Origin: Vitrella brassicaformis CCMP3155 | Taxonomy: Eukaryota > Protista > Chromerida | NCBI GenBank assembly: GCA_001179505.1 | Contig: CDMY01000496.1 | Location: 1,179 to 65,178, forward strand | DNA length: 64,000 nucleotides | Direction of reading: 5' to 3' | In this document: piece by piece, positions 1 to 64,000 of the stretch | Layout: each line of letters begins with the position of its first letter | Position numbering within the stretch: the first letter of the stretch is position 1 | Translations under genes and position numbers: made by a program | The notes under the pieces: generated by a model | Databases searched by the model: none | What the model was told of the DNA's origin: nothing | What the model saw: only the letters and a program-made list of their open reading frames with translations

Positions 1-2
1 TC

Positions 3-218
3 TGGTCAGGCAACAGTGCCAATTACTGCAACAACAGACTCTGTGATGACCTCAACACCGAGTGTGAAATATCCACGTCAAATGGGTTCACGCAGGGCCT
101 CTGTAAGGCCGCCGTCAGGACGGCGGTTGCAGCGGTCAGGGCCACGGCCGACTTCTACCACAGTCGTGCGCAGCAAAGGCAGAGGGATCATGAGTGTTGC
201 TGCCGAAGCAGCTGCTGA
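3..218 (+). CDS. Possible 3' fragment of a hypothetical protein with a Cys-rich C-terminus (gene would start upstream of the window)
   Basis: Frame 3 is open from the window edge: WSGNSANYCNNRLCDDLNTECEIS...HECCCRSSC*, TGA at 216-218, followed by TG-rich UTR-like sequence. No family recognised. Confidence 0.3.
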   Translation, partial: WSGNSANYCNNRLCDDLNTECEISTSNGFTQGLCKAAVRTAVAAVRATADFYHSRAQQRQRDHECCCRSSC

Positions 219-998
219 CTGCACTCGTCTGCCTGTGATGTGTGCGTCACTGTTCTTTGATAAAGATACATGTGTGGTTGTTTGTGTGCTGCGTGTGTAT
301 GTGTGTGTGTGTCAAGAGCAGCCGGCCTGCCTCACTGCACGTTTGTGTGTCTGCACTGCATAGTCGACTGGCGTTTGGTGTGGTGTGTGCTGTGCTTTTC
401 CTGTGTGACACCTTCATGTGAATGACACCGGCGGGGAAGGGAACAGGGGCAGAGGAACACCGGGTTCATATCATGAGTGTGGTGTGTGTGCGTGTCGTGT
501 GTGACTCCATGTGAATGACGCCGGGGGGCCGGTTTTGTTGTTTCTCTCTCTGTGTGTGTGTAGGAGTGTGTGTGTGGCTCGGCAGCCGTCGGTATCCATT
601 AGGGACTCGTGTGGGTGAGTCGCTTGTCCACCGAGCCCTGACCTGATGTGACCTGACCTGAGTGCTCATTGTCTGAGTTGATGCTCTGATCTGGTTACTT
701 TTTGTTGACAGCAAGTGACTGTGTGGATGTCGGTGTGTGCCGTGGCGGGACGGGGTGGGGTGGGGGATGAGACGGAATAAGAGACCGACGAGAGGCACAT
801 GCGTAAAGTACATCCATCACGTGACCTGTTGCCACTGACCACCCATCCACGTAAAGTACTCATGTGTGCCACACCATCCATCCATCCATAATGCCTAGCG
901 TCGTGTCGACAGTCGGCCAAACGGCGAGGAAATGCCTGTTCCTGTCTGTCTGTCCGTCTGTCTGTCTATCTGCCTCTGTTTTGCATGTTAATATTCCA

Positions 999-3790
999 TT
1001 ATTTGAATAATGACGTGGCCTCTGCGGCCACTGTCTCGGTGGCCCGCCCCTCCGCCATCATCGTCTTAATCACGTGCTTCTCAATGGTGATGGCGGGAGT
1101 GTGCGTCACGTCACTTGCGGCCATCGGAGGCAGTGTCTTGGCCATGCTGCATGCACGACATACACAAGACAGCGCACAATACACACAATACACTTACGTC
1201 CATGTGTGTGTATGTGAGTGCGTACCGCTCGGCCATCTTTCCAAATACGTGGTGGCGAATCGCACTTTCGGCTGGCCGGCCCCGCCCGCACCGCATACAC
1301 TTCCTACCTCTCACTACTCGCTGTGGTGAGTCTCGTCAGCTAGCAACGCCACAACAGGCAACCTACACCCAACACGCACACACACAGAAACAACACCCAG
1401 CCACCCATCCATCCATCCATCCATCCGTCCATCTGCTCCCTGCCTCCCTCACTCCCTCTCTGCCACTCTCTCTCTGTTGCGTGCGTCTGTTCGTGCTTCT
1501 GATGGCGATGGAGACATGGCGGTGCATGGTTCTGTTGCCGGGCTGCCAGTCCAACACACGTGCCACCGAGAGAAGGTAGAGCCCCCCTCGTGCCGCTTCG
1601 CCTCATCGGGGATCCGCGTCGACTTTTCTTGATCGGCCGGATCTGCTTGTCGATGAAGCCATCGCTGACACATAAGACACATGAACCTTTCTGCAGACAG
1701 AGAATGGCCTTCTGTGTCCCAAAGTGCTGTTCTCTTCTCTCTTGTACATCTCCAGGCAGGTCCGAGACGATAGCGAGAAGAGACATGAAGATATAAAATG
1801 TAGGCAGTGATATTGGGGGCTCAGCTATGGCGGGCGGAAGGGCGAGTGGGCGTTCACACACGCGCACACACCTGCGGAGAAATAAACGCACCGATGTGTT
1901 CAGCGGTTATGCAGACCATAAGGACATAAACCGGTGTGCACAAGTTGGCGGGGCGTTACCTGTATGAGTGCATTGGAGTCGGGACTCCTGAGGGAGATGC
2001 CATACGTGGCCTTGAACTTGCGCAGCAGTGACAGAGCCCCCATGTACATGCGACCCCTACACACGCCAACAATACAACAATACGCATGTACGGTTGGGTG
2101 GATGGATGGATCATTCGTGCGCCTTGTGTCACTCACTGACTTGGTGAGTAGTTTGATCATGATGGCTAGTGTGCATCCGGACGGCGTCTCCCTGCTCGTG
2201 GTCTGGCGCGGGCGAGGCCGAGTCGGATGGGTGGGCCTGCGGTGCGACCGTGTGGTCGCCCTCCTCCGCCAAGACATCGGCTGTTGGGGGCGGCAGGGCA
2301 ATCTCATTGTCGCCACGATCGCCTCCGGCAGCCGTAGCATCAGCAGCCGGCACGGGCGACACAGCCGCATGCGCCACCACCCTGGCTGCCGTGTGCTGGC
2401 CCTTGGTTGTGTGTGTCTGCGGATGAGGATAGCGGCGGCCCCCGATGCACTCGTATGTGGCCGATCTTTGCCGATTGAATGCTTGGAGCCCCTCGTACAC
2501 CTGCCGTGGCGTGAGGCGGTAGAGGACGGAGCTGCGACGGGCTGAGAATGGCAGCTGGGGAGACGTGCTTGGCGGCAAGGGCTGCGCTGCATCGGAGGGT
2601 GACGACACGGCGGACACGCTGTGACCCATGTTGCTCGTCAATCTCGCCAGCCGAGGAACTGGATAAACATACATGAATACGTGCAGAAAGATAAGGCGGG
2701 CGTCTGCCATGTTGTGAGGGTCCCTTCACTAGCGTACGTACTTGTGTGAGCGTCGCTGTGGTCGATGGCCTCGACAGCTGGGTCGGTTGTCTTGGTGGTC
2801 ACGTTGGCCGCTTGCGACGCTGCTGCCGCCTGGGTGGTGTCTAGGGTGGGGGTAGCTGTCGACGACGTGCACTGGTTGTGCCTGGCGTCGTTGGCCGTCT
2901 CCCACAGCATCCGCCAGTGTGAGGTAAGGCTGGTGCTGAACTGAGTCACGCCCTGAGTGGAGGCCCGTCCGGTGTCTGCATGCAGCCCAGACATACAAAA
3001 GACAACACTAGGTTTGGATGTATGCATTTCTAATGGCTGACTGACTGACTTACCGAACAGGCAGTGGGTGCGGCCCGGTCCTCGTCACTCTCCTCAGCAT
3101 GCCCCCGCCAATACGCTGCATATCACACACACAAAACAAAACAAACAGGCGATGTATTCGCAAAAAATCACTCATTCATACACGCCTTCGTATCACAGCA
3201 TCTAACACCTGGCTGTGCTCTCATTTGGTCACCTCTACATGCACGAGTGGTCCTCTGCAGATTCCAGTGCGTCCTCAAACAAAACATGAATCGGCCGGGA
3301 TATAAAATGTACGCAGCGATGAAAGGCCGCACTGAAAGAGAACAGAAGGGAACATCGACTCTCAGTCCATGTGCATCTCTCTTTCTCTCTTCACCTGTGC
3401 ACGTAGCATGTCTCCTATTGCATGTCTCCTATTGCATCAAGGAAGTCCTCGATGACCCAGACCGCCTCGCCCATGTCGTAGAGCGTCGGGATAAGCCGTG
3501 GCAGCCGGATGACAATCGTGTCTTACTGCTGATGGGAGAAGAAGCGGTCGAATGAGCCTGCCGGCTGAGTGCGGTCGTCAGGGAGCCTCACTCAGGACTC
3601 CTTCGCCCTTCACCTCCATGGCTTGACCCTCGTAATGACAGTCCGCACCACCAGCAGCGTAGAGAGCCTTCCCCCCTCCGCAAAGAGACCAGCGGCAGAG
3701 TGTCCGAAGCCCTCCACAGACGTGGCTCCTCCTCAGACTGGCTGGTCTTGCTGCTGCTGTCTCTGTTGTTGTTTGCTCGTCGGCTAACCA
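999..3790 (-). CDS. Hypothetical multi-exon gene or genes, structure unresolved
   Basis: GC-rich exon-like blocks on the minus strand flanked by GT/AG and CA-rich introns, e.g. ...TIVIRLPRLIPTLYDMGEAVWVIEDFLDAI, MGHSVSAVSSPSDAAQPLPP...QAFNRQRS, AKTLPPMAASDVTHTPAITIEKHVIK. A continuous reading frame could not be assembled. Confidence 0.3.
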
Positions 3791-5087
3791 CCACAAACCC
3801 CCCGTCGACCTGTCGCCCCTGTCAAGGCAGCTGACCGATAGGCAGGGCCACTAGACTGACTCGCTGCCTGTTCGTTTAAGTAGCGACGCACACACACATG
3901 GACCCAACATGAATCAACGATATATATGGACTGACTCATCACCTTTGTACTCACTAACCTGATTTGGCCTCTTACATGTATGTCATCCTTCTTGGGCCCC
4001 TTTTATGGCCGACTTAAGTAGATCGCCCTGGACCCACCGGATGTGTGTTTTACGGACCTACTTCGCTCTCTCACGCACATTCTACCATGTGTCGTTTGAG
4101 AGCGAGTGGCCGCAATTCGCACCGTCCAGAGGGACTGCCAACCCACCAAATCGGTATGCCTAGACCATGGCACACATTTCATGCTTTCACCCGTTTCTGT
4201 GTGTTCACTTTTTCCTTGGCAGTGGGAAGGCACGTTCACGCGGTGCATGTCATCTGACTTGGTGTCGGTACACTCCCTCGAGGTGCACCACACACACACC
4301 GTCACTGTCGTTGCCTGCATCTGTCCAGATCTATCATTCTTGTGTCCGTTCAGTAACTGAGGTTGTTCGTGTCGGTTTTGGACACACCACACGGCGGTAC
4401 CTGCTGTGGCTGTCTCACAGGACAGACCACACACCGCCTGGGTACGCAACACGTCTATCTCACCTCACACACCCACATATCACCCTCTCTCTCTCTCTAT
4501 GGGTGTGTTGTTGTTCAGCGTGTCTTGGTTGTCGTGTTTGGGTACCTGTTGTGTCGGTATCACTTCGGTCCGCACACACCCTAACCACGGTACACAACCC
4601 ACCACATTCTCACTCACCACCACGCCTCTGTCTTACGGCTCTGTGGCTCATGTCGCTGTGTTGTGTTGTGTGGTCTTGGTGTAGGTTAGGTTGTGTGATT
4701 GTGTGGTTGGCAAACGGTGGACTGTGAGCTGTGCTTCACTACCTCCATCCGCCGTTTGACCTGGGTACGCCATGCTCACCACTCTCACCCCCAACACACA
4801 CACGCGTGGTGCATGCACGTATGGACCCTGTCGGTTGGTGTGTGTGTGTGATGTGTTCGTGTGGACCTCAGTGCGTTTTGTATTCGATTCACATCAACCA
4901 GCGCGTACACCCCGAGACTCTCGTGTCACTACCAACGTCGACCAACGTCTCTCCCACGGCATTCACGTCATCCACGCACAGCCCCACCCCCTGTCTTGAA
5001 TCATGCAGTCACAAATGTACGCTTCTCCACCACACCATCCACAGCCGCATCTCGTCCCTCCCTGCGATGCACAACGTCCCCCGCCCC

Positions 5088-6880
5088 TCAGTGGGCGTAT
5101 GTCGATGCGATCAGGGCGTGCACTTCGTCGATGAGAGGCTGCAGGCTGATGTTGGCTGGGCGGTCGGCGAGGGAGGGAATGAATTGCAGGCATGAGAGGG
5201 CGGTGGACAGGACCCCTTGAGCGAGACACGGCCTTCAATACAGAATGTACGCAGCCATATGCACAGAGACACAGTGGGAGATGAGCGGACGGATCGATCA
5301 GCTTGCTTTGATGCTTACGTTGGGTCGCGGGCAAAGAGACAAGAGGTCGACAGGATATAAAATGTAGACACCGATTGAAGGCCTGCACACAACACGCCAC
5401 AGACACCCAAATGGTTACGGGTGAATGCGTCGGGTATTGGTTGTCTACCTGCCAGGGCATTGGCTTGCCGTAGTTGCGTTGGTACACCGCAAGGGCGGCT
5501 GCCGGCTGCAGCTGGTGTTTGCTGGCCAGATCGTGGCCGTGAAACTCTGCATAGAGAGAAACAGAGATAGCGATTACGCTGTGTATGTTTTGCTTACTTA
5601 GCAATTGGACGAGTTGACATGCGCGTGAAGACGTCCCTGCCACTGTCCCGTCACGGAGGCAGGGCTCCCCACGGCCGCAGGCGCCAGCTGTGCTGCCGCG
5701 TAGTGCACATGATGGAAGACGGGTGGTGATTGCAGCGGCAGCTGGGGTCCGATGAGCGGCACGGCCGGAGGAGGAATTTCCTTACCACCCCGCCCACCGA
5801 AGGACTCGATGAAGGTCTTGATACACGGCGGGTAGCAGCCCTTGAATGGGTTCTTTCGCTGAGGCGGGAACATGTGCCGGGGTGGTGGCGATGGGGCTGC
5901 CTCTCGGTGCTTGGCGGCCGACGTAAGCAGTGGCCTTCGGGGCATTGGCGGGAGGGTCGGCCACGGGGGCATACTCGGCACGGCATTGGGATGAAATGGC
6001 GGCGGATGATGATGGACGGGTGCCGCTCCTGCGTGGACATGAGGTCCACAGTGCCAATTCGGCATCAATGGCGCTTGCGCGACTAGTATGCTCGGCGGCA
6101 TGCTGTTGTTGTCTCCTCTTCCTCAGCGGTGACGGGATGGTAGCGAAGGGCGCTGTCACACGTCAAAGAAGCTCTCGTTCGGGGAGCCTGCACCGATCCG
6201 CACACACAATCCACACAGGGTGCAGATAACAACGAGACGACTACACTCTCCTACCGACCCTTCTCCATCTCGACGCTCGGCGGCCACTCACTCGCTGAGC
6301 TCTTCCTGTATTCCCCTTGTCCTTACTGTGGCGTCTCGCTCTTGTCGGCTTGGTCCGTGTCAGACCGGGAAGTGTTGAATGTAGCAGCCTTGGCAAAAAC
6401 GACACGGCCAACACCAGATTCTGTGCACAACCAGTACACAGAGAGTGACGGACCAAGTTTGTCATCTGAAGGCAGAAGAAGCAGCAGTCCTCAGATAAGC
6501 CTTCCTCTTCATAGCCTCGGACAAGTCTGATGGCATCCCAAAGGAGCACTTCTTTCATCATCGTGTGTACCCGGGGCCCGGACATGTACCTCGGGGACGG
6601 TCCGAGTGGCTGGAAGGCGGGATTCTGGCTGAGTGGGCTAGAGGAGAGGGGGCTGCGTGGGCCTCGGGCAGGTTTCCACCGAAAGGTGAGAAGAAACCAA
6701 GGAGCTACCCGGCCAGCAGTGAGAATGAGAAGGCTCCGTTTGTTGTTAATTTTTCCGAAGGTCTCGAGACTGCCGCGATTCTCGCCGCGCCCACTTCGGC
6801 GGCTTTTTCACTCCCGCCGACCATATTTGACACGGTTGTGGCGGATCCAGCGCAAGCCAGCCACTGGATAGATGCGGGGT
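5088..6880 (-). CDS. Hypothetical protein with a Pro-rich region, 5' end uncertain
   Basis: The last three exons splice in frame: ...FHGHDLASKHQLQPAAALAVYQRNYGKPMPWQ|AFNRCLHFISCRPLVSLPATQR|VLSTALSCLQFIPSLADRPANISLQPLIDEVHALIASTYAH* (TGA 5088-5090). An upstream Pro-rich block lies at 5598-6101, but its linkage to these exons is not certain. Confidence 0.4.
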
Positions 6881-7472
6881 AATAGATGCCAAGCCCGTGC
6901 CGCATCTGTCTCGTCTGTCTTTCCGTCGGAGTGACTGGCTGTTGCTTTTGAGCGGGTCGATTATCCTCACGTCTGGCTGCTTGTGTGTGATCGTACGGTG
7001 AAAGCTGTGTGTCCGTCGGGTGAATAGACTGGGACAGACAGATCCATTGTTGAACCATCGTGTTCACACACATACACACTGGCAGGACCTAAACCCCACC
7101 CACACGCTATCCACAGCGACAAATGGTGTTACTTACACAGTACGCCAATCCACCACACTACGCCATGCCATATCACGCCACATCAATCTCTCTTTGAGAG
7201 CAAACAATATCGACACACACATGCACCCGCCCCACTCAGACCAGGTCAATCAGGTCAGACCAGGTACATCTCAGCACATTCAGGGCACTACCCAACACTC
7301 AACACTCAACACGCACCACACGCACTGCACAACAACAAAGGCATGCAAGCATCGAGGTCAGATGAATGGCCCCCCTCGTGTGATTGGCGTGTGCGCCTGG
7401 TGGGCATGAATGCAACACCACGCCACCCCAGCCACACCTCATGCAGCTCTCAAATGCATTACTTGAGATTGC

Positions 7473-7503
<31 letters not shown>

Positions 7504-7783
7504 GAACCACTCTGTGTTAGACTGCAAAACCAACAACAGCCACTGTACACTCACTGCATGTACGAGCCACCACTCATGCAGGCAGGCGTCTCCGCCCCCT
7601 CTCCTTATTTATTCACACAGGACAGTACAGTCACAACGCACAATGCATGAGACACTAGCCGTGGGAAGGAAGGACACACGACACACGACAAACGGCTGTG
7701 CAAACTCTGTGAACGCACACGACAGTACGACATGTCGTCGTATCTGTGTGGTCAGGGCGCCCCTCCCAGCAATGGAAGGCTAC

Positions 7784-8819
7784 TCACACTTGCGGCCCCT
7801 CTGACATTGCGACAGCCTGAAGGAGTCACACATACAGACATTGACACATGTGTCGATGCGTCAGACGGACAGCGCGTGTTCGTCCACTTACATCATTCGC
7901 AGTGTCGTCTGTGTTGGCGTCAATACTCTTGTCCACCCAAAGTAGCCGTGCCTGCAGTCCTCCGTTTGTGCTTGCACTCGCCCTAATCGCGATGGTGGCC
8001 ACAAGGACGATCGCCATGGCGGCCACCATGACTATCACGGAGGCGGTCACATAATGGTAGTAGTAGAAATGGTCGTCAACGAACTCGTCATCAGGGTCCT
8101 CGACGTGGCCGTTGTCATGACGGTCATCGCCATGGTGCTCGTTGTCATCGCCATGGTGCTCGTTGTGAGGCTCCTCGTGATAATCGTGCTCGTGAGGATG
8201 CTCGTGGGGATGGTCATGGTGGTCCCTCTCCTTGCCTGCACACACCACACAAAGCAGCGCGCACAGTGGGCACATTGCCCCCTCCCTGATCACGTGTATG
8301 TGTTAGGCTTACAGATGCCGTGTTTGTCAAAGGGGCGTGTTCTCATGCAGTAGTGCGAGTGGCAGTCGGTGTGGTCCCGGCACTCATGGCCGTGTCGCTG
8401 CAGATCACCAGCCGCCCGGCACCCACCGTTCACACAACTGCATGGATCAAGAAAACACATGCAGACACAACCATCAACAAATGCATACCATTGCTCTCCC
8501 TCCCGTCCGTTGCTTACTTGTGTGAGCAGCACTGAGAGTCCCACTTGCACTGTCTGGTCGAATAGTCCGCCAAGCACAACTGTGGCTTCAGGCCACGAAG
8601 GCCGCCCGACGACTGCAAAGGCTCAGCCACCTGCTCATCCCCCAGGACGTCCTCATCTCGCTGCAGCTGGTCACCCACAGTTGTTAGACCATCGTCGGCA
8701 GCTCCATCAACAGCAGCAGGAGGGGCAGTGGTGGTGTGGGCCATGGTGGCTGAGGGCATCCACGCCGCCACCAGCAGAGCGGCGAGGGCCAATAGCTTCA
8801 GGCGCGAGAAGAGAGCCAT
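7784..8819 (-). CDS. Signal-peptide, Cys-knot-like, His-rich single-pass membrane protein (about 267 aa)
   Basis: Exons 8819-8518, 8437-8313, 8235-7892 and 7816-7784 join in frame with GT-AG introns. Signal peptide MALFSRLKLLALAALLVAAW; Cys array CLADYSTRQCKWDSQCCSHNCVNGGC...ECRDHTDCHSHYC...GIC; His/Asp tract; TM segment VTASVIVMVAAMAIVLVATIAI; short tail. Confidence 0.75.
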
Positions 8820-9015
8820 GATGGATGCTGACGGGTTGCAATCGATTAGCAAGCTAGATGCAGCTAGTGCGCGTGATAACGTTCCTGCCGACAGACGTGG
8901 CGAAGAGAGTCGACGACGTGGAAGTCGCTGAGAAGTCGAAGTGCTCTTCAGATGTGATGAAGGTGGGATCTGAAGACCTGGTCTCAAGCCGAGACAAGGA
9001 GAGAAAGGGGAGGGG

Positions 9016-9315
9016 NNNNNNNNNNNNNNNNNNNNNNNNNNNNNNNNNNNNNNNNNNNNNNNNNNNNNNNNNNNNNNNNNNNNNNNNNNNNNNNNNNNNN
9101 NNNNNNNNNNNNNNNNNNNNNNNNNNNNNNNNNNNNNNNNNNNNNNNNNNNNNNNNNNNNNNNNNNNNNNNNNNNNNNNNNNNNNNNNNNNNNNNNNNNN
9201 NNNNNNNNNNNNNNNNNNNNNNNNNNNNNNNNNNNNNNNNNNNNNNNNNNNNNNNNNNNNNNNNNNNNNNNNNNNNNNNNNNNNNNNNNNNNNNNNNNNN
9301 NNNNNNNNNNNNNNN
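9016..9315. other. Assembly gap (300 N) with duplicated flanks
   Basis: The 40 nt left of the gap (8976-9015, acctggtctcaagcc...agggg) recur at 9316-9355, next to a G/A-rich low-complexity run. Confidence 0.9.
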
Positions 9316-10120
9316 ACCTGGTCTCAAGCCGAGACAAGGAGAGAAAGGGGAGGGGGGGAGGGGGGAGGGGGGAGAGGGGAGGAGAAAACGGCCATGTAAC
9401 GGTAGCATGCGAGCTTACATGCTCAAAGCAGTCACTTTCTGACATCTCCCCAACGTGCCATATTCGCTGCGCGCAACCAGCAGTACTGTGATGAGGGGAC
9501 TCAGAGGGCTGCGTTGGAAGCCTGGCTACTCGCGACTTGCGCATCGTAATAAGCTCTCTCGGCGGCCGTGGAAGAAGCGCCTTGCTTTAAAGCATAGTGT
9601 TTTTGCTTGGAGAGTGTGAGTTTGTCGGCTTCAGCTGCGCAGCGTTTCGGGCCTGGTACATAAGTAGTGCAAACACATGTAGAGATGCGAATTGAGATGC
9701 GGACAGCCGGTGCATGTGTTTGCTGTCAATGTGCGTGTTCTTTCAGACTTCAGGTCGGTCTCTCGCACATACTCGGGACGGCGAAGGAGAGGCGGTAGGT
9801 GATGAGGCTCTGCTTAAGTTTGCTTGTACTGTCTGTGTTTGCGTGTGCATGTAGGCAAGGTGTCCACTGAGAGTTAGTTCTGCTCGGGCTATCCCTGGAT
9901 CCCCAACCCCGCATGGGCAGATGCTGGTGATGGTCGGCCAGACATGCGTGTTGGCCGACAGCAGCAGCAGCAGCAGCGATGGGGAGGGGATCATGTGCAG
10001 CTTTACGAGATGGGGTGGGGCTTTCTATCCTTACGGGGAAGGGCCCATGCCGCGTGTCATCGGGTCATGGCGGATTGGCGCGTGTAGGGTTTTTATGTGA
10101 GAAGAATGAGTGATCTATGT

Positions 10121-12807
10121 TCATCGTTGGCTCATCGTTGGCTGCCTCTGTACCTGCAGTAGGGGGATTCTTCCGTCTTCTTCGTGTGTGAGAGGACAAA
10201 GGATTGGGTTCGATTGCGTCGAGACGGTGAAAGTCACATCGAGATGGTTGGTTTGCATTATATGGCCAAAGAGGCCATTTGTGTGTCCCATCTCACTGCC
10301 CCACACGCTATCAAAACATGACTCGCATCGCGTCGCATTACGTGAGTGTCTGTCTCTCTGCCTGCGCGTCCATCGTCCTATCCCACGGCGGCCCTCATGA
10401 TGTCTGCCCCTCTCTCTGTGTGTGGGTGCGGGTGTGAGTGTGAAGGTGTGCCGCCCTCCCCCGCCCCCGATATGGCTGTGGCTATCCCGCCCCGCTGCTT
10501 GTAGTCTTGCCTCTTCTCACGGCTGTCCTGCATCACCTTCTCAGCCAACACCCGCACCACCTGCACACACACAGCCATTCACACACATTCGCATGGCCAA
10601 CCCATGGATGGGGTCGGCACGAAGTAGGTAGATCATTCTCTCTGTGCGTACGTGTTTGGCCTCGATGGTGTGCGCCATGGGGATGTCGGTCCGCAGAGTG
10701 CGCGAAGGCGATGTGAGACACTCAAGCGCTCTGTACACACAGACACACACGTGCAAGTTTGCGCGAAGACGGACTGGTGTACCTGTTGGCTTCATCAGCA
10801 TCGAACGAAGGCGAGCGCTCTGCCAGCTCCCCCCACACCGCGCACCACAGCCCTCTGTCGGCAAACACCTCGGGCGCCCGGCAGAATGTGCCCAGATAGG
10901 CCACAAACTGACTGTTGGGTGTGACGGCAGCACCCATCTCGCTCGCCATCCGCTCGCACACACGGGAACCCAGCTCGCCCATCGCCGAACGCAGAAACAG
11001 ATACCTGCATTCACCAAAACACATGCATGAGTGTGTGCGTGGGGCGTATTATGTATGTGTTCAATCGTCTCTCACTCAGGGGTGGGGTTGTGTGGTCGTG
11101 GGCTGAGTGCGAGGGTGAGCAGGTCCACCAGTCGCATGAGGGTGTCGGTGTGAAACGTGCTCATCCGGGGAGCGGCCTTGGTGGCGATGAGGGCGTACAT
11201 GGTGTGCAGCATCGGTGTGGGTGGGTGGCCCACAAAGACCTCACAGATGCCGGCCAGCGAGAGCATCCCAAAGGCGTCGGCCCGCCGGCCGGTATAGGTC
11301 ATGATGTCGGTGGCCACCGACGTGTGGTGGACCATTGTCGACTCAGACGAATGGTGGACGTCCAAGAGCATGTTGTACTGAACACACACAGGTGTGCAGA
11401 GAGGGGGGCATTGGGGTGTGGAGTCGTGTCGTTACCTTTGCGAGAAAGTGCGCGATTGGGACCACTTCGCTGGGCGCCATCCTGTCACACCTCACCTGCG
11501 CACACATCAATCCATTGCAGGTGGATGTGTGTGTGGATGTGTGTGGATGTGTGCGCGAATCCTCACCGTTTGTTTGGCGACTTGCGAGGCCAGCAGATGC
11601 ACCAGCGGCGCGTTCTCCCAGTGCATCCTCTGACGCCACACGTGTGCCAAACTACACACAATCACGGAGCACACGACACACACACGACCAATACAGGCAC
11701 ACATTCATCCATGCGTGCAGACATCCATACCAGCAGAGGTGCTGCGCCTTGCACTCGTGCATGATCATGAGCGCGCGCTTGGCCAGCTTCTGGAAGAGCA
11801 CCGACGGCACGTGAGACGACTGCACCATGTGATCACACACAGACATGCAGGTGTGTATTCATTCGTTTGGCTGTCTGCGTGTGTGTGAATTACTTTCATG
11901 AACCCCCATGCGACGCCACAGAGCTGGCCGGGCGTCAGAGACTTGACGTGCGAATCAGCCAGCTGACAACACACACACACACACACATAAAGGAAATGTT
12001 CATCCATTTGTTCATTTCTCCGTGTGTGCACCTGTTCCAGCCTCTGGTGTATCTTTGACGACGTGCAGTTGGCCCGGCCGAGCGCCCAAATCACTGAGTG
12101 AGACAGCGGCGGACGAAGAAAGCGACACACCCATCCCACAGATGTGTGTAGGGTTGAGGCGTGCACACGTCCGTACCATTGGCGAGGGAGGGCGTGTCGA
12201 AATAGGAATTGGCCGCTGCCTGCAGAAGCATACCAACACGCAGAGCAGATACACACATGCATACCAGCAGACAGTCTGTGTGTGTGCGTCACCTTGTTGA
12301 GCGGATTCTGTATGGCCGTCACAATGTCAGCCGTCAGACACTAGGTAACAGACAGACAGACAGACAGACAGACATCCAATTCATTCACAATGACAAATCA
12401 CTGCGTCCATCACTGCCTGCACCCACGTTGACTCTGGCGAGGCTCCAGCAGACGTTGGCCAAGTCGCGGGCAGGCAGCCGATCGGCACGACCCACCAACT
12501 CCCTGTATCAATAACGCCACGTGTGTGTATGCGTGTTGGCCTTGGCTGTGTCCACACACACACACACGTACTTGGCGATTCCTTCCCACAGAGTGTGATT
12601 GACGGGTGCACGGCGCTCGTGGTGCGTTGCCTGCTCACACATGTAGGCAAACCGACACATCTGCATCTCTTTCGCTCTCTCTGTCTCTCTGTGTTGTGGG
12701 GCATCGCATCACTGGGTGTACCATAGCAAAAGCTGCGTTGCTGAAGGCTTTGTTGTCGAGTGCCGACCACCCGTGGGAAGAGATGACGAACGACACCAGG
12801 GACTGCA

Positions 12808-12841
<34 letters not shown>

Positions 12842-14798
12842 CAAAGCATGTCCTACACGAGGGTGTATCGTGCATTGCTTGCAAATCTGTTTATCCGGCA
12901 GGCCGCACCTCGACGAACGCCACTGCCTCGCCCTTGTGCAGATGGTGCTTCATCTGTATCATTGACACACCAAATTAGCCAACATTGAGTCATGAAAAGC
13001 GCGTGTCCTGCGTGCGTACCTCTGAAATGCTGACAGACAGAGTGCCCAGGTCGCTCGGCCGGAACAACGGCAGCTGCAGACACGCACGGAGGATACATGG
13101 TGCCTGACGAATCCACTTGCGCATTGTCGGGGCACATACCTGTCTGTCTGTGGCGACCATGAGGCCCCTGACGATGTGGGGCATGTTCATGCCAAACACG
13201 GCAAAACCCCTCTGCACACCCATACACACACAGAGCCAAGCCATCCATCCGTGTGTGAAGTCTTCGTGCAAGAAAGCCACCACAACGGGCAGCGCACCTC
13301 GTCTGATGTCGACCCATCCCATTTGGTCCTGTGTGTTGCGCATGCCCATCATAAGCAAGTCAGTCCATGTTAGCGCGCGTGTGTGCACAAGCTGTGTGTG
13401 TCGGTGTCGGTGTGTACCTGATGTACTGGTCGGCGAGTTTGAAAGAGTAGGTGAGCTGGCCGATGTCCGCAGGCGAGAAGGAATGCGGCAAACGAGACAA
13501 AACCACCTGTGTATGCAGAAACATCACACGCTTCAATGAGTGTCTCCATGTATGTGTGTGCGTCTGTGGTCTATGTGAGTGTCTAGGTACCTCGCTGGCT
13601 CGGTCGTAGAGCTCGCCGTGGACGTATCCCATCTTGGCGAAGCCCCACATGAGCACGGACAGGTCGTGGGACGAGAAAGCAGCCAGCCGCGGCAAGGACA
13701 GCGCCGATATCGACCTGCATGCAAACACACACACGATGGCATGAGTGATTGAATGGGTACACATGTGTGTGTGCGTGTGTGTGTGAACGAACTGACTTGA
13801 ACACTTGTGTGTCGGCCATGCACAGTCGGGTGAGCACCCACGTCAGGTGGCTCAGTGCCTGTGTGATTTCCCGCTCAGTGCGGAAGCCGCTCCCACCACC
13901 AGTCAGCCAATCCGTCGCCCGTGATAACACACGCTGCACGCACACACGGACACAAAGGGAACATGGGAAGAATGTTGATGCCATCTATGTGCATATGTAT
14001 GTACCTGGAAGACGATGTCAAGGTTGAGAGGGACCTCCTCTTGCCGTGTGTCCCACGTGTCGATGAACCACTCGTACCGGCCAGACCCGCGAAACACGCG
14101 ACCACCTGACACATACAAGCGCACCCACACATCAAGCAGAAGGAATGCTCAGTCAGACACAGAGATGCAAGCAGATACTCACGCGGACCTGTTGCTGCGA
14201 TTGCCCTGAGTGCATGGATGGCCATCTGCGGACTCAAAGACGACTCAACGCCATCCAACTCCTGCAGATCGACACACACATAGATACACTCACTCACCCA
14301 CCGACACACACGTCCATTCACTCATGTACGTACCTTCAAGACCTGCGTCACCGACTGCGCCCGCCACAGGTTGCCTCTCAGCGCCCTCTCGTCCACGCTC
14401 ATATGCACATACCCCCTCTGCGCACCCCTGCATGCTAGTCTACGCTGTACGCCACCACGATCACCGCCACACCGGCTGTGGGCTAAGCGGAAGGCCCGGC
14501 CAGATCGGTAGAACCACGAGCAGACCGTCACAAGGGCCAGCAGCAGCAGGGGCAGGGGGCGCGCACGTGGACGTGCACGTGCGCAGTGACTGGGGCGTGG
14601 GCGGTCATCACTTCTCTGCCGCGTGCCGCACCTCTGTATCACACACATACAGAGAGAGTGAGAAAGATCCACATTCAATGTGACGCAGCTCTGTGCAGAT
14701 GCGCTTACCCAGTGGTGAGTATGCGGCGAGGGGCACTCAGCCGAGTCGGTGCGCCGCTCCTGGGCGCACGCCGGCTGTGGCCTATCCTTCATGTGCAA
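10121..14798 (-). CDS. Helical-repeat (HPR/OPR/FASTK-like) putative organellar RNA-binding protein, many exons, ends approximate
   Basis: Exons encode repeat-like helices: FSSHDLSVLMWGFAKMGY, FSPADIGQLTYSF, LDNKAFSNAAFAM, LPARDLANVCWSLARVN, LTPGQLCGVAWGFMKV, MAPSEVVPIAHFLAKV. A hydrophobic stretch LPLLLLALVTVCSWF lies near the N-terminus. No canonical RAP motif was seen. Confidence 0.65.
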
Positions 14799-15000
14799 AC
14801 ATCAACCTACGTACACAGATCTCTCGCGCCGATTGCACCCTTCTGTATAGAGCAACCCACATAACTGCCTTGGCATTGAACATTGGACGCAGCAAACTGA
14901 GTGCGAGCTTAGACTGAGTGCGAGCTGGAACGCGTCGACCCCCAGTCTTTTTCCCATCCTCAGCACAGTGACCAATCAAACCCGCCTGTCTGTCGTCGCC

Positions 15001-15774
15001 ATGGCTGCATTCTATTTGATCGCCGTCTCACTCTCTGTCTTGAGTGTTGCAATGGCCGGCTCACACAGCAGCGCCAGCAGCCGTCGCCTGACGTCCCAGG
15101 ACGGCGCCGCAGACCGTCCCATGCCTCTTGCTGCTCCGCTGCCCCTGGAAACTTCCGACTCGCACGGTCGATGGATGGCAACAGAGTGCTGGCCCAGGGG
15201 TGTGGAAGGCTTGACAGTGACTGTCTTGTTGTGCGTTGCGTACAGGCACCCGGGTGGGATCCCGTGTCTCGTCACGATTTGTGCAGCTGCACGACGAACG
15301 TACTGTACTGTACTGTACTGTACTGGCAATCCGCGCATCCACCGTCTCGTCTCAAGTGCTCGTGTCCATGTGCGCTCGCATGCTTGCAGAGCTGAAAAAG
15401 ACGAAGCCGCCCCCGCCACTGCCGCCCGGTGAGTGCAGGGGAGACGCCGACTGCACGAAGCCCGACCTCTGCTTCAAGAAGATGACCCACACGGGGCGCA
15501 CCGAAGCGCAGGGCAAATGCAAGAAAGAGGGCGACTCTCAGGACCACTGGTATGTTCGGCACATTATGTTACAAAGGCAGACAGACACAAAGGCAGACAG
15601 ACAGACAGACAGACCACTCAGACAGACAGGCGCTCAGCGAATTGATCTCGCTCTCTGAGTGGTCTGTCTGTCTGTCTGTCTGTCTGCAGCACTAAGAAAA
15701 GCAGCGACAGGCCTTGCAAAAAGGGGCTGTCGTGCCAGCAAGTTGGATGGGGTATCGCCTGTAAGCCTGTGTAA
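15001..15774 (+). CDS. Small secreted Cys-rich protein (about 154 aa, 8 Cys)
   Basis: Exons 15001-15166, 15246-15299, 15390-15549 and 15690-15774 join in frame. Signal peptide MAAFYLIAVSLSVLSVAMA; poly-Pro linker; ECRGDADCTKPDLC...GKCKKEGDSQDHCTKKSSDRPCKKGLSCQQVGWGIACKPV*. Confidence 0.7.
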
Positions 15775-16681
15775 GCCATAGTTGTGGTCTTGCCCACATG
15801 TTGTTTGAGGGTAAAAGCATGGCTGGACGCTTCCTTGACTGGCATCGATCAGCGCGTCACCAAAGACGCGTCTCTGTCTATAGGGCGTGCATAAACATAC
15901 ACTCACTTGGTCAACGCGCGGAACGTAAAAAAACTACAGTAATCGCCCGAACTCGGGGCGGCCTTCCTACGATTAGTCATTTCCTTCCCTCCCTTCGTTC
16001 ACATGATCCATCGATGCAGCAATTGCAATGCAGTCAGTCGGCAGCCAATGGCATGGCAGTGTAGTACAGTCCAGAAGACACACACATTCCCATGTTCGAC
16101 GGACATTCCGTTGAACATCCTTGGCATGCCCATGTATGTCAGCAGGGGGATCGAAAAAACACGCAACCCGGTGACATGACAATCGTCTTTCTGTCTGAAT
16201 GAGCAGCCAGTACAAGACACATGAATGAATTAGCAGCAGAGCTTACGGCAAGGGCGGAGTTTCCGGATGCACTGACTGACAGAGAGCCAGGAGAACTAAA
16301 TAAAACCAAGCAGAACCACAGAGACCCACACACAGACACTCAGAGAGAGAGAGGGAGGGAGGGAGGGAGGGAGAGAACGGGGCAAGGGAAAGGATTGTCA
16401 TGATTTGTATGGCTGTCGGCGTGTATGTCTGCTTCCGTCGCCCCACAGATAAACGCACCACGGCCACGTCGTCAAGAAAAGCCCACACACGACACCATGC
16501 ACGTCACGCATGTATCTCCGCTCGCAGCAGATCCATCATCAATATGACACACTGCCTGCTTCTCATCCTCTCCTCTCCCAGCAACAGGCAGCACAGCCAC
16601 ACGGACACAAGAACATGCCAGAAAAATCTCTCTACCCAATGCTGTCCCGCCCTCCCCTACGCAATGTGGGTGCGCCACATT

Positions 16682-19600
16682 TCATCGCACCGCAACCCCA
16701 CTGCCCAGCATCGAGCAGGATGCCCTTCTCTCACACGCACGCCCCACCGTCAACCGCCCCTGTCTTCTGAAGACAAGTGATGGGTCCCCACCCACCTGTT
16801 CCACACCCACACGGCCTGGGAACACTCTCACCAGGTCTTGCACACACACCGAAAGCATGTATCGATCACACGTCACCCCACGGGCCATCGTCAGCACCAC
16901 CGACTCAATCGTGTCAAAGCGCGTCAGGACATCCCATGCAGTGGAGGAAAAGGAAGACGCGCTCGATGACAGCGATGGCAGGGCAGGGGGGTACTCGTAC
17001 CTCGGTGGGTCGTGCAGCACGTGCACTCCCACTATGACTGACCTGACCCTGCCTCTCACCACTGCCAATAGCTCGTCTGACTCCTCTCCCACCGTCTGCC
17101 AGTGAGAAACAGGTATATAAAACACCTGCGGCATGTGAGTGGGACTCCCGCTCAGGTACACATTCACGAAGAGGTCGAGCCCCCCGCCCTCCACATCAAG
17201 GTGCTTGAGGCAAGACATGAGCAGCGGCACTATGGCCGTGTCGTATGGCGCGTACGTGACCTGAGTCGTGTCGATAACGACGCGCGAGAGAGCAGGCAGC
17301 TGCCTAATGACCTTGTCTGCCCCTCCCCCATAGAGCGACACTCCCATCTGGTCATTCCTGTGGTCCAAGTAGACCGTCTTGACCGCACCGAACATCGATG
17401 GCGCACTCTCAGTGATCCACTCCGGCAATGGGTGGCGGGCGTCACGATGTGTCATTCCCTCCTCACGTAGAGGTCAGCCGCTTGCTTGAAGGAGAGGCCA
17501 TAGAGCTCGCTCGCGCCGGTTGCATGTTCGTCGAGGAGGTAGGGGGAGAGGGTGACGTGTGTGGCGCTCGTCGTGAGCAGCTGCAGTGTCGGTCGAGCGC
17601 CGGCGAGCTGCTCTGGCTTGCCGATCAGCGGCAGGTGGACATGTCGGGGGGCGGGGCATTCGCGCGTTGCTCGCCTGACGAGGCGAAGGTCTCCGTTGTC
17701 CACCTGTCCGGCGTGGTACAGCTCCTTTGCGCCTTTCGCCAGCCACGTGCTTCGGAACTTGTGCAGATCCTACAAGCACACATACACACATCCAAACATA
17801 CAGCAAGGTACCCGTGCTGCAATGCACTGCCATGTGAATGTGTACCTCCACATCGAAGGCTTTGTCGAGTGTCGTCGTACAGCTCACACCCTCCAAACAC
17901 TCAAGGCCGGTAAGTGGGGAGGATTTGCTGTCAAAACTGAGGTGGACGGCCCCCGTCAGCGATTTGATGGTGCTGTGAGAAGGCGTCCCCAGCAGCGATT
18001 GGACGATTGCGGTGAGACTCGTGTACTCGTGTCTATCAGCTGACACCTGCACCAAGAGCATCCAGCCATCCATCCATCGATTGCATCATGGCCGCATTAC
18101 CCCACCCCCCCACCTGGTCGAGGAGATGGAGCGACTGCAGACCCCCGGCTCGCTTGAGCATCTTCAGCCCCCCTGGAGCAGGCCACTCGACGCTCAGATT
18201 GGTAAGGGCGGGCATCTCGTACACCTGCCTTGCACCGCTCTGCCTCTGCATCACCACCTCCACCCACTCACGTGTGAGGACGGCCTTGGCAAGCCGCGGG
18301 AACCTCACACTAGCGGCGAGGCTGCTCTTGCCGAACCTGAATTGGCTTGTGCGGTCGGCCTTGGGGTCCACGGTGATCTCTGTGACGTTTCCAGCAGCGG
18401 CCTCGAGCAGCCCGACGCTGACGATGTGTGGGCCTGCGTTGATCGACACGCAGACGCTACTGGTGCGGGACAGCACGTCTGCAGGAGCCACCAAGCCAGG
18501 CCACCAAGACACACAGAGACAAGTGGCGGCTTATGTGCCCGTCGAGTGCTGCGCTGCGGTGTGGTGTGGCGTGGTGTGCTGACCCTTCCACTTGCGATGA
18601 ATGGGTTGAGGACAGCGGATAAACCGTTTGGTGCTGTCTAGGAGAAGGATGGGATGCATCTTGGGGTTGCTGACCGTCGACGCGATCGCCGTGCTGACAC
18701 CCGAGAGGGACTTGACACACGCAACGAAACCTAGATAACCACCTGCAGACCACCCCAAGCAGAAGCGTGAAGGGCTACGGACATGTCCGGTCGGTTTCCG
18801 TACCAATGCCTGTGCGGTAGCCGTCGCTCAACCAGAGCACTTCGGGAATGCCCTCCAAACAGGGCTCATGCTGCACACACAAGACAGCATCGTCAGCACA
18901 GTCTATCGCTTGCGTGCCGTCCTGTGTTCTCAGCTGTGTCCCCAGCAGCGCCTGTATGAGACGGAGCTTCTCTGCTGAGGGGGCGATGAGCGCCGGGACG
19001 GCTTGGCTGATGGCCCGGATGGTGTGCTTGGCTTGGTTGTCGACGATTCTCTCCCACACGCGCAAATTCTGCTCAACCGCCTGACCGCCAGGCAACCATA
19101 TAGAGAGGGAGAGAGATGAGCGTGCGCGCGTGAGACTCATCAAGTGCTGCTCAGCTGTGAGTAAGGTGCAGTGCACACACCTGTGGTTTGTTTGGTGTGG
19201 CGAGGAGGTTGAGCGCCTGCCGCCTCTGCTCGTCCACCATCTCCAGATGGCACCTGAGCACTCGACTGAGATGGTCAAGACCTCTGAGCTGCTTGGCAAA
19301 CTGGATCAACACACAGACAGACAGACAGACAGACGGCATCGATTGCAATGCATGGCGTGATCACCGTGCCGACGTGTGCGTGTGCATCTTTCTTACTGGT
19401 GGCTGCAAGTGCGGCAGCTGTGGTCCAGGGAGGGTCCCTGTTGGCTTGATGGATCCAGTCGGTGGATGGCTGTCGGCGATGAGTGGCACCGGTGCGGGGA
19501 GAGACTGTGGGTGCTGGCCAGGAGGGCCTCTTCATTGAAAACCCGGCACGACACACACGCACAGACAGACAGACAGAGAGAACAAGAATGGACATTCGTC

Positions 19601-20108
19601 ACGCTCATGTGATGGACAGGCACTTGTGGCTTACGGAGCTGTGTGTTGTGCCATGCAGTAAGGCGTCATCAGCTTCTCCATTACACGCTGCCAGCAACCT
19701 GCATACGGGACAACACACACACACACACACACACACACGATGAAGACATACAAATCGGTATCGCAGGGACACACTGCCGTTGACAGACGGTGCTTCTGCC
19801 TCACGTGTCGATGTGTGGTAGTGTTGTGTGATGAAGTTATCCTCCGCCCTCCCATGTGTGCCGCACACACGACACAGTGTGTGCCTCTCGCCACTGCAGA
19901 CACACACATAACACAGTAACGTGGACCATCTATGACAGAAATTAGAGATCTCTGCCGACCCGTTGTCGAAACGGAACCTCCGGTCACCGACAAACAGACT
20001 GCCCGGCTCTGTCACCACCTCCTCGGTCACGTCGGTGTGCGGAAAGGCCCAGACGGCCTCGAACACAGCATCGACCACCATCCTCCGTCTCGCCCGCCAG
20101 ATCTGCAA
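16682..20108 (-). CDS. Lineage-specific hypothetical protein (multi-exon; LRR-like beta/alpha repeats in the C-terminal half)
   Basis: Long coding blocks at 16682-17455, 17470-17710, 17830-18040, 18090-18500 and 18800-19080. The N-terminal exon encodes VDAVFEAVWAFPHTDVTEEVVTEPGSLFVGDRR, which is shared with the gene at 47268. Several internal junctions were not resolved. Confidence 0.55.
19930..20075 (-). repeat. 146-nt coding module, inverted copy of 47713-47858
   Basis: Codon-by-codon comparison by eye gives about 17 mismatches and no indels. Confidence 0.9.
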
Positions 20109-20400
20109 TCACTGTGTTTCAGGTGAAAACCTAGCCTTAAGCCGTCGTTCCTGCTTCGTTGCTGTTTTTGTGGGAAGAGAATGCACTCAATCGATTGGCT
20201 GATTGCAATCAGTCATTCATCCATCCATCCATCAATCCAATCAGTCAGTCAGTCACACATTCGTTCAATCATCATCCGAACCCGGCCCATGTGGAGCTCG
20301 CAGCTGCTTGTCTTGTCTTTGTCTTGTCGGTCGGTCGGTCGGGCGGTCGGGCCACACACACGCTGTCATCCACTCAACACACACAGCTGCCGCATCATCC

Positions 20401-23400
20401 ATGGCATCAACCAACCACCATCGCCCTCCCCTGCCCTCTCCCGCAGCTCAGCCGCCGGTGCAGAGGGCCACAGAGAGGCGCGACAAGCGGCGAGCAGAGA
20501 GGCCCAGCCGACAGGCCGCGCAGGAGAAGGTGGTCGCTAGTGCTGAACGTGCGACTTATAGCAGGGGCGATGGTGCGTCTGAGGACATCCCCACTTCCAT
20601 CAGCTGCCATGGCATGAGCGACTCAGAGCTCCTCCTCGAGGAGGCCTGCAAGTGAGCCACACCATACACACACAGCTGCCATGCACACCATCTGATGTGT
20701 GTGAGTGTGCATGTGTCTGGGTTTGTAAGAAATGTACACAGACATGCACAGCCGAAGATGAAAGGCCATGTTTGGGCGATGCGGGAGGCGTGCGCGCACG
20801 ATCAGCTGGTGGCAGAAGATCAGCGCAAGCCTGTGCATCTCAAAGAGCACCACCAGCTCCTCTCGCAGCTGCCGACTCCGTGCTTCCCCGACCTCTCCTT
20901 CATGGACGGGCTGCTCTTTCGCCACGCCCTGCAGGCGTGTGTGGTGCACGGTGCGGCCGGGTCGCTCGAGGCGCTGCTGAGGGAGACGCTCATCAAGCCG
21001 ACCGAGAAGGACAAGGTGCGGCTGTGGGTGAGGTGCGGACCAAGAGGGGCGGGAAGGTGCTCGAGTGGGACGACCTGACCCTGGATGCTCTCCATCCATC
21101 GTGCCTGTACCGTGACGAACCCCTCAATCTGGTCACTTCAGGTCCGCAGACAGACAGACAGACAGACACTGACAGAGAGAGAGTGTGGATCTTGTCTGTG
21201 TGTTCAGACTATGTGCCGTCCCCCCTGGTCGCACAGGCGGCCGTGGCCGACGCGCCCATCCAGATCATGAAGGTACTGCCTGAGTGAGCCTGTCGTGCTG
21301 GCTGCGTGCAGTGATACGTCCATCTGTCTGTGTTATGCAGACGCTGCTGGCGTACAACGCCGATGTGGATGCTCGAGGGCATGCCGGCCAGGCAAATCTT
21401 CCTGACCGCCAGCTCAGCTACAACACATCCACCGTCGGTAAGCGGCAAGGGAAGATATTGCTGAAACACAGCCTCATTGCATTGCCTTCCGTGTGTGTGC
21501 AGGTGCGGCTGCCATGTGCCACCATCCGGATATGCTTCGTTTCCTCCTTCGTGAGGCAGAAGCCGACCCCAGGGTCCCGGCAATCGCGACGCTTGAGGAC
21601 AGACAAGGTAGGTGCCACAGCCCCCACCTGTCGATGCATGACGTTCCGCCTTTCCTCTCCCCTCCATCCTTCTCACACACAGACCACACCGTTTGTGTGG
21701 ATGGATGGATGGATGGATGCAGGCAGGCAGCTGCAGCTGGTGCGATGGAGGAGGGCGGCGGTGTTGACTCACCAGCGGCCGCGGCACACGAGAGGAAGAG
21801 GCAGGAGCTGCGCGAGAGAATGGTGCAGATGGAGGCCATGGCCAGGGCGATGCGGGAGGCGTGCGCACACGACCTGCCGACGCCAGAGGGGCGGCGCAAG
21901 CGTGTAGAGGACCACTCGCTGCTGTCGTCGCTGCCCAAGCCCATGGTCTCCTACATGAACGGCTTCGTGCTGAAGCAGGCCCTCCACTCATGTGCCATGT
22001 ACGGCTCGGCTGGGTCGCTCGACACACTGCTGCAGGACAACTTCATCAAGCCGACGGAGGAGGGCGGCGACGAGGGGCTGCCGGTGGGGCAGGTGCGGGC
22101 GACGGACGGGGAGGTTCTCAGCTGGCGAGACCTCTCGCCTTTCAGCATCGAGCCATTCGAGGGCGAGATGATCGAGCCTGACGGTAAGTGAGTAGGCAAA
22201 TCAAGTTCGAAGGGCGATATGTCTGATTACGTCTGGATGGCATCAGGTTATGTGCGGAAGCCGTTGTTGATCGAGGCCATGACGCATGGGTTCTCCAATT
22301 GCGCTGATGACGCCACTGTGCTACGGATCGTCAAGGTACGCAAGTAGAGAGGCCACATGAGATCATTAAGCCGCCTCACATGGGTCTGCCTGTCTGTCTG
22401 CCTCTGTGCAGTCGCTGGTTGAGTACAATGCCGACGTCAAGGAAATCGGCGTGGTGGCTATGGACTGTAAAACCAGAGAAGTTATGAAGTCACCTGCTGT
22501 CGGTGAGTGTCCAGAGGACAGGGCGAGACAGAAGGAGCAATGCCGGAAGGATGCAAGTCTGACTTGGTGTCCTCAGGTGCTGCTTCTCTGTTCCACTTGC
22601 CTGAGGTCCTCGACTACCTTCTGCAGCAGCCGCGTTGCGACCCGTCAGTCCTCTCTGAGGGGGACTTCATTGCGGGCCTGAATCTTCTTCAGCTCGCCTG
22701 CGATGGCAACCAACATGACGACGGTGAGTGACTGGTCGATTGAGCCAGACTGACGCGCGCTGATGCTCTTGTGTGTTGCGACAGCTCCCCAGCCCCCTTC
22801 TGAGCCCATGGTGGGCACCAAGAGCCGGAAGAAGGCCACCAGCAAGGGCAAACGGGCCGGCATCGTTGGCCTTGCAGAAGAGGCGGGACAGCAGGCGGCC
22901 GGCGGCGTAGCGGCGGAGGCAGAGCAGAAGGAGGAGGCCCGGCAGTCGCGTGCAGTGGCCACCCTGGAGGTGATCGAACGCCATGGCCTGACGCGCAGCA
23001 CACCGGCCGAGGCCAAAGGAGGGCGTCGCAAGAAGCCCGGCCTCAGTCTGCAGTGTCGTGACAAGACTGGCAGCTCTCTGCTGCACGTCGCGGCTGCTAA
23101 TGGGTGGTCCGGGATTGTCGAGTGGCTGCTCAAGAGGGGACTGTCGAGTGGCCGTCAACAAAAAGAACGAGACACCCCTCGATGTCGCCCGCACGTCAGC
23201 CGCTTTACTTGTTTGGTGTGTTCAGTCATGTGTGGGTGTGTTGATGGCTCATCTGGAGGCCCGTCACAAGGCGGCGGCTGCCGATCTGCTGCGAGAGGAG
23301 GAACAGGCCCGCAAGGAGGAGGAGAGGGCCGCCAGAAAGCGCGAGCAGAAGCGTCTCAAGGTGCCCTTCCAGTGGACCGCTGCACACATGGATACTGCAT

Positions 23401-25464
23401 GTGTGTGTCATTGCCTTCAGCGATTGGCGGCTGAACAGGCCGAGTCAGCGGCAGATGGCGAGATGGAGGAGGCCGACGACACACAGCACGAGACTGAAGA
23501 AGTAGATCAGGTGACGGAGGAAGCTGCTGCGCCGAGCTGCCCGCCAGACACACAGCGACAGGTGCAGACAGCCACCGACACTTCTACCCAATACCCCCAT
23601 CTGCTGTCCTTCTGTGTGTGGCGCACAGTGTCGAGCCCGCCTTCTCTGACGCCCCGGGTGACCACCAGCAGCAGCGAAATGTCCTCAGCCAGAAGCCTCC
23701 AGCTGATGTCGGCCCTTCGGCATTCGCTCCTCTTCCTCTCTCCCCTGCTCATGGCACATCAGCGAGCCATTCGTTCGCTGCCCAGCGGCCGTCCAGCTCA
23801 TCGTAAGGCACTCAGAGGGGACCCACCCACACACCGAGTGACTCGCTCTGTCGTGTGTGTGTGTGGGTCATCTATCCATCCGTCAGGTCCTCATTTGTCG
23901 ACCCGCCGGCGTCATCGACGGTCAGCACGACGCCCGCCGACCGGCCCTCCTCCGCGCAGACGTCAACCCGACAAGACCAGTGACTCCCAAACATAGCCCC
24001 AATGTCAATGTGGTCTGTAGCTGTCAATGTGGCTGTGTGGCTGTGTGTATGCAGGTTCTGTCCGGCTGATGTGACGGCTCAGTTGCGGGCTGACCTGAAC
24101 GGATGCATCGACAAGAAGGAGAGGTCAGACAACACACACAACACGGCCATGTGTGTCATACCAATGTGTTTTGTTCCGTGTGTGTGCAGTCTGGAGGATC
24201 AGTACAGGGATCTGTTGGCTGCCCGTCGGTGGGCGGCCGATCGCGTCAAGGAGCTCAAGACAAACATACGACGACTCGAATACGTCACTCCCAAGTGAGC
24301 GATACACACGAGGAGAGGGCCCCACACATTAGCTCCACTCTGTGTGCTGTTGATGCAGCCTTAGCCACGATGTGTTGGTGTCCCTCGCCACGGCTGCCGA
24401 AGTGCGTGAGTTTGAGGCAAAGATCAGCCGCGAAGAGGTGCGGCTCGACGAGCTGCTGGTGGCCGCCGCCCAACATGCAATGCGGCTCCAGAGCGGCGCA
24501 ATCAAACCCACAAAGGCACCCGCAGCCGAGCCGCAGAGCGCCTTAGGCGCAGCAGCTGCTGGGTCTGCCTCCACGCCGATGTCCACGGCTGAAGGGTGGG
24601 TGGGACGGAAGGAAGACGAACCGTCTATTCCCACGTCGGCGTCTTGTGTGCATCAATCAGGTGTGGCATGCCGGTATGTGGGGCGATGCGGGTGATGTTG
24701 AATGAATCGTCGACTGAGCATCAGCTGCTCGAGGCCATACAGCACATCCAATACGACATAGACCAGTAAGAGAGAACAGTCCCTATGGTAGTGGCCAGAA
24801 GGAAGCCATCCATCGCCCTTGATCTGTCTGCCTGTCAGGTTGGAGGGTGACATCTCTCGGATGACGCACGAGCACAGCGAGATAGAGGCCTCACTACAGC
24901 CGCTCGAGCAAGAGCACCACACACTGCAGCACGAGGCAAAGAAACGGTCAGCAATTGCCCACCGATACACAAAGCCGGGCCGGGAATGCATCTCTCCGTC
25001 TGCCTGTCTGCCCATGGTCAGGCTGACCCCTGCTCGTCTGGAGTCGCTCAGCAGCGTGACAGCGGTGGAGGCCTTCCAGCGTGACATCAAGAGCGCCAAA
25101 CAACAGCTGCGGGAGCTGTCCAAAGAGGCCACGATCCAGCGGACAATACTCGAGAAGGAGGGGGGCCGAGCGGCCAACAGTCGTATTCTTCCCATGTCAG
25201 CAGGTCAGTGGACACACACACGAATCGCATACCACCCTTGTCCGTGTGTGTGTGTGTGTGTGTGTGCAGAAGTGTCTGTGTGAGGGTTGCTGGCGTGACG
25301 TGGCGGCGCGACACGAGGCGGCCAAGAAGAAGAAGGCCCACCTGGGGGCGCTGCAGCGGCGAGTGCCTGACGACATTGCCCGTGACGCCTAGCTCAAGTG
25401 TCCGCTGTGCAACCAGGAGGCCCACTACGCCAGCACCGTCGACGGCATTCGAACAGCCACGTGA
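20401..25464 (+). pseudogene. Ankyrin-repeat / coiled-coil / C-terminal RING protein gene with three apparent frameshifts and an in-frame stop (pseudogene or consensus errors)
   Basis: Ankyrin motifs LLAYNADVDARG, SLVEYNADVKE and SLLHVAAANGWSGIVEWLL..VAVNKKNETPLDVAR; Glu/Arg/Gln coiled coil; RING remnant ERPTVVFFPCQQ|KCLCEGCW...*LKCPLC. Frame breaks near 21025, 23136 and 25163, and TAG at 25390-25392. Confidence 0.65.
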
Positions 25465-26456
25465 GCAGCAACAGACAGAGACAGCCGGTAGACCGACGTG
25501 TGCGTAGCTATAGCTCTCATGCGCCGATGGATGGCGCGGACTCAAATCAGTCAGTCAGTCATCGCTGTATGTGCAGATCCATACCTCTGGATATGGTGGC
25601 AGACAGACCTCTTTACTCGGCTGCATGGATGTCGTGAGTGAGGTGACGGACAGTGTGTGCATGGTTCCGGCGTGTGCGTGTGTGCCCTTTATTGTATGTG
25701 AATACCACTTTGCCACCGTCTCACACACAGATGGTTTGAGAGAGAGACTGTCTGTCTGTATTGCGGACATACAAGGGTCGTTCAAACAAGACACACACCA
25801 ATGTTGTGCCATCTTACGTGTCAAATCATCTCAAACCATTGATCCGCCCGTCCGTCGTAGCAGCAAGTTTGAGTAGCTAGGTGAAACGTTGCTCTGCTCG
25901 CGTTGCGCTGACCAGGCCGCTCCTCAGAAGTCCAGTGACAGCAACAACTGAACGATGAGACGAGACCGGCTGGTTGGTCTGGTGGACTATCTCCACCCCA
26001 ACCGACCCGCACTACACACAGGACAGATAAACACAGAGCGAAAAAACGACCGACCGACCGACCAATCAATCAATCAACCCATGCAGTTGAGCCACCCACC
26101 ACCGTCTTTCGAAAAACACCGAAAGGAAACAAAGCTGATAGATGGGTAGCTTAAACAGGACAATAAGCATGCAATAGGGTACCGTGCCTGCGTACGTAGC
26201 CGTGTGCGTGTCCGCAACTGATACATTCACACACACACGCTCTCTCAATCGCAATCGAACGGGCCGGCAGGCAGGAAGTCAACACGTCAGTCGACCAAGA
26301 CCCCACTGCAGTCAAATCAGTCAGAACGAAACGCCTTTTGTACGCCTTATCTTATAAGAAGTAGTACGCACCTGTACGCACCTTATAACTTACGTATCTA
26401 GCTCTCTCTCTCTCTCTGTGCCTGTCTGAGTGTGTATGTCTGCGTCCAATGCCTGC

Positions 26457-27460
26457 TCAGATCTTCGCGGCCATCTCCTCCTCCTCTCTGCTCTTGCCGT
26501 ACAGCTGGGGCTTGATGTGTCCGTTGGCACCGTCGTCGCCCGGGGCCTTCCTGGGCAGCAGCACGTGCTTGTAAAGCAGAGGCAGCGACACTAGGATGAT
26601 GGACAGGATCAGCGTCATCATCACGATCTCGTTGACGGGGATGACAGCAACGCACACCTGACCAACACACACAATTAGTGGATGGGTGGATGGATTGATG
26701 GCGCGTCCCATACGTACCAGTACGACCAGCATGATGGCCAGCCATATGGTTGAGCCGATGTGTCGCGCCCAGGGGGCGTACACCATGGTGTAGCACCCAA
26801 TAGACGTAATGCACCGAAGCATGCCGCTGGCCGATTCAACCGCACACGCAACACAAGCACAAGCGTGAATGTCCATCCATCCGTCCATCTGTGCAGTGTG
26901 TGTGTGTGTTGGTGCTGTGATGCTTACTTGGCCCATCCCGGCACAGGGTGGTCCTCGTGAGCGCCTCCCTCATCGATGGCGGGGATGCCCATGAGCCAGA
27001 GCATCACCCCACAGATGCCCGCCACCACTATCATCCCGATGTACCGGCGCCGCCCCTCTCGCGGCAGACTGGGCAGCTCGCTCACATAGAACTCCAGCCA
27101 CACGGCCAGCGCACCCATCATCACAGCCGCCACCAAGTAGAAGGCGATATCGTCAGGGTGGATGAACTTCTTGTTGTCGCCATCTGGGTCACGCATCAGC
27201 AGCACGGCCCATCCCAGTGCCTGCCCCAGGTTGAGGAGGGCGTGCATGCCCGTGATGGCCGCTGCCGCCTCCCACTCTCGGTATTGAGGGAAGGCGAGCG
27301 CGAGTGCGAAGAGGGCGCTGAGTGCGAGGAATACGGCGTGGAATGCCGCCCAGGGGGGAGGGGTGAGCGCACCGTTGACACACGCGAACACGATAAGAAT
27401 GACCCCTACGGCCGCGCTGCAGCCGACGAAGGCCATGGGAGCCCCGCGCACAGAACCCAT
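26457..27460 (-). CDS. Multi-pass membrane protein (about 7-8 TM), unknown family
   Basis: Three exons (about 27460-26930, 26850-26715, 26660-26457) encode successive hydrophobic helices, from MGSVRGAPMAFVGCSAAVGVILIVF to LPLLYKH...EEEEMAAKI*. Confidence 0.7.
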
Positions 27461-27581
27461 TCTCACGTCGCGGGAAGAGAGACCGGAGAATGCGCAAAAA
27501 GATTGAGCAGTCTGCAAGCTCAGCTCACACCTTCTTTTTTGCGAGCTTTGAAGAAAGGAAAGACAGAAGCCCCCGTTTTGC

Positions 27582-29776
27582 ATGGGAGCTCATCTTTACC
27601 GGCCCCTGCCTGTTCACGAAATGGTCAAATTACACGAAAAGCTGTGCCGCTGACATCATTTGATTCTCTGCCTTGTCTGTGCCTGTCTGTCTGTCTGTTG
27701 TGGCTGTGTTGTGCAGCCAACGGGCGGTCGGGATGTCGAATTTGTGCCGCAGTACAAAGGTGGGTATCTGTGCGACGAATAATGACAGACAGGGGGCGTC
27801 TTGATTTGTTGTGTGGTGACTGTCTGTGCTGTGTGTCGATGGTATTGATTTGCAGTGTGGCCGGGCAACAATCGATTCTACTGCGGAGGTGCGCATGATG
27901 CTTCGCAGACAGACAGACACTCACGCAGACAGGCGGACAGGCAGACGGACAGGGCTGGACTGTGTTGTGTTGTGCGAGCAGGTCGTTGTGTGACTGGTCC
28001 TGAGCCGGGCTATCTTGCAGTGACTGTCCTGCTCATACTGATCCCATCCGGCGGATTCTTCGTCACCGTGTAAGGGACAACAGCATTCACATACGCTCTC
28101 TCTCGGCTGCAGTGTATATATGTCTTGTGTGCTGCAGTGTTCCGTTGGTGTGTGGCCATGAGATGTGGTGGGTGATACTGCTGCCCATCGCCCCTCTCTT
28201 CCCCGCCACACTCGTGTTGCTGCTCGCTGCTGCATTCACTGAACCCGGCATGTAAGCTACAGCGCGTGAGGGTCTGTGTGGCTGGCCATATCTCCCATGT
28301 GTGTGTATCTATTGTGTAGTCTGCCGCGCCGCAATCCTCCGCCAGAGGAGATCCCCCAAACAAACGAAGGCAAGCCATCGATGGATGGATGGATGGATGG
28401 ATGGAGGAGTGGATGTCTGTGTGTGTTGGTGGATTCAATGGGTCCATTGTGCAGCTCGGGAGAAGGAGGTGATCATCAACGGATGCTCAATCATTCTCAA
28501 GTGGTGCCGTAAGTCGACACAACGGCCGCAAGATCGTCCACGTGTTATGCCATTTTTCTGTGTGTGTTGTGTCATCAGCGACGTGCAAGATTTGGCGCCC
28601 GCCCCGGTCGAAGCACTGCGTGTTCTGTGACAACTGCGTGCAGAGATTCGACCACCACTGCCCATGGTACTCACCATACACACACACACAATGCGCTAAG
28701 ATAGCACAACGAGGCGTCATATTTCTCTCTGTGTATTGTTTGTTGTAGGGTGTCGAATTGTGTGGGTCTTCGTAACTACCGGTTCTTTGTGTTGTTTGTG
28801 TTTTCGTGTACGCTCTGGGCATTCTATGTCGTCGTCGTCGACGCATACGCACTCGTGGTACACACACACACACACGCAGGGACTGACACACATAGACCTG
28901 CCACACACAAACACCGTCTTTTTTGTGGGTGTGTGTGCGTGTGTGGATGGCTGGATGGCAGAGTTTGGCCTACGTCGGCCACCACATGTCTGTGCCGCTG
29001 CTCATCGACACCATGAAAGAACACCCAATATGGTGCGGACGGACCGACGGACACAATACACATTGTCTGTCTCTCTCACAGATGTGTGTGTGTGTGTATG
29101 ATCACCGTGGCAGCACGTTGGTGTTGGTGTTTACTTTCTGCATGTTGTGTCCTCTGGTGAATCTGAGCATTTTCCACTGCTACCTCACGGCGAGAAACCT
29201 CACCACCAACGAAGAGGTACCACACACACAAATGGACAGACAGACAGACGGAGACGGAGGAAGATGCCTGTGTGTGCGCGCGTCTATCTGAGCAGATAAA
29301 GGAGCTATATGGGCAGAAGAATCCTTTCTCATTAGGTATCATGTGCACAGAGGAACCTGCTGTGGCGCACACACCGGGCATGCTACGCTGGCTGTCTGTC
29401 TGGCTATCTGCCGTCTTCGTGCAGGTCTTCGCGGCAACTGCAGGGAAGCTTTCTGTCTAGAGAGAGAACCAAGGTATGCACTCATACTCGAAACACCCGC
29501 AAGCACCCCCCACACGCACTCATCTCTCTCTGTGTTATCTGCAGCAAGATTTTATGGCGGCAACCGGTGTGTGTGCCGACCTGCCCCCCTCTCCCAGCAA
29601 CCCTGGTTGCGCCATCTCCATCCCCACGCACAGCAGGCTCCCACACATCAGCACGGTCACTGGCTGTCGTCACGCCGACCGAGAGGGGAGACCGGGACAG
29701 GCGAGAGAGGGAGCGTGTTGGTGTTGGTGCTGATGAGTGGCGTGTGGAGCAGATGGAGAGGGGGGAGGGCACTTGA
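27582..29776 (+). CDS. DHHC zinc-finger protein S-acyltransferase (ERF2/ZDHHC9-like), 3' end approximate
   Basis: [47 protein letters not shown]|[13 protein letters not shown] (DHHC codons 28650-28661), [13 protein letters not shown] and NPFSLG. Confidence 0.92.
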
Positions 29777-30133
29777 CCTCACTGACATGTGTGATGTGGT
29801 CGATAGATATAGAGTGCCAGACAGACAGACAGACAGACAAAGCTAAGTCAGGGCTTTTTTGCTCTCTTGTCTCTGTCTGTGTGTGTGTGTCTGTCTGTCT
29901 GTGTCTGTCTGTCTGTCTTGTGCGTGCGCAAGTAAGGTGAGATGGATGCAGACACGATGACACGATTGCATTAACTCACATTGTGACGACTGTCAAGGAT
30001 CCCCCTGTCCATCGACCCACCCACAGAGCGTCTCAGATGCCCTTGCACACACACTCGCGTAGACCATCCATCCATCCACCCAAACAGATCTATACATCCA
30101 TGCGCCCCTCTGCGTGCCTCTCTCTGTCTTGTC

Positions 30134-31028
30134 TCACTCCATGCCCCCCTTTGTTGCATTGTTGTCCATGCCCATGTTGGCAAAGGCCGTCTCGATGTCG
30201 GGGGTGATGACCATCCGCTTCTGCACCGGACCTGATCCATGAGACACCCAAAACACACACGCGCACGTGTCAACCATCATGCATGTGCATCTGCATCAGC
30301 AGCTGCACACCATACCGAGAAAGGTGAGCTCAGAGCTGCCGACCACGCAGCCGACATCCTGGTGACATACACACACAGAGAGAGGGGGCAGCGACATGCT
30401 TGCGTCTGCGTCGTTTCGTTTCTTTTCGTTTCGTGTTGTGTTGTGTGCGCGTGCCTGTGCGAATTGGCATTCGGACCCCTGGTCGATGTTGAACAGGTGG
30501 TCGCCCAGCTGCAGCTTCACCCGGCCCGACTTGTATATCAACAACTTGCCTGTAGTGTGCACACACAGACGTGTATAAACATCCACCCACGCAGATCAGC
30601 CGATGGCGTTGTTTGCCGGTCGGTTTGCGCGGGTACCTAGTTTTCCCTCTGGTAGCTGGTCGATTGAAGAGCTCATGTAAGCCGGGGGCGGCTGCAGCTT
30701 GCTCTCCTCCTTCTTGCGACCTCCCTTGCGCGACGACGCATCTGTCCACAATCACACCAACCAACACACATGCACTCATCCACCCATCCATCCATCCATC
30801 CATCCATCCAGAATCTACCCACCTGCCGCTGGCCTCTTGTCCTCCTCTGCACCATCCTGCTGTTGCTGCTGCAGCTCGTCGCTGTCTGCCGATGTAGGTG
30901 GCTGTGTTGCCGCCCGGCCAGCGGTGGACCTGTCCCTGTCGATGGCGGGCAGCCTGTTGGGGAACTGCATGATGAAGAAGTCACGGTCGTCGCTCCCGCC
31001 ATACGCTGGCGGCAGCCTGACACACACA

Positions 31029-31063
<35 letters not shown>

Positions 31064-32210
31064 GGCAATACATATCGGTGTCTGGCTCCTTGTGCGGATG
31101 TGCGTGTGCGTCTGTACATTGCGTCCATTTCGGCGTCTCTGTTGAAGAGGACTGCTGCATTGCGGTTCACCTCGTCCACATGCTTGACGGTGGGACGTTT
31201 GGCCGACACTCGAGGCTCATCTGCGGACGCCCTGCTCACCTGCAAACACACACAGGCATCCGGACACATGTGTGTGTATGTGTGCATGGGGGGTGTTGAA
31301 AAGCAGCTCACTCACTGGTTTCTCGCCGTCACTCTTGTCGGTTGCATCTCTCTCTCCCTGCTGCTGGTGGTGCTGCTGGTGGTCCTGTCCGTCCTCGTCT
31401 TCCCTCACCACAAATGGCAGGGTGGTTGGGGCATACACGCTGAACTCCCCGCCGGCCTCCGCCCAGCTAAGGTCCATCAAATCCTTGCTCTTCCCCTGCT
31501 GCTGCTGACCCTTGCTCCGCTTCTGCCGGTAATACTGCAGATGCGCCGCCCTCGCCCGGTCCCGCTGCTCGTCCCTCTCCTCCGCCGCCCTCCCCTCCCC
31601 CCTTTTCTGCTTCCCCCGTGCGGCGTCCTTCCTCTCTGCTGCCGTCCGCTGCTGCATCTGCATCGCTGCCGTCTGTCGGGACGCCTCACGCAACGCGGCA
31701 ATAGCGGACGGCAGCGTGCCTGTTGCCTGCTGCTGCTCGACAGCAGCAGGGTCCACTCGCTGCCTCTGCAGACGGACATTGGGGGCGAAAACCTTGCTAC
31801 GATGGGCGGGGGCCGATGAGCTGCTGATGCCCGTGACCATGCCGGGCGCAGCGGGGGATTCGTTGATGGAGCTCAGGCGGCCTGCTGGGCCGTCGACTGC
31901 GAGGGTTGGTGACGCGAATGGCCGGGAAGATGGTGCCGGTGGCGCGGTGGCCGGGCCGGCGGGGGATGGTTGACCTGCCGCTGATGCTGATGCCGCTGCT
32001 GATGCTTGTGCCTGTGGTTGAGGTCCTCCCATGAGGAAGCCGGAGCTGAGGAAGCGACGCGTCGACACTGAAAGAATCAACACACAATCCAACAGACGAT
32101 GAGAGAATGCATCACGCCTGGGTGTGAGCAGGCGTGATATGACTTGACTTACCAGGTGCAGCATCTTCGGTTCGCTGGCCCTTGCCGGACTGCCGACGCG
32201 GACCACTCAT
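30134..32210 (-). CDS. POLR3D: RNA polymerase III subunit RPC4 (C53)
   Basis: FFIMQFPNRLP, GKLLIYKSGRVKLQLGDHLFNIDQGSECQFAQ, DVGCV...ELTFLG and VQKRMVITPDIE match the RPC4 C-terminal domain. Start MSGPRRQ at 32210 splices in frame. The last exon or stop could extend to about 30000. Confidence 0.85.
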
Positions 32211-32472
32211 CTATTCTATCGTCACTGATCAATCCTCCGTCACTCACACGATGAATGAGTCTCAACAACACTGTGATGTCAGGGTAGCCTGCTGCGGATT
32301 CGCGCGATTCGGCTCCTGCTTTTTTCTGTTCCCCTCATGCGAGCTGAAGCTCGCAGAGGAGCAGGGGAAAATCGCAAAAAAAGCCTCAGATGTGTGGACC
32401 GTCATGAGCAGCAGCATCCGCATGACAAGATCACCAAAGATCTGTGCTGATACCGTGATGCATCTGACGAAA

Positions 32473-34333
32473 ATGGATCCTGCAGCAGCGTCCGCCTCGC
32501 CGCAGCCAACCAGGAGGAGGCGGCCCGCTCTGCGCATCTCACCCGCCCTTATTTTCATCGCGGCGTCGTCTCTTTTTCAGCGCGCCATCTCATCTTCCTC
32601 TTTCGCGCCCTCATCTGCCTCGTCTGCTTTTGTCAGGTCCTCCTCACTGCTGAGGCCCTCAAGGCAGCCTGCATTGCGGTGTACATCGTCCCTCGACACA
32701 CACGTCGATATGCACCAACAGCCACAACAGCACCAACAGCAGCAGCAGCAGGAGGAGGCCAACCGACATTTGGTGGCCCCTCCACGAACAGACACAGCAG
32801 CCGACGTCGAGCAGCAGAGGGTCCAGCCCGAGGGCAAGACCTACACCTACCAGGGCCACGAGTGCTACTACCAAGAGCTGCCGCCACAGCCACAAGGGCG
32901 GCCCGAGACGACTGCAATGGTGATGGTCCACGGTTTCGGAATCAACTCGTGCCATTTTGAGAAGAACGTCGAGGCATTGGCGAAGGCAGGGGTGCACGTG
33001 TACTGCCCGGATCTGCTGGGGTTTGGTCAGAGCGAGAAGCCTGTGAATGTGACGTATTGCAGCGAGCTGTGGGCTGGGCAGGTGGAGCATTTTATCGACA
33101 CGGTGGTGAGGCGGCCGTGTGTGGTGGTCGGCAACTCCATCGGCGGGTGAGTGTTTCGCGGACGGTGTGTCTTCCTTCCTTGTTCCATTCGCACCTCTCT
33201 TCTGTCGTGTGCGGCGTGTGTGTTTACTCCTCAGGTACGTCGGTATGCAAGTTGCGGCAGACAGACCTGACGTCGTTTCAGGTGAGCACACAAGCGTCCG
33301 CACCACAGCTGCATATCCATCCATCCATCCATCCATCCGTCCATGTGCATGAACAGGCCTTGCCCTGCTCAATTCTGCCGGTCGGTGGGGCGTGCTGAAT
33401 CCGCTGGGTGTGGAGGTGCCATTGCTGAGGTGGCGGCCGCTCGCCAACTGGCTGGGAAGGCTGCTCTTCAACAATGCGCGACAGCCGGAGCAAATCAGAC
33501 AGACACTGGTGGGTCGCAAGACAAGACACGCCGACATGAAGGGGGCGGGGCATTCATTTTGTTGTGTGTGCGTGCAGGAGCAGGTGTATGTCGACAAGAG
33601 TGCAGTGACCGACACACTCGTGCAGTCCATTCTGGAACCTGCACAAGGCGACGCAGCCGACGAAGCTGGTAACCATCCCCCCACCGCAACATACACACAG
33701 CACATGTGTCCCCATGAAGCTTCTGATTGTTCCTTTCTCTCGTGTGTCCAGGACCCGTGCTGTTTGGATCGCTCTTCGTCGCGCCCAAGGGCCGCTCGTG
33801 GCCCCAGCTGCTGGGCGGGCCTGACAACTATAAGGGGCCATTGCTGCTGCTGTGGGGGCAGCGGGACCCTTGGATCGTCCCTTTCTACGTGAGGACACCA
33901 CACACACACATAGAGGGAGCGCTACACGGGTCCTTCCCATCTCCTCTGTGTGTGTCATTGCATTCAGGCTGACATGCTGCTCCAGATGCGTCCCGACTCG
34001 ACCCTCCACTGGATCAACGCCGGCCACTGCCCCCACCACGAGCGGCCTGACAAGGTCAACAACCTCCTCATCGAGTGGATACAAAATGAGGTCACGCACG
34101 AGAGGGACGACCGCCACCAGCAACACACATGGGGCGAAGCCGTGCTGGCAGCCAAGGACACAGACAGCCACAGTGGGCAGACGAGGATTGCGTTTGTGAA
34201 GCCCATCGATGGGGAGGGAGAGGAGAAAGAGGTGGAGGGAGAGGGGGAGATGGGCAGGAGGGAGGTTGCGAGCAAAATCAAGAGCAACAGGCGGCCGGTT
34301 GTGCGACGGACCGAATGGGAGTGGGAAATGTGA
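32473..34333 (+). CDS. Alpha/beta hydrolase, pheophytinase-like clade, probably plastid-targeted
   Basis: MVHGFG, PDLLGFGQSEKP, nucleophile motif GNSIGG, WGQRDPWI (Asp) and AGHCPHHERPDKVN (His). The N-terminus is hydrophobic then Ser/Arg-rich, with SSAFV, resembling a bipartite targeting signal. Confidence 0.85.
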
Positions 34334-34500
34334 TACTGTCAGACAGGCAGACACGCAGGCAGACAGTCAGTCCAGGGCCTGTGGAGAGATGTGACAAAGC
34401 AAAGGAAGTGTGTGTCGTCTGCACGTGTTTATCGTGTACTCGCATTGCTGCCATTTATTGAGAGTTTACACACGTAAACGGAATTCGGGGGATCATCGCA

Positions 34501-36105
34501 ATGATGGATGCGGACGTAGATGCAGCGGCCGATGCTGGTCCAGCTGGAGTTGCGGCCGATGGCATGGCTGGCGACGTCGGCTTTGATGACGTCTTTGATG
34601 AACCGCAGGATGGACAGCAGCAGCAGCAGGAACAGGGACAGGGCCAGCAGCAGCAGCAGAGGCAGCGACGCAGCACCAATGCATCCAATGTCAGTGCCGC
34701 GGCTGCAGCTGGTGGTGCTGGTGCCGGCCGCGGCAGAGGCAGACGGCGTAGCTCAGGTGAGCAACATGGATGGATGGATGGAAATTCAAAGTGGGACCCA
34801 TCTATGCGCCTGTCGCCGTATCTCTGTGTGTCTGTGGCTATGGCTCAGTTGGTGGCCTTTCGGCGTTCGAGCAGGCGCGGCTACAGGGGGTATTACACAA
34901 TCACACAGACGACAACAACAGGGGGTATCTGTCCCTCAGTGCTGTCTGTCTGTCTGTGTGTATCGATGGATGAAATGGATGGATGCAGACACAGCTGCGT
35001 CAGACGGGCACGCAAGGCCGTGGGGTTGGTGGTGGGGGTGGGGGCGGCTCGCCCGATGGCGGGGGAGGGGGAGGGGGAGATGGTGGGGACGATGACATGG
35101 ACATGGACATGGGCGACGAGAATGACCCTAACGTCTACAACAAAGGTACGCATCGGTGGATGGGCGGGAGAGAGCTGCTGATGGTGTGGGTGTGGGTTGA
35201 TGTGGTCAGGTGGTCCGATGCGCGTCCATGTGGTGCGGCGGTTTGAGGACTTCTGGAACACATACGGCGAGGGCAACGCCGACGACGATGTCCAGATGGT
35301 ACTCACACACGTGCACACATGCGTTGTAGGGAGTGCGTGTGTGGATGTTCGGTGCTCTTTGTTTGTGTGTTGTGTAGGTCGATGGGGCCGAGGGTGACGT
35401 AGAGGTGTCGTACTACGAGAGGAAGCTGCGGGAGCACCTCATCACGACACCCGGCAAATCGGGGTGCGTCGGGCGGCTGGGGGCATGGGGGCTATGTCCA
35501 TGTGTGTGTTTGTGCAGGTTTGGCGTAGATCTGTCGCACATCGAGGGCACAGACATGACCCTCTACAAGTAAGTCTTACCCCTGACATGAGCTCTGTCAA
35601 CCCAGGATGCACAGACTGATACCCTCTTTCTTTCTCCTTTGTGTGCAGGTGGTTTGAGCATTTCCCGCGTGCCGTCATCCCAGAGATCGACGCCGTCCTG
35701 GACCAGGAAAGAAAAATCAGAAAGCACCAACAGATCCATCCATCCATCCATCCATACACACGTGTGTGATTGTTGTGTGTGTGTGCAGAAGGTGAGGGCG
35801 GCGTGTGACGACCTGGCCATGGAGGAGGAGCCCGCACCCAGAATCGTAAGACGCACACACGCATCCACACACACATGCATGGCCACCACACGCGTGTGTT
35901 GGATCAGCTGCACCCGTTCAACTTGTCGGTCAAGTCGCACATCCGCAGCCTCGACCCCTCGCACATCGACTCACTCGTCGCACTCAAAGGTGCAACATGC
36001 GCACTGACGGCCACACACACACAGAGAGTGCGAGTATGGGCGTCTTTTGGCTGTAGGGATTGTGATTCGCACTTCTGAGCTGATCCCAGAGATGACCTGC
36101 GTACA

Positions 36106-36142
<37 letters not shown>

Positions 36143-38306
36143 GCCATCTGTGCGCGTGTGTACTTGCGCGTGTGTGTGTGTGTGTTATATCAACTCAGGC
36201 GGTGTTCCGTTGCCAGGCCAAGGTCGGCACCGGTCCGCTGAACAGCCAGAGGGTGTGCATGTACAAGGAAAATGTACCCGTAGAGGAAGGTAATCTACAC
36301 ACACACAGACAGGATAGATGCAATCAATGCCTACATGTGGTGGGGTGGGGTGGATTTGTGTGTGCAGGTGGGAAGGTGGTCGAGCCCGAGAGCTGTCCCG
36401 CCTGCAAGAAGACCAAATCCATGACACTCGTCAGCTGACCTCCACCACACACACTCTCTGTCTGTCTGTGTGCAAATGACATGTCCCTCTGTGTTTGTGT
36501 GGATGGATGGATGGATGTGTGGATGTGTGGATGCAGTCTCACGGCGAGTGCATCTTCAGCGACAAGCAGCTCATCAAACTCCAGGTGCCCACGCGCGGAG
36601 CTGCGTACAACACAACACACACACACACACACGTACTCATGCAATGCAGGAGTCGCCCGAGGACATGCCGGCCGGCGAGACGCCTCAGACCAGTGCCTAT
36701 ACCCACCCCTACCACACACCCATGCGCGAGTGTGTGTGAATGTGTCGTTTTTTTTTCATCAGTTCAAGTGTTTGCCTACAGCGACCTGGTGGACTTCGCC
36801 CTTCCCGGAGACAGAGTCGAGGTCACAGGTACGTCACGCGACCGCCTTGCCCACACAACCACAACCACACCCACACACCCATTCATCCACACACAGGTGT
36901 GTATCGGTGCAAGCCACTGCGCGTGACGAGGCGCGTCCGGACGCTCAAATCCGTCTTCAAAACGTACGGAATATACATCGAGACCCCCCCCCCCCCNNNN
37001 NNNNNNNNNNNNNNNNNNNNNNNNNNNNNNNNNNNNNNNNNNNNNNNNNNNNNNNNNNNNNNNNNNNNNNNNNNNNNNNNNNNNNNNNNNNNNNNNNNNN
37101 NNNNNNNNNNNNNNNNNNNNNNNNNNNNNNNNNNNNNNNNNNNNNNNNNNNNNNNNNNNNNNNNNNNNNNNNNNNNNNNNNNNNNNNNNNNNNNNNNNNN
37201 NNNNNNNNNNNNNNNNNNNNNNNNNNNNNNNNNNNNNNNNNNNNNNNNNNNNNNNNNNNNNNNNNNNNNNNNNNNNNNNNNNNNNNNNNNNNNNNNCCCC
37301 CCCCCCCCACACAGAGAGAGAGGGGGGCAGAGAGAGGGCGAGGCGCCAATGTGAGTGTGCGTGTTCCAATGGCTGACAGGTTTGTTGACGCGTACAACAT
37401 CCAGAAGACGGCGAGCGAGCGGATGCGCATCGCAGAGAACGACGACCAGGCCCAGCCAGGGGGCGATGAGGTCGACCTGGGCTTCACTCAGCAGGAGATC
37501 GACAAATTCAAAGAGATAGCCGACATGGGGGAGGTACGCGAGCCATCAACACACAACACACATGACCTCGATGGATGGATGGATGGCTGGATGGATGGCA
37601 TCCATAACAGGGTGTGTACAAGGTGCTGGTCAAGAGCTTCGCCCCGAGCATCTGGGAGAATGACGACGTCAAAAAGGGTACGTGTGTGTGTGTGTGTGTG
37701 TGAGAACAAAAGAGCACTTGCCGGATGCACGCATTTCTCTGTGTGTGTTGGGGTAGGTTTGCTGTGTCAGCTGTTCGGGGGCAATGCGTGCTACAAGACG
37801 CGCAACAAAGACGGCAAAGTCACCTGGAGAGTCAGGTCAGTCTGAGTACATGTGCTGTGTGCTGTGTGTGAATGTGCTCCGACGCCGTGCCGTGTGTGTA
37901 GGGGTGAGATGAACATTTTGTTGTGCGGCGACCCCTCGACGGCCAAGTCGCAGCTGCTGGGATACTCACACAAGATTGCACACAGGTAGTTAAATACCTG
38001 TGAGACCACACGAGAGAGCGAAAGCATACCACGTCTCAAACACATGGATGGACAGGGCCACGCAGGCGACCGGCAGAGGCACGTCGGCCACCGGCCTGAC
38101 AGCCTACATACTCAAGGCAATCTCACAATCACACAATAAGACCAACACGGAAACACACACATGGATGGCTGGCTATGTCTCTGCGTGTGTGTGTTGATAG
38201 GATCCCGAGACCAAGGAGGTGATTTTGGAGAGCGGCGCACTCGTACTCGGAGACAGAGGTAACCCTCCCCAACCCAATTTCCCATATTCATCTCTTTGCG
38301 TTTCTT

Positions 38307-38342
<36 letters not shown>

Positions 38343-40292
38343 TGTGTGTCACCAGGTTTGTGTTGCATCGACGAGTTTGACAAGATGGACGACAGCGCAC
38401 GGTAGAAACCAGCAGCTCACCGTGCACACGCACATGCATTCACCTGAGAGTTGGGCTATGTGTGTGTGTGTGAAGTGCGATATTGCACGAGGCGATGGAG
38501 CAGCAGACGGTGTCCATCGCCAAGGCCGGCATGGTCTGCTCACTCAACGCCAGAACCGGTGGGTGCCTGGTGGGGAGTCTGTGCATCCCGAATGGGTGGA
38601 TGGATTTTCTCTCTTTCTCTCTCTCCTGCGTGTGTGCACATTCAGCTGTGCTCGCGTGTGCGAATCCCGTGCTGTCGCGATACGACCCCACCAAAGTACA
38701 CACAGAGACACAGACACACACAGGTGGATGGGATGCCCCTTTGTCCTGTGTGTGATGTGTGTGCAGTCGATAGTGGCCAACATCAACCTGCCGCCCACGC
38801 TGATGTCGCGATTCGACCTCATCTACCTCATGCTGGACAAGGCAAACAACCAACCACACACCCACTAGCCTCCACACACACACACACACACACAGGGGGG
38901 GAGACAGACACGGACACACACCACTCTCTGTCTCTCTGTGTGTGTTGGGTGTGGTGTGTGTGTTCAGTCCAACGCAACGACCGACGAGAAGTTGGCCCGG
39001 CACATCGCCCTCCTCTACTGCGGCGATGCGGCATACAACATGGGGGATGGCGAGGGAGGGGAGGGGGAGGGGGAGGGGGAGGTGGAGTTGCTCGACCGCA
39101 AGCTGCTCGCAAACTACATCAGCTATGCTCGCACGTACGCACACACAAAGGGACCAATGGGTGGGTCAACACACGTCGTGGGTGTTGTCTTGTGGGTGGG
39201 GTGTTGTTGTGCAGTCACGTGAAGCCCCGGCTCACGAATGACGCCGCCGAAGCACTGCAGGACGTATGTATGCCCGTTGATGCCCACCAGCACTCACTCG
39301 CCCATAACTCTCTCCCTTTCTCTCTGTCTGTCTGTCTGCCTGCCTGTCTGTCTGTGGGTATGCTTGTCTACAGTCCTATGTTGCGATCCGCCAGGAGGGA
39401 GGGAGCTCGCGAAGGCAACCATACACACATCCACTCACCCACCAGTCTATCTTCGGGTGTGTGTATTGGCTGCACGCAGGAATATCACGGCAACCCCCCG
39501 TCAGCTCGAGAGTTTGATCCGCATCAGCGAGGCCCTCGCGCGTATGCAGCTCAAGGAGATGGTGGAGCCAGCACACGTGCGGGAGGCCGTCAGGTAACCA
39601 CACACACACAGACAAGACACACACACACGTGTTTGTATCTCTCTCTGTGCGTGCAGGTTGATGAGGGCCGCCACGTTCAAAGCCGCCGTCGACCCACACA
39701 CAGGCACCTATACACATACACACACACACACACACACGCGGAGAGAGACGGAGAGAGAGAGAGAGAGAGAGAGACGCGGATGGATGGATGGATGGGTGCA
39801 TCTGTCTGTTTGTGTGCAGGTCGCATAGACATGGACGCGTTGTTCACGGGCACGAGCAACCTCGCGAGAGAACGGACCAACAAGATCGAAGAGGCCACCG
39901 TAGAGGCCCTGGTCCGTCTGCCACCGAGCCACATACATTCAAAAACACATATATCCATGTGTGTGTCAGAGGAATGCCCCCAATGGGATGAAGGCCGAGG
40001 ACCTGCTGCGCGAAGTCAACCAGACCCTGGTACGTACGCATTATTGATTGACGCGTCCGTGGACGAGAGCAAAGCTCCGATCTGTGTGTGGCGTGGTGTG
40101 TATTTAGACGGCTGAGGAGCTCGAGACCCTCGACCAGATCGAATTTGACTCGCACCTGGCGGGACTCGTCCGCAACAGTACGCACAGACAGAGAGAGAGA
40201 GAGAGAGCGACCCATCCATCCATGTGTGTGTGATTGCAGGTGTTATTCGTGAGACAGCACACAAGGTGTACCTCCTGGTGGTCACGGAGTGA
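34501..40292 (+). CDS. MCM4: DNA replication licensing factor MCM4
   Basis: [39 protein letters not shown], Walker A GDPSTAKSQ (37927-37950), IDEFDKM, HEAMEQQTVSIAKAG, arginine finger MSRFDLIYL, ITATPRQLESLIR and DPHTGRIDM. More than 20 short introns. Confidence 0.93.
36997..37296. other. Assembly gap (300 N) inside an MCM4 intron
   Basis: Flanked by poly-C on both sides. The exons on either side join in frame (KT|FVDAYNIQK), so no coding sequence is missing. Confidence 0.8.
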
Positions 40293-40741
40293 CCGGCAAA
40301 GTGAGTGGGTGGGATGGATGGATGGATGGTAGAAGAACTGCGTATACAGGTGCGTGCGTGTGATACCTCTACGTGGATGTGCGGCCGCCATGGTATGTTC
40401 GTATGACCTGTATGGATTGATTGAGCGAACTCATGTGTCCCCGTCCGTCCTTCTCACCTGTCCAGCACCCCACCCCACCAAGAAAAGGCCACTCGTCCAC
40501 CCACACCCACACCCACACAACGGATAAATCGTTCGTACAAGTATACAGCTTCAACTGGAAAAAGTTGAGCAAAACCACCGCATAGACACACACACTCACA
40601 CGTTCACACATATACAGAATAAAGCCATGACGCCGTACGCACACTCGAGCGCCGTCAGGATACACACATACATTCACGCGCAGAGGCAAGAACCCTTCAT
40701 AAAAACAGCACAATACAGCGCTACCCGTCCTACCGCCCCGG

Positions 40742-42427
40742 CTAGTTCGGCGCCCGTTGGCCATCTGCGTCAATTTCCGGGTTGCACGGCGGGGGCGGCA
40801 CGGGCGACCCCACCACCACCACAGGGGCACCACCAGCACCACTGCTGCTGCTGGACTCACCTGCCTGCTGCTGCTGGTGGTGCTGTTCTTCGGCATCAGA
40901 AGCAGCAGCAGGGTGTTGCGGAACGGGAGGTAATGGGTGCAAGCGGCCTGCATGCCATACACACACAGCAATGGGCCGGGGGAATGGGTCCAGGTGTGTG
41001 GTGTGGTGTGTGACTGCGGTTACGAGGTTGCCCCTTAGGTCGTCTCCTGAGGCCCAGGAAGTAAGCATGTGTCTGCAGAGGGAGACAGAGATGCGCACAC
41101 ACATACGCGTCGATCAATCAATCAGTGTGTTTCCAGCGTGTTTGTGTACCCCTCGGGCGTGCAGGTTGATGTAGTATATCAGCCACAGAATGCCCGGACC
41201 AACAGCTATGCCCAGCTGACATGACACACGACGCGCGTCTGTAATATACTATGTCTGTGCTCTCGGCTAGCTATGTGTGTAGACCTACCGCCGTCCACAC
41301 GAGGGAGAAGGGCGAGTGGAAGAGAAACCGCGCCTTCCACGGCCCATCAAACTCCCCACCTGCACACACACACGCACAAGCAATGTGACCTGTTTATGCA
41401 GAGGCTGTGTGCATCACATAAGCACCTTTCCAGTGCAAGTTGGCCCATCCGACAGGAGCGGCCAGCAGCCCCACCACGATTGAAAGCAGCACACAGTTGA
41501 CCACGAAACACACCACACCGAACACCATGCTGCCCACCTGCACACACAGACAACCAGACAGACAGACAGACAGACCCGTCAAAAGCACCTGTGCGCATGG
41601 ATGTGTGTGTGTGTATGGGTTTCGCTGCCTTACGGCAACGTATATGCGGACATTCCAAGGCGCCCCGCCCTTGATGAAGGCGCAGAGACCGCCGCAGGAG
41701 AAGCAAGAAGGCCCGCCAGTCTGTCGACACGTGACACACAACACATGCAATTCCACCCACCCATCCATCCGTCCATCTGCCACCCTTTCATTGCCTCCAT
41801 ACACGTGGGTCGTCGTCAAACTCTGCCACAGACGGGGGAGAGGGCTGCTTCAGCTGACGACACAAACAGACAGATGAGTCTGTGTGGGCTGGATGCGGTG
41901 CTCGGTTGCTTACATGGTATGTGTGGTGTCTGTCCAGCCCGTTGAGCAGCGCCATCTGCATGGCCCGATACACAAAGGCAAAGGCGCCGCCCAAAGCGAT
42001 GAACACCACACCAACCAGACACGCGGGAAGCAGCCCAATGCCCACCTGCACAACACGCCATCCAACCACACAGACACACACCCATTGGGTCTTGTGTGTA
42101 TGTGTGTGTGTGTGTGTGTCGGCCGATTGACTGACCAATGTGAGAGTGAGTGTGGTGATGCCGAAAACGAGGTTGAGTGGCAGCTGCAGCAGCGCCATGT
42201 GGAAGAGCCCGCCCCAGAAGTCAGCAGAGAACAGCACGCCGAAATAACTGAGGCCACCTGCACAAAACAAACACACACCAACACCAATGCCCTGCAGTGC
42301 GGTGCGCCCGCCATCTGTGTGTGCATACTGTACCCGTGAAGGAGCACGCCAGTTCCTCTGCGCTGGGCGGTTCGTGGACCGCATAGCGCACAGACGACTG
42401 CATCATCTGGACAGATGACGACTGCAT
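40742..42427 (-). CDS. Multi-pass membrane protein with putative-sensor-like TM hairpins, 3' end uncertain
   Basis: In-frame exons MQSSSVQMM...CSFT|GGLSYFGVLFSADFWGGLFHMALLQLPLNLVFGITTLTLTL|VGIGLLPACLVGVVFIALGGAFAFVYRAMQ..., then a second hydrophobic block (PWNVRIYVA|VGSMVFGVVCFVVN...) and a third (LGIAVGPGILWLIYY). Confidence 0.6.
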
Positions 42428-42628
42428 GGCCCAATCTGCGCCTCCCTCACTTGTGCGAGCTCATGCCACAGCTTGCCATTCTTGTTGTCGGAAGATCCCG
42501 CCGCTTTTTGCCGTTGTTTTGCCTGCCGTGAGCGTCATTCGCCTCTCGTCGACCGTTCCTACCGGTGAGAAGCGAGCGAGACGTCCTTGACCTCGGTCAT
42601 CTGTGTGAGCTGCCTCGACAACCGACCG

Positions 42629-44445
42629 ATGGCGTCATCTGGCAGCCCTGTGCTGAATCAGCTGTTAGCGACGATCGGCGCTGTTGGCGGCGGTGCGGCC
42701 GCCGCCAGCGCGTCGGCGAGTAGTGGAGCGGCTGCAGCAGCTGCTGCTGCCGGTGGTGCGGGAGCAAGTGTGCAGCAGGGCGGTGCTGCTAGTGCTGGTG
42801 GGTGGGAGGGAATGATCGGATCAGATGGGATGGGGAGCAGATCTACGCATGTGCATGTGGATCTATCGCTGTGTGGCGTTTGGTGTGTGTGCAGGTGGTG
42901 GTGGTGGTTCTTCTGCCGCTTCCCCGAGTTTTGACATGCTGCATCAGCACATACTCAACCCCATTCAGGACAGTAAGCGGACAGACAGACACACCGACCC
43001 ACCTCACCCCACAAAGATAGATACGATGGATGGGTGTGTGCGTGTTCAGAGGACTCGCTGGTGACACTGATCTCTCACCTGCGCGACAACGAACAAGTCC
43101 TCAAGGATAACAAACGTAGGCACGCAGGCGCCATCCCCCCCCCCACACACGCACACACGGATGCTCTCACACACGTATGTGTGTGTGGATGTATCTGTGT
43201 GTCCGTATGCAGAGAATGTGTCCACCCTCCTGAACAACCTCAGCAATGCCACCCACTCTGCCGTCATCGCCGTGCTGCTGCGGTGCGACCTCCACACGCA
43301 CACACACACAGAGAGAGAGAGAGCGAGATGAGCATGTTGTTTGTGTGTGCGTTGGATGTGCTGTGTGTGTTGTGTGCAGATCTCAGATGAGGCACATGGA
43401 CGACAACGCCGACCGGAATGCGGTGTTCCGCTACGTGACCAACTTCCTCAAGGACTGCGACGCCACACAGGTGCACACACACACACACCCCTGCACACAC
43501 GCTCGCACAACAGATGGACGGGTGTGTGTGTGTGTGTGGTAAAGATCAAGCTGGTGGCTCGCGAGTTCTACTCCATTTGTTCCCGATACTCAGAGATGGC
43601 CATGCAGCTCCCCCAAGGCACACACGCACACACCGCCACACACGCACGCGTGTCTGTGTGTGTATACTGTGTGTGTGGTGGCACATGCAGGTCTGCGTGC
43701 GTTGCCTGCGTTGAAGGCGGCGATCGGCAAGCTGCAGCCGGCGCCCCATGTGCTCACACCCATACACCCGGAATTCCTCAAAGTGAGGAACGACACTCAC
43801 ACACACATATACACACAGGCGGATACCCGTGTTGGTGTGTGTGATGTGTGTTGACTGATATTGTGTGTCTGGCAGGTGTGTCTGAAGCTGAAGCACTACA
43901 CGTACGCCGTCGACGTGATAGAGGTGCCCATTCTCGATCTCAAACCCAAGGTAAATCCACACACACACAACACACACAGCGTCATATGTGTCTGTGTATG
44001 TGTCTGTGGTCGTGTGTGTGCGTGTGTTCTTAGCAAACGTGTCTGTACGTGGAGGATTTTCTGCTGTACTTCTACTACGGCGCCATGATACACATCGGAC
44101 TCAAGGCAACCACACCACACACCCACCCATCCACACACCCTGACACACACGCACTCATGTGTGTGGCGTGTTTGTGTGTGCAGGAGTACCCCCGCGCCAT
44201 TCAGTTCCTCAATCTCGTGCTGTGCTGCCCCGGCACATGTGTGTCGGCCATACAAGTATGGATGGATCGATGCGTGTGTACGTGTGTGTGTGTGTGTGTC
44301 AATCTGACGTCAATGTCAGATTGACGCGTGGAAGAAGCTGGTGTTGGTGCATCTGATCGAACACGGCGAGGGCCCCCAGACACCCAAATCATCACCTGTC
44401 AGTGTGCTGCACACATATACATGCACATATGCACACGCGCATTCC

Positions 44446-44479
<34 letters not shown>

Positions 44480-46606
44480 GCGTTGTCTCGTGCTATCGCT
44501 CCCTCCAGCGGCCATCACAACTACCGCTCGCAGTCCTCTGGCGCAGTGGTATACACAGACACTCACACAAGACATACAGGGAAGATAGCATCGCCACTTG
44601 TGTGTGTGCGGTGTGTGCAGGGTCTGTCGCCCTACAATGACATCATCGACGCGTTCAAAAGCAAAGTACCCATCCCCCCAAATGCACACACATTAGCCTA
44701 TGTGGCTACATTCGCCTGTGTGTGTGCAGGATACTGTCAAGATGGCCCGTGTGCTGAGCGGCCCCTCCTCTGTCGACATACTCAACCGCGACCAAAACAT
44801 GGGACTTGCCAAACAATGCAGCGCTGTAAGATCGACACCACACAAACACACACACACCCATTCACACGCATGTCTCTGTCCATCCATATATCAGGCGCTG
44901 CACCGTCGTATGATAGTGAACCTGACGTCTACGTATCTCACCCTCTCCCTCGACGACATCAGACAGCGAGTGCACCTTCAGGTAGTGACGCATGAGCGTT
45001 GGACGTGTGCCTCTTGTGTGATGGATGGATGGATGGATGAATGGATGTGTGCAGTCTGTGGACGAGGCCGAGACGATGGTCTTCGACATGATCACCCGGG
45101 TAAGTGGAGTGTGAGAGAGAGGGGAAACAGATGGGAATGGCGTGGCCCGCCCCCTCTACACACACGTGCATGACGATGGGTGCAGGGTCAGATCAACGCG
45201 GTGATAGACCACAGCTCCAACCACGTCATATTCAGCGAAGGAGACACAGACGAGGTACACACACACACCAAACCACACAGACATACTGATGACCACCGAT
45301 GTGTGTGTGTGTGTGTGTGTGTGCAGGATTCGACCAAGGATAGTGGGGAGGGCGTGTTGACTCAGCAGCAGATGGACGCACAGGCCAAACAGATGATCGA
45401 CATAGGCGAGATGATCCGAAAACTAGACATACAGGTACACATCACACACACGCCACCACACACCCCACCGTGTGTGTGCTCACACGTCCACACCCACAGA
45501 TAGCGGTGGACCCCCATTTCCTCAAGCGCAAGGAAGGCGGCGAGCGTGGCGGTGGGGCCCTCTTCGACGATGAGCGAGAGTGTATGCAACCACACAACAC
45601 AACTCCCCACCCCGCACATCTAGGTGTGTGTGTGCATGTGTGCATTCAGTTGGCTTCGGTCGGTCGCGTGCGATGCGCTACGGCCCTTCGCGTGTCGACA
45701 CCATGCGAAACGCATCGCGAAAGAACGTCATGCCCATGCAGGTGGGTCGCTGACTCACGAGCACACAACCCACAAGCCACTCATCCACGCATTCATTGAT
45801 CAGGGTCGTTTGCGTCGCGAGGGAGCGCCTTTGCCGCGTGAGGGAGCGCCTTCGCAGCGTCGCTTCCGGCAGCCGGCCATCAAGGAGCGAGATAGAGACC
45901 GCGACAACCGGGACGGCCGAACGATGGGTACTCACTTGAGAAATCGAGAGACGCATCTGCACCAAAGGATCTCTCTCCCTGTCTCTCTCTCTGTGTTTGT
46001 GTCAAGGTATGGATGTGGACAACGACATGGAGATGGGCGATGAAGATGACGACGAGGAAGGCGCAGACGGTGAGATGACGCCCCATACACACCCGTTCAT
46101 CCCTCCATACACACCGCCTGTCTGTGTGCCATGTGTGCCGTTTAGAGGATGAGTTGAACGGCGAGGAGGAGACCCCCCGCTCGGGCGTCAAGCGACCCTA
46201 CCAGCAGCGACTCGCAAGTAACCCCACACCTATCCAGGCGCACCCACACCCACCCTCACACCCCAATGTGCACACTCAGATGACGATATGGATGTGCTCC
46301 CTGCTGGCCGCGAGCACGACCCCATGGAGAACGGCGTCGACGCCATTGAAGAGGAGGAGGGACACCACGACAATGGCAACAACGACGGTGACACCGGCGG
46401 CGGGGGCGCACGCGACAAGCACCAGCGAGACCAAGTGAGGTGATCGAGGGATGATAGGTAGGCAGGCCATATGGGAGACACACATGTGGACACACATGGG
46501 GTTGTGTGTTGTGTGTTGGGTGCAGGTGGACCAGAGCGGCGATGCGGTGATGGCCTCTGCAGACAATGCGCCCGAGATGACCACCACAGAGGGGCGGCTC
46601 CAGTGA
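42629..46606 (+). CDS. COPS3: COP9 signalosome subunit 3 (PCI domain) with an acidic C-terminal extension
   Basis: EDFLLYFYYGAMIHIGLK|EYPRAIQF, SAIQ|IDAWKKLVLVHLI, NMGLAKQC and RRMIVNLTSTYLTLSLDDIRQRVHL match CSN3 consensus motifs. Stop TGA at 46604-46606. Confidence 0.85.
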
Positions 46607-47267
46607 ACATACCGACACCCAATGTACACTTACAGACATACAGCGGAGGAAGGACATTTTGTGCATTTTAATCGGCAGCCAGCCTTCATGTGTGAGTGCG
46701 TGTGCCTGCCTGCATTGATTGATGATGACCGTTTTTGTGTCTTTGTGGGAGTGAATGGAATGGGTGGCGGCTGGGGGAATGGGGTGAGGGAGGCGCAAAG
46801 CGGCACATAGCAGATGGACCGATGGCTGGATGTGTGGTGGTGGAATGGATTTGTGACAATGACGGTCGATTCCTTCATTGGTTGGTTCATTTATCCATGC
46901 GAGTACGCCTGCCTGCCTTTCATTATCAAGAGCAGCCTTATTCTTTCTCTCTCCCTCTCTCGTCGCCTGTGCCATAGAGAAAGCCGTCAATGCATGTGTG
47001 TGTGTGTGTCAGTTCGTTTGCGCGTGTGCAATAGGGCCGCCAAAGGATGTGTTTCCATGCAGTGATGTCGTATCTCACTCCCCAGTGTATGCGTGTCACG
47101 CCCATAGAGCCGCCCATCCATCAGGACAAAAGAGTGTGGCTCTCTGTGTCTGAGAGTGCTCTCTGCACTACATACCCGCCTTGTTTGTCAGAAGCGACAC
47201 GAGTATCGGTGAAGGCCTGTCCATCCCACCTCACAGACACTAGGGACGCAGAGAGCGACGCGCAGGG

Positions 47268-49296
47268 ATGGACAAGTGACTCACGCAATCAGTCACTGCT
47301 GCAGACACACAGACACAACACATGCATCTATCGATTTCAACGTGCACATCTTCCAGGCATACCTTTTGGACTCGTTCGGCCCCCTCCGCTCCCTCTGAAA
47401 TCTCCCTCCCATCTGCGAGCTAAGCTTGCAAACCTGCCGTGCGCGTGAAGGGTGGTTACGACGGCGGAGGAACCAAACAGGAGGAAGAAGCGACGTGTCG
47501 ATGGTGCTGATGGAGATCTCCCCGACAACGATGGAGATCTGCACAAGACCGCCACCTCGCCCCCTCCCGCCCTCCCCCTGCACATCGGCGACGCTGCATC
47601 CCCGAGTGCCCATCTCTACGGCAGCCCTGAGGCGAATGCGCCATCGTACCAGTCGACCAAGCGGCCTCTCACGCCGCCCCTCACCCAATGCTCTGACAGT
47701 GAGTGCCTGCTCGTGGATGTCGTCTTTGAGGCCGTCTGGGCCTTTCCGCACACCGACGTCGTCGAGGAGGTGGTGAGAGAGCCGGGCAGTCTGTTTGTCG
47801 GTGACCGGAGATGCCATCTCGACAACAGGTGGGCAGAGATCTCTCATTTCTGTCACAGGTTGGGCCACGTGTCTGTGTTGTGTGTTGTGTTTGTTCATTC
47901 ATCTTTGTGAGCATCGCTGAAGGGCACTCACTCTTTCTTGATGTGTTTGTTGTGTGCGTCAGGCATGTCGGCTCATCAAGCAGTGGTGCCGCTGACCAGC
48001 AGCCAGCCACACCAGACACCATCCAATACCAGTAGCCCACCCACACCCACCCCTTCACACACACAACCCTACACACAGCGCGTGGCATACTCGTGTGTAT
48101 GTGTGTGCGTCAGAGAGGGAATCGTTGAAGCTCGGCGGTGAGGGACGCAAGGCTCTGATCAAGAGGCTCAGAGAGTTCCACGAAGGCAGCAAGGACCTCG
48201 TGGTGACCTCACCAACCACACTCAGACGAGGCACTGCTGGCCGGTGTGTGAACTGCCCTCTTGTCTCTCCGGTGGCTTGGTTTGCTGGTTGGGTGCAGGA
48301 GGAGACGCTGCTCGATCAAGGTCTCAAATACGGCGAAATCCGCAACGCCACTCTGCCACAGGTAGACAGACACAGACACAAACACACACATGAGCATCTG
48401 TGTGTGTGTCTGTCTGTCTGTCTGTCTGTCTGTGTGTCTGTCAGCTGCTCAAGATGGCTTACGTGTGTGGTCTGTGGGAGGAGGCCGTGCAGCTGCACCG
48501 CGACCGCATGAAGCGATGCACACCCAGACCACTGACCCTCCCACCGCCCCCAGGCTGCGGCCTCACCGCACACCAGCGGCCCCCGCCATTCCCCTCCGGC
48601 CCCCGCCATTCCCCTCACCCCCACTAGTAAGCCCCAGGAACCATGGCCACATCCACTGGTCGCCCGGAACCATCTGAGCGTGCGGGCGCAGTGTGCCTGC
48701 AAGCCAACAGGGGATGTCCCCTCACCACAGGTGCCGCAATCGTCGCACTTGAAGGAGGATCACCCCGGCAGCCGCCTGGCGCACGAGGGCGTCGGGGCAC
48801 GCCGCGCCTGGTGTTCTCCGAGAACGTCAAGGACTTCTTCAACAAACACTACCAGATGACGGAGCCGCCCTCCGAGTCGGTGTTGCTGGGCGGTAGCCTG
48901 GAGGAGCTGACCAGACCAACCACGAAAACCGTCAAGCGGAAACATGTAGGCGCTGAACAAGGGGGGAGAGAGGGCTGCGGGGTCGGACCACTGTTGTCTG
49001 TGTGGGTGGCGGCCATCGTGTATCGCATCTCTGGAGCAGTCGGCCATTCGTGCGAACCACAGCACTCCCTCGGCTCGGCGGCAGTCGCGTACCAGGAACA
49101 GGACGAGGAGCAGGCTGACGTGCAGTCCATCTTAGCGCCCAAGGCCAAGCAGAAGAAAACGGCCAAGAAGAAGCCAAAGGCGGCAGCACCGAGGGGCTGG
49201 GCGAGGGCGAAGGCCAGAAGCCGAGGCAGGGGAGGAGGGGGAGGAATTGTTGGCGGCATCGACAGCGGCAGCACAGCCGGCGGCGTATTATGGTGA
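47268..49296 (+). CDS. Lineage-specific hypothetical protein with NLS-like basic stretches, 3' end 49296 or 49348
   Basis: MDK|VVTTAEEPNRRKKRRVDG..., shared module VDVVFEAVWAFPHTDVVEEVVREPGSLFVGDRR, helical exons (ESLKLGGEGRKALIKRLREFHEG; LLKMAYVCGLWEEAVQLHRDR), and a Lys-rich tail. Confidence 0.55.
47713..47858 (+). repeat. 146-nt coding module, copy of 19930-20075
   Basis: gtggatgtcgtctttgaggccgtctgggcctttccgcacaccgac...gcagagatctctcatttctgtcacag, ending at a splice donor. Confidence 0.9.
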
Positions 49297-49821
49297 CGAC
49301 GATGAGGACATGAGGATGGCAAGCGATCACGACAAGGCGGATGAGTGAGAGGAGGCGGGTGGTGTAGATAGTCGTGGCTGACTTCTTGATGCATGGACAC
49401 GTGCGTGACTGACCGCATTCATGGGTTGCGTGAATGCGTTCATTCGCAGAGCACAAAAGTCCGCTTCCAAGCGGCGGGCTGCATGCAGGCCGCCTAGGGT
49501 ATTCCATGAAACCGCTGGGAAGGGTGCCGTCTCTCTGAACGTACTGAAGGGCACGTCCACAGACAACCTGCCGGCGATGCAGCGCGCCGGCCTCTACTCA
49601 TAGCCTCTGCTGCTTGCCAGGTACGATACGCATCAACAAATACTGCGTGCATGCCTGCTCCCTAGTACAGATCAGATCCCGCCATGTTCCATTACCTTCG
49701 TCCCCTCCTCAGGCTGATTAACTGTATTGTGGCCATGCCCAGGGAGATCCCCTCCCGGGACGACCCATCCCAGATCATCGTGGTTGATTGACTTATCTCT
49801 CTTCCCTTCTTGTGTTTGGCC

Positions 49822-52190
49822 ATGCCGAACACTCAGAGCTCATCGTGGAGCAGCTGGGAGGTGCCCGCCAGGCCAGTGCCTGAGGACCTCAAGCACCTGC
49901 ACCAGCTTTATGGCGACTCGGCCTTCGGCAAGACGCTCGCCAAGTGGGCCCAGGAGATACCTGACGCGGCTGCCATCACGTGGCTCAACGGTGATGGGGA
50001 GCCGGCCGAGGTGTTCACATACAGCGAGCTCTTCAGCAAGGTGCAGCGGCTCGGCGCCTATCTCACCGAGGATCTGGGATTGGAGATGGGTGACCGGGTG
50101 ATCCTGTGCTATCCGCCCGGCGCGGACTTCATCCTCGCCTTCCTCGCATGCCTTTACACGGGCATCGTTGCGGTGCCTGTGTATCCCCCCGCCCCCAACA
50201 CCACCAACATCGATGTGCCGCGCTTCTGCGACATCGCCGAGAACGCTGGGGTGCGCTATTCGCTCACCAACACCGCCTACCAGAAGATAGCCCTGGTCGT
50301 GGGCACGCTCAGCAAGGACAGCAGGTGGAGATCTATCGAGTGGATACTCACCAGCGACGCATTCAAGAGGACGGGTGCCGACAAGGGTGGTGACGAGCAC
50401 GAGACCGTCTACACCCCCCCGTGCATCGGCCTGAGCGACATCGCGTTGCTGCAGTTCACGTCGGGGTCCACATCGACGCCCAAGGGCGTGATGGTGACGC
50501 ACGGCTCGCTGCTGCACAACGTCCACTGCTGCATCACGGCCTACGGCTGGGACAGCAAGATCGACGACCCCACCATCCCCAACATCACAGCGACGGGGCA
50601 GCCCTACAGTAGGATGCGCGAGATAATGATGCAGCGTCACGAGATCAGCAACCGGGTGCGGGGTCACCGCATGCGGTGCTTCTCGTGGCTTCCCGTCTAC
50701 CACGACATGGGGCTCATCGGATTCCTCTGCACGCCCCTCTTCTTTGGATTTGAAGCTGTCCAGATGTCGCCGCTCGACTTCGTCATGAAGCCGCACCTGT
50801 GGCTACAAGGTGCCTGCACAAATCCCGAGCCGACCACCGAGTGATGCTCATGTGGTGTTTGTGTGTGGTTTTATTCTCATGGAATAGGCATGAGCCGATA
50901 CAAGGCTGGCGCGTGCGCGGTCCCAAATTTTGCCTTCGAGTTGGTGACGCGCAAGATGCCCGACAGCGTGTTTGAGGAGCTGGACCTCAGTCACGTGTCC
51001 GGCTTCCTGTGCGGGGCAGAGCCAATCAGAGGGGCCATTGTAGATAAATTCGTCAAGGTGCGTGTGTGCGCGTGAGTGGGTGCAGGCGGCCAATGATGAA
51101 TGAAAGAGAACACGATGGCTGTCTGTTTGTGTCTGTGTTGTTGTCCATTCAGAAATTCGCGAGGAAGGGTGTGACTCGCAGCAAGGTTCTGCCAGCGTAT
51201 GGGTTGGCCGAGAACACCCTGTGCGTGTCGGCCCGCAAAGACATTGACAGCGAGCCGTTCATCATCAGTGTCAACGCCGAGAAATTGAGAAACCAAGTAC
51301 AAGAACAAACACATAGCAGACATCCGTTGCACACATCTGCGTGCGTGTGGCCAGGGTGTGGTTGAGTTGGTGGATGAAGCTGACATGGATGGCAGTCATG
51401 AGGGCGAGTACCAGCGGCTCGTCGGATGTGGCGTACCCCTCTCTGGAATAGACGGTACACACACCACTGACCGACGATATCGATCACGAGATAGGCATAG
51501 TTGTACCGCCTGCTTCGTTCAGTTCGCATTGTTGACTCCGAAGCGATGAAGGAGCTGCCGGAGGGCCAATGTGGTGAGGTGTGGGTCATGTCTGGCAGCA
51601 CGGCCCGCGGCTATTTCAACCAGCCCGACGAGGCGCAGGAGTCGTTCCACGGGCAGTGCATCTACCTGACAGGCGACAAGTCGGAGCCCTTGTACCTGCG
51701 GACAGGTGACATGGGCTTTTTCTACAAGGGAGAGCTCTTCATCGCCGGGCGCATCGAGGACATGATCATCGTCAATGGTCGCAACTTCTTCCCGCAGGTC
51801 ATCGAGGAGGCCGCAGAGAGCTGCGAGTCGGTCCGCAAGGGGTGCGTGGCGGCCTTCTCGCTGGAGGTGGATGATCAGGAGCGGCTGGGGCTGGCGGTCG
51901 AAATCAAGATGGAGGAGGGGAGCGGCTTTTCGATGATCTGGGGACGGCTGTCGCAGCTGCGGCAGGCGTTCACCAGCACGGAGTACAAGGCGATTAGTCG
52001 CGAGATATGCAAGGTCGTCTCGGTCAAGATCGGACTTCCCGTCTTCCACATATGGCTGCTCAGACCAAGAACCATTCCAAAGACGACAGCAGGTACATGT
52101 ATGTGACATACACACATGCCGACGGAGAATGTCACATTCATCTATTGTTGTCCATCTTTCTTCCCTGTCAGGCAAGGTTCGGCGCTCCAA
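49822..52190 (+). other. PKS loading fatty acyl-AMP ligase (FAAL) domain
   Basis: LLQFTSGSTSTPKGVMVTH, WLPVYHDMGLIG, PNFAFEL, CGAEPI, AYGLAENT, FAAL-type insertion ISVNAEKLRNQGVVELV, LRTGDMGF and IPKTTAGK. Confidence 0.9.
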
Positions 52191-55100
52191 GACGCGTGAG
52201 GTTCTCCTTGACAACAAGGACCTGGCAGGTCTCATCTGGGATGAGGTCGTGGGGGAACCCGATGCGGACAAGAAGGAGGTGTCCGCAGCTGCTCGAGAGA
52301 GGCCGCCCGTCGCTCCCTTTGCGACACGAAAGGCAGCACGGCACGGCGACGGGAAGGACAAGGGCCTTTCAGTCGCACAGAGGAGGGTCCAGTCTGCAGT
52401 GATGGCGTCGGCGGGCAAGATCTTGGACACCGACGTATGCGACTTCGACACGCCCCTGCACAAGCTGGGTGTCGACTCCATCAGGGCGCTGGAGTTCGCC
52501 GAGGACGTGTCGAGGGAGCTGTCAATGACTCTCGAGCCGGCGTTCGTCTTCAACCAGCCAACTATGAATGACATCATCGACTTCCTTGTCGGGGAGCTCG
52601 AGGGCCGGGCCGCCGAGGAGCCCGCCAAGGAAGCCACACTCGCGAGCGGCATCCGGGCAGACGAGCCGATCGCCATCGCTGGGGCGGCGTGTCGGCTGCC
52701 CGGCGGAGTGACAACCCTTGCATCCTTCTGGGAGCTGCTTAGCACCCGCCGTGATGCGATAGTGGAGGTGCCGCTGACCCGCTGGAACATCGACGAGGTC
52801 TATGACGCCGACCGTGACATGGATGGCAAGATGTACATCAGAGAGGGAGGCTTCATCGACGACGCAGAGATGTTCGACAACGCCTTCTTCAACATCGGCC
52901 CCGCTGAGGTCAGCTGCATGGACCCCCAGCAGCGGCTGATGCTTGAAGTGGGCTACGAGGCCTTCCACAGCGCGGGCCTCAGCCGCGAGAAGCTCATTGG
53001 TCAGGACATGGCCGTGCTCATCGGGTGCTGCTCCTTTGACTGGTACGACGTATACAACCAGACTGGCCTCAGCGTGAGCAGCTACAGCGCGACCGGAGTC
53101 GCCGCATCAATCCTCTCCAACCGCATCTCCTACATCCTCGGTCTCAAGGGCCCCTCCATGACCATCGACACGGCATGCTCATCTTCATTGGTGGCCATGG
53201 ACGTGGCGGTCAAGGACATGCGCATGGGGGTGTGCCGCGGTGCCCTGGTGGGAGGCGTCAACATGATGCTCAATTCACAAGTCACGGTGGCGTTGTGCAA
53301 GGCACGCATGATGGCGCCAGACGCCAGATGCAAGACGTTTGACGCCAAGGCCAACGGCTACGTGAGGGGCGAGGGTGGGGTTGCTATCATCCTCAAACAA
53401 CTCTCAGACGCATCACCCGACCTGGTCGGCGTGTTGGCCTGTCTGAGAGGCACAGCTGTCAACCACGGAGGGAAGACAGCCAGCCTGACAGCGCCAAGCG
53501 GTCCAGCCCAGCAGCAGGTCATCAGGTCGGCGCTGCACCAGGCCGGCCTCCAGCCATCATCAATCGACTTCGTGGAGTCGCACGGCTCGGGCACGTCACT
53601 TGGCGATCCAATCGAGGTGAATGCGATCAAGGCCGTGTTCGCCGGCGGGCGAGACTCGAAACTCCCTCTCCTGCTGGGCGCCCTCAAGACCAACATCGGG
53701 CATCTGGAGGGAGCCGCGGGTATTGCGGGGGTCCTAAAGGCCGTACTCGTGCTGCAGATGAAGCAGGCGCCCCCCAATCTCCACTTCAACTCACTCAACC
53801 TGTACATCGACACCGAGGGCTTCCCGGTGGTCTTCCCCACCGAGCCCGTGCCGCTCGTCTCTGGCCTGCCCGCCAAGGACCGCATGGTCGGCGGCGTCAG
53901 CTCCTTCGGCTTCGGGGGCACGAGTGCACATGTCATCCTCGAGGAGGTGCCACTAGGTCTGACTCGCCAGTCCGAGGCTATCATGGAGCTGACCAAGTCA
54001 GGTGTCAGCCTCACGATCGAGACGTGCCTCGCCAAGCTCAAGGGCACTCACCAGTGGAACCACCGGAGCTTTCCGTGGGTCGAGGCGGCCCATCCTGCGC
54101 TCGGTCGCCGGCACACGACCCCGACCGGCCTGACCTTCGAAGCCACCCTGCGACAAGACCTCAAGGCGCTCATCCAGGACCACGTCGTCCTCGGTCAGAC
54201 ACACACACCTCCTTGCTGCTTGAAAAACACATCATGTGGCTGGCTGTGTTTCTATGTCTTGATTTGTACACAGGCGTGCCTCTGATGCCCGGCGCAGGGT
54301 TCATTGACATTATGGCCGGTGCAGGCCTGGCGGCTGCGCAGGCGGAGAGGGGCGCCAAGACGTCATCGGCGGAGGAGCTGGTACATCTGGAGGAGGTGTC
54401 GTTCGAGCGGCCGCTCATGCTGGCCAAAGCTGACGACAAACAGCCTGAGCTGGCGAAGATGCCCACCCTCCGTGTCACCGTCGAGAAGCAGGCGACCACC
54501 GATACCGACGCTGCCATGCCCCCCATGGCCGTCGAGATCTCCACACGGGCGCCAGGCGAGGAGGACTTCGTGCCGCATGCCACCGCCCGTTTGGTGAAGG
54601 TCGCGGGTGCGGGGGACGGCGAGAGAGACCTGGTGGAGGATCTCACGGCCCTCAAACACCGGTGCAACAAGGTCGCCCCAGTTACAGACTTCTACACGCA
54701 GCTCAAGGAGATCGGTGTGGCGTACGGTCCGAGGTTCCAGACGGTGAGGGAGCTGTTGGTGTCGGACGACCAGGCTCTGGCCCTGCTCAAGCTCGACCCG
54801 CCCATCAAGCCATTCGAGGGAGGCTTCCGGCTGCATCCCGCCATCCTAGACGGTGCGCTGCAGTCAGCCGCTGCGGTACTCGCGGCCGATCAGTCCGGCA
54901 AGGGGAATACCAAGGCACTTCTGGTGCCNNNNNNNNNNNNNNNNNNNNNNNNNNNNNNNNNNNNNNNNNNNNNNNNNNNNNNNNNNNNNNNNNNNNNNNN
55001 NNNNNNNNNNNNNNNNNNNNNNNNNNNNNNNNNNNNNNNNNNNNNNNNNNNNNNNNNNNNNNNNNNNNNNNNNNNNNNNNNNNNNNNNNNNNNNNNNNNN

Positions 55101-58100
55101 NNNNNNNNNNNNNNNNNNNNNNNNNNNNNNNNNNNNNNNNNNNNNNNNNNNNNNNNNNNNNNNNNNNNNNNNNNNNNNNNNNNNNNNNNNNNNNNNNNNN
55201 NNNNNNNNNNNNNNNNNNNNNNNNNNNNCGCGCCTAGTGTCAAGGAAGATATCGACACGTTGCTCGCGGAGGGACGAGGGGAGACGGTCATGTGTCTGCT
55301 TGGACTGAGCTCGGACGTTGATGCGCAGCACGTTCTCCTCGGGGCCATGCAAGTGGCAGCAGCCCTCATTGGCGGCGACTCGGGCTCGCAACACAACAGC
55401 GGTGCCCTCTTCTTCACGTCCAGCATCCACAGGATGCACGCCCGTGATCCCGTCGAGGGGCGACCGGTCCATGCGGGCATCTGGGGCATGCTGCGAACCG
55501 CGAGGCTCGAGCTCACAAATCAGAGGCTCGAGCGGCAGGATGCAGCTCGCCTCGTGACTGTGGATTTGGACGGACCAAGCTCGGCAAGATGGGAGGACCA
55601 GCTGCTCGGCGTCGCGGCCAACTCATCACGGCTCAGAACTGAGGAAGAGACGGAAATTGCCGTGCGCGCCGACGTTATCTACGCGCATCGACTGATTAAG
55701 AGCTCCCTTGTGGCGCGAGGGCCCGTTGAGCTGGAGCTGTCCGGGAGAGGATCGCTGAAGAGCATGATGAAGTTGCGCGCTCAAGAGCCTGAGGATCGGA
55801 GAGAGCTCGCGCCTGGAGAGATGGAGATCCGCGTGAGGGCTGCGGGACTCAACTTCCGGGACCTTCTTCTGGTGCTAGGCGCTTGTGCAGCTGCTGAAAG
55901 AGTGTGGGTCGATGCCGGAGGGGAGTGCAGTGGGACCGTCACGCGTGTGAACGGCGATCCATCTGATGCCGTGTTCAAAGTGGGGGATGAGGTGTATGGC
56001 GTAGTCAGTGGGTGCCTCAAGACCTACGTCACGACCAGAGCCGCTGGGCCAGTGGTCCTGAAGCCGCCCAACATATCCTTCGGTGCAGCTGCTGGGCTGC
56101 CGCTTATCGTCGGCACGGTGGAGGTCTGCCTTCGAGACATCGCACACGTGAAAGCTGGCGACCGTGTGCTGATCCACGCTGCGACAGGTGGAGTTGGATT
56201 GACCGCCGTGCAGCACTGCATCAGGGCAGGAGCCATCGTCTACGCGACGGCCGGCAGCGACCGCAAGAGGACTCTCCTGCGACATCTAGGCGTCCAGTAC
56301 ACCACAAGCTCAAGAGACCCGCATCGCTTCCAGTCGCACATGCAATCGTTCCTGGGAAACGAAGATCGGCTGGATGTCGTCTTGAACTGCCTCAGCGGTC
56401 ACTTCATCGGCTTCTCTTTGGCGCTACTGCGTCCCGGTGGATGGTTCGTCGAGATCGGCAGGCGAGGCATCTGGAGCCGGGAGAAGATGGCTGAAGAGCG
56501 CGCCGACGTCAACTACGAAGCTATTGCTCTCGACGTCATGATCCGTGACGACCCTGTGTGGTTCCGCGGCATGCTGACCCGCATCAACTGCATGGTCGCG
56601 ACGGACCAGCTCACCCCTCCTCCCCTTCACGCCTTCGATCTCAGCGACGAGCACGAAGGGGGCTCAGCAGCGTTCACCTTCATGCGGCGAGCGCTCCACA
56701 TCGGCAAGATTGTCCTCACCGTGCCCTCTGCTCCGGGGCTCGAGGTGATCGCGGCACGAACGACGGAGAAGCGTTCACGGAGCTGCCCTTATGCGTACGT
56801 GATCACTGGCGGTCTTGGCGGCCTTGGTCTCGTGGTGGCTGCATGGCTGATCGAGCATGGGGCCAGGAGCATCATCCTTGCATCGCGACGAGGCCAACCT
56901 ACTCAGGAGATGCAGGAGAGCAAAGAATGGCAGCGGCTCACGACCGTCATGCGGAGGGCCGAAGCGACGGAGGGGTCGTCCATCACTCTGCGCGCAGCCA
57001 AGTGTGACGTGAGCTCCATCGAGGACTGCCGCGCCCTGATCACGCAAGTCCAAGAGGAGGGACTGGTGCCCAAGGCGATCCTGCATGCTGCTGGCACATT
57101 GAGTGACGCAGGCATCGGCAATCAGACGCTCGAGACCATAGCGGATGTCTACGGCCCCAAAGTCCAGGGCGCCTGGGCCTTCCACGACCTACTCATTGAG
57201 AGCGGCGTGCAGGCCGACACCTTCCTGGTCTTCTCGTCCATTGCTGGNNNNNNNNNNNNNNNNNNNNNNNNNNNNNNNNNNNNNNNNNNNNNNNNNNNNN
57301 NNNNNNNNNNNNNNNNNNNNNNNNNNNNNNNNNNNNNNNNNNNNNNNNNNNNNNNNNNNNNNNNNNNNNNNNNNNNNNNNNNNNNNNNNNNNNNNNNNNN
57401 NNNNNNNNNNNNNNNNNNNNNNNNNNNNNNNNNNNNNNNNNNNNNNNNNNNNNNNNNNNNNNNNNNNNNNNNNNNNNNNNNNNNNNNNNNNNNNNNNNNN
57501 NNNNNNNNNNNNNNNNNNNNNNNNNNNNNNNNNNNNNNNNNNNNNNNGCTGGTCTGCTGGGCAACTTCGGCCAATCGAACCATGCAGCAGCAAACGCATG
57601 CCTCGACGCTCTGGTGACATACCGACGATCCCAGGGCCTCGCGGGCTCCAGCATCCAGTGGGGCGCCTGGACAGAGCAAGGCAAGGCGGCACAGCTCGTC
57701 ACTCAACGACAGCTCGAGAAGATGGGCTTCGCTGCCGTCACCAATGACATCGGCCTTCGGAGCCTCTGGGCCGTCCAGGCTCACATCGCAACCATCGACG
57801 TCATCGGCTGCCAGCCCATTCGTTTCGAGACCTACTTCCGTGTCATCCCCCGCACGCCCTTCTTCTCCCGTTTGGAGGTCAAGGAAGCCAGGTCTAAGGC
57901 TGGCGGACCTTTCTTGGCTCGCACAGCTCTTTGTGAAGAGGGCTGGGCCCCGTTGGAGGATCCCGTCAGCCGCGAGGCAATGAGAACGGCTCTGGACAGT
58001 GTGGGGGTCCTGCTCACTCACGGGGCCGCGGAGCTGTATGATGCTCTTCGGCAAGAGGAAGGCCTCAAGCATGTGGAAGTGTGTTCGAGCGTGGAGGCAC

Positions 58101-61100
58101 TGGCAAATGCAGCGAGGCGTCTCCGTGACACACCAGGAGGGGTCGTTCTAGTGCATCGATGTCGTGATCATGCGGAGGATGCAGCGCATCAGAGGGAGCA
58201 GCTTTGCGCTTCTATGAAGGCGCTGAGGTCTTCGGGTCCTGATATGCCTGTGGGGGTTCTCGTGTTGGTCGATAAGCCTGATGGTGATGAGCCCTCTTAC
58301 GACAGCTTCCTCTCATTCAAGAGTCTCGAGGGCGGTGATGATGCCGCAAAGTGCACCATCCGGTCGCTGGATTTCATCGGGACGCCTCCATCCCTCGCAG
58401 CGACTGCCTCAGTGACGTGCACGGTCATCAGCATGATGGTCTCGAAGACGCAAGACGGACCCGCTGGGTCCGAAGTGCCATGGGCCTATCGGGACGGCAT
58501 GCTGTTGGCACCACGTGAGTATCGGACATTGAGGGACATCCCTCTGTCCATCGACCTGTTCCCAGCTGCCCTCCTGTCGGACACAAGGACATCCTCAGGC
58601 ACGGGAGTGCACGTCAAGTGGGCAAACGATTGGCAGGTGGCACACAGCAGCACACCAGCTTCCTCACCATCCGCGCACCAAGTGGTGATGTGCATCCATG
58701 CACTGGCCCTTCCGCCCTCGGCACAAGACGCCGATGATCGCCTGGCTGGTCCCTTGGCATGCGGCGGCATTGTTGCGGAGGTCGGAGATGCCGTTTCACA
58801 GCTGAAAGTGGGCGACACGGCGGCTGGCTGGCTTGAGGATGCTGCACAACAGGTCAGAGCGGACAGGGCCGTCACGGATGCACGCCTTCTGAAGCGCATC
58901 GATACCACTGAGACGCCGCCAGAGGGCAGCTGGACACTCGTCGGGCATCTCGAAGCATCAAGGCGGAATCTCGGGGCCCAGGCGGCTGTAGGCGAGAATG
59001 GGCTTCGCATGCTGCTTGACAGTGTCACCGCAGATGGTCGGGTGACGGTTTGTGAAGAGGACGTGGAAGACACTTTCCGCCTGTCAGATTCCCTGGGGAA
59101 GCAGCGAGCGGACAGTGACGAGATTCTTGTCCTTCGAATCGGTCGAGGTGCTCCCGCTGGTGCTGTGGACGGCTCATCACCTCCACTGTCCCTGAGTGAG
59201 CACCTGTCCGCCTCTATTCAGCGTGCGATGGAGTCGGATGAAGCACGGCAGTGGGCTGATGGAATTGTGCAAGTTGAGGAGGCCTGTCGTGCATACTGTG
59301 AGTCGGCCATCAAGGCTGTCCGAGAAGCTGATGTGGTCCATCCACATCACCGCAAGGCGTATCGAAGCCTCGTCGACGCTCTGCGGGGCTCAGATCGGNN
59401 NNNNNNNNNNNNNNNNNNNNNNNNNNNNNNNNNNNNNNNNNNNNNNNNNNNNNNNNNNNNNNNNNNNNNNNNNNNNNNNNNNNNNNNNNNNNNNNNNNNN
59501 NNNNNNNNNNNNNNNNNNNNNNNNNNNNNNNNNNNNNNNNNNNNNNNNNNNNNNNNNNNNNNNNNNNNNNNNNNNNNNNNNNNNNNNNNNNNNNNNNNNN
59601 NNNNNNNNNNNNNNNNNNNNNNNNNNNNNNNNNNNNNNNNNNNNNNNNNNNNNNNNNNNNNNNNNNNNNNNNNNNNNNNNNNNNNNNNNNNNNNNNNNGG
59701 CATGGGCCTATCGGGACGGCATGCTGTTGGCACCACGTGAGTGTCGGACATTGAGGGACATCCCTCTGTCCATCGACCTGTTCCCAGCTGCCCTCCTGTC
59801 GGACACAAGGACATCCTCAGGCAAGGGAGTGCACGTCAAGTGGGCAAACGATTGGCAGGTGGCACACAGCAGCACACCAGCTTCCTCACCATCAGCGCAC
59901 CAAGTGGTGATGTGCATCCATGCACTGGCCCTTCCGCCCTCGGCACAAGACGCCGATGATCGCCTGGCTGGTCCCTTGGCATGCGGCGGCATTGTTGCGG
60001 AGGTCGGAGATGCCGTTTCACACCTGAAAGTGGGCGACACGGCGGCTGGCTGGCTTGAGGATGCTGCACAACAGGTCAGAGCGGACAGGGCCGTCACGGA
60101 TGCACGCCTTCTGAAGCGCATCGATACCACTGAGACGCCGCCAGAGGGCAGCTGGACACTCGTCGGCCATCTCGAAGCATCAAGGCGGAATCTCGCGGAC
60201 CAGGCGGCTGCAGGCGAGAATGGGCTTCGCATGCTGCTTGACAGTGTCACCGCAAATGGTCGGGTGACAGTTTGTGAAGAGGACGTGGAAGACACTTTCC
60301 GCCTGTCAGATTCCCTGGGGAAGCAGCGAGCGGACAGTGACGAGATTCTTGTCCTTCGAATCGGTCGAGGTGCTCCCGCTGGTGCTGTGGACGGCTCATC
60401 ACCTGCACTGTCCCTGAGTGAGCACCTGTCCGCCTCTATTCAGCGTGCGATGGAGTCGGATGAAGCACGGCAGTGGGCTGATGGAATTGTGCAAGTTGAG
60501 GAGGCCTGTCGTGCATACTGTGAGTCGGCCATCAAGGCTGTCCGAGAAACTGATGTGGTCCATCCGCATCACCGCAAGGCGTATCGAAGCCTCGTCGACA
60601 CTCTGCGGGGCTCAGATCGGGACGCTTCCACACGGAGTCCGAAGTTCTCTCTCGAGAGCGCTCCGCAGCAAGTGTCTCACGAGGCCAGCCTCGCGCAAGC
60701 TTGCAGCTCTCACCTGATCGACGTCCTGAAGGGTGCCGTCGATCCACTGGAGCTCATCTTCCCTGAAGGATCCATGGACTTCGCGACCGCCATGTACCAA
60801 GACACCATCCCATCACAGTTCAGCAACGGTGTGGTCATGGAGGTCGTCGACGCAATATGCAGACATCGGCTGTCAAGTGCCACCGCACAGCGAGTGCACA
60901 TCTGCGAGGTGGGCGCTGGCACTGGTGGCACGACCTCTTGCGTCCTGCCCAAGCTCGATGCCAGCCGGACGACCTACTTCTTCACTGATATAAGCGAGTA
61001 CTTCCTGCGCAACGCTGCCAAGCGGTTCGTCGACTACCCCAACGTTGACTACTGCCTGTTCGACGTCGAGAGGGATCCCCGTCACAGCGGCCTTGCGACA

Positions 61101-64000
61101 GGCATCTTCGACCTGGCGATTGCCGTCAACGTGCTGCATGCCACGCAAGATCTCCGTGCGACGCTTCGCAACGTGAAGGCGTCTCTGAAGCCTGACGGCC
61201 TTCTCATCATATCGGAGCTGACGCGGCACAGCTTCATGCTGCAGACAACATTCGGGCTGGTCGAGGGCTGGTGGCGCTTCATTGACTCGGACCTGCGGCG
61301 TGACGGTCCTCTTCTGCCCCAGTCCGGCTGGCAAAGGGCCTTCCACGACACGGGATTCGTCTTGGAGTACGCAACGCCCAGCGAGGGCATCTTCGGACAT
61401 CAGAGTGTCATGGTCGTGCGCAACGCAGCGGACAGCGGCGTTGCTGTGCCGAGACCCCTGCCGTCCAGCCCTGTCGTGACCTCAAGGAATCAATGCGTCC
61501 TGGTGTGCGGCGATATTGATGCTATTGCCTTGGCAGCAGCTCGAGCCCTCATTCAGCAGGGATGCAAGACCCTCGTCGTTGCCTCATGGGGACCGCCTCC
61601 TGCCAATCTGGCCGCGTGGGTGACTCACGTGTCTGACGGCATCCGCGTGACGGCCATGAGACTGCGATACGATGCACGAGATCGCGGCATCCGGTGCGGG
61701 GGTATGTCGTGGTGTGAAGCCTTGGCCAAGAGGGAGGGGCCACCCATCACGCGGTGTCTCTGCGTTGTGAATGGACAGTCAGCAGAGGACGACGACCAGC
61801 AGCTGATCCGGGCTCGATCATTGGTTGAGACCGTGCAGGCCCAAGCTCCTGAATCGACCGTCGTCACCCTCGAGGCATTGGGCAAGTTTACCGCAGAATC
61901 CCACACTCTCCCTTCTTCGCCTCTGGTTGAGGCTCTCAGCCGCACTCTGAAGGCCAAGCCCTCTCATCGATCGGCTCTCGTTCGATGGGATGCCTCGCTG
62001 CTTCAACTGGATGCCTGCTTCCTCACTGAAGCGCTGCAAGTGTCCCTGAGCTCGTCGCCCTCGCCAGGCGCCCGACACGTCTTGAGAGTGCAGCGAACCA
62101 GTCAGACGGAAAGGACGCCGCCTGCAGGAGAAGAGACAGGACGAACTCCAACGGCGGGAGTCATTGGCCTGAGTTCGTCACAGCTGCGATCTTACATCCA
62201 GTCGGTGGTAGTTGAGTCGGCGGCTGGTGTGTTAGGACAGGAAGTGGTCGACGTCACTGCGCCGCCTCTGGATTCCCCTCTGCAGGAGCTGGGCATCGAC
62301 TCACTCGGCGCCGTCNNNNNNNNNNNNNNNNNNNNNNNNNNNNNNNNNNNNNNNNNNNNNNNNNNNNNNNNNNNNNNNNNNNNNNNNNNNNNNNNNNNNN
62401 NNNNNNNNNNNNNNNNNNNNNNNNNNNNNNNNNNNNNNNNNNNNNNNNNNNNNNNNNNNNNNNNNNNNNNNNNNNNNNNNNNNNNNNNNNNNNNNNNNNN
62501 NNNNNNNNNNNNNNNNNNNNNNNNNNNNNNNNNNNNNNNNNNNNNNNNNNNNNNNNNNNNNNNNNNNNNNNNNNNNNNNNNNNNNNNNNNNNNNNNNNNN
62601 NNNNNNNNNNNNNNNGATCGCCTGGCTGGTCCGTTGGCAAGTGGCGGCATTGTTGCGGAGGTCGGAGATGCCGTTTCACACCTGAAAGTGGGCGACACGG
62701 CGGCTGGCTGGCTTGAGGATGCTGCACAACAGGTCAGAGCGGACAGGGCCGTCACGGATGCACGCCTTCTGAAGCACGTCGATACCACTGCGACGCCGTC
62801 AGAGAGCAGCTGGACACTCGTCGGCCATCTTGAAGCATCAAGGCGGAATCTCGGGGGCCAGGCGGCTGTAGGCGAGAATGGGCTTCGCATGCTGCTTGAC
62901 AGTGTCACCGCAGATGGTCGGGTGACGGTTTGTGAAGAGGATGTGGAAGACCCTTTCCGCCTGTCAGATTCCCTGGAGAAGAGGCGAGCGGACAGTGATG
63001 AGATTGTTGTCCTTCGAATCGGTCGAGGTGCTCCCGCTGGTGCTGTGGATGGCTCATCACCTGCACTGTCCCTGAGTGAGCACCTGTCCGCCTCTATTCA
63101 GCATGCGATGGAGTCGGATGAAGCACGGCAGTGGGCTGATGGAATTGTGCACGTCGAGGAGGCCTGTCGTGCATACTGTGAGTCGGCCATCAAGGCTGTC
63201 CGAGAAACTGATGTGGTCCATCCACATCACCGCAAGGCGTATCGAAGCCTCGTCGACGCTCTGCGGGGCTCAGATCGGGACGCTTCCGCGCGGAGTCCGA
63301 AGTTCTCTCTCGAGAGCGCTCGGCAGCAAGTGTCTCACGAGGCCAGCCTCGCGCAAGCTTGCGGCCCTCACCTGATGGAAGTCCTGAAGGGTGCCGTCGA
63401 TCCACTGGAGCTCATCTTCCCTGAAGGGTCCATGGACTTGGCGACCGCCATGTACCAGGACACCATCCCATCACAGTTCAGCAACGGTGTGGTCATGGAG
63501 GTCGTCGACGCAATATGCAGACATCGGCTGTCAAGTGCCACCGCACAGCGAATGCACATCTGCGAGGTGGGCGCTGGCACTGGTGGCACGACCTCTTGCG
63601 TCCTGCCCAAGCTCGATGCCAGCCGGACGACCTACTTCTTCACTGATATAAGCGAGTACTTCCTGCGCAACGCTGCCAAGCGATTCGTCGACTACTCCAA
63701 CGTTGACTACTGCCTGTTCGACGTCGAAAGGGATCCCCATCACAGCGGCCTTGCGACAGGCATCTTCGACCTGGCGATTGCCGTCAACGTGCTGCATGCC
63801 ACGCAAGATCTCCGTGCGACGCTTCGCAACGTGAAGGCGTCTCTGAAGCCTGACGGCCTTCTCATCATATCGGAGCTGACGCGGCACAGCTTCATGCTGC
63901 AGACAACATTCGGCCTGCTCGAGGGCTGGTGGCGCTTCATTGACTCGGACCTGCGGCGTGACGGTCCTCTTCTGCCCCAGTCCGGCTGGCAAAGGGCCTT
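49822..64000 (+). CDS. Giant modular type I polyketide synthase, FAAL-primed and AT-less, truncated by the window end
   Basis: Introns at 50810-50887, 51058-51152, 51297-51354, 51455-51522, 52093-52171 and 54194-54273 give one continuous frame. Domain motifs for FAAL, ACP, KS, DH, ER, KR, C-MT and ACP are listed separately. The frame from 59721 stays open to the window end. Confidence 0.93.
52387..52590 (+). other. PKS ACP domain 1 (loading)
   Basis: DTPLHKLGVDSIRALEF...FNQPT, with the phosphopantetheine Ser codon at 52477-52479. Confidence 0.9.
52663..53946 (+). other. PKS ketosynthase domain with intact Cys-His-His triad
   Basis: EPIAIAG, DPQQRLMLE, TIDTACSSS (Cys at 53176), ESHGSGT, NIGHLEGAAG and VSSFGFGGTSAHVILEE. 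Confidence 0.95.
54091..54928 (+). other. PKS dehydratase domain
   Basis: HPALG, DHVVLG|VPLMPG (HxxxGxxxxP split by an intron), YGPRFQTV and HPAILDGALQ. Only about 48 aa separate it from the KS. Confidence 0.9.
54929..55228. other. Assembly gap (300 N) between the DH and the KR structural subdomain
   Basis: The flanks do not overlap. The frame is preserved across the gap, possibly by chance, and the true length is unknown. Confidence 0.9.
55720..56720 (+). other. PKS enoylreductase domain
   Basis: EIRVRAAGLNFRD, GECSGTVTRV, VLIHAATGGVG, VYATAGS, FVEIGRR and HIGKIVL. Confidence 0.9.
56795..57830 (+). other. PKS ketoreductase catalytic domain with a Tyr-to-His change at the YxxxN position
   Basis: YVITGGLGGLG, ILHAAGTLSD, KVQGAW, FSSIAG / AGLLGNFGQSNHAAAN (CAT at 57581-57583) and SIQWGAW. 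Interrupted by the 300-N gap at 57248-57547. Confidence 0.88.
58479..60620 (+). repeat. Near-identical 920-bp direct repeat inside the PKS (58479-59398 and 59701-60620)
   Basis: Both copies start catgggcctatcgggacggcatg and end ggctcagatcgg. Scattered substitutions, e.g. cagctgaaag versus cacctgaaag. The copies are separated by the 300-N gap at 59399-59698. Confidence 0.92.
60480..61420 (+). other. SAM-dependent C-methyltransferase domain of the PKS (unit 2)
   Basis: DPLELIFPEG, ICEVGAGTGGTT (60906), YFFTDISEYFL, FDLAIAVNVLHAT, LKPDGLLIISE and FGLVEGWWRFIDSDLR. Confidence 0.9.
62180..62315 (+). other. PKS ACP domain 2 (truncated by gap)
   Basis: IQSVVVESAAGVLG...DSPLQELGIDSLGAV, with the Ser codon at 62301-62303. 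Confidence 0.85.
62316..62615. other. Assembly gap (300 N) within ACP2, before repeat copy 3
   Basis: The left flank ends mid-ACP and the right flank starts mid-repeat, so real sequence is missing. Confidence 0.9.
62616..64000 (+). repeat. Third copy of the PKS internal repeat (matches 59958-61342)
   Basis: Collinear from gatcgcctggctggt to caaagggcctt, with private substitutions such as gcaagtggc versus gcatgcggc. Confidence 0.92.
63140..64000 (+). other. Second complete-looking C-methyltransferase copy (unit 3), runs off the window
   Basis: Near-identical to 60480-61342 at offset 2658: EVGAGTGG (63564), VNVLHAT and FGLLEGWWRF. Confidence 0.88.

What the first reader, a model, noticed from the sequence alone, without database searches (positions are those of the whole stretch)
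49822..64000. FAAL-primed, AT-less (trans-AT-type) methylating megasynthase in a chromerid-like genome
Seen in the sequence: FAAL-ACP loading, an intact KS, then only about 48 aa (ending WNHRSFPW) before the DH, so there is no room for an acyltransferase. DH, ER, KR, C-MT and ACP follow. Established: acyl-ligase-ACP loading is known from Cryptosporidium FAS1, whose extension modules carry cis-AT domains, while AT-less modules characterise trans-AT PKSs of bacteria, chlorophytes and haptophytes. Inference: this enzyme extends a long-chain fatty acid and installs SAM-derived alpha-methyl branches, giving a methyl-branched lipid or polyketide (possibly a cyst/wall lipid). It would need a free-standing AT, and none is in this window.
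Basis: partly seen in the sequence, partly recalled or inferred. Interest (0 to 1): 0.8.

Follow-up and report, generated by a model that had tools for sequence, protein, structure and literature searches.

The report
AT-less methylating megasynthase of Vitrella
This is the 5' part of a giant fatty-acid/polyketide-type synthase gene of the alga Vitrella brassicaformis whose first module really lacks its own acyltransferase and carries a methyl-adding domain, but such synthases have already been catalogued in chromerids, so it is a well-documented example and not a new kind of enzyme.

Summary
From 49822 the + strand encodes FAAL-type ligase, ACP, an intact KS, a 44-aa linker ending WNHRSFPW, then DH, psiKR, ER, KR, about 510 aa with no database match, a CurJ-type C-methyltransferase, a decayed KR-like Rossmann region and an ACP. 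No AT is encoded anywhere in the window.

The window is Vitrella brassicaformis or a very close relative. A paralogous Vitrella module has a 340-aa malonyl-type AT exactly where the window has 46 unique bases, so the AT-less junction is real and not an assembly skip.

"Trans-AT type" is true only as a description. The KS groups with Chromera velia FAS/PKS modules, in which AT-less and AT-bearing modules sit in one protein (Cvel_19857: three KS, one AT). A free-standing AT is therefore not required.

The gene is badly assembled. It has four placeholder 300-N gaps, one provably empty, and at least three near-identical copies of the methyltransferase cassette. Module number and the 3' end are unknown. 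The KR reads His where the catalytic Tyr should be, 33 nt from a contig end. I found no evidence of expression.

Tomcala et al. 2020 already reported AT-less modules and two MT-bearing synthases in Vitrella. Verdict: a new member of a known kind, of modest interest.

The parts
49822..52092 (+). FAAL-type acyl-AMP ligase, five exons: 49822-50809, 50888-51057, 51153-51296, 51355-51454, 51523-52092. All introns are GT-AG and 58-95 nt long.
   Evidence: Pfam AMP-binding 9e-40. The best PDB matches are FAAL domains: 7r7e-g, 3kxw, FadD23, 3pbk, FadD28 and FadD32. The top NCBIfam hits are fatty-acid--AMP ligase families. Exon borders were read from the sequence.
52402..52587 (+). Loading ACP (GVDSI serine motif), in exon 6 (52172-54193).
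   Evidence: Pfam PP-binding 3.9e-9, residues 92-153 of ORF 52129-54282.
52663..53946 (+). Ketosynthase with Cys-His-His intact.
   Evidence: Pfam ketoacyl-synt 1.5e-82 and Ketoacyl-synt_C 2.1e-40. 56 % identical to a KS of Chromera Cvel_19857 and in its clade.
53947..54078 (+). 44-aa KS-to-DH linker with no AT. Bases 53945-53990 are unique sequence. From 53991 on it is the post-AT linker (GVSLTIETCLAKLKGTHQWNHRSFPW), shared at 94.8 % nucleotide identity with an AT-bearing paralog.
   Evidence: Junction alignment. blastn of the window against L001. Sequence read directly.
54079..54928 (+). Dehydratase, N-terminal two thirds, with a 80-nt intron at 54194-54273. After splicing it has HxxxGxxxxP (HVVLGVPLMP) and the LDGALQ motif. 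The C-terminal end is lost in the gap.
   Evidence: Pfam PKS_DH_N and PS-DH 2.5e-19. Intron read from the sequence.
54929..55228 (.). 300-N placeholder gap inside DH. By comparison with Cvel_19857 about 140 aa are missing here.
   Evidence: DH N-terminal piece ends at subject residue 878; the next piece starts at 1032.
55229..57247 (+). psiKR region, enoylreductase (about 55812-56717, GGVG cofactor motif) and the N-terminal part of the KR (from 56793, GGLGGLG motif).
   Evidence: Pfam ADH_N, ADH_zinc_N and KR 3.3e-32. 40-42 % identical over 600+ aa to the three modules of Cvel_19857.
57248..57547 (.). Spurious 300-N gap. The flanks overlap by 5 nt (GCTGG). Joined, they read SSIAGLLGNFGQSNHAAAN with no residue missing.
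   Evidence: homolog motifs.
57548..57865 (+). KR C-terminal part. The catalytic Tyr position reads His (CAT at 57581-57583), 33 nt from the contig end.
   Evidence: Pfam KR 5.4e-13. Nine KR domains of relatives all have Tyr at this position.
57866..59398 (+). Orphan region X1 (57866-58480) and copy A of X2 (58481-59398). It is an open frame with no Pfam, PDB or protein homolog. X2 holds a relic of the ER N-terminal lobe.
   Evidence: no hits. hhalign of X2 residues 60-142 against ER profile positions 4-94, P=1.9e-5. The AlphaFold model was unusable, pLDDT 39.
59399..59698 (.). 300-N gap between two contigs whose 920-bp ends are 98.5 % identical. These are different repeat copies, not a clean overlap.
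59699..62315 (+). Copy B of the cassette: X2 (59699-60659), C-methyltransferase (about 60660-61440), decayed KR-like Rossmann region (61455-62099), and the N-terminal half of an ACP (to 62315, GIDSL).
   Evidence: CurJ C-MT 7.7e-55, also DisA, AprA, PksCT and LovB. KR-like region: Pfam KR/adh_short E 0.03-0.07 and hhalign P=2e-4. ACP 94 % identical to the first ACP of P0199.
62316..62615 (.). 300-N gap that runs from mid-ACP to mid-X2. It must hide at least the rest of the ACP plus whatever precedes the next cassette. In the paralog, a KS follows this ACP.
62616..64000 (+). Copy C of the cassette: X2 from its residue 87 onward, and a C-methyltransferase cut off by the end of the window. 96.8 % identical to copy B.
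   Evidence: Pfam Methyltransf_12 6.2e-18.

Best explanation
This is the 5' part of a multimodular type I FAS/PKS-like megasynthase gene of Vitrella brassicaformis. It belongs to the chromerid/apicomplexan lineage of these enzymes.

Shown:
- The domain order is FAAL - ACP - KS - (no AT) - DH - psiKR - ER - KR - X1 - X2 - C-MT - decayed KR - ACP.
- At least two further near-identical X2/C-MT cassettes are present.

Inferred mechanism:
1. The FAAL adenylates a fatty acid and puts it on the loading ACP.
2. The KS condenses it with malonyl-ACP.
3. The malonyl group is loaded by an AT that is not part of this module. The most likely source is an AT-bearing module further along the same polypeptide or in a paralogous synthase. 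This is the arrangement in Chromera Cvel_19857, which has one AT for three KS. A discrete malonyl-CoA:ACP transacylase is less likely.
4. The C-MT methylates the alpha-carbon of the beta-ketoacyl-ACP with SAM.
5. KR, DH and ER then reduce the product, if the KR is active.

Repeated cassettes would give a multi-methyl-branched acyl chain.

Inferred history:
- The AT-less state is a secondary loss within a cis-AT lineage.
- The MT cassette looks like a duplicated psiKR-ER-KR-ACP segment in which a C-MT replaced the cofactor-binding part of the ER and the KR then decayed.
For: - Domains and motifs.
- No AT in six frames.
- AT present in a paralog: the Vitrella paralog P0199/L001 has a 340-aa AT (Pfam Acyl_transf_1 1.1e-54, GHSIGE and HAFHS motifs) between a KS end that is 83 % identical and a post-AT linker plus DH that is 94.8 % identical. 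The window has 46 unique bases at that place.
- KS placement: the KS lies in a clade (support 99) with all KS domains of Cvel_19857 and Cvel_6161, six AT-less and two AT-bearing including the window. The highest identity, 56 %, is to the AT-bearing module.
- Cvel_19857 architecture: 3 x [ACP-KS-DH-psiKR-ER-KR], with an AT in the third module only.
- MT: aligns to CurJ residues 149-390 with EVGAGTGGTT, NVLHAT and SELT conserved.
- Relics: an ER N-lobe relic in X2 and a KR N-terminal relic after the MT.
- Literature: chromerid synthases with AT-less modules and MT domains are already reported (PMC7464705). AT displacement plus module duplication has been proposed as the mode of algal PKS evolution (PMC4661987).
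Against: - No AT source has been identified. The rest of the gene is outside the window or inside gaps.
- The KR catalytic Tyr reads His. If that is real, the reductive loop of module 1 would be idle.
- Differences between cassette copies are about two thirds non-synonymous (10/14, 28/41), close to neutral.
- No transcript or independent contig covering the junction or the MT was found. There was no positive control for the two DNA scans, so this is inconclusive.
- X1 has no detectable homology, and both structure models were unusable.
- Substrate and product are entirely inferred.
Confidence: 0.6

Rival explanations
1. This is a true trans-AT system. All modules of the synthase lack an AT, and a dedicated free-standing AT encoded elsewhere in the genome loads every ACP, as in bacterial and chlorophyte trans-AT PKSs.
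For: - The only KS-DH junction visible here is AT-less, and no AT lies in the 64-kb window.
- The MT sits after the KR and before the ACP, which is the usual order in bacterial trans-AT modules (established knowledge).
- DisA, a trans-AT C-MT, is the second-best structural match.
- Shelest et al. 2015 find that most multimodular algal PKSs rely on trans ATs.
Against: - The KS is not in the group of bacterial AT-less KS domains. It sits with chromerid modules that mix both states.
- The nearest relatives keep one integrated AT per protein.
- A Vitrella paralog with a nearly identical post-AT linker and DH has an integrated AT.
- The only discrete AT listed for Vitrella in PMC7464705 is the plastid-targeted FabD, Vbra_21812.
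Confidence: 0.2
2. The locus is a decaying or non-functional paralog, or it is partly an assembly construct, and makes no product. The AT was deleted, the KR is dead, X1 and X2 are degenerate remnants, and the repeats are mis-scaffolded pieces of other genes.
For: - KR Tyr to His.
- Near-neutral substitution pattern between copies.
- X1 and X2 have no homologs.
- No transcript fragments were found.
- The assembly was made from short reads (velvet k=75) with placeholder gaps.
Against: - Open frames of 846, 1424 and 1601 codons with no stop or frameshift lie in 57-60 % GC DNA.
- Six clean GT-AG introns are present.
- Every catalytic motif other than the KR Tyr is intact.
- The three cassette copies align without any indel over up to 1385 bp.
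- The His codon lies 33 nt from a contig end, where base errors are plausible.
Confidence: 0.12
3. Module 1 is cis-AT after all, and its AT is hidden in one of the assembly gaps.
For: Four gaps of unknown true size lie inside the gene.
Against: - KS, linker and the start of the DH lie in one ungapped ORF. The canonical AT position between KS and DH is occupied by 46 unique bases.
- The first gap falls inside the DH, where homologs have only about 140 aa of DH.
- The second gap is provably empty.
Confidence: 0.03

Closest known systems
Chromera velia Cvel_19857 (UniRef A0A0G4G258, 6729 aa), listed as 'Type I FAS' in Tomcala et al. 2020
   Same: - Same KS clade, with up to 56 % KS identity.
- Same module core: ACP-KS-DH-psiKR-ER-KR.
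- Two of its three modules go from KS to DH through a short linker ending ...W..(K/R)..FPW, without an AT.
   Different: - Its third module has an integrated AT.
- The KR is followed directly by the ACP. There is no X1/X2, no C-MT and no decayed KR.
- The model contains no FAAL.
- Its AT-less linkers are about 23 aa shorter than the window's.
Vitrella brassicaformis paralog on CDMY01000508.1 (P0199, 1469 aa; probably Vbra_424.t1, judged by length only)
   Same: - Post-AT linker, start of the DH and the intron are 94.8 % identical in nucleotides.
- The ACP is 94 % identical in protein.
- The KS end is 83 % identical.
   Different: - It has an integrated malonyl-type AT (GHSIGE, HAFHS) of about 340 aa between KS and DH.
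- The KR is followed directly by the ACP.
- The catalytic Tyr of the KR is present.
Cryptosporidium parvum CpFAS1 / CpPKS1 (from established knowledge; not re-analysed here)
   Same: Acyl-ligase-ACP loading unit in front of type I modules. Proposed to elongate a preformed fatty acid.
   Different: Its extension modules carry cis-ATs. It has no C-MT.
Bacterial trans-AT PKS modules with C-MT (for example DisA of disorazole, PDB 6cca)
   Same: No AT in the module. The C-MT sits between KR and ACP. The methyl branch comes from SAM.
   Different: - The KS is not in that clade.
- The ER is integrated.
- The post-AT linker is retained, not a trans-AT docking region.
- It is a eukaryotic, intron-containing gene.
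CurJ C-methyltransferase (PDB 5thy), cis-AT curacin PKS
   Same: Best structural relative of the MT (E 1e-55). The SAM motif and the aligned His/Glu dyad are conserved.
   Different: In CurJ the MT lies between DH and ER/KR. Here it follows a complete ER-KR and is embedded in ER and KR relics.
Mycobacterial FAAL (FadD28) plus mycocerosic acid synthase / Pks2 systems
   Same: A FAAL-primed, fully reducing type I synthase that extends a long-chain fatty acid into a multi-methyl-branched lipid. This is a functional analogy. NCBIfam Pks2 and Pks13 models are among the best KS and ER-KR matches.
   Different: There the methyl branches come from methylmalonyl-CoA chosen by a cis-AT, and the FAAL is a separate protein.

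Membership tests
Type I modular FAS/PKS (chromerid/apicomplexan lineage) | The KS, with its Cys-His-His triad, falls in the clade of chromerid type I KS domains. | tested here: met
   FastTree of 174 KS domains. The window lies in a clade (support 99) with all 7 KS of Cvel_19857 and Cvel_6161. The next clade (support 99) adds other eukaryote-type sequences. Motifs read.
Type I modular FAS/PKS (chromerid/apicomplexan lineage) | Fused beta-processing domains in the order DH-psiKR-ER-KR, followed by an ACP. | tested here: met
   Pfam. Colinear alignments of 600+ aa to the three modules of Cvel_19857. The ACP is separated from the KR by the X/MT cassette.
Trans-AT PKS (bacterial sense) | Modules lack an integrated AT. 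| tested here: met
   No AT between KS and DH or anywhere in the window. Only one KS-DH junction can be seen.
Trans-AT PKS (bacterial sense) | The KS belongs to the separate trans-AT KS clade(s), distinct from cis-AT KS domains. | tested here: not met
   The window KS is nested in the 73-row clade that holds all 46 cis-AT KS domains sampled, not among the bulk of bacterial AT-less KS domains. The sample was limited to the 150 best-scoring megasynthases.
Trans-AT PKS (bacterial sense) | A dedicated free-standing AT is encoded with, or for, the synthase. | not testable with these tools
   The eukaryotic genome cannot be searched here. None lies in the window. Relatives use an integrated AT in another module.
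Fatty acyl-AMP ligase (FAAL) | ANL-superfamily adenylating fold that is closer to FAALs than to acyl-CoA ligases. | tested here: met
   The top PDB hits are FAALs (7r7e-g, 3kxw, FadD23, 3pbk, FadD28, FadD32). The top NCBIfam hits are fatty-acid--AMP ligase models for both pieces. All are below full-length cut-offs because only exon pieces were scanned.
Fatty acyl-AMP ligase (FAAL) | The FAAL-specific insertion that blocks CoA transfer. | not tested
   A 21-aa stretch (GVVELVDEADMDGSHEGEYQR, exon 4) lies where the insertion is expected. It was not aligned to a FAAL structure.
Fatty acyl-AMP ligase (FAAL) | Direct fusion to, or partnership with, a carrier protein. | tested here: met
   PP-binding domain about 100 aa downstream in the next exon.
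PKS C-methyltransferase | Class I SAM-MT core with the ExGxGxG motif and the His-Glu catalytic dyad of PKS C-MTs. | tested here: met
   Aligns to CurJ residues 149-390 (E 9e-56). EVGAGTGGTT is present. The His of NVLHAT and the Glu of SELT align with the CurJ residues, which are 26 apart.
Ketoreductase (SDR) | Catalytic Ser-Tyr-Lys/Asn, with Tyr in the GQxNYxAAN motif. | tested here: not met
   The window reads GQSNHAAAN. Nine KR domains of relatives have Tyr. The codon is 33 nt from a contig end, so a base error is possible.

The most novel reading that the evidence does not exclude
The locus would preserve two evolutionary events that have so far only been inferred for algal PKSs.

1. A recent conversion of a cis-AT module to an AT-less one. 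The evidence is a mosaic junction: an AT-less-type proximal linker joined to a post-AT linker that is 95 % identical to that of an AT-bearing paralog.
2. A lineage-specific cassette in which a bacterial-type C-MT replaced the cofactor lobe of a duplicated ER. The cassette was then amplified to at least three tandem modules.

Together these would give an alveolate a SAM-based route to multi-methyl-branched lipids of the mycocerosate type, possibly for its resistant cyst wall.
Probability: 0.2. Interest if true: 0.55.

Novelty: new member of a known kind. Interest (0 to 1): 0.3.

Why it matters
Chromerids are the free-living photosynthetic relatives of apicomplexan parasites. The type I FAS/PKS enzymes of those parasites are thought to make oocyst-wall lipids (Bushkin et al. 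2013, PMC3760245; only its title and abstract were seen here).

A clean comparison of an AT-bearing and an AT-less module, 95 % identical on one flank, within one genome is a concrete example of the "AT displacement" that Shelest et al. 2015 inferred from phylogeny.

A FAAL-primed synthase with an integrated C-MT would predict methyl-branched lipids, which have not been reported in chromerids. The word "branched" does not occur in Tomcala et al. 2020.

The class itself is already described: AT-less, MT-containing multimodular synthases in Chromera and Vitrella. The value here is therefore in the detail, not in concept.

Tried and rejected
1. Window's own gene model. I could not recover it. The three homolog searches are limited by length, and none returned a protein encoded by the window. 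P0049 has the same length as Vbra_23040 but turned out to be a metagenome protein.
2. Structure of the orphan region. Both AlphaFold jobs were single-sequence because no homologs exist. They gave pLDDT 37 and 39, so no fold search was run.
3. X1 and X2 against Pfam at E up to 10, against PDB sequences, and against proteins of 880-2800 aa. Nothing was found. blastp of X against the gene's own DH/ER/KR found nothing. Only profile comparison gave a signal: the ER N-lobe (P 1.9e-5) and the KR N-terminus (P 2e-4). X1 matched nothing.
4. Expression or independent assembly. Exact-match scans of JGI metagenome contigs with the junction 37-mer and an MT 41-mer found nothing. No positive control was possible. 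The best protein fragments were only 58 % identical.
5. Is the contig overlap across gap 59399-59698 a simple unmerged overlap? Rejected. The same 663-bp stretch exists in three distinct versions.
6. Foreign-looking base composition of the MT cassette. Rejected. The GC dips are caused by the N runs.
7. Is the window on the same scaffold as L001? No overlap was found. The question is unresolved.
Full report
WHAT IS THERE

The + strand from 49822 to the end of the window is one long coding region. The 5' part has six short GT-AG introns. The exons are 49822-50809, 50888-51057, 51153-51296, 51355-51454, 51523-52092, 52172-54193 and 54274 onward. From 54274 to 64000 the frame is open, apart from four runs of exactly 300 N at 54929, 57248, 59399 and 62316.

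Pfam on the separate pieces gives, in order:
- AMP-binding, 9e-40
- PP-binding, 3.9e-9
- KS N-terminal domain 1.5e-82 and C-terminal domain 2.1e-40
- the start of PKS_DH_N, in the same ORF as the KS
- PS-DH, 2.5e-19
- ADH_N and ADH_zinc_N (the ER)
- KR, 3.3e-32 and 5.4e-13
- about 510 aa with no match
- Methyltransf_12, 3.7e-18
- a second Methyltransf_12, 6.2e-18, at the window end

The adenylating domain is FAAL-like. Its best solved relatives are FAAL domains (7r7e-g, 3kxw, FadD23, 3pbk, FadD28, FadD32). The best NCBIfam models for both pieces are fatty-acid--AMP ligases.

The methyltransferase is a PKS C-MT. Its best match is CurJ (E 9e-56), followed by DisA, AprA MT2, PksCT and LovB. The SAM motif EVGAGTGGTT is conserved, and the His of NVLHAT and the Glu of SELT align with the CurJ pair.

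THE AT-LESS JUNCTION IS REAL

From the KS end motif (GGTSAHVI) to ...WNHRSFPW there are 44 residues. HPALGRR and, after the intron, HVVLGVPLMP (HxxxGxxxxP) of the DH follow. There is no gap in this stretch.

A phmmer --max search with a Vitrella AT against every open stretch of all six frames of the 64 kb found nothing (best E 1.3).

The decisive comparison came from a paralog. The protein search returned P0199, an unnamed protein of Vitrella brassicaformis CCMP3155. Its locus was fetched as L001, which is CDMY01000508.1:71796-90090.
- L001 14147-14427 matches the window's KS end at 83 %.
- L001 15653-16178 matches window 53991-54524 at 94.8 %. That stretch covers the post-AT linker, the DH start and the intron.
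- Between these two matches L001 has about 1.0-1.2 kb encoding an AT (Pfam Acyl_transf_1 1.1e-54; GHSIGE and HAFHS motifs, which by the established HAFH/YASH rule indicate malonyl specificity).
- At the same place the window has 46 bases found in neither sequence.

A unique junction sequence, shorter than the k-mer of 75 used for the assembly, argues against a chimeric assembly path. The identity jumps from 83 % to 95 % across the junction, and the proximal linker ("EEVPLG") resembles the AT-less Chromera linkers ("ESPPLG"). Both features suggest a mosaic made by recombination or gene conversion. This is inference.

WHICH ORGANISM, WHICH FAMILY

The near-identity to a V. brassicaformis contig, intron included, places the window in Vitrella brassicaformis or a very close relative. 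So does the exact identity of window 48456-49424 to a 969-nt JGI contig.

An exhaustive profile-free search with the KS gave 79,727 hits. Among the 150 highest-scoring megasynthases the closest are Chromera velia Cvel_19857 and Cvel_6161.

In a tree of 174 KS domains, the window KS lies in a clade (support 99) made up only of the seven KS domains of these two Chromera proteins. The highest identity, 56 %, is to an AT-bearing module. This clade sits inside the group that contains all 46 cis-AT KS domains sampled.

Mapping the window's own domains onto Cvel_19857 gives three modules of ACP-KS-DH-psiKR-ER-KR. Only the third has an AT. Cvel_6161 has one AT for four KS.

"AT-less" is therefore a state of individual modules within a cis-AT-derived lineage. 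It does not mean membership of the bacterial trans-AT family. An AT in another module is the most economical malonyl source.

In the relatives the KR is followed directly by the ACP. Here about 1400 aa intervene:
- X1, about 205 aa. No similarity to anything.
- X2, about 320 aa. Residues 60-142 match the GroES-like N-lobe of the ER profile (hhalign P 1.9e-5). No match to the ER cofactor lobe was found.
- The C-MT.
- A Rossmann-like stretch that matches only the first 70 positions of the KR (P 2e-4; Pfam KR E 0.07) and lacks the glycine motif and the Tyr.
- The ACP.

My reading, which is inferred, is that a duplicated psiKR-ER-KR-ACP segment had its ER core replaced by a C-MT and its KR then decayed. 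Both single-sequence AlphaFold models were unusable (pLDDT 37 and 39), and no homolog of X2 exists among proteins of 880-2800 aa.

STATE OF THE ASSEMBLY

All six gaps in the window are exactly 300 N. The published assembly has 931,689 N in 4177 contigs joined into 1064 scaffolds, which is about 300 N per join. Gap sizes are therefore placeholders.
- Gap 57248-57547 is empty. Its flanks overlap by 5 nt and the join reads SSIAGLLGNFGQSNHAAAN, colinear with the homologs.
- Gap 54929-55228 replaces roughly 140 aa of DH.
- Gaps 59399 and 62316 separate repeat copies. 58479-59398 matches 59701-60620 at 98.5 %, and 59958-61342 matches 62616-64000 at 96.8 %.
- The shared 663-bp stretch exists in three distinct versions, so at least three cassettes exist.

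After the copy-B ACP, the paralog continues into a KS. The window instead jumps into the middle of X2. The number of modules, their order and the 3' end are unknown.

POINTS AGAINST FUNCTION

- The KR has His (CAT) at the catalytic Tyr position, which is conserved in nine related KR domains. The codon lies 33 nt from a contig end.
- Differences between cassette copies are about two thirds non-synonymous.
- I found no transcript or independent contig for the junction or the MT. The DNA scans had no positive control.

Against a pseudogene stand the very long open frames, the clean introns and the complete absence of indels between copies.

COMPARISON WITH WHAT IS KNOWN

- Woo et al. 2015 noted modular FASI/PKS genes in both chromerids.
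- Tomcala et al. 2020 list all KS-bearing genes. [quoted passage not shown]
- Shelest et al. 2015 proposed AT displacement plus module duplication as the evolutionary mode of algal PKSs, and noted that MT domains are rare in algal trans-AT PKSs.

The kind is therefore known, and the gene belongs to a published, catalogued genome. What is added here:
- the exact anatomy of the locus
- the comparison of the AT-bearing and AT-less paralogs
- the relic-embedded MT cassette
- the warning about the assembly and the KR

VERDICT

This is a new member of a known kind, with interest 0.3.

The only join was an exon-exon join of two DH pieces, made in a local script and used to map domains on homologs.

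Noticed in passing
window 9016-9315, 36997-37296, 57248-57547: These 300-N gaps are flanked by contig ends that overlap exactly, by 40 nt, 12 nt (poly-C) and 5 nt. They are placeholder joins that hide no sequence.
   Followed up: yes
window 57581-57583: The KR catalytic Tyr codon reads CAT (His), 33 nt from a contig end. All nine related KR domains checked have Tyr. It is either an inactive KR or a base error.
   Followed up: partly
window about 36480-38865 (+): Exons of an MCM helicase gene: MCM_OB at about 36.76 kb and the MCM P-loop motif SRFDLIYLMLD at about 38.8 kb.
   Followed up: partly
window 48456-49424: This stretch is 100 % identical to a 969-nt JGI contig (sample 3300017148, Ga0186167_114293) that carries the 217-aa ORF 48643-49293. 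The ORF has no Pfam match and lies just upstream of the synthase gene.
   Followed up: partly
L001 14330-14748: In the AT-bearing paralog, a segment of about 210 bp spanning the KS end and the AT start is tandemly duplicated (92.6 % identity) and stays in frame. It is either a real duplication or an assembly artefact.
   Followed up: no
L001 16200-18295: The paralogous scaffold ends in a long satellite array that reads MSLCAHLRKHASTW... when translated. The array truncates that gene inside its DH.
   Followed up: no
window, many places (for example 34.9-35.9 kb, 39.8-40.2 kb): TGGATGGA-type microsatellites (translated WMDGWMDG) and CA-rich microsatellites are frequent in introns and intergenic DNA.
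   Followed up: no
P0109 (3920 aa): A four-KS, four-AT synthase annotated as a sperm whale (Physeter catodon) protein falls in the protist KS clade. It is probably contamination in that assembly.
   Followed up: no

Follow-up and report, generated by a model that had tools for sequence, protein, structure and literature searches.

In bacterial trans-AT systems, a C-methyltransferase (cMT) usually follows the KR and directly precedes an ACP. The animal FAS and the fungal HR-PKSs are arranged as DH-psiME/cMT-psiKR-ER-KR-ACP, with an inactive ER in LovB, and keep dead reductive domains as structure. Leinamycin offers a trans-AT arrangement of KS-DH-KR-ACP-MT-ACP in which an MT-ACP unit stands after another ACP, and the sequence C-terminal to PKS C-MTs resembles the structural half of a KR (PMC2613160). 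Haptophyte trans-AT PKSs are loaded by an ANL-ACP module and contain many stretches that resist annotation (bioRxiv 10.1101/2024.01.29.577497). In Ostreococcus the modules of OluPKS3 are duplicated at 89-98% identity, with an ACP duplication seen in Volvox (PMC4661987).

We analysed a 64,000-nt stretch of DNA from Vitrella brassicaformis CCMP3155 (the window; positions are numbered from its first letter). The best reading of the region studied here is that it closes the first extension module of a large modular PKS of the eukaryotic (protist/algal) type, encoded by a gene with introns. That module would be primed by a FAAL, lack an AT and have the order KS-DH-psiKR-ER-KR-spacer-cMT-dead Rossmann-ACP, with its tail seen here and recently duplicated, a reading to which we give a probability of about 0.55.

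Gene organisation and assembly gaps

In the arrangement that we favour, the gene would begin with a FAAL-ACP loading unit and continue through KS, DH, psiKR, ER and KR (Table 1). NCBIfam FAAL models match two large ORF pieces (E=2e-34 and 4e-35), and a type I PKS KS model matches aa 179-613 with E=4e-169. The DH HPALG motif appears only ~40 residues past the KS in the same ORF, leaving the in-line AT missing; with KS passing to processing domains in this way, the PKS is AT-less (trans-AT type). A GT-AG intron (~54196-54273) follows the ORF that holds the KS and the start of the DH. The first reductive loop matches a Pks2-type PKS model best (E=3e-70), with MDR/ER and SDR/KR models matching as well; its DH is recognised by a hot-dog/DH model (E=1e-8) and the N-half of its KR (KR1) by animal FAS KR (E=7e-15). 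The C-terminal part of KR1, which begins the next contig (contig A), matches a PKS KR model (E=2e-10, aa 1-99) and the AmphB KR (E=5e-5).

Table 1. Features of the PKS gene in the window, with positions, strand and remarks.
Feature	Position	Strand	Remarks
Fatty acyl-AMP ligase (FAAL) loading domain	49810..52106	+	several exons, with short GT-AG introns between
Loading ACP (GVDSI) and KS	52129..54195	+	DH starts straight after KS
First reductive loop, DH-psiKR-ER-KR(N-half)	54274..57247	+	gap 54929-55228 within, gap 57248-57547 at end
Canonical KR C-terminal part (LDALVTYRRSQGLAGSSIQWGAW), start of contig A	57548..57898	+	PKS KR model, AmphB KR
Orphan segment, earlier called psiKR-like	57899..58478	+	open, coding-like, without detectable relative
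Cassette copy A: ER-like region and cMT lid start	58479..59398	+	ends with its contig
300-N scaffold gap	59399-59698	.	contigs A and B dovetail across; true size possibly negative
Cassette copy B, N-side flank (ER0)	59699..60446	+	~40-aa GroES-lobe-like motif at nt 59976-60092, without NADPH motif
Cassette copy B	59701-62315	+	ER-like region, cMT, Rossmann-like domain, ACP half
C-methyltransferase: helical lid and class I SAM-MT core	60447..61427	+	apparently active
Rossmann-like alpha/beta domain without glycine-rich motif (KR0; putative dead KR-/psiKR-type)	61488..62042	+	AlphaFold2, KR profile
ACP N-terminal half (helix I and LGIDSL)	62175..62315	+	Ser868 at 62301-62303; truncated by gap 62316-62615
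300-N scaffold gap	62316-62615	.	covers ACP remainder and the join of copy B to copy C
Cassette copy C: ER-like motif region, lid, most of cMT core	62616..64000	+	frame open to window end

Several 300-N scaffold gaps interrupt this organisation. One (59399-59698) lies inside the interval 57850-62315, in which a sequence-only reading had placed a second, decayed reductive loop around the cMT, and the interval itself stops at another (62316-62615). In the first loop, gap 54929-55228 breaks the DH and gap 57248-57547 truncates the KR; elsewhere in the window, the same 40 nt stand, without a difference, on either side of the 300-N gap at 9016-9315. Open frames run from 57602 to 59398 and, except for the N runs, from 59700 to 63998, and it was the scaffolder that joined the contigs over 57248-57547, 59399-59698 and 62316-62615, where no sequence was observed. 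Each piece of sequence was searched separately, and contigs were never joined over gaps.

All of the peptides quoted in the sequence-only reading were found in the sequence, and the segments that it listed exist. Its linear domain order, on the other hand, fared less well, as it is made of the front of contig A joined to the back of contig B; both the gaps and the repeat described below had been overlooked, and the exact order is therefore not firm. More generally, domain orders taken from this scaffold are not trustworthy across the 300-N placeholders, and claims about architecture require gap-free sequence first. One element of the order does fall within a single contig: over 57548-59398, the C-terminal part of KR1 is followed directly by the pre-MT segment and not by an ACP, as had been noticed, and the part of contig A that separates KR1 from the cMT showed neither a GxDS motif nor a family match (NCBIfam). 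RLSDSLG in the N flank was considered as an ACP-like motif and dropped, with neither its context nor the family matches lending support.

The C-methyltransferase and its repeated cassette

Within one contig, the KR is followed by ~430 fast-evolving orphan residues; in the order that we favour, the cMT, a catalytically dead Rossmann-type domain of ~185 residues and the ACP would come next. The cMT is real and, judged by its motifs, looks catalytically intact, in agreement with what had been claimed for it. Residues 321-565 of copy B match the CurJ cMT (5thy), the closest solved relative, at E=7.7e-55 (phmmer), and DszA (6cca) at E=3e-37, with matches to solved structures spanning E=7.7e-55 to 1.7e-23. 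The cMT part of the AlphaFold2 model (pLDDT 80-96) gives 5thy at 8e-29 in Foldseek, with solved cMTs ranging from 8e-29 to 2e-18, and it shares the lid and class I MT core of the solved PKS cMTs (CurJ 5THY, DszA/DisA 6CCA, AprA MT2 6D6Y, PksCT 5MPT, LovB 7CPX). A 15-sequence alignment has 25 invariant columns, and the cMT matches every one of them, E403-G410, H480 and E506 among them; E403, G405, G407, G409 and G410 cover SAM motif I (ExGxGxG), and H480 and E506 correspond to the His/Glu pair that forms the catalytic dyad in CurJ. None of the substitutions in copy C falls at an invariant cMT column. The closest sequence relatives of the cMT are bacterial, at 34-44% identity. The cassette closes with an ACP, as had been proposed: its ELGIDSLGAV aligns with the LGxDSLMAV of the ACPs in at least 20 MT homologues.

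These identities suggest a possible course of reactions. The KS would elongate the acyl chain loaded by the FAAL, with malonate supplied by a separate AT; the cMT would then use SAM to methylate the alpha-carbon of the beta-ketoacyl-ACP; and reduction by KR, DH and ER would yield a 2-methyl-branched saturated chain. A purely structural part, that of holding the cMT, may fall to the dead Rossmann domain and perhaps to the ER-like remnant as well, a scaffold role that we propose by reference to that of psiKR and psiME in FAS and HR-PKS.

There are at least two copies, and there may be three, of the cassette of ER-like remnant, cMT, dead Rossmann domain and ACP, and they are 1.5-3.5% divergent. 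Copy A (58479-59398) is 98.5% identical to positions 59701-60620 and copy C (62616-64000) is 96.8% identical to positions 59958-61342, which means that what had been taken for one ER remnant is present twice within the interval and a third time from 62616. All of the junctions between cassettes are inside scaffold gaps. By analogy, the repeat fits the recent duplications of modules or cassettes seen in algal PKS genes.

Part of this repeat could be an assembly artefact, and we put the chance of that only slightly below even. Copies A and B would then be one cassette, seen as alleles or as an unmerged overlap, the gap at 59399-59698 would be spurious, and copy C could be a second tandem cassette or a misplaced haplotig or paralogue. 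The last 920 nt of A do dovetail with the first 920 nt of B, with 14 mismatches and no indel, and the 40-nt duplicate at gap 9016-9315 shows that gaps in this scaffold can represent overlaps; A and B are also mutually closest, agreeing with each other and differing from C at 20 sites, against 4 and 6 sites for the other two patterns. At the same time, three distinct sequences are seen over a shared 663 nt, implying at least two paralogous cassettes unless ploidy exceeds 2, the 1.5% divergence between A and B includes 10 amino-acid changes, and C begins inside the unit and does not dovetail with the end of B.

The opposite possibility, that the gaps hide whole modules, seems to us rather improbable. 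Each cMT cassette would then end a near-identical KS-DH-psiKR-ER-KR module, and the product would be a poly-methyl-branched saturated chain built by the logic of mycocerosic and phthioceranic acids. The DH and KR of the visible module are broken by gaps too, as would be expected if they were repeated as well, the best model for the first loop is of the phthioceranic Pks2 type, and algal PKSs do have whole-module duplications (PMC4661987). However, no second copy of KS, DH, ER or KR was seen in the window, the sequences at the KR gap fit a loss of just ~22 residues, and a 300-N placeholder would have to conceal ~6 kb, two times.

The segments flanking the methyltransferase

In the recently duplicated module that we prefer, the flanks of the cMT are long, with ~430 orphan residues upstream of it and ~250 residues, including the Rossmann-like domain, between it and the ACP. 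The sequence-only reading saw in them a duplicated psiKR-ER-KR loop that had lost its cofactor sites and become a scaffold, holding the cMT between its ER and KR remnants. We regard this full model as doubtful, and the signals found in the sequence lend weak support to a decayed second reductive loop as such.

Searches of the flanks were almost entirely silent. Neither flank had any relative among 5.8 billion proteins (word-indexed search), and no homologue of the N flank was accepted from an exhaustive phmmer search of 1.84 billion representatives, where the sole match, to a repetitive Thr/Ala-rich bacterial protein in nine stretches, was judged compositional. Six cassette peptides found no relative in a metagenome scan; phmmer against the PDB at E<=10 returned only unrelated matches for the flanks, and NCBIfam at E<=1 returned only MT models for the cassette. 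When both flanks were compared with the gene's own first loop, BLASTP gave nothing below E=0.5, and Smith-Waterman alignment, although it hit the equivalences that had been drawn by eye, gave z of just 0.28 and 1.43 against shuffles, which is not significant. With no pairwise similarity to loop 1 found, descent from a duplicated loop is putative.

The flanks also have a lower GC3, 0.60-0.64 compared with 0.77-0.80 in the KS and MT core, and their dN/dS between copies is ~0.74-0.95, a value based on 14 and 41 changed codons. Together, the lower GC3 and this dN/dS are consistent with weakly constrained structural sequence.

The first piece of the proposed loop drew no support. The psiKR-like segment at 57899-58478 is coding-like (GC1 > GC2, GC3 0.61), and its Smith-Waterman score against the gene's own psiKR1 is below the shuffle mean, being equalled or surpassed by 1986 of 2000 shuffles; protein database searches found no homologues for it.

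For the remaining two pieces, the ER-like and KR-like signals (40 and 30 residues) are significant solely in directed tests with small profiles, on regions that had been chosen by eye. An ER profile built from four sequences matches LACGGIVAEVGDAVS.LKVGD over 40 residues with 5.6-6.2 bits, a score reached by 2 of 3000 shuffles; the match in copy A is at nt 58754-58870, and that in copy B (59976-60092) has 6.2 bits. ER0 is colinear with ERs in a MAFFT alignment, and where the NADPH motif would be it has LLDSVTADGRV opposite LIHAATGGVGL, lacking the NADPH glycine motif. NCBIfam MDR models gave no match in the ER0 region at E<=1. The missing motif and the weak 40-residue ER signal agree with the earlier description of an ER remnant without an NADPH motif; for aa 1-237 of the cassette, AlphaFold2 stayed under a pLDDT of 50 and gave no usable fold.

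The lid of the cMT begins ~120 residues past the GroES-lobe motif, and a complete nucleotide-binding lobe was not found in ER0. A further proposal is that the cMT replaces the nucleotide-binding lobe of the ER in a dead psiKR-ER-KR loop, with a KS-less cassette repeated in tandem so that several MT-ACP cassettes serve one KS and loop; we think this very unlikely. If it were true, the cMT in place of the ER lobe would be a new MT insertion site in a megasynthase, and directly tandem cassettes would make a KS-less MT-ACP repeat.

Beyond the cMT, a Rossmann-like model of moderate confidence was obtained. The single-sequence AlphaFold2 model of the whole cassette has beta/alpha alternation in six repeats over aa 598-781, with pLDDT of 60-80, and a KR N-half profile matches VLVCGDIDAIALAAARALIQQGCKTLVVAS over 30 residues (7.2 bits, nt 61497-61586; equalled in 3 of 3000 shuffles). 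The model and the profile are in register, with beta1 (aa 598-603) at the site of the profile match, which covers beta1-alphaA-beta2 only. VCGDIDAIA is found opposite ITGGLGGLG, and the TGGxGxxG NADPH motif is absent. A KR C-half profile (catalytic Ser/Tyr, LDAL...WG.W) found no match in the C flank with all filters off, and this empty search ruled out a mapping by eye of LEALSRTLKAK...LVRWDAS onto LDAL...WGAW. Modelled alone, the C flank has a mean pLDDT of 42, and its best Foldseek matches are SDRs at E 0.03 or worse, none at or below 0.001; the whole-cassette model aligns with the psiME-psiKR-KR of human FAS and with LovB over 490-635 columns. Of the KR remnant with a degenerate Rossmann motif, then, the Rossmann-like model, the 30-residue KR match and the missing NADPH motif agree with what had been described, while the C-half of a KR was not detected.

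Taken as a whole, the dead-loop model draws on two independent weak profile signals in the canonical order of ER before KR, on a Rossmann-like domain past the MT, and on a spacing of ~83 aa between the WAYRDG...APRE strand and the CGGIV motif, which matches the ~80 aa of loop 1. Against it, besides the results above, are an ER of which at most the first ~200 positions are represented, for which AlphaFold2 gave no fold, and a KR whose C-half is undetectable. Another possibility is that the flanks are lineage-specific spacers without ER or KR ancestry, carrying motifs that arose by chance, and that the module simply keeps the ordinary trans-AT order, KS-DH-psiKR-ER-KR-cMT-ACP, stretched by long linkers. 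We hold this, too, to be less than probable. It is in keeping with the lack of homologues of either flank in the databases searched, with the silence of the NCBIfam and PDB searches outside the MT, with near-neutral change between copies and low GC3, and with the experience of the PKZILLA authors, who listed 30 candidate unknown stretches, none of them convincingly a domain (10.1101/2024.01.29.577497). On the other hand, chance motifs do not sit easily with the C flank, for which AlphaFold2 predicts from a single sequence a regular beta/alpha domain of six strands, or with profile tests that just 2-3 of 3000 shuffles exceed and whose matches are at structurally expected places.

If the flanks really derive from an ER/KR loop that is dead and now holds a live cMT, reductive domains would have been reused as a scaffold in a position unseen in FAS, HR-PKS or bacterial PKS, and such a scaffold could inform the choice of MT graft sites in engineered synthases.

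Comparison with known systems

Overall, the sequence-only reading is partly supported. Its comparison was with the fungal HR-PKSs, which is not the most apt, since this gene is AT-less and its cMT placement is usual for trans-AT systems; the DH-(c)MT-psiKR-ER-KR-ACP order of fungal HR-PKS and animal FAS is not the order of this gene. String searches of the literature found no paper with an ER-MT or ER-KR-MT order, and found KR-MT-ACP orders in a single paper, the description of a prediction server.

With animal FAS and fungal HR-PKSs, the gene shares an MT fold followed by a non-catalytic, Rossmann-like domain, and the animal FAS KR is the nearest match to its KR1. It differs from them in that a complete psiKR-ER-KR loop precedes the cMT, and in that the putative ER remnant comes before the cMT, not after it.

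As to duplication, the Ostreococcus and Volvox PKSs likewise contain near-identical units within one AT-less algal/protist PKS gene, although the visible unit here is KS-free and its boundaries are in assembly gaps.

Bacterial trans-AT modules with an embedded cMT are likewise AT-less, with the cMT downstream of the KR and directly serving the ACP. The bacterial relatives of the cMT mostly have KS, AT, MT and ACP Pfam domains and a short distance from MT to ACP, compared with ~250 residues here. What sets this gene apart from the bacterial trans-AT modules is its eukaryotic origin, with introns, together with an in-line ER, FAAL loading, long orphan flanks and a cassette repeated at 97-98% identity.

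The polyketide synthase gene and its repeated cassette

The interval under study (57850-62315) lies within one large polyketide synthase (PKS) gene that runs on the + strand from ~49810 past the window end, and its frame is open throughout except at runs of N. Introns in the window are short (70-100 nt, GT-AG) and the scaffold is eukaryotic; at least three short GT-AG introns split the fatty acyl-AMP ligase (FAAL) and one of ~80 nt splits the DH (window 49810-54285). The nearest solved relatives of the first KR (56742-57245) are animal fatty acid synthase (FAS) KRs (E=7e-15), with mycocerosic acid synthase and bacterial modular PKS KRs ranking behind them.

Features of the gene, the repeated cassette and the surrounding window
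Feature	Position	Strand	Evidence or remark
Fatty acyl-AMP ligase	gene start, several exons	+	E=2e-34 and 4e-35
ACP	after FAAL	+	loading unit FAAL-ACP
KS	after loading ACP	+	E=4e-169
DH	begins ~40 residues past KS	+	no acyltransferase in between
psiKR-ER-KR loop, canonical	after DH	+	Pks2-type model E=3e-70, plus MDR and SDR models
Segment after first KR	57899-58478	+	
Cassette copy A	58479-59398	+	
Cassette copy B	59701-62315	+	
Cassette copy C	62616-64000	+	
Open reading frames over cassette copies	58486-59073, 59708-60295, 62192-62908, 60873-61400, 63531-63992	-	153-238 aa
Inverted repeat	19897-20075 / 47713-47893		166-178 nt, 87-88% identity

The window holds six N runs, each of exactly 300 N; one (59399-59698) falls inside the interval and another (62316-62615) coincides with its end. 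At the run 9016-9315 the preceding 40 nt (8976-9015) are exactly duplicated after the gap (9316-9355), which looks like an unmerged k-1 contig overlap left by the scaffolder; the 300-N runs are therefore placeholders, able to represent overlaps, and do not measure gaps. Each contig piece was searched alone, with no gap bridged.

Self-comparison of the window revealed one cassette in three near-identical copies, each on a separate contig and each keeping an open frame. The final 920 nt of copy A dovetail with the initial 920 nt of copy B (58479-59398 against 59701-60620, 98.5% identity, 14 mismatches, no indels), and 59958-61342 of copy B matches 62616-64000 of copy C at 96.8% identity. Across the 663 nt common to all three, A and B are the closest pair (20 sites with A=B against C, six with A=C against B and four with B=C against A). 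Since the three sequences are distinct, at least two cassettes must be real, unless ploidy exceeds two. The long minus-strand open reading frames over the cassette are repeated because the cassette is, and seem to be side effects of the high GC content of the coding strand.

The sequence-only reading had seen neither the gaps nor the repeat: the single ER remnant it described is present twice inside the interval and once beyond, and its domain order, psiKR-ER0-cMT-KR0-ACP, splices the leading part of contig A to the trailing part of contig B. The absence of an ACP after the first KR holds inside one real contig, as in contig A a KR C-terminal segment (E=2e-10) leads straight into the sequence preceding the C-methyltransferase (cMT), with no ACP motif and no family match between the two. 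That segment is joined to the KR N-half over gap 57248-57547 by the scaffolder only, and the flanking sequences fit a loss of no more than ~22 residues. The ACP placed at the cassette end was borne out: the 47 residues ahead of gap 62316 make up the N-terminal half of such a domain, with helix I and ELGIDSLGAV aligning to the ACPs of methyltransferase homologues.

Elsewhere in the window, ~27.7 kb separate the arms of the inverted repeat, which could represent a dispersed repeat or a piece of a transposon; its second arm sits ~1.9 kb ahead of the start of the PKS gene. Many open reading frame translations in 1-48000 (e.g. 30770-31819, 36481-37845, 38451-40115) carry microsatellite-type runs, which points to plentiful intergenic repeats of the types (TGGA)n, (CA)n and (GTCT)n.

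The methyltransferase and its flanks

An intact cMT had been proposed and is confirmed. Residues 321-565 of copy B match the CurJ cMT (5thy) at E=7.7e-55, followed by DszA/DisA (3e-37), AprA MT2 (1.5e-31), PksCT (1e-25) and LovB (2e-23). In an AlphaFold2 model of the cassette, built from an alignment of 14 trimmed methyltransferase homologues, the core has pLDDT 80-96, and Foldseek with this model recovered the same cMT structures (8e-29 to 2e-18). All 25 invariant alignment columns are retained in the window sequence, including the SAM motif E403-G410 and H480/E506, and no substitution in copy C falls on one.

Searches with the flanks, before the cMT (N flank, residues 1-237) and between cMT and ACP (C flank), found no relative among 5.8 billion proteins, in JGI metagenome contigs or in the PDB at E<=10, and no match in NCBIfam; when 1.84 billion representatives were searched exhaustively by phmmer with the N flank, a single match came back, and it was compositional. 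Aligned pairwise with the first loop of the same gene (psiKR1-ER1-KR1), the flanks showed nothing significant.

Directed tests, run with small profiles, every filter switched off and 3000 shuffles, had mixed outcomes. A profile of ER1 and three bacterial PKS ERs matched LACGGIVAEVGDAVS.LKVGD at GroES-lobe positions (5.6-6.2 bits, reached by 2 of 3000 shuffles). In a MAFFT alignment, which is descriptive only, the N flank is colinear with approximately the first 200 ER positions, stops at the cMT lid and reads SVTADG at the expected position of the GGVG motif. The N flank has a pLDDT below 50, which speaks neither for nor against an ER fold. For the proposed ER remnant lacking an NADPH motif, the ER-like signal is weak, and we rate a true remnant an even call.

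For the C flank, a KR N-half profile (KR1 with human and pig FAS) matched VLVCGDIDAIALAAARALIQQGCKTLVVAS (7.2 bits, reached by 3 of 3000 shuffles), and residues 598-781 of the whole-cassette model form six regular beta/alpha repeats (pLDDT 60-80), of which beta1, alphaA and beta2 coincide exactly with the profile match. Alignments of LovB and of the human FAS psiME-psiKR-KR tri-domain with the full model span 490-635 columns, compared with ~310 for stand-alone cMTs, suggesting that the post-cMT domain is matched as well. A KR C-part profile found no match in the C flank, which folded alone reached a mean pLDDT of 42, with non-significant Foldseek matches, many of them SDRs. For the proposed KR remnant, we lean towards a KR- or psiKR-derived domain. 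The segment after the first KR, previously called psiKR-like, scored under the shuffle mean against psiKR1, and this identity is doubtful.

The flanks look coding (GC1 > GC2). GC3 is 0.77-0.80 in the KS, KR end and methyltransferase core, compared with 0.60-0.64 in the flanks and 0.58-0.64 in all segments without homologues (57899-62174), and dN/dS between copies, from few changes, is 0.74-0.95 in the flank against 0.42-0.58 in lid and core. These values fit weakly constrained structural or spacer sequence. A codon-bias contrast of this kind within a gene could be a means of locating constrained domains in this genome.

Interpretation and relation to known systems

Most likely, the interval is the tail of an AT (acyltransferase)-less module in which KS-DH-psiKR-ER-KR is followed by an orphan spacer, possibly containing an ER remnant, then by a predicted active cMT, a catalytically dead Rossmann domain of KR type and, last, an ACP. 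The cMT would methylate the beta-ketoacyl-ACP, after which reduction by KR, DH and ER would yield a saturated unit with a 2-methyl branch; the dead Rossmann domain would serve as a structural holder. The decayed second reductive loop first proposed requires all three flank identities together and seems unlikely. The original observation is partly confirmed and its interpretation partly supported.

In the literature we found no description of an ER-like remnant upstream of a cMT or of a visible KS-less repeat unit, and neither is secure here. Chromerid multimodular enzymes with methyltransferase domains are mentioned with no architecture given (PMC7464705), and in haptophyte PKSs numerous stretches defy assignment and an ANL-ACP loading unit is present (10.1101/2024.01.29.577497). 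Algal PKS genes are described as having near-identical duplications of modules and domains (PMC4661987). A survey of PKS methyltransferases lists the cis-AT orders KS-AT-MT-ACP, KS-AT-MT-KR-ACP, KS-AT-DH-MT-KR-ACP and KS-AT-DH-MT-ER-KR-ACP and the trans-AT leinamycin order KS-DH-KR-ACP-MT-ACP, and reports that stretches C-terminal to C-methyltransferases resemble the KR structural half (PMC2613160). In principle, therefore, neither a cMT followed by a non-catalytic KR-type domain nor an AT-less system with its cMT behind the KR is new.

Follow-up and report, generated by a model that had tools for sequence, protein, structure and literature searches.

Does the PKS gene at the end of this stretch of Vitrella brassicaformis DNA contain several methyltransferase-ACP units in a row with no KS between them, or are its near-identical segments the visible parts of duplicated whole modules? 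The stretch that was analysed (hereafter the window) comprises 64,000 nucleotides of strain CCMP3155 (assembly GCA_001179505.1, contig CDMY01000496.1, positions 1,179 to 65,178), and the gene, with all of its features on the forward strand, is a eukaryotic modular type I PKS. It starts with an AMP-binding (acyl ligase) loading domain at 49810..50844 (Pfam PF00501, E 9e-40), which is followed by the sole KS-bearing module seen in the window, with an ACP at 52402-52587 (Pfam PP-binding). The KS of this module is located at 52663-53787 (Pfam ketoacyl-synt N and C) and the N-terminal half of its DH at 54094..54928 (Pfam PS-DH), where the third contig of the scaffold ends. The DH is interrupted by a GT-AG intron of 80 nt (54194-54273), the removal of which restores the motif HVVLGVPLMP. 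Between KS and DH no Acyl_transf_1 match was found with Pfam, and an AT segment of about 1 kb, which is present in two related contigs from other assemblies (L001 and L004), is absent between 53950 and 53991. The module, in which the KS is followed by the DH, is AT-less (trans-AT style). The contig 55229..57247 carries the ER at 55812-56717 (Pfam ADH_N and ADH_zinc_N) and the N-terminal part of the KR at 56793-57245 (KR profile positions 2-138). The C-terminal end of the KR resumes on the next contig at 57548-57676 (Pfam) and, together with a domain-less linker of about 270 aa, makes up the region 57548..58476, which is present as a single copy in the window. The KR motif GQSNHAAAN has a His at the usual place of the catalytic Tyr, both in the window and in the small Vitrella scaffold L003, and a Tyr is found there in L001. 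A tRNA scan and an Rfam scan of the window returned no matches.

Six runs of N divide the window, every one of them 300 long, so that it represents a 7-contig scaffold. Gaps 1-3 are located at 9016-9315, 36997-37296 and 54929-55228, and gaps 4-6 at 57248-57547, 59399-59698 and 62316-62615. When the contig ends were compared, overlapping ends were found at four of these six gaps. The flanks of gap 1 have 40 bases in common in an exact match, a run of 12 C is found at both ends flanking gap 2, and at gap 4 the pentanucleotide GCTGG is common to both contig ends. The true size of gap 4 is -5 bp, as L003 bridges it with its own positions 1058-1062 aligned on either side, and the Pfam KR profile halts at position 138 before this gap and restarts at 138 after it. 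Gap 5 separates two contigs with an end overlap of 922 bp at 98.4 %, and downstream of gap 6 the contig opens at the equivalent of 59958, which is 259 bp into the second copy. Only for gap 3 does a comparison with L001 suggest hidden sequence, namely about 0.4 kb of the DH. Given the fixed length, the overlapping ends and the negative size of gap 4, the gap lengths are placeholders and not size estimates, and the 300-N runs are uninformative on what they hide. A fill of 300 N is probably the default insert of the scaffold-writing script of IMAGE. The first-pass annotation had concluded that, if the units are complete, more than 300 nt must be missing at every gap, which does not follow from runs of this kind. 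It had also remarked that no KS is visible between the copies; this is true, but nothing except N lies there, and the gaps adjoining the copies may hide nothing or whole modules.

The similarity itself is real. By self-BLASTN, 58479-59398 corresponds to 59701-60620 at 98.48 % identity (920 bp, 14 mismatches, 0 gaps), 59958-61342 to 62616-64000 at 96.82 % (1385 bp, 44 mismatches, 0 gaps), and 58736-59398 to 62616-63278 at 96.23 % (663 bp, 25 mismatches, 0 gaps). These values are far beyond chance and bear out the three collinear copies that had been described from the letters. Private substitutions in each copy, with neither stops nor indels, had been described as well, and this description is confirmed: each of the contigs 57548-59398, 59699-62315 and 62616-64000 is open in a single frame from its first to its last base, and within the 663 bp common to all three, 20 sites set copy 3 apart from the other two, 6 set copy 2 apart and 4 set copy 1 apart. 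Altogether, 52 sites are variable. The relationship of the copies therefore follows the pattern ((1,2),3) with copy 3 as the most diverged. Moreover, site 60199 occurs in three states (C/A/G). Three lineages together with a three-state site imply that the sequenced DNA contained at least three copies of the segment, so that the earlier argument that three variants exceed what two alleles explain holds. The ratio dN/dS among the copies is 0.6-0.9, which fits very young duplicates and does not indicate sequencing error. Sequencing error as the source of the variants is ruled out by 14-44 substitutions with 0 indels and with the reading frames kept.

The geometry of the copies shows how they came to stand in series. 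Copy 1 (58477..59398) is the final 922 bp of contig 5 (57548-59398) and overlaps in a dovetail with the opening 922 bp of the contig that follows. Copy 2 (59699..62315) is the whole of this following contig, contig 6, and copy 3 (62616..64000) is the start of contig 7, which is cut by the window end and has its cMT core from 63522 onward. Contig 5 aligns through its final base and contig 7 from its base 1; of the latter the window holds the first 1385 bp, so that a full dovetail of 2358 bp with contig 6 is an extrapolation. All similarity ends at contig ends, and no contig has an internal repeat boundary. The coordinates first given for the copies thus locate the similarity correctly, but 58479, 59701, 62616, 59398 and 62315 are contig ends and not ends of a repeat unit. 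Furthermore, contig 6 stops in the middle of the ACP, contigs 6 and 7 begin inside the unit, and a junction from an ACP to the next unit is absent from all contigs in the window. The three “copies” are three separate contigs tiling one PKS segment, and their layout is a product of the assembly and not an array. Since the contig ends overlap with differences of 1.5-3.8 % and remained unmerged, the scaffolder set the contigs in series with 300-N placeholders between them.

Such an outcome is in line with the way the genome was assembled. The published Vitrella assembly contains 931,689 N, with 4177 contigs joined into 1064 scaffolds, from which a mean of 299.3 N per gap can be computed (PMC4501334). 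It was generated with velvet (k = 75), SSPACE, GapFiller, ICORN, IMAGE and REAPR, followed by a second scaffolding round (PMC4501334). The exact runs common to the copies are 143-174 bp long and thus exceed the velvet k of 75, so that breaks in the graph are to be expected at this segment. By local assembly, IMAGE grows contig ends into the gaps, and it joins two ends only when the new contig aligns on both sides. In a repeat with copies differing by a few per cent, the ends would therefore be grown until they overlap and yet stay unmerged, as is seen here. The locus resembles known false duplications that arise from haplotig or repeat redundancy, e.g., after IMAGE, in that a contig suffix equals the following prefix at 96-98.5 %, the gaps are of fixed length and exact overlaps occur elsewhere. 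In contrast to the usual cases, there are three variants and not two, which makes paralogous copies of a repeat a likelier source than two haplotypes.

Which domains the repeated segment encodes was determined on copy 2. The first-pass annotation had proposed the order “ER0”-cMT-“KR0”-ACP, and of these labels the cMT is certain. Its core at 60660-61394 matches Pfam Methyltransf_12 (E 4e-18), and over the whole core it matches the C-methyltransferase of CurJ (PDB 5THY) with E 7e-56. The motifs EVGAGTGGTT (SAM), NVLHAT and ISELT align with their CurJ equivalents, and the SAM motif E-x-G-x-G-x-G-G-T-T, the NVLHAT and the Glu 26 residues downstream are kept in both visible copies. Unlike in the CurJ type, the cMT comes downstream of the KR and is itself followed by a degenerate KR-like stretch and the ACP, and the approximately 320 aa upstream of it are without detectable relatives. 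This upstream region (59700-60659), which comprises the stretch labelled “ER0” and the cMT lid, is unassigned, as the “ER0” label is without Pfam, PDB or BLASTP support: at E<=10 Pfam gave nothing apart from a chance match to FeoC, the search against PDB gave no match, the comparison with the ER of the same gene by BLASTP gave E 5.7, and a single-sequence AlphaFold model of the region reached a pLDDT of 37 and is unusable. The degenerate KR-like Rossmann stretch at about 61494-61664 has a faint KR match (E 0.08), on which the label “KR0” depends. For the first half of an ACP at 62208-62315 the Pfam match is weak (PP-binding profile positions 3-35, E 0.016, ending in ...GIDSLGAV), but the last 57 bp of contig 6 are 100 % identical to the DNA of the complete ACP of L001/L004.

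Three related sequences bear on what surrounds the segment. L003 is the Vitrella scaffold CDMY01000127.1, which is 1.8 kb in size and unplaced. In BLASTN it aligns without gaps to 56187-57247 at 94.3 % and to 57548-58290 at 92.7 %, and is therefore a copy of the ER-KR-linker region that differs by substitutions only (dS 0.12-0.14); to call it a paralogue presumes that it stems from the same genome as the window, and it may be an orthologue if the window stems from a sister strain. L001 (6670 bp) and L004 (JAAUYM010019160.1, 6896 bp, located via a 36-mer from the ACP) come from other assemblies, have an identity of 98.4 % between them and share the domain order KR-ACP-KS-AT-DH-ER-KR, with the KS directly after the ACP. 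L004 extends from one KR intron to the next KR intron, and its final 70 bases repeat its first 66 at 84 %, so that it spans one full tandem module with a period of about 6.83 kb. In addition to the ACP shared with contig 6, L001/L004 match contig 3 over its final 940 bases, where their DH, intron included, is 96 % identical, and contigs 3 and 6 both break within sequence that is common to another module type.

The closest KS matches were from V. brassicaformis CCMP3155, from the separate NCBI assembly GCA_029980125.1 and from Chromera. The search of the protein database yielded no second KS of near-identical sequence (best match 67 %), which is compatible with a collapse of the KS copies and is no proof of it. 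A query with the linker and the “ER0” region returned a single protein match, P0275, from Vitrella, and a shorter cMT query returned only four homologues, all with <=40 % identity. In one distant cMT homologue, P0003, the order is cMT-ACP-KS. Among 1.84 billion representatives, 9816 homologues were retrieved, which matched in the cMT core alone and with <=41 % identity. Where multiple matches were seen among these 9816, the proteins were mostly 3000-8000 aa long, a length usual for multimodular PKSs. When metagenome contigs were scanned with a protein pattern, no relative was found.

Taken together, we regard the locus not as an array but as a repeat whose near-identical copies were left unresolved in a draft scaffold from short reads, and whole PKS modules that were duplicated recently are its most likely source; we give this reading a probability of roughly 0.75. 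For module sequence, two or more distinct and near-identical copies are at hand, namely the three lineages in 663 bp and L003 at 93-94 %. That whole modules were duplicated is indicated because the L003 copy extends upstream of the cassette, because L004 contains a tandem module and because the shared ACP is followed by a KS. The copies would then be equivalent segments of duplicated KS-DH-ER-KR-linker-cMT-KR-like-ACP modules, which would belong either to this gene or to a paralogue very close to it, and the rest of the duplicated modules would have been collapsed into single KS-DH-ER-KR contigs or left on small unplaced scaffolds. A collapse of duplicated modules had already been offered as one of two readings and is the better of them, in view of the ER-KR-linker copy L003 and the tandem module in L001/L004, although one detail of it, the conclusion from the 300-N gaps, was wrong. 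That the copies form consecutive modules of the gene itself is about as likely as not. The window contains one KS, and successive modules each with a KS are seen only in L004, which is a related module type. By analogy with CurJ-type systems, the KS of each module would extend the chain with malonyl provided by an AT acting in trans, and the cMT, which retains its SAM motif and its His/Glu pair, would place a methyl group on the alpha carbon of the ACP-bound beta-keto intermediate from the KS of its own module before the reductive domains act. Repeated modules of this kind would lead to a multiply methyl-branched chain. A caveat to this scheme is the His in place of the catalytic Tyr in the KR.

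Duplications of this type have precedents. In algal PKSs, module duplications with 89-98 % identity and displacement of the AT are documented (PMC4661987). The algal multimodular type I PKSs described by Shelest et al. (2015, PMC4661987), among them OluPKS3 with its modules 1-3 at 89-98 %, likewise contain near-identical module segments, and they share with the Vitrella gene the AT-less modules and the giant genes in a protist. Unlike in these algal cases, the scaffold does not fix where in the gene the copies lie, and the three variants cover no more than a part of the module.

Among the rival explanations, the one that survives best is that the contigs come from a dispersed paralogous PKS gene and were drawn in by read-pair links induced by the repeat, so that only one cassette is present at this site and the other copies lie elsewhere. 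Small unplaced PKS scaffolds of 1442 bp and 1800 bp do exist in the Vitrella assembly, and two MT-containing multimodular enzymes have been reported in Vitrella (PMC7464705), both of which speak in favor of such a source. On the other hand, the related contig L004 shows tandem duplication of a module. A dispersed paralogue and successive modules are indistinguishable here, and the former overlaps with the preferred reading of duplicated modules, which also requires at least three paralogous copies. We therefore consider it a doubtful, though possible, variant, whose weight is at most a share of the probability given above and not additional to it.

Clearly less probable is a single cassette at one locus, with the contigs being allelic or strain variants of a diploid, a polyploid or a non-clonal culture that were stacked as haplotigs. 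A dovetail at 96-98.5 % is the classical signature of unmerged haplotypes, and the fact that only substitutions separate the copies agrees with it. However, the three lineages and the three-state site stand against alleles. A mosaic of two haplotypes is rejected, as 3-8 switches per contig would be required and the three-state site 60199 would be impossible. The other 58 kb of the window are moreover without comparable redundancy, the remaining gaps having exact overlaps of 5-40 bp or none, and the Vitrella assembly demonstrably contains paralogous fragments of PKS genes. We consider this allelic origin improbable.

A real KS-less array, in which one AT-less KS-DH-ER-KR is followed by three in-frame (“ER0”-cMT-“KR0”-ACP) units, is favored only by how the scaffold orders its contigs and by the fact that each contig is open throughout, and it is very improbable, because its unit boundaries are contig ends, the junction from ACP to unit is on no contig, the gap lengths are mere placeholders, a KS comes right after the identical ACP in L001/L004, the upstream ER-KR-linker has a second copy too (L003), and the 9816 homologues were matched in the cMT core alone. 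Multiplied ACPs alone are known in other synthases. The tandem carrier-protein arrays of PUFA synthases and of beta-branching trans-AT modules bear a superficial likeness to the locus, as repeated ACP units occur there without an intervening KS, but in these systems the sequence is continuous and the ACP alone is repeated, whereas here no inter-unit junction is found on any contig. An ACP duplication is also mentioned for a Volvox PKS (PMC4661987).

If the KS-less array were true, it would be a new way to multiply C-methylation or carrier capacity in a eukaryotic PKS. The recently duplicated modules that we favor mean instead that the apparent multiplication of cMT-ACP units without a KS stems from the way in which the draft scaffold was output. 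At this locus, the gene models and the domain counts of the assembly, e.g., the number of MT-containing enzymes, will be wrong, and wherever N runs of a fixed length have dovetailing flanks, a gap size of zero or below should be considered before any repeats are counted. The locus is flagged as a chromerid PKS in which one segment of a module occurs at least three times in near-identical form. It adds one further case of recent module duplication and AT loss to those in algal PKSs, and the underlying biology is ordinary.

Two contigs from other assemblies, L004 (JAAUYM010019160.1, 1-6896) and L001 (JARPMZ010003111.1; GCA_029980125.1), are related to the modular type I polyketide synthase (PKS) gene of the window and share 98.4 % identity with one another. 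The two ends of L004 match each other at 84 %, and as this repetition falls within a KR intron, L004 spans one whole tandem module of about 6.83 kb with the order KR-ACP-KS-AT-DH-ER-KR.

The DH active-site motif HVVLG|VPLMP of the window is split by an 80-nt GT-AG intron (54194-54273), which L001 and L004 also possess, there with a 4-nt indel. Further downstream, comparison with L001 places approximately 0.4 kb of DH sequence, roughly 130 amino acids, in the gap at 54929-55228. This is the sole gap of the PKS with evidence for truly missing sequence. At two other 300-N gaps of the scaffold the flanking contig ends overlap exactly, by 40 bp in one case (8976-9015 and 9316-9355) and by a run of 12 C in the other (36985-36996 and 37297-37308), and both gaps are closable artefacts. 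Elsewhere in the window, two stretches of about 180 bp in opposite orientation (19897-20075 and 47713-47893; 86 % identity, about 28 kb between them) may represent a dispersed repeat or a transposon fragment, and compound (CA)n(GA)n microsatellites are found at four sites (12806-12846, 31018-31067, 36103-36146, and 38304-38351). An ORF at 32182-33150, approximately 17 kb upstream of the PKS, matches alpha/beta-hydrolases at its N-terminal end (Abhydrolase_6/1 in Pfam, with E about 1e-11).

Copy 2, the second of the three near-identical cMT-containing segments, has six private substitutions, and four of them are grouped inside 74 bp (60196-60269), together with site 60199, which carries a different base in each copy (C/A/G). 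This clustering suggests a short gene-conversion tract or the input of a fourth variant.

The AT-encoding segment of about 1 kb that is present in L001 (2313-3322) and L004 is absent from the linker between KS and DH in the window (53950-53991). Its flanks can still be aligned between the window and both contigs, at 82 % and 96 %. In one module type, the AT thus looks to have been lost recently through a deletion. In the KR motif of the window (57548-57600), SSIAGLLGNFGQSNHAAAN, His occupies the site where the catalytic Tyr would be expected. His is also found there in L003, a 1.8-kb Vitrella scaffold (CDMY01000127.1) with a second copy of the ER-KR-linker, and Tyr in L001. The KR in the module type of the window may be inactive.
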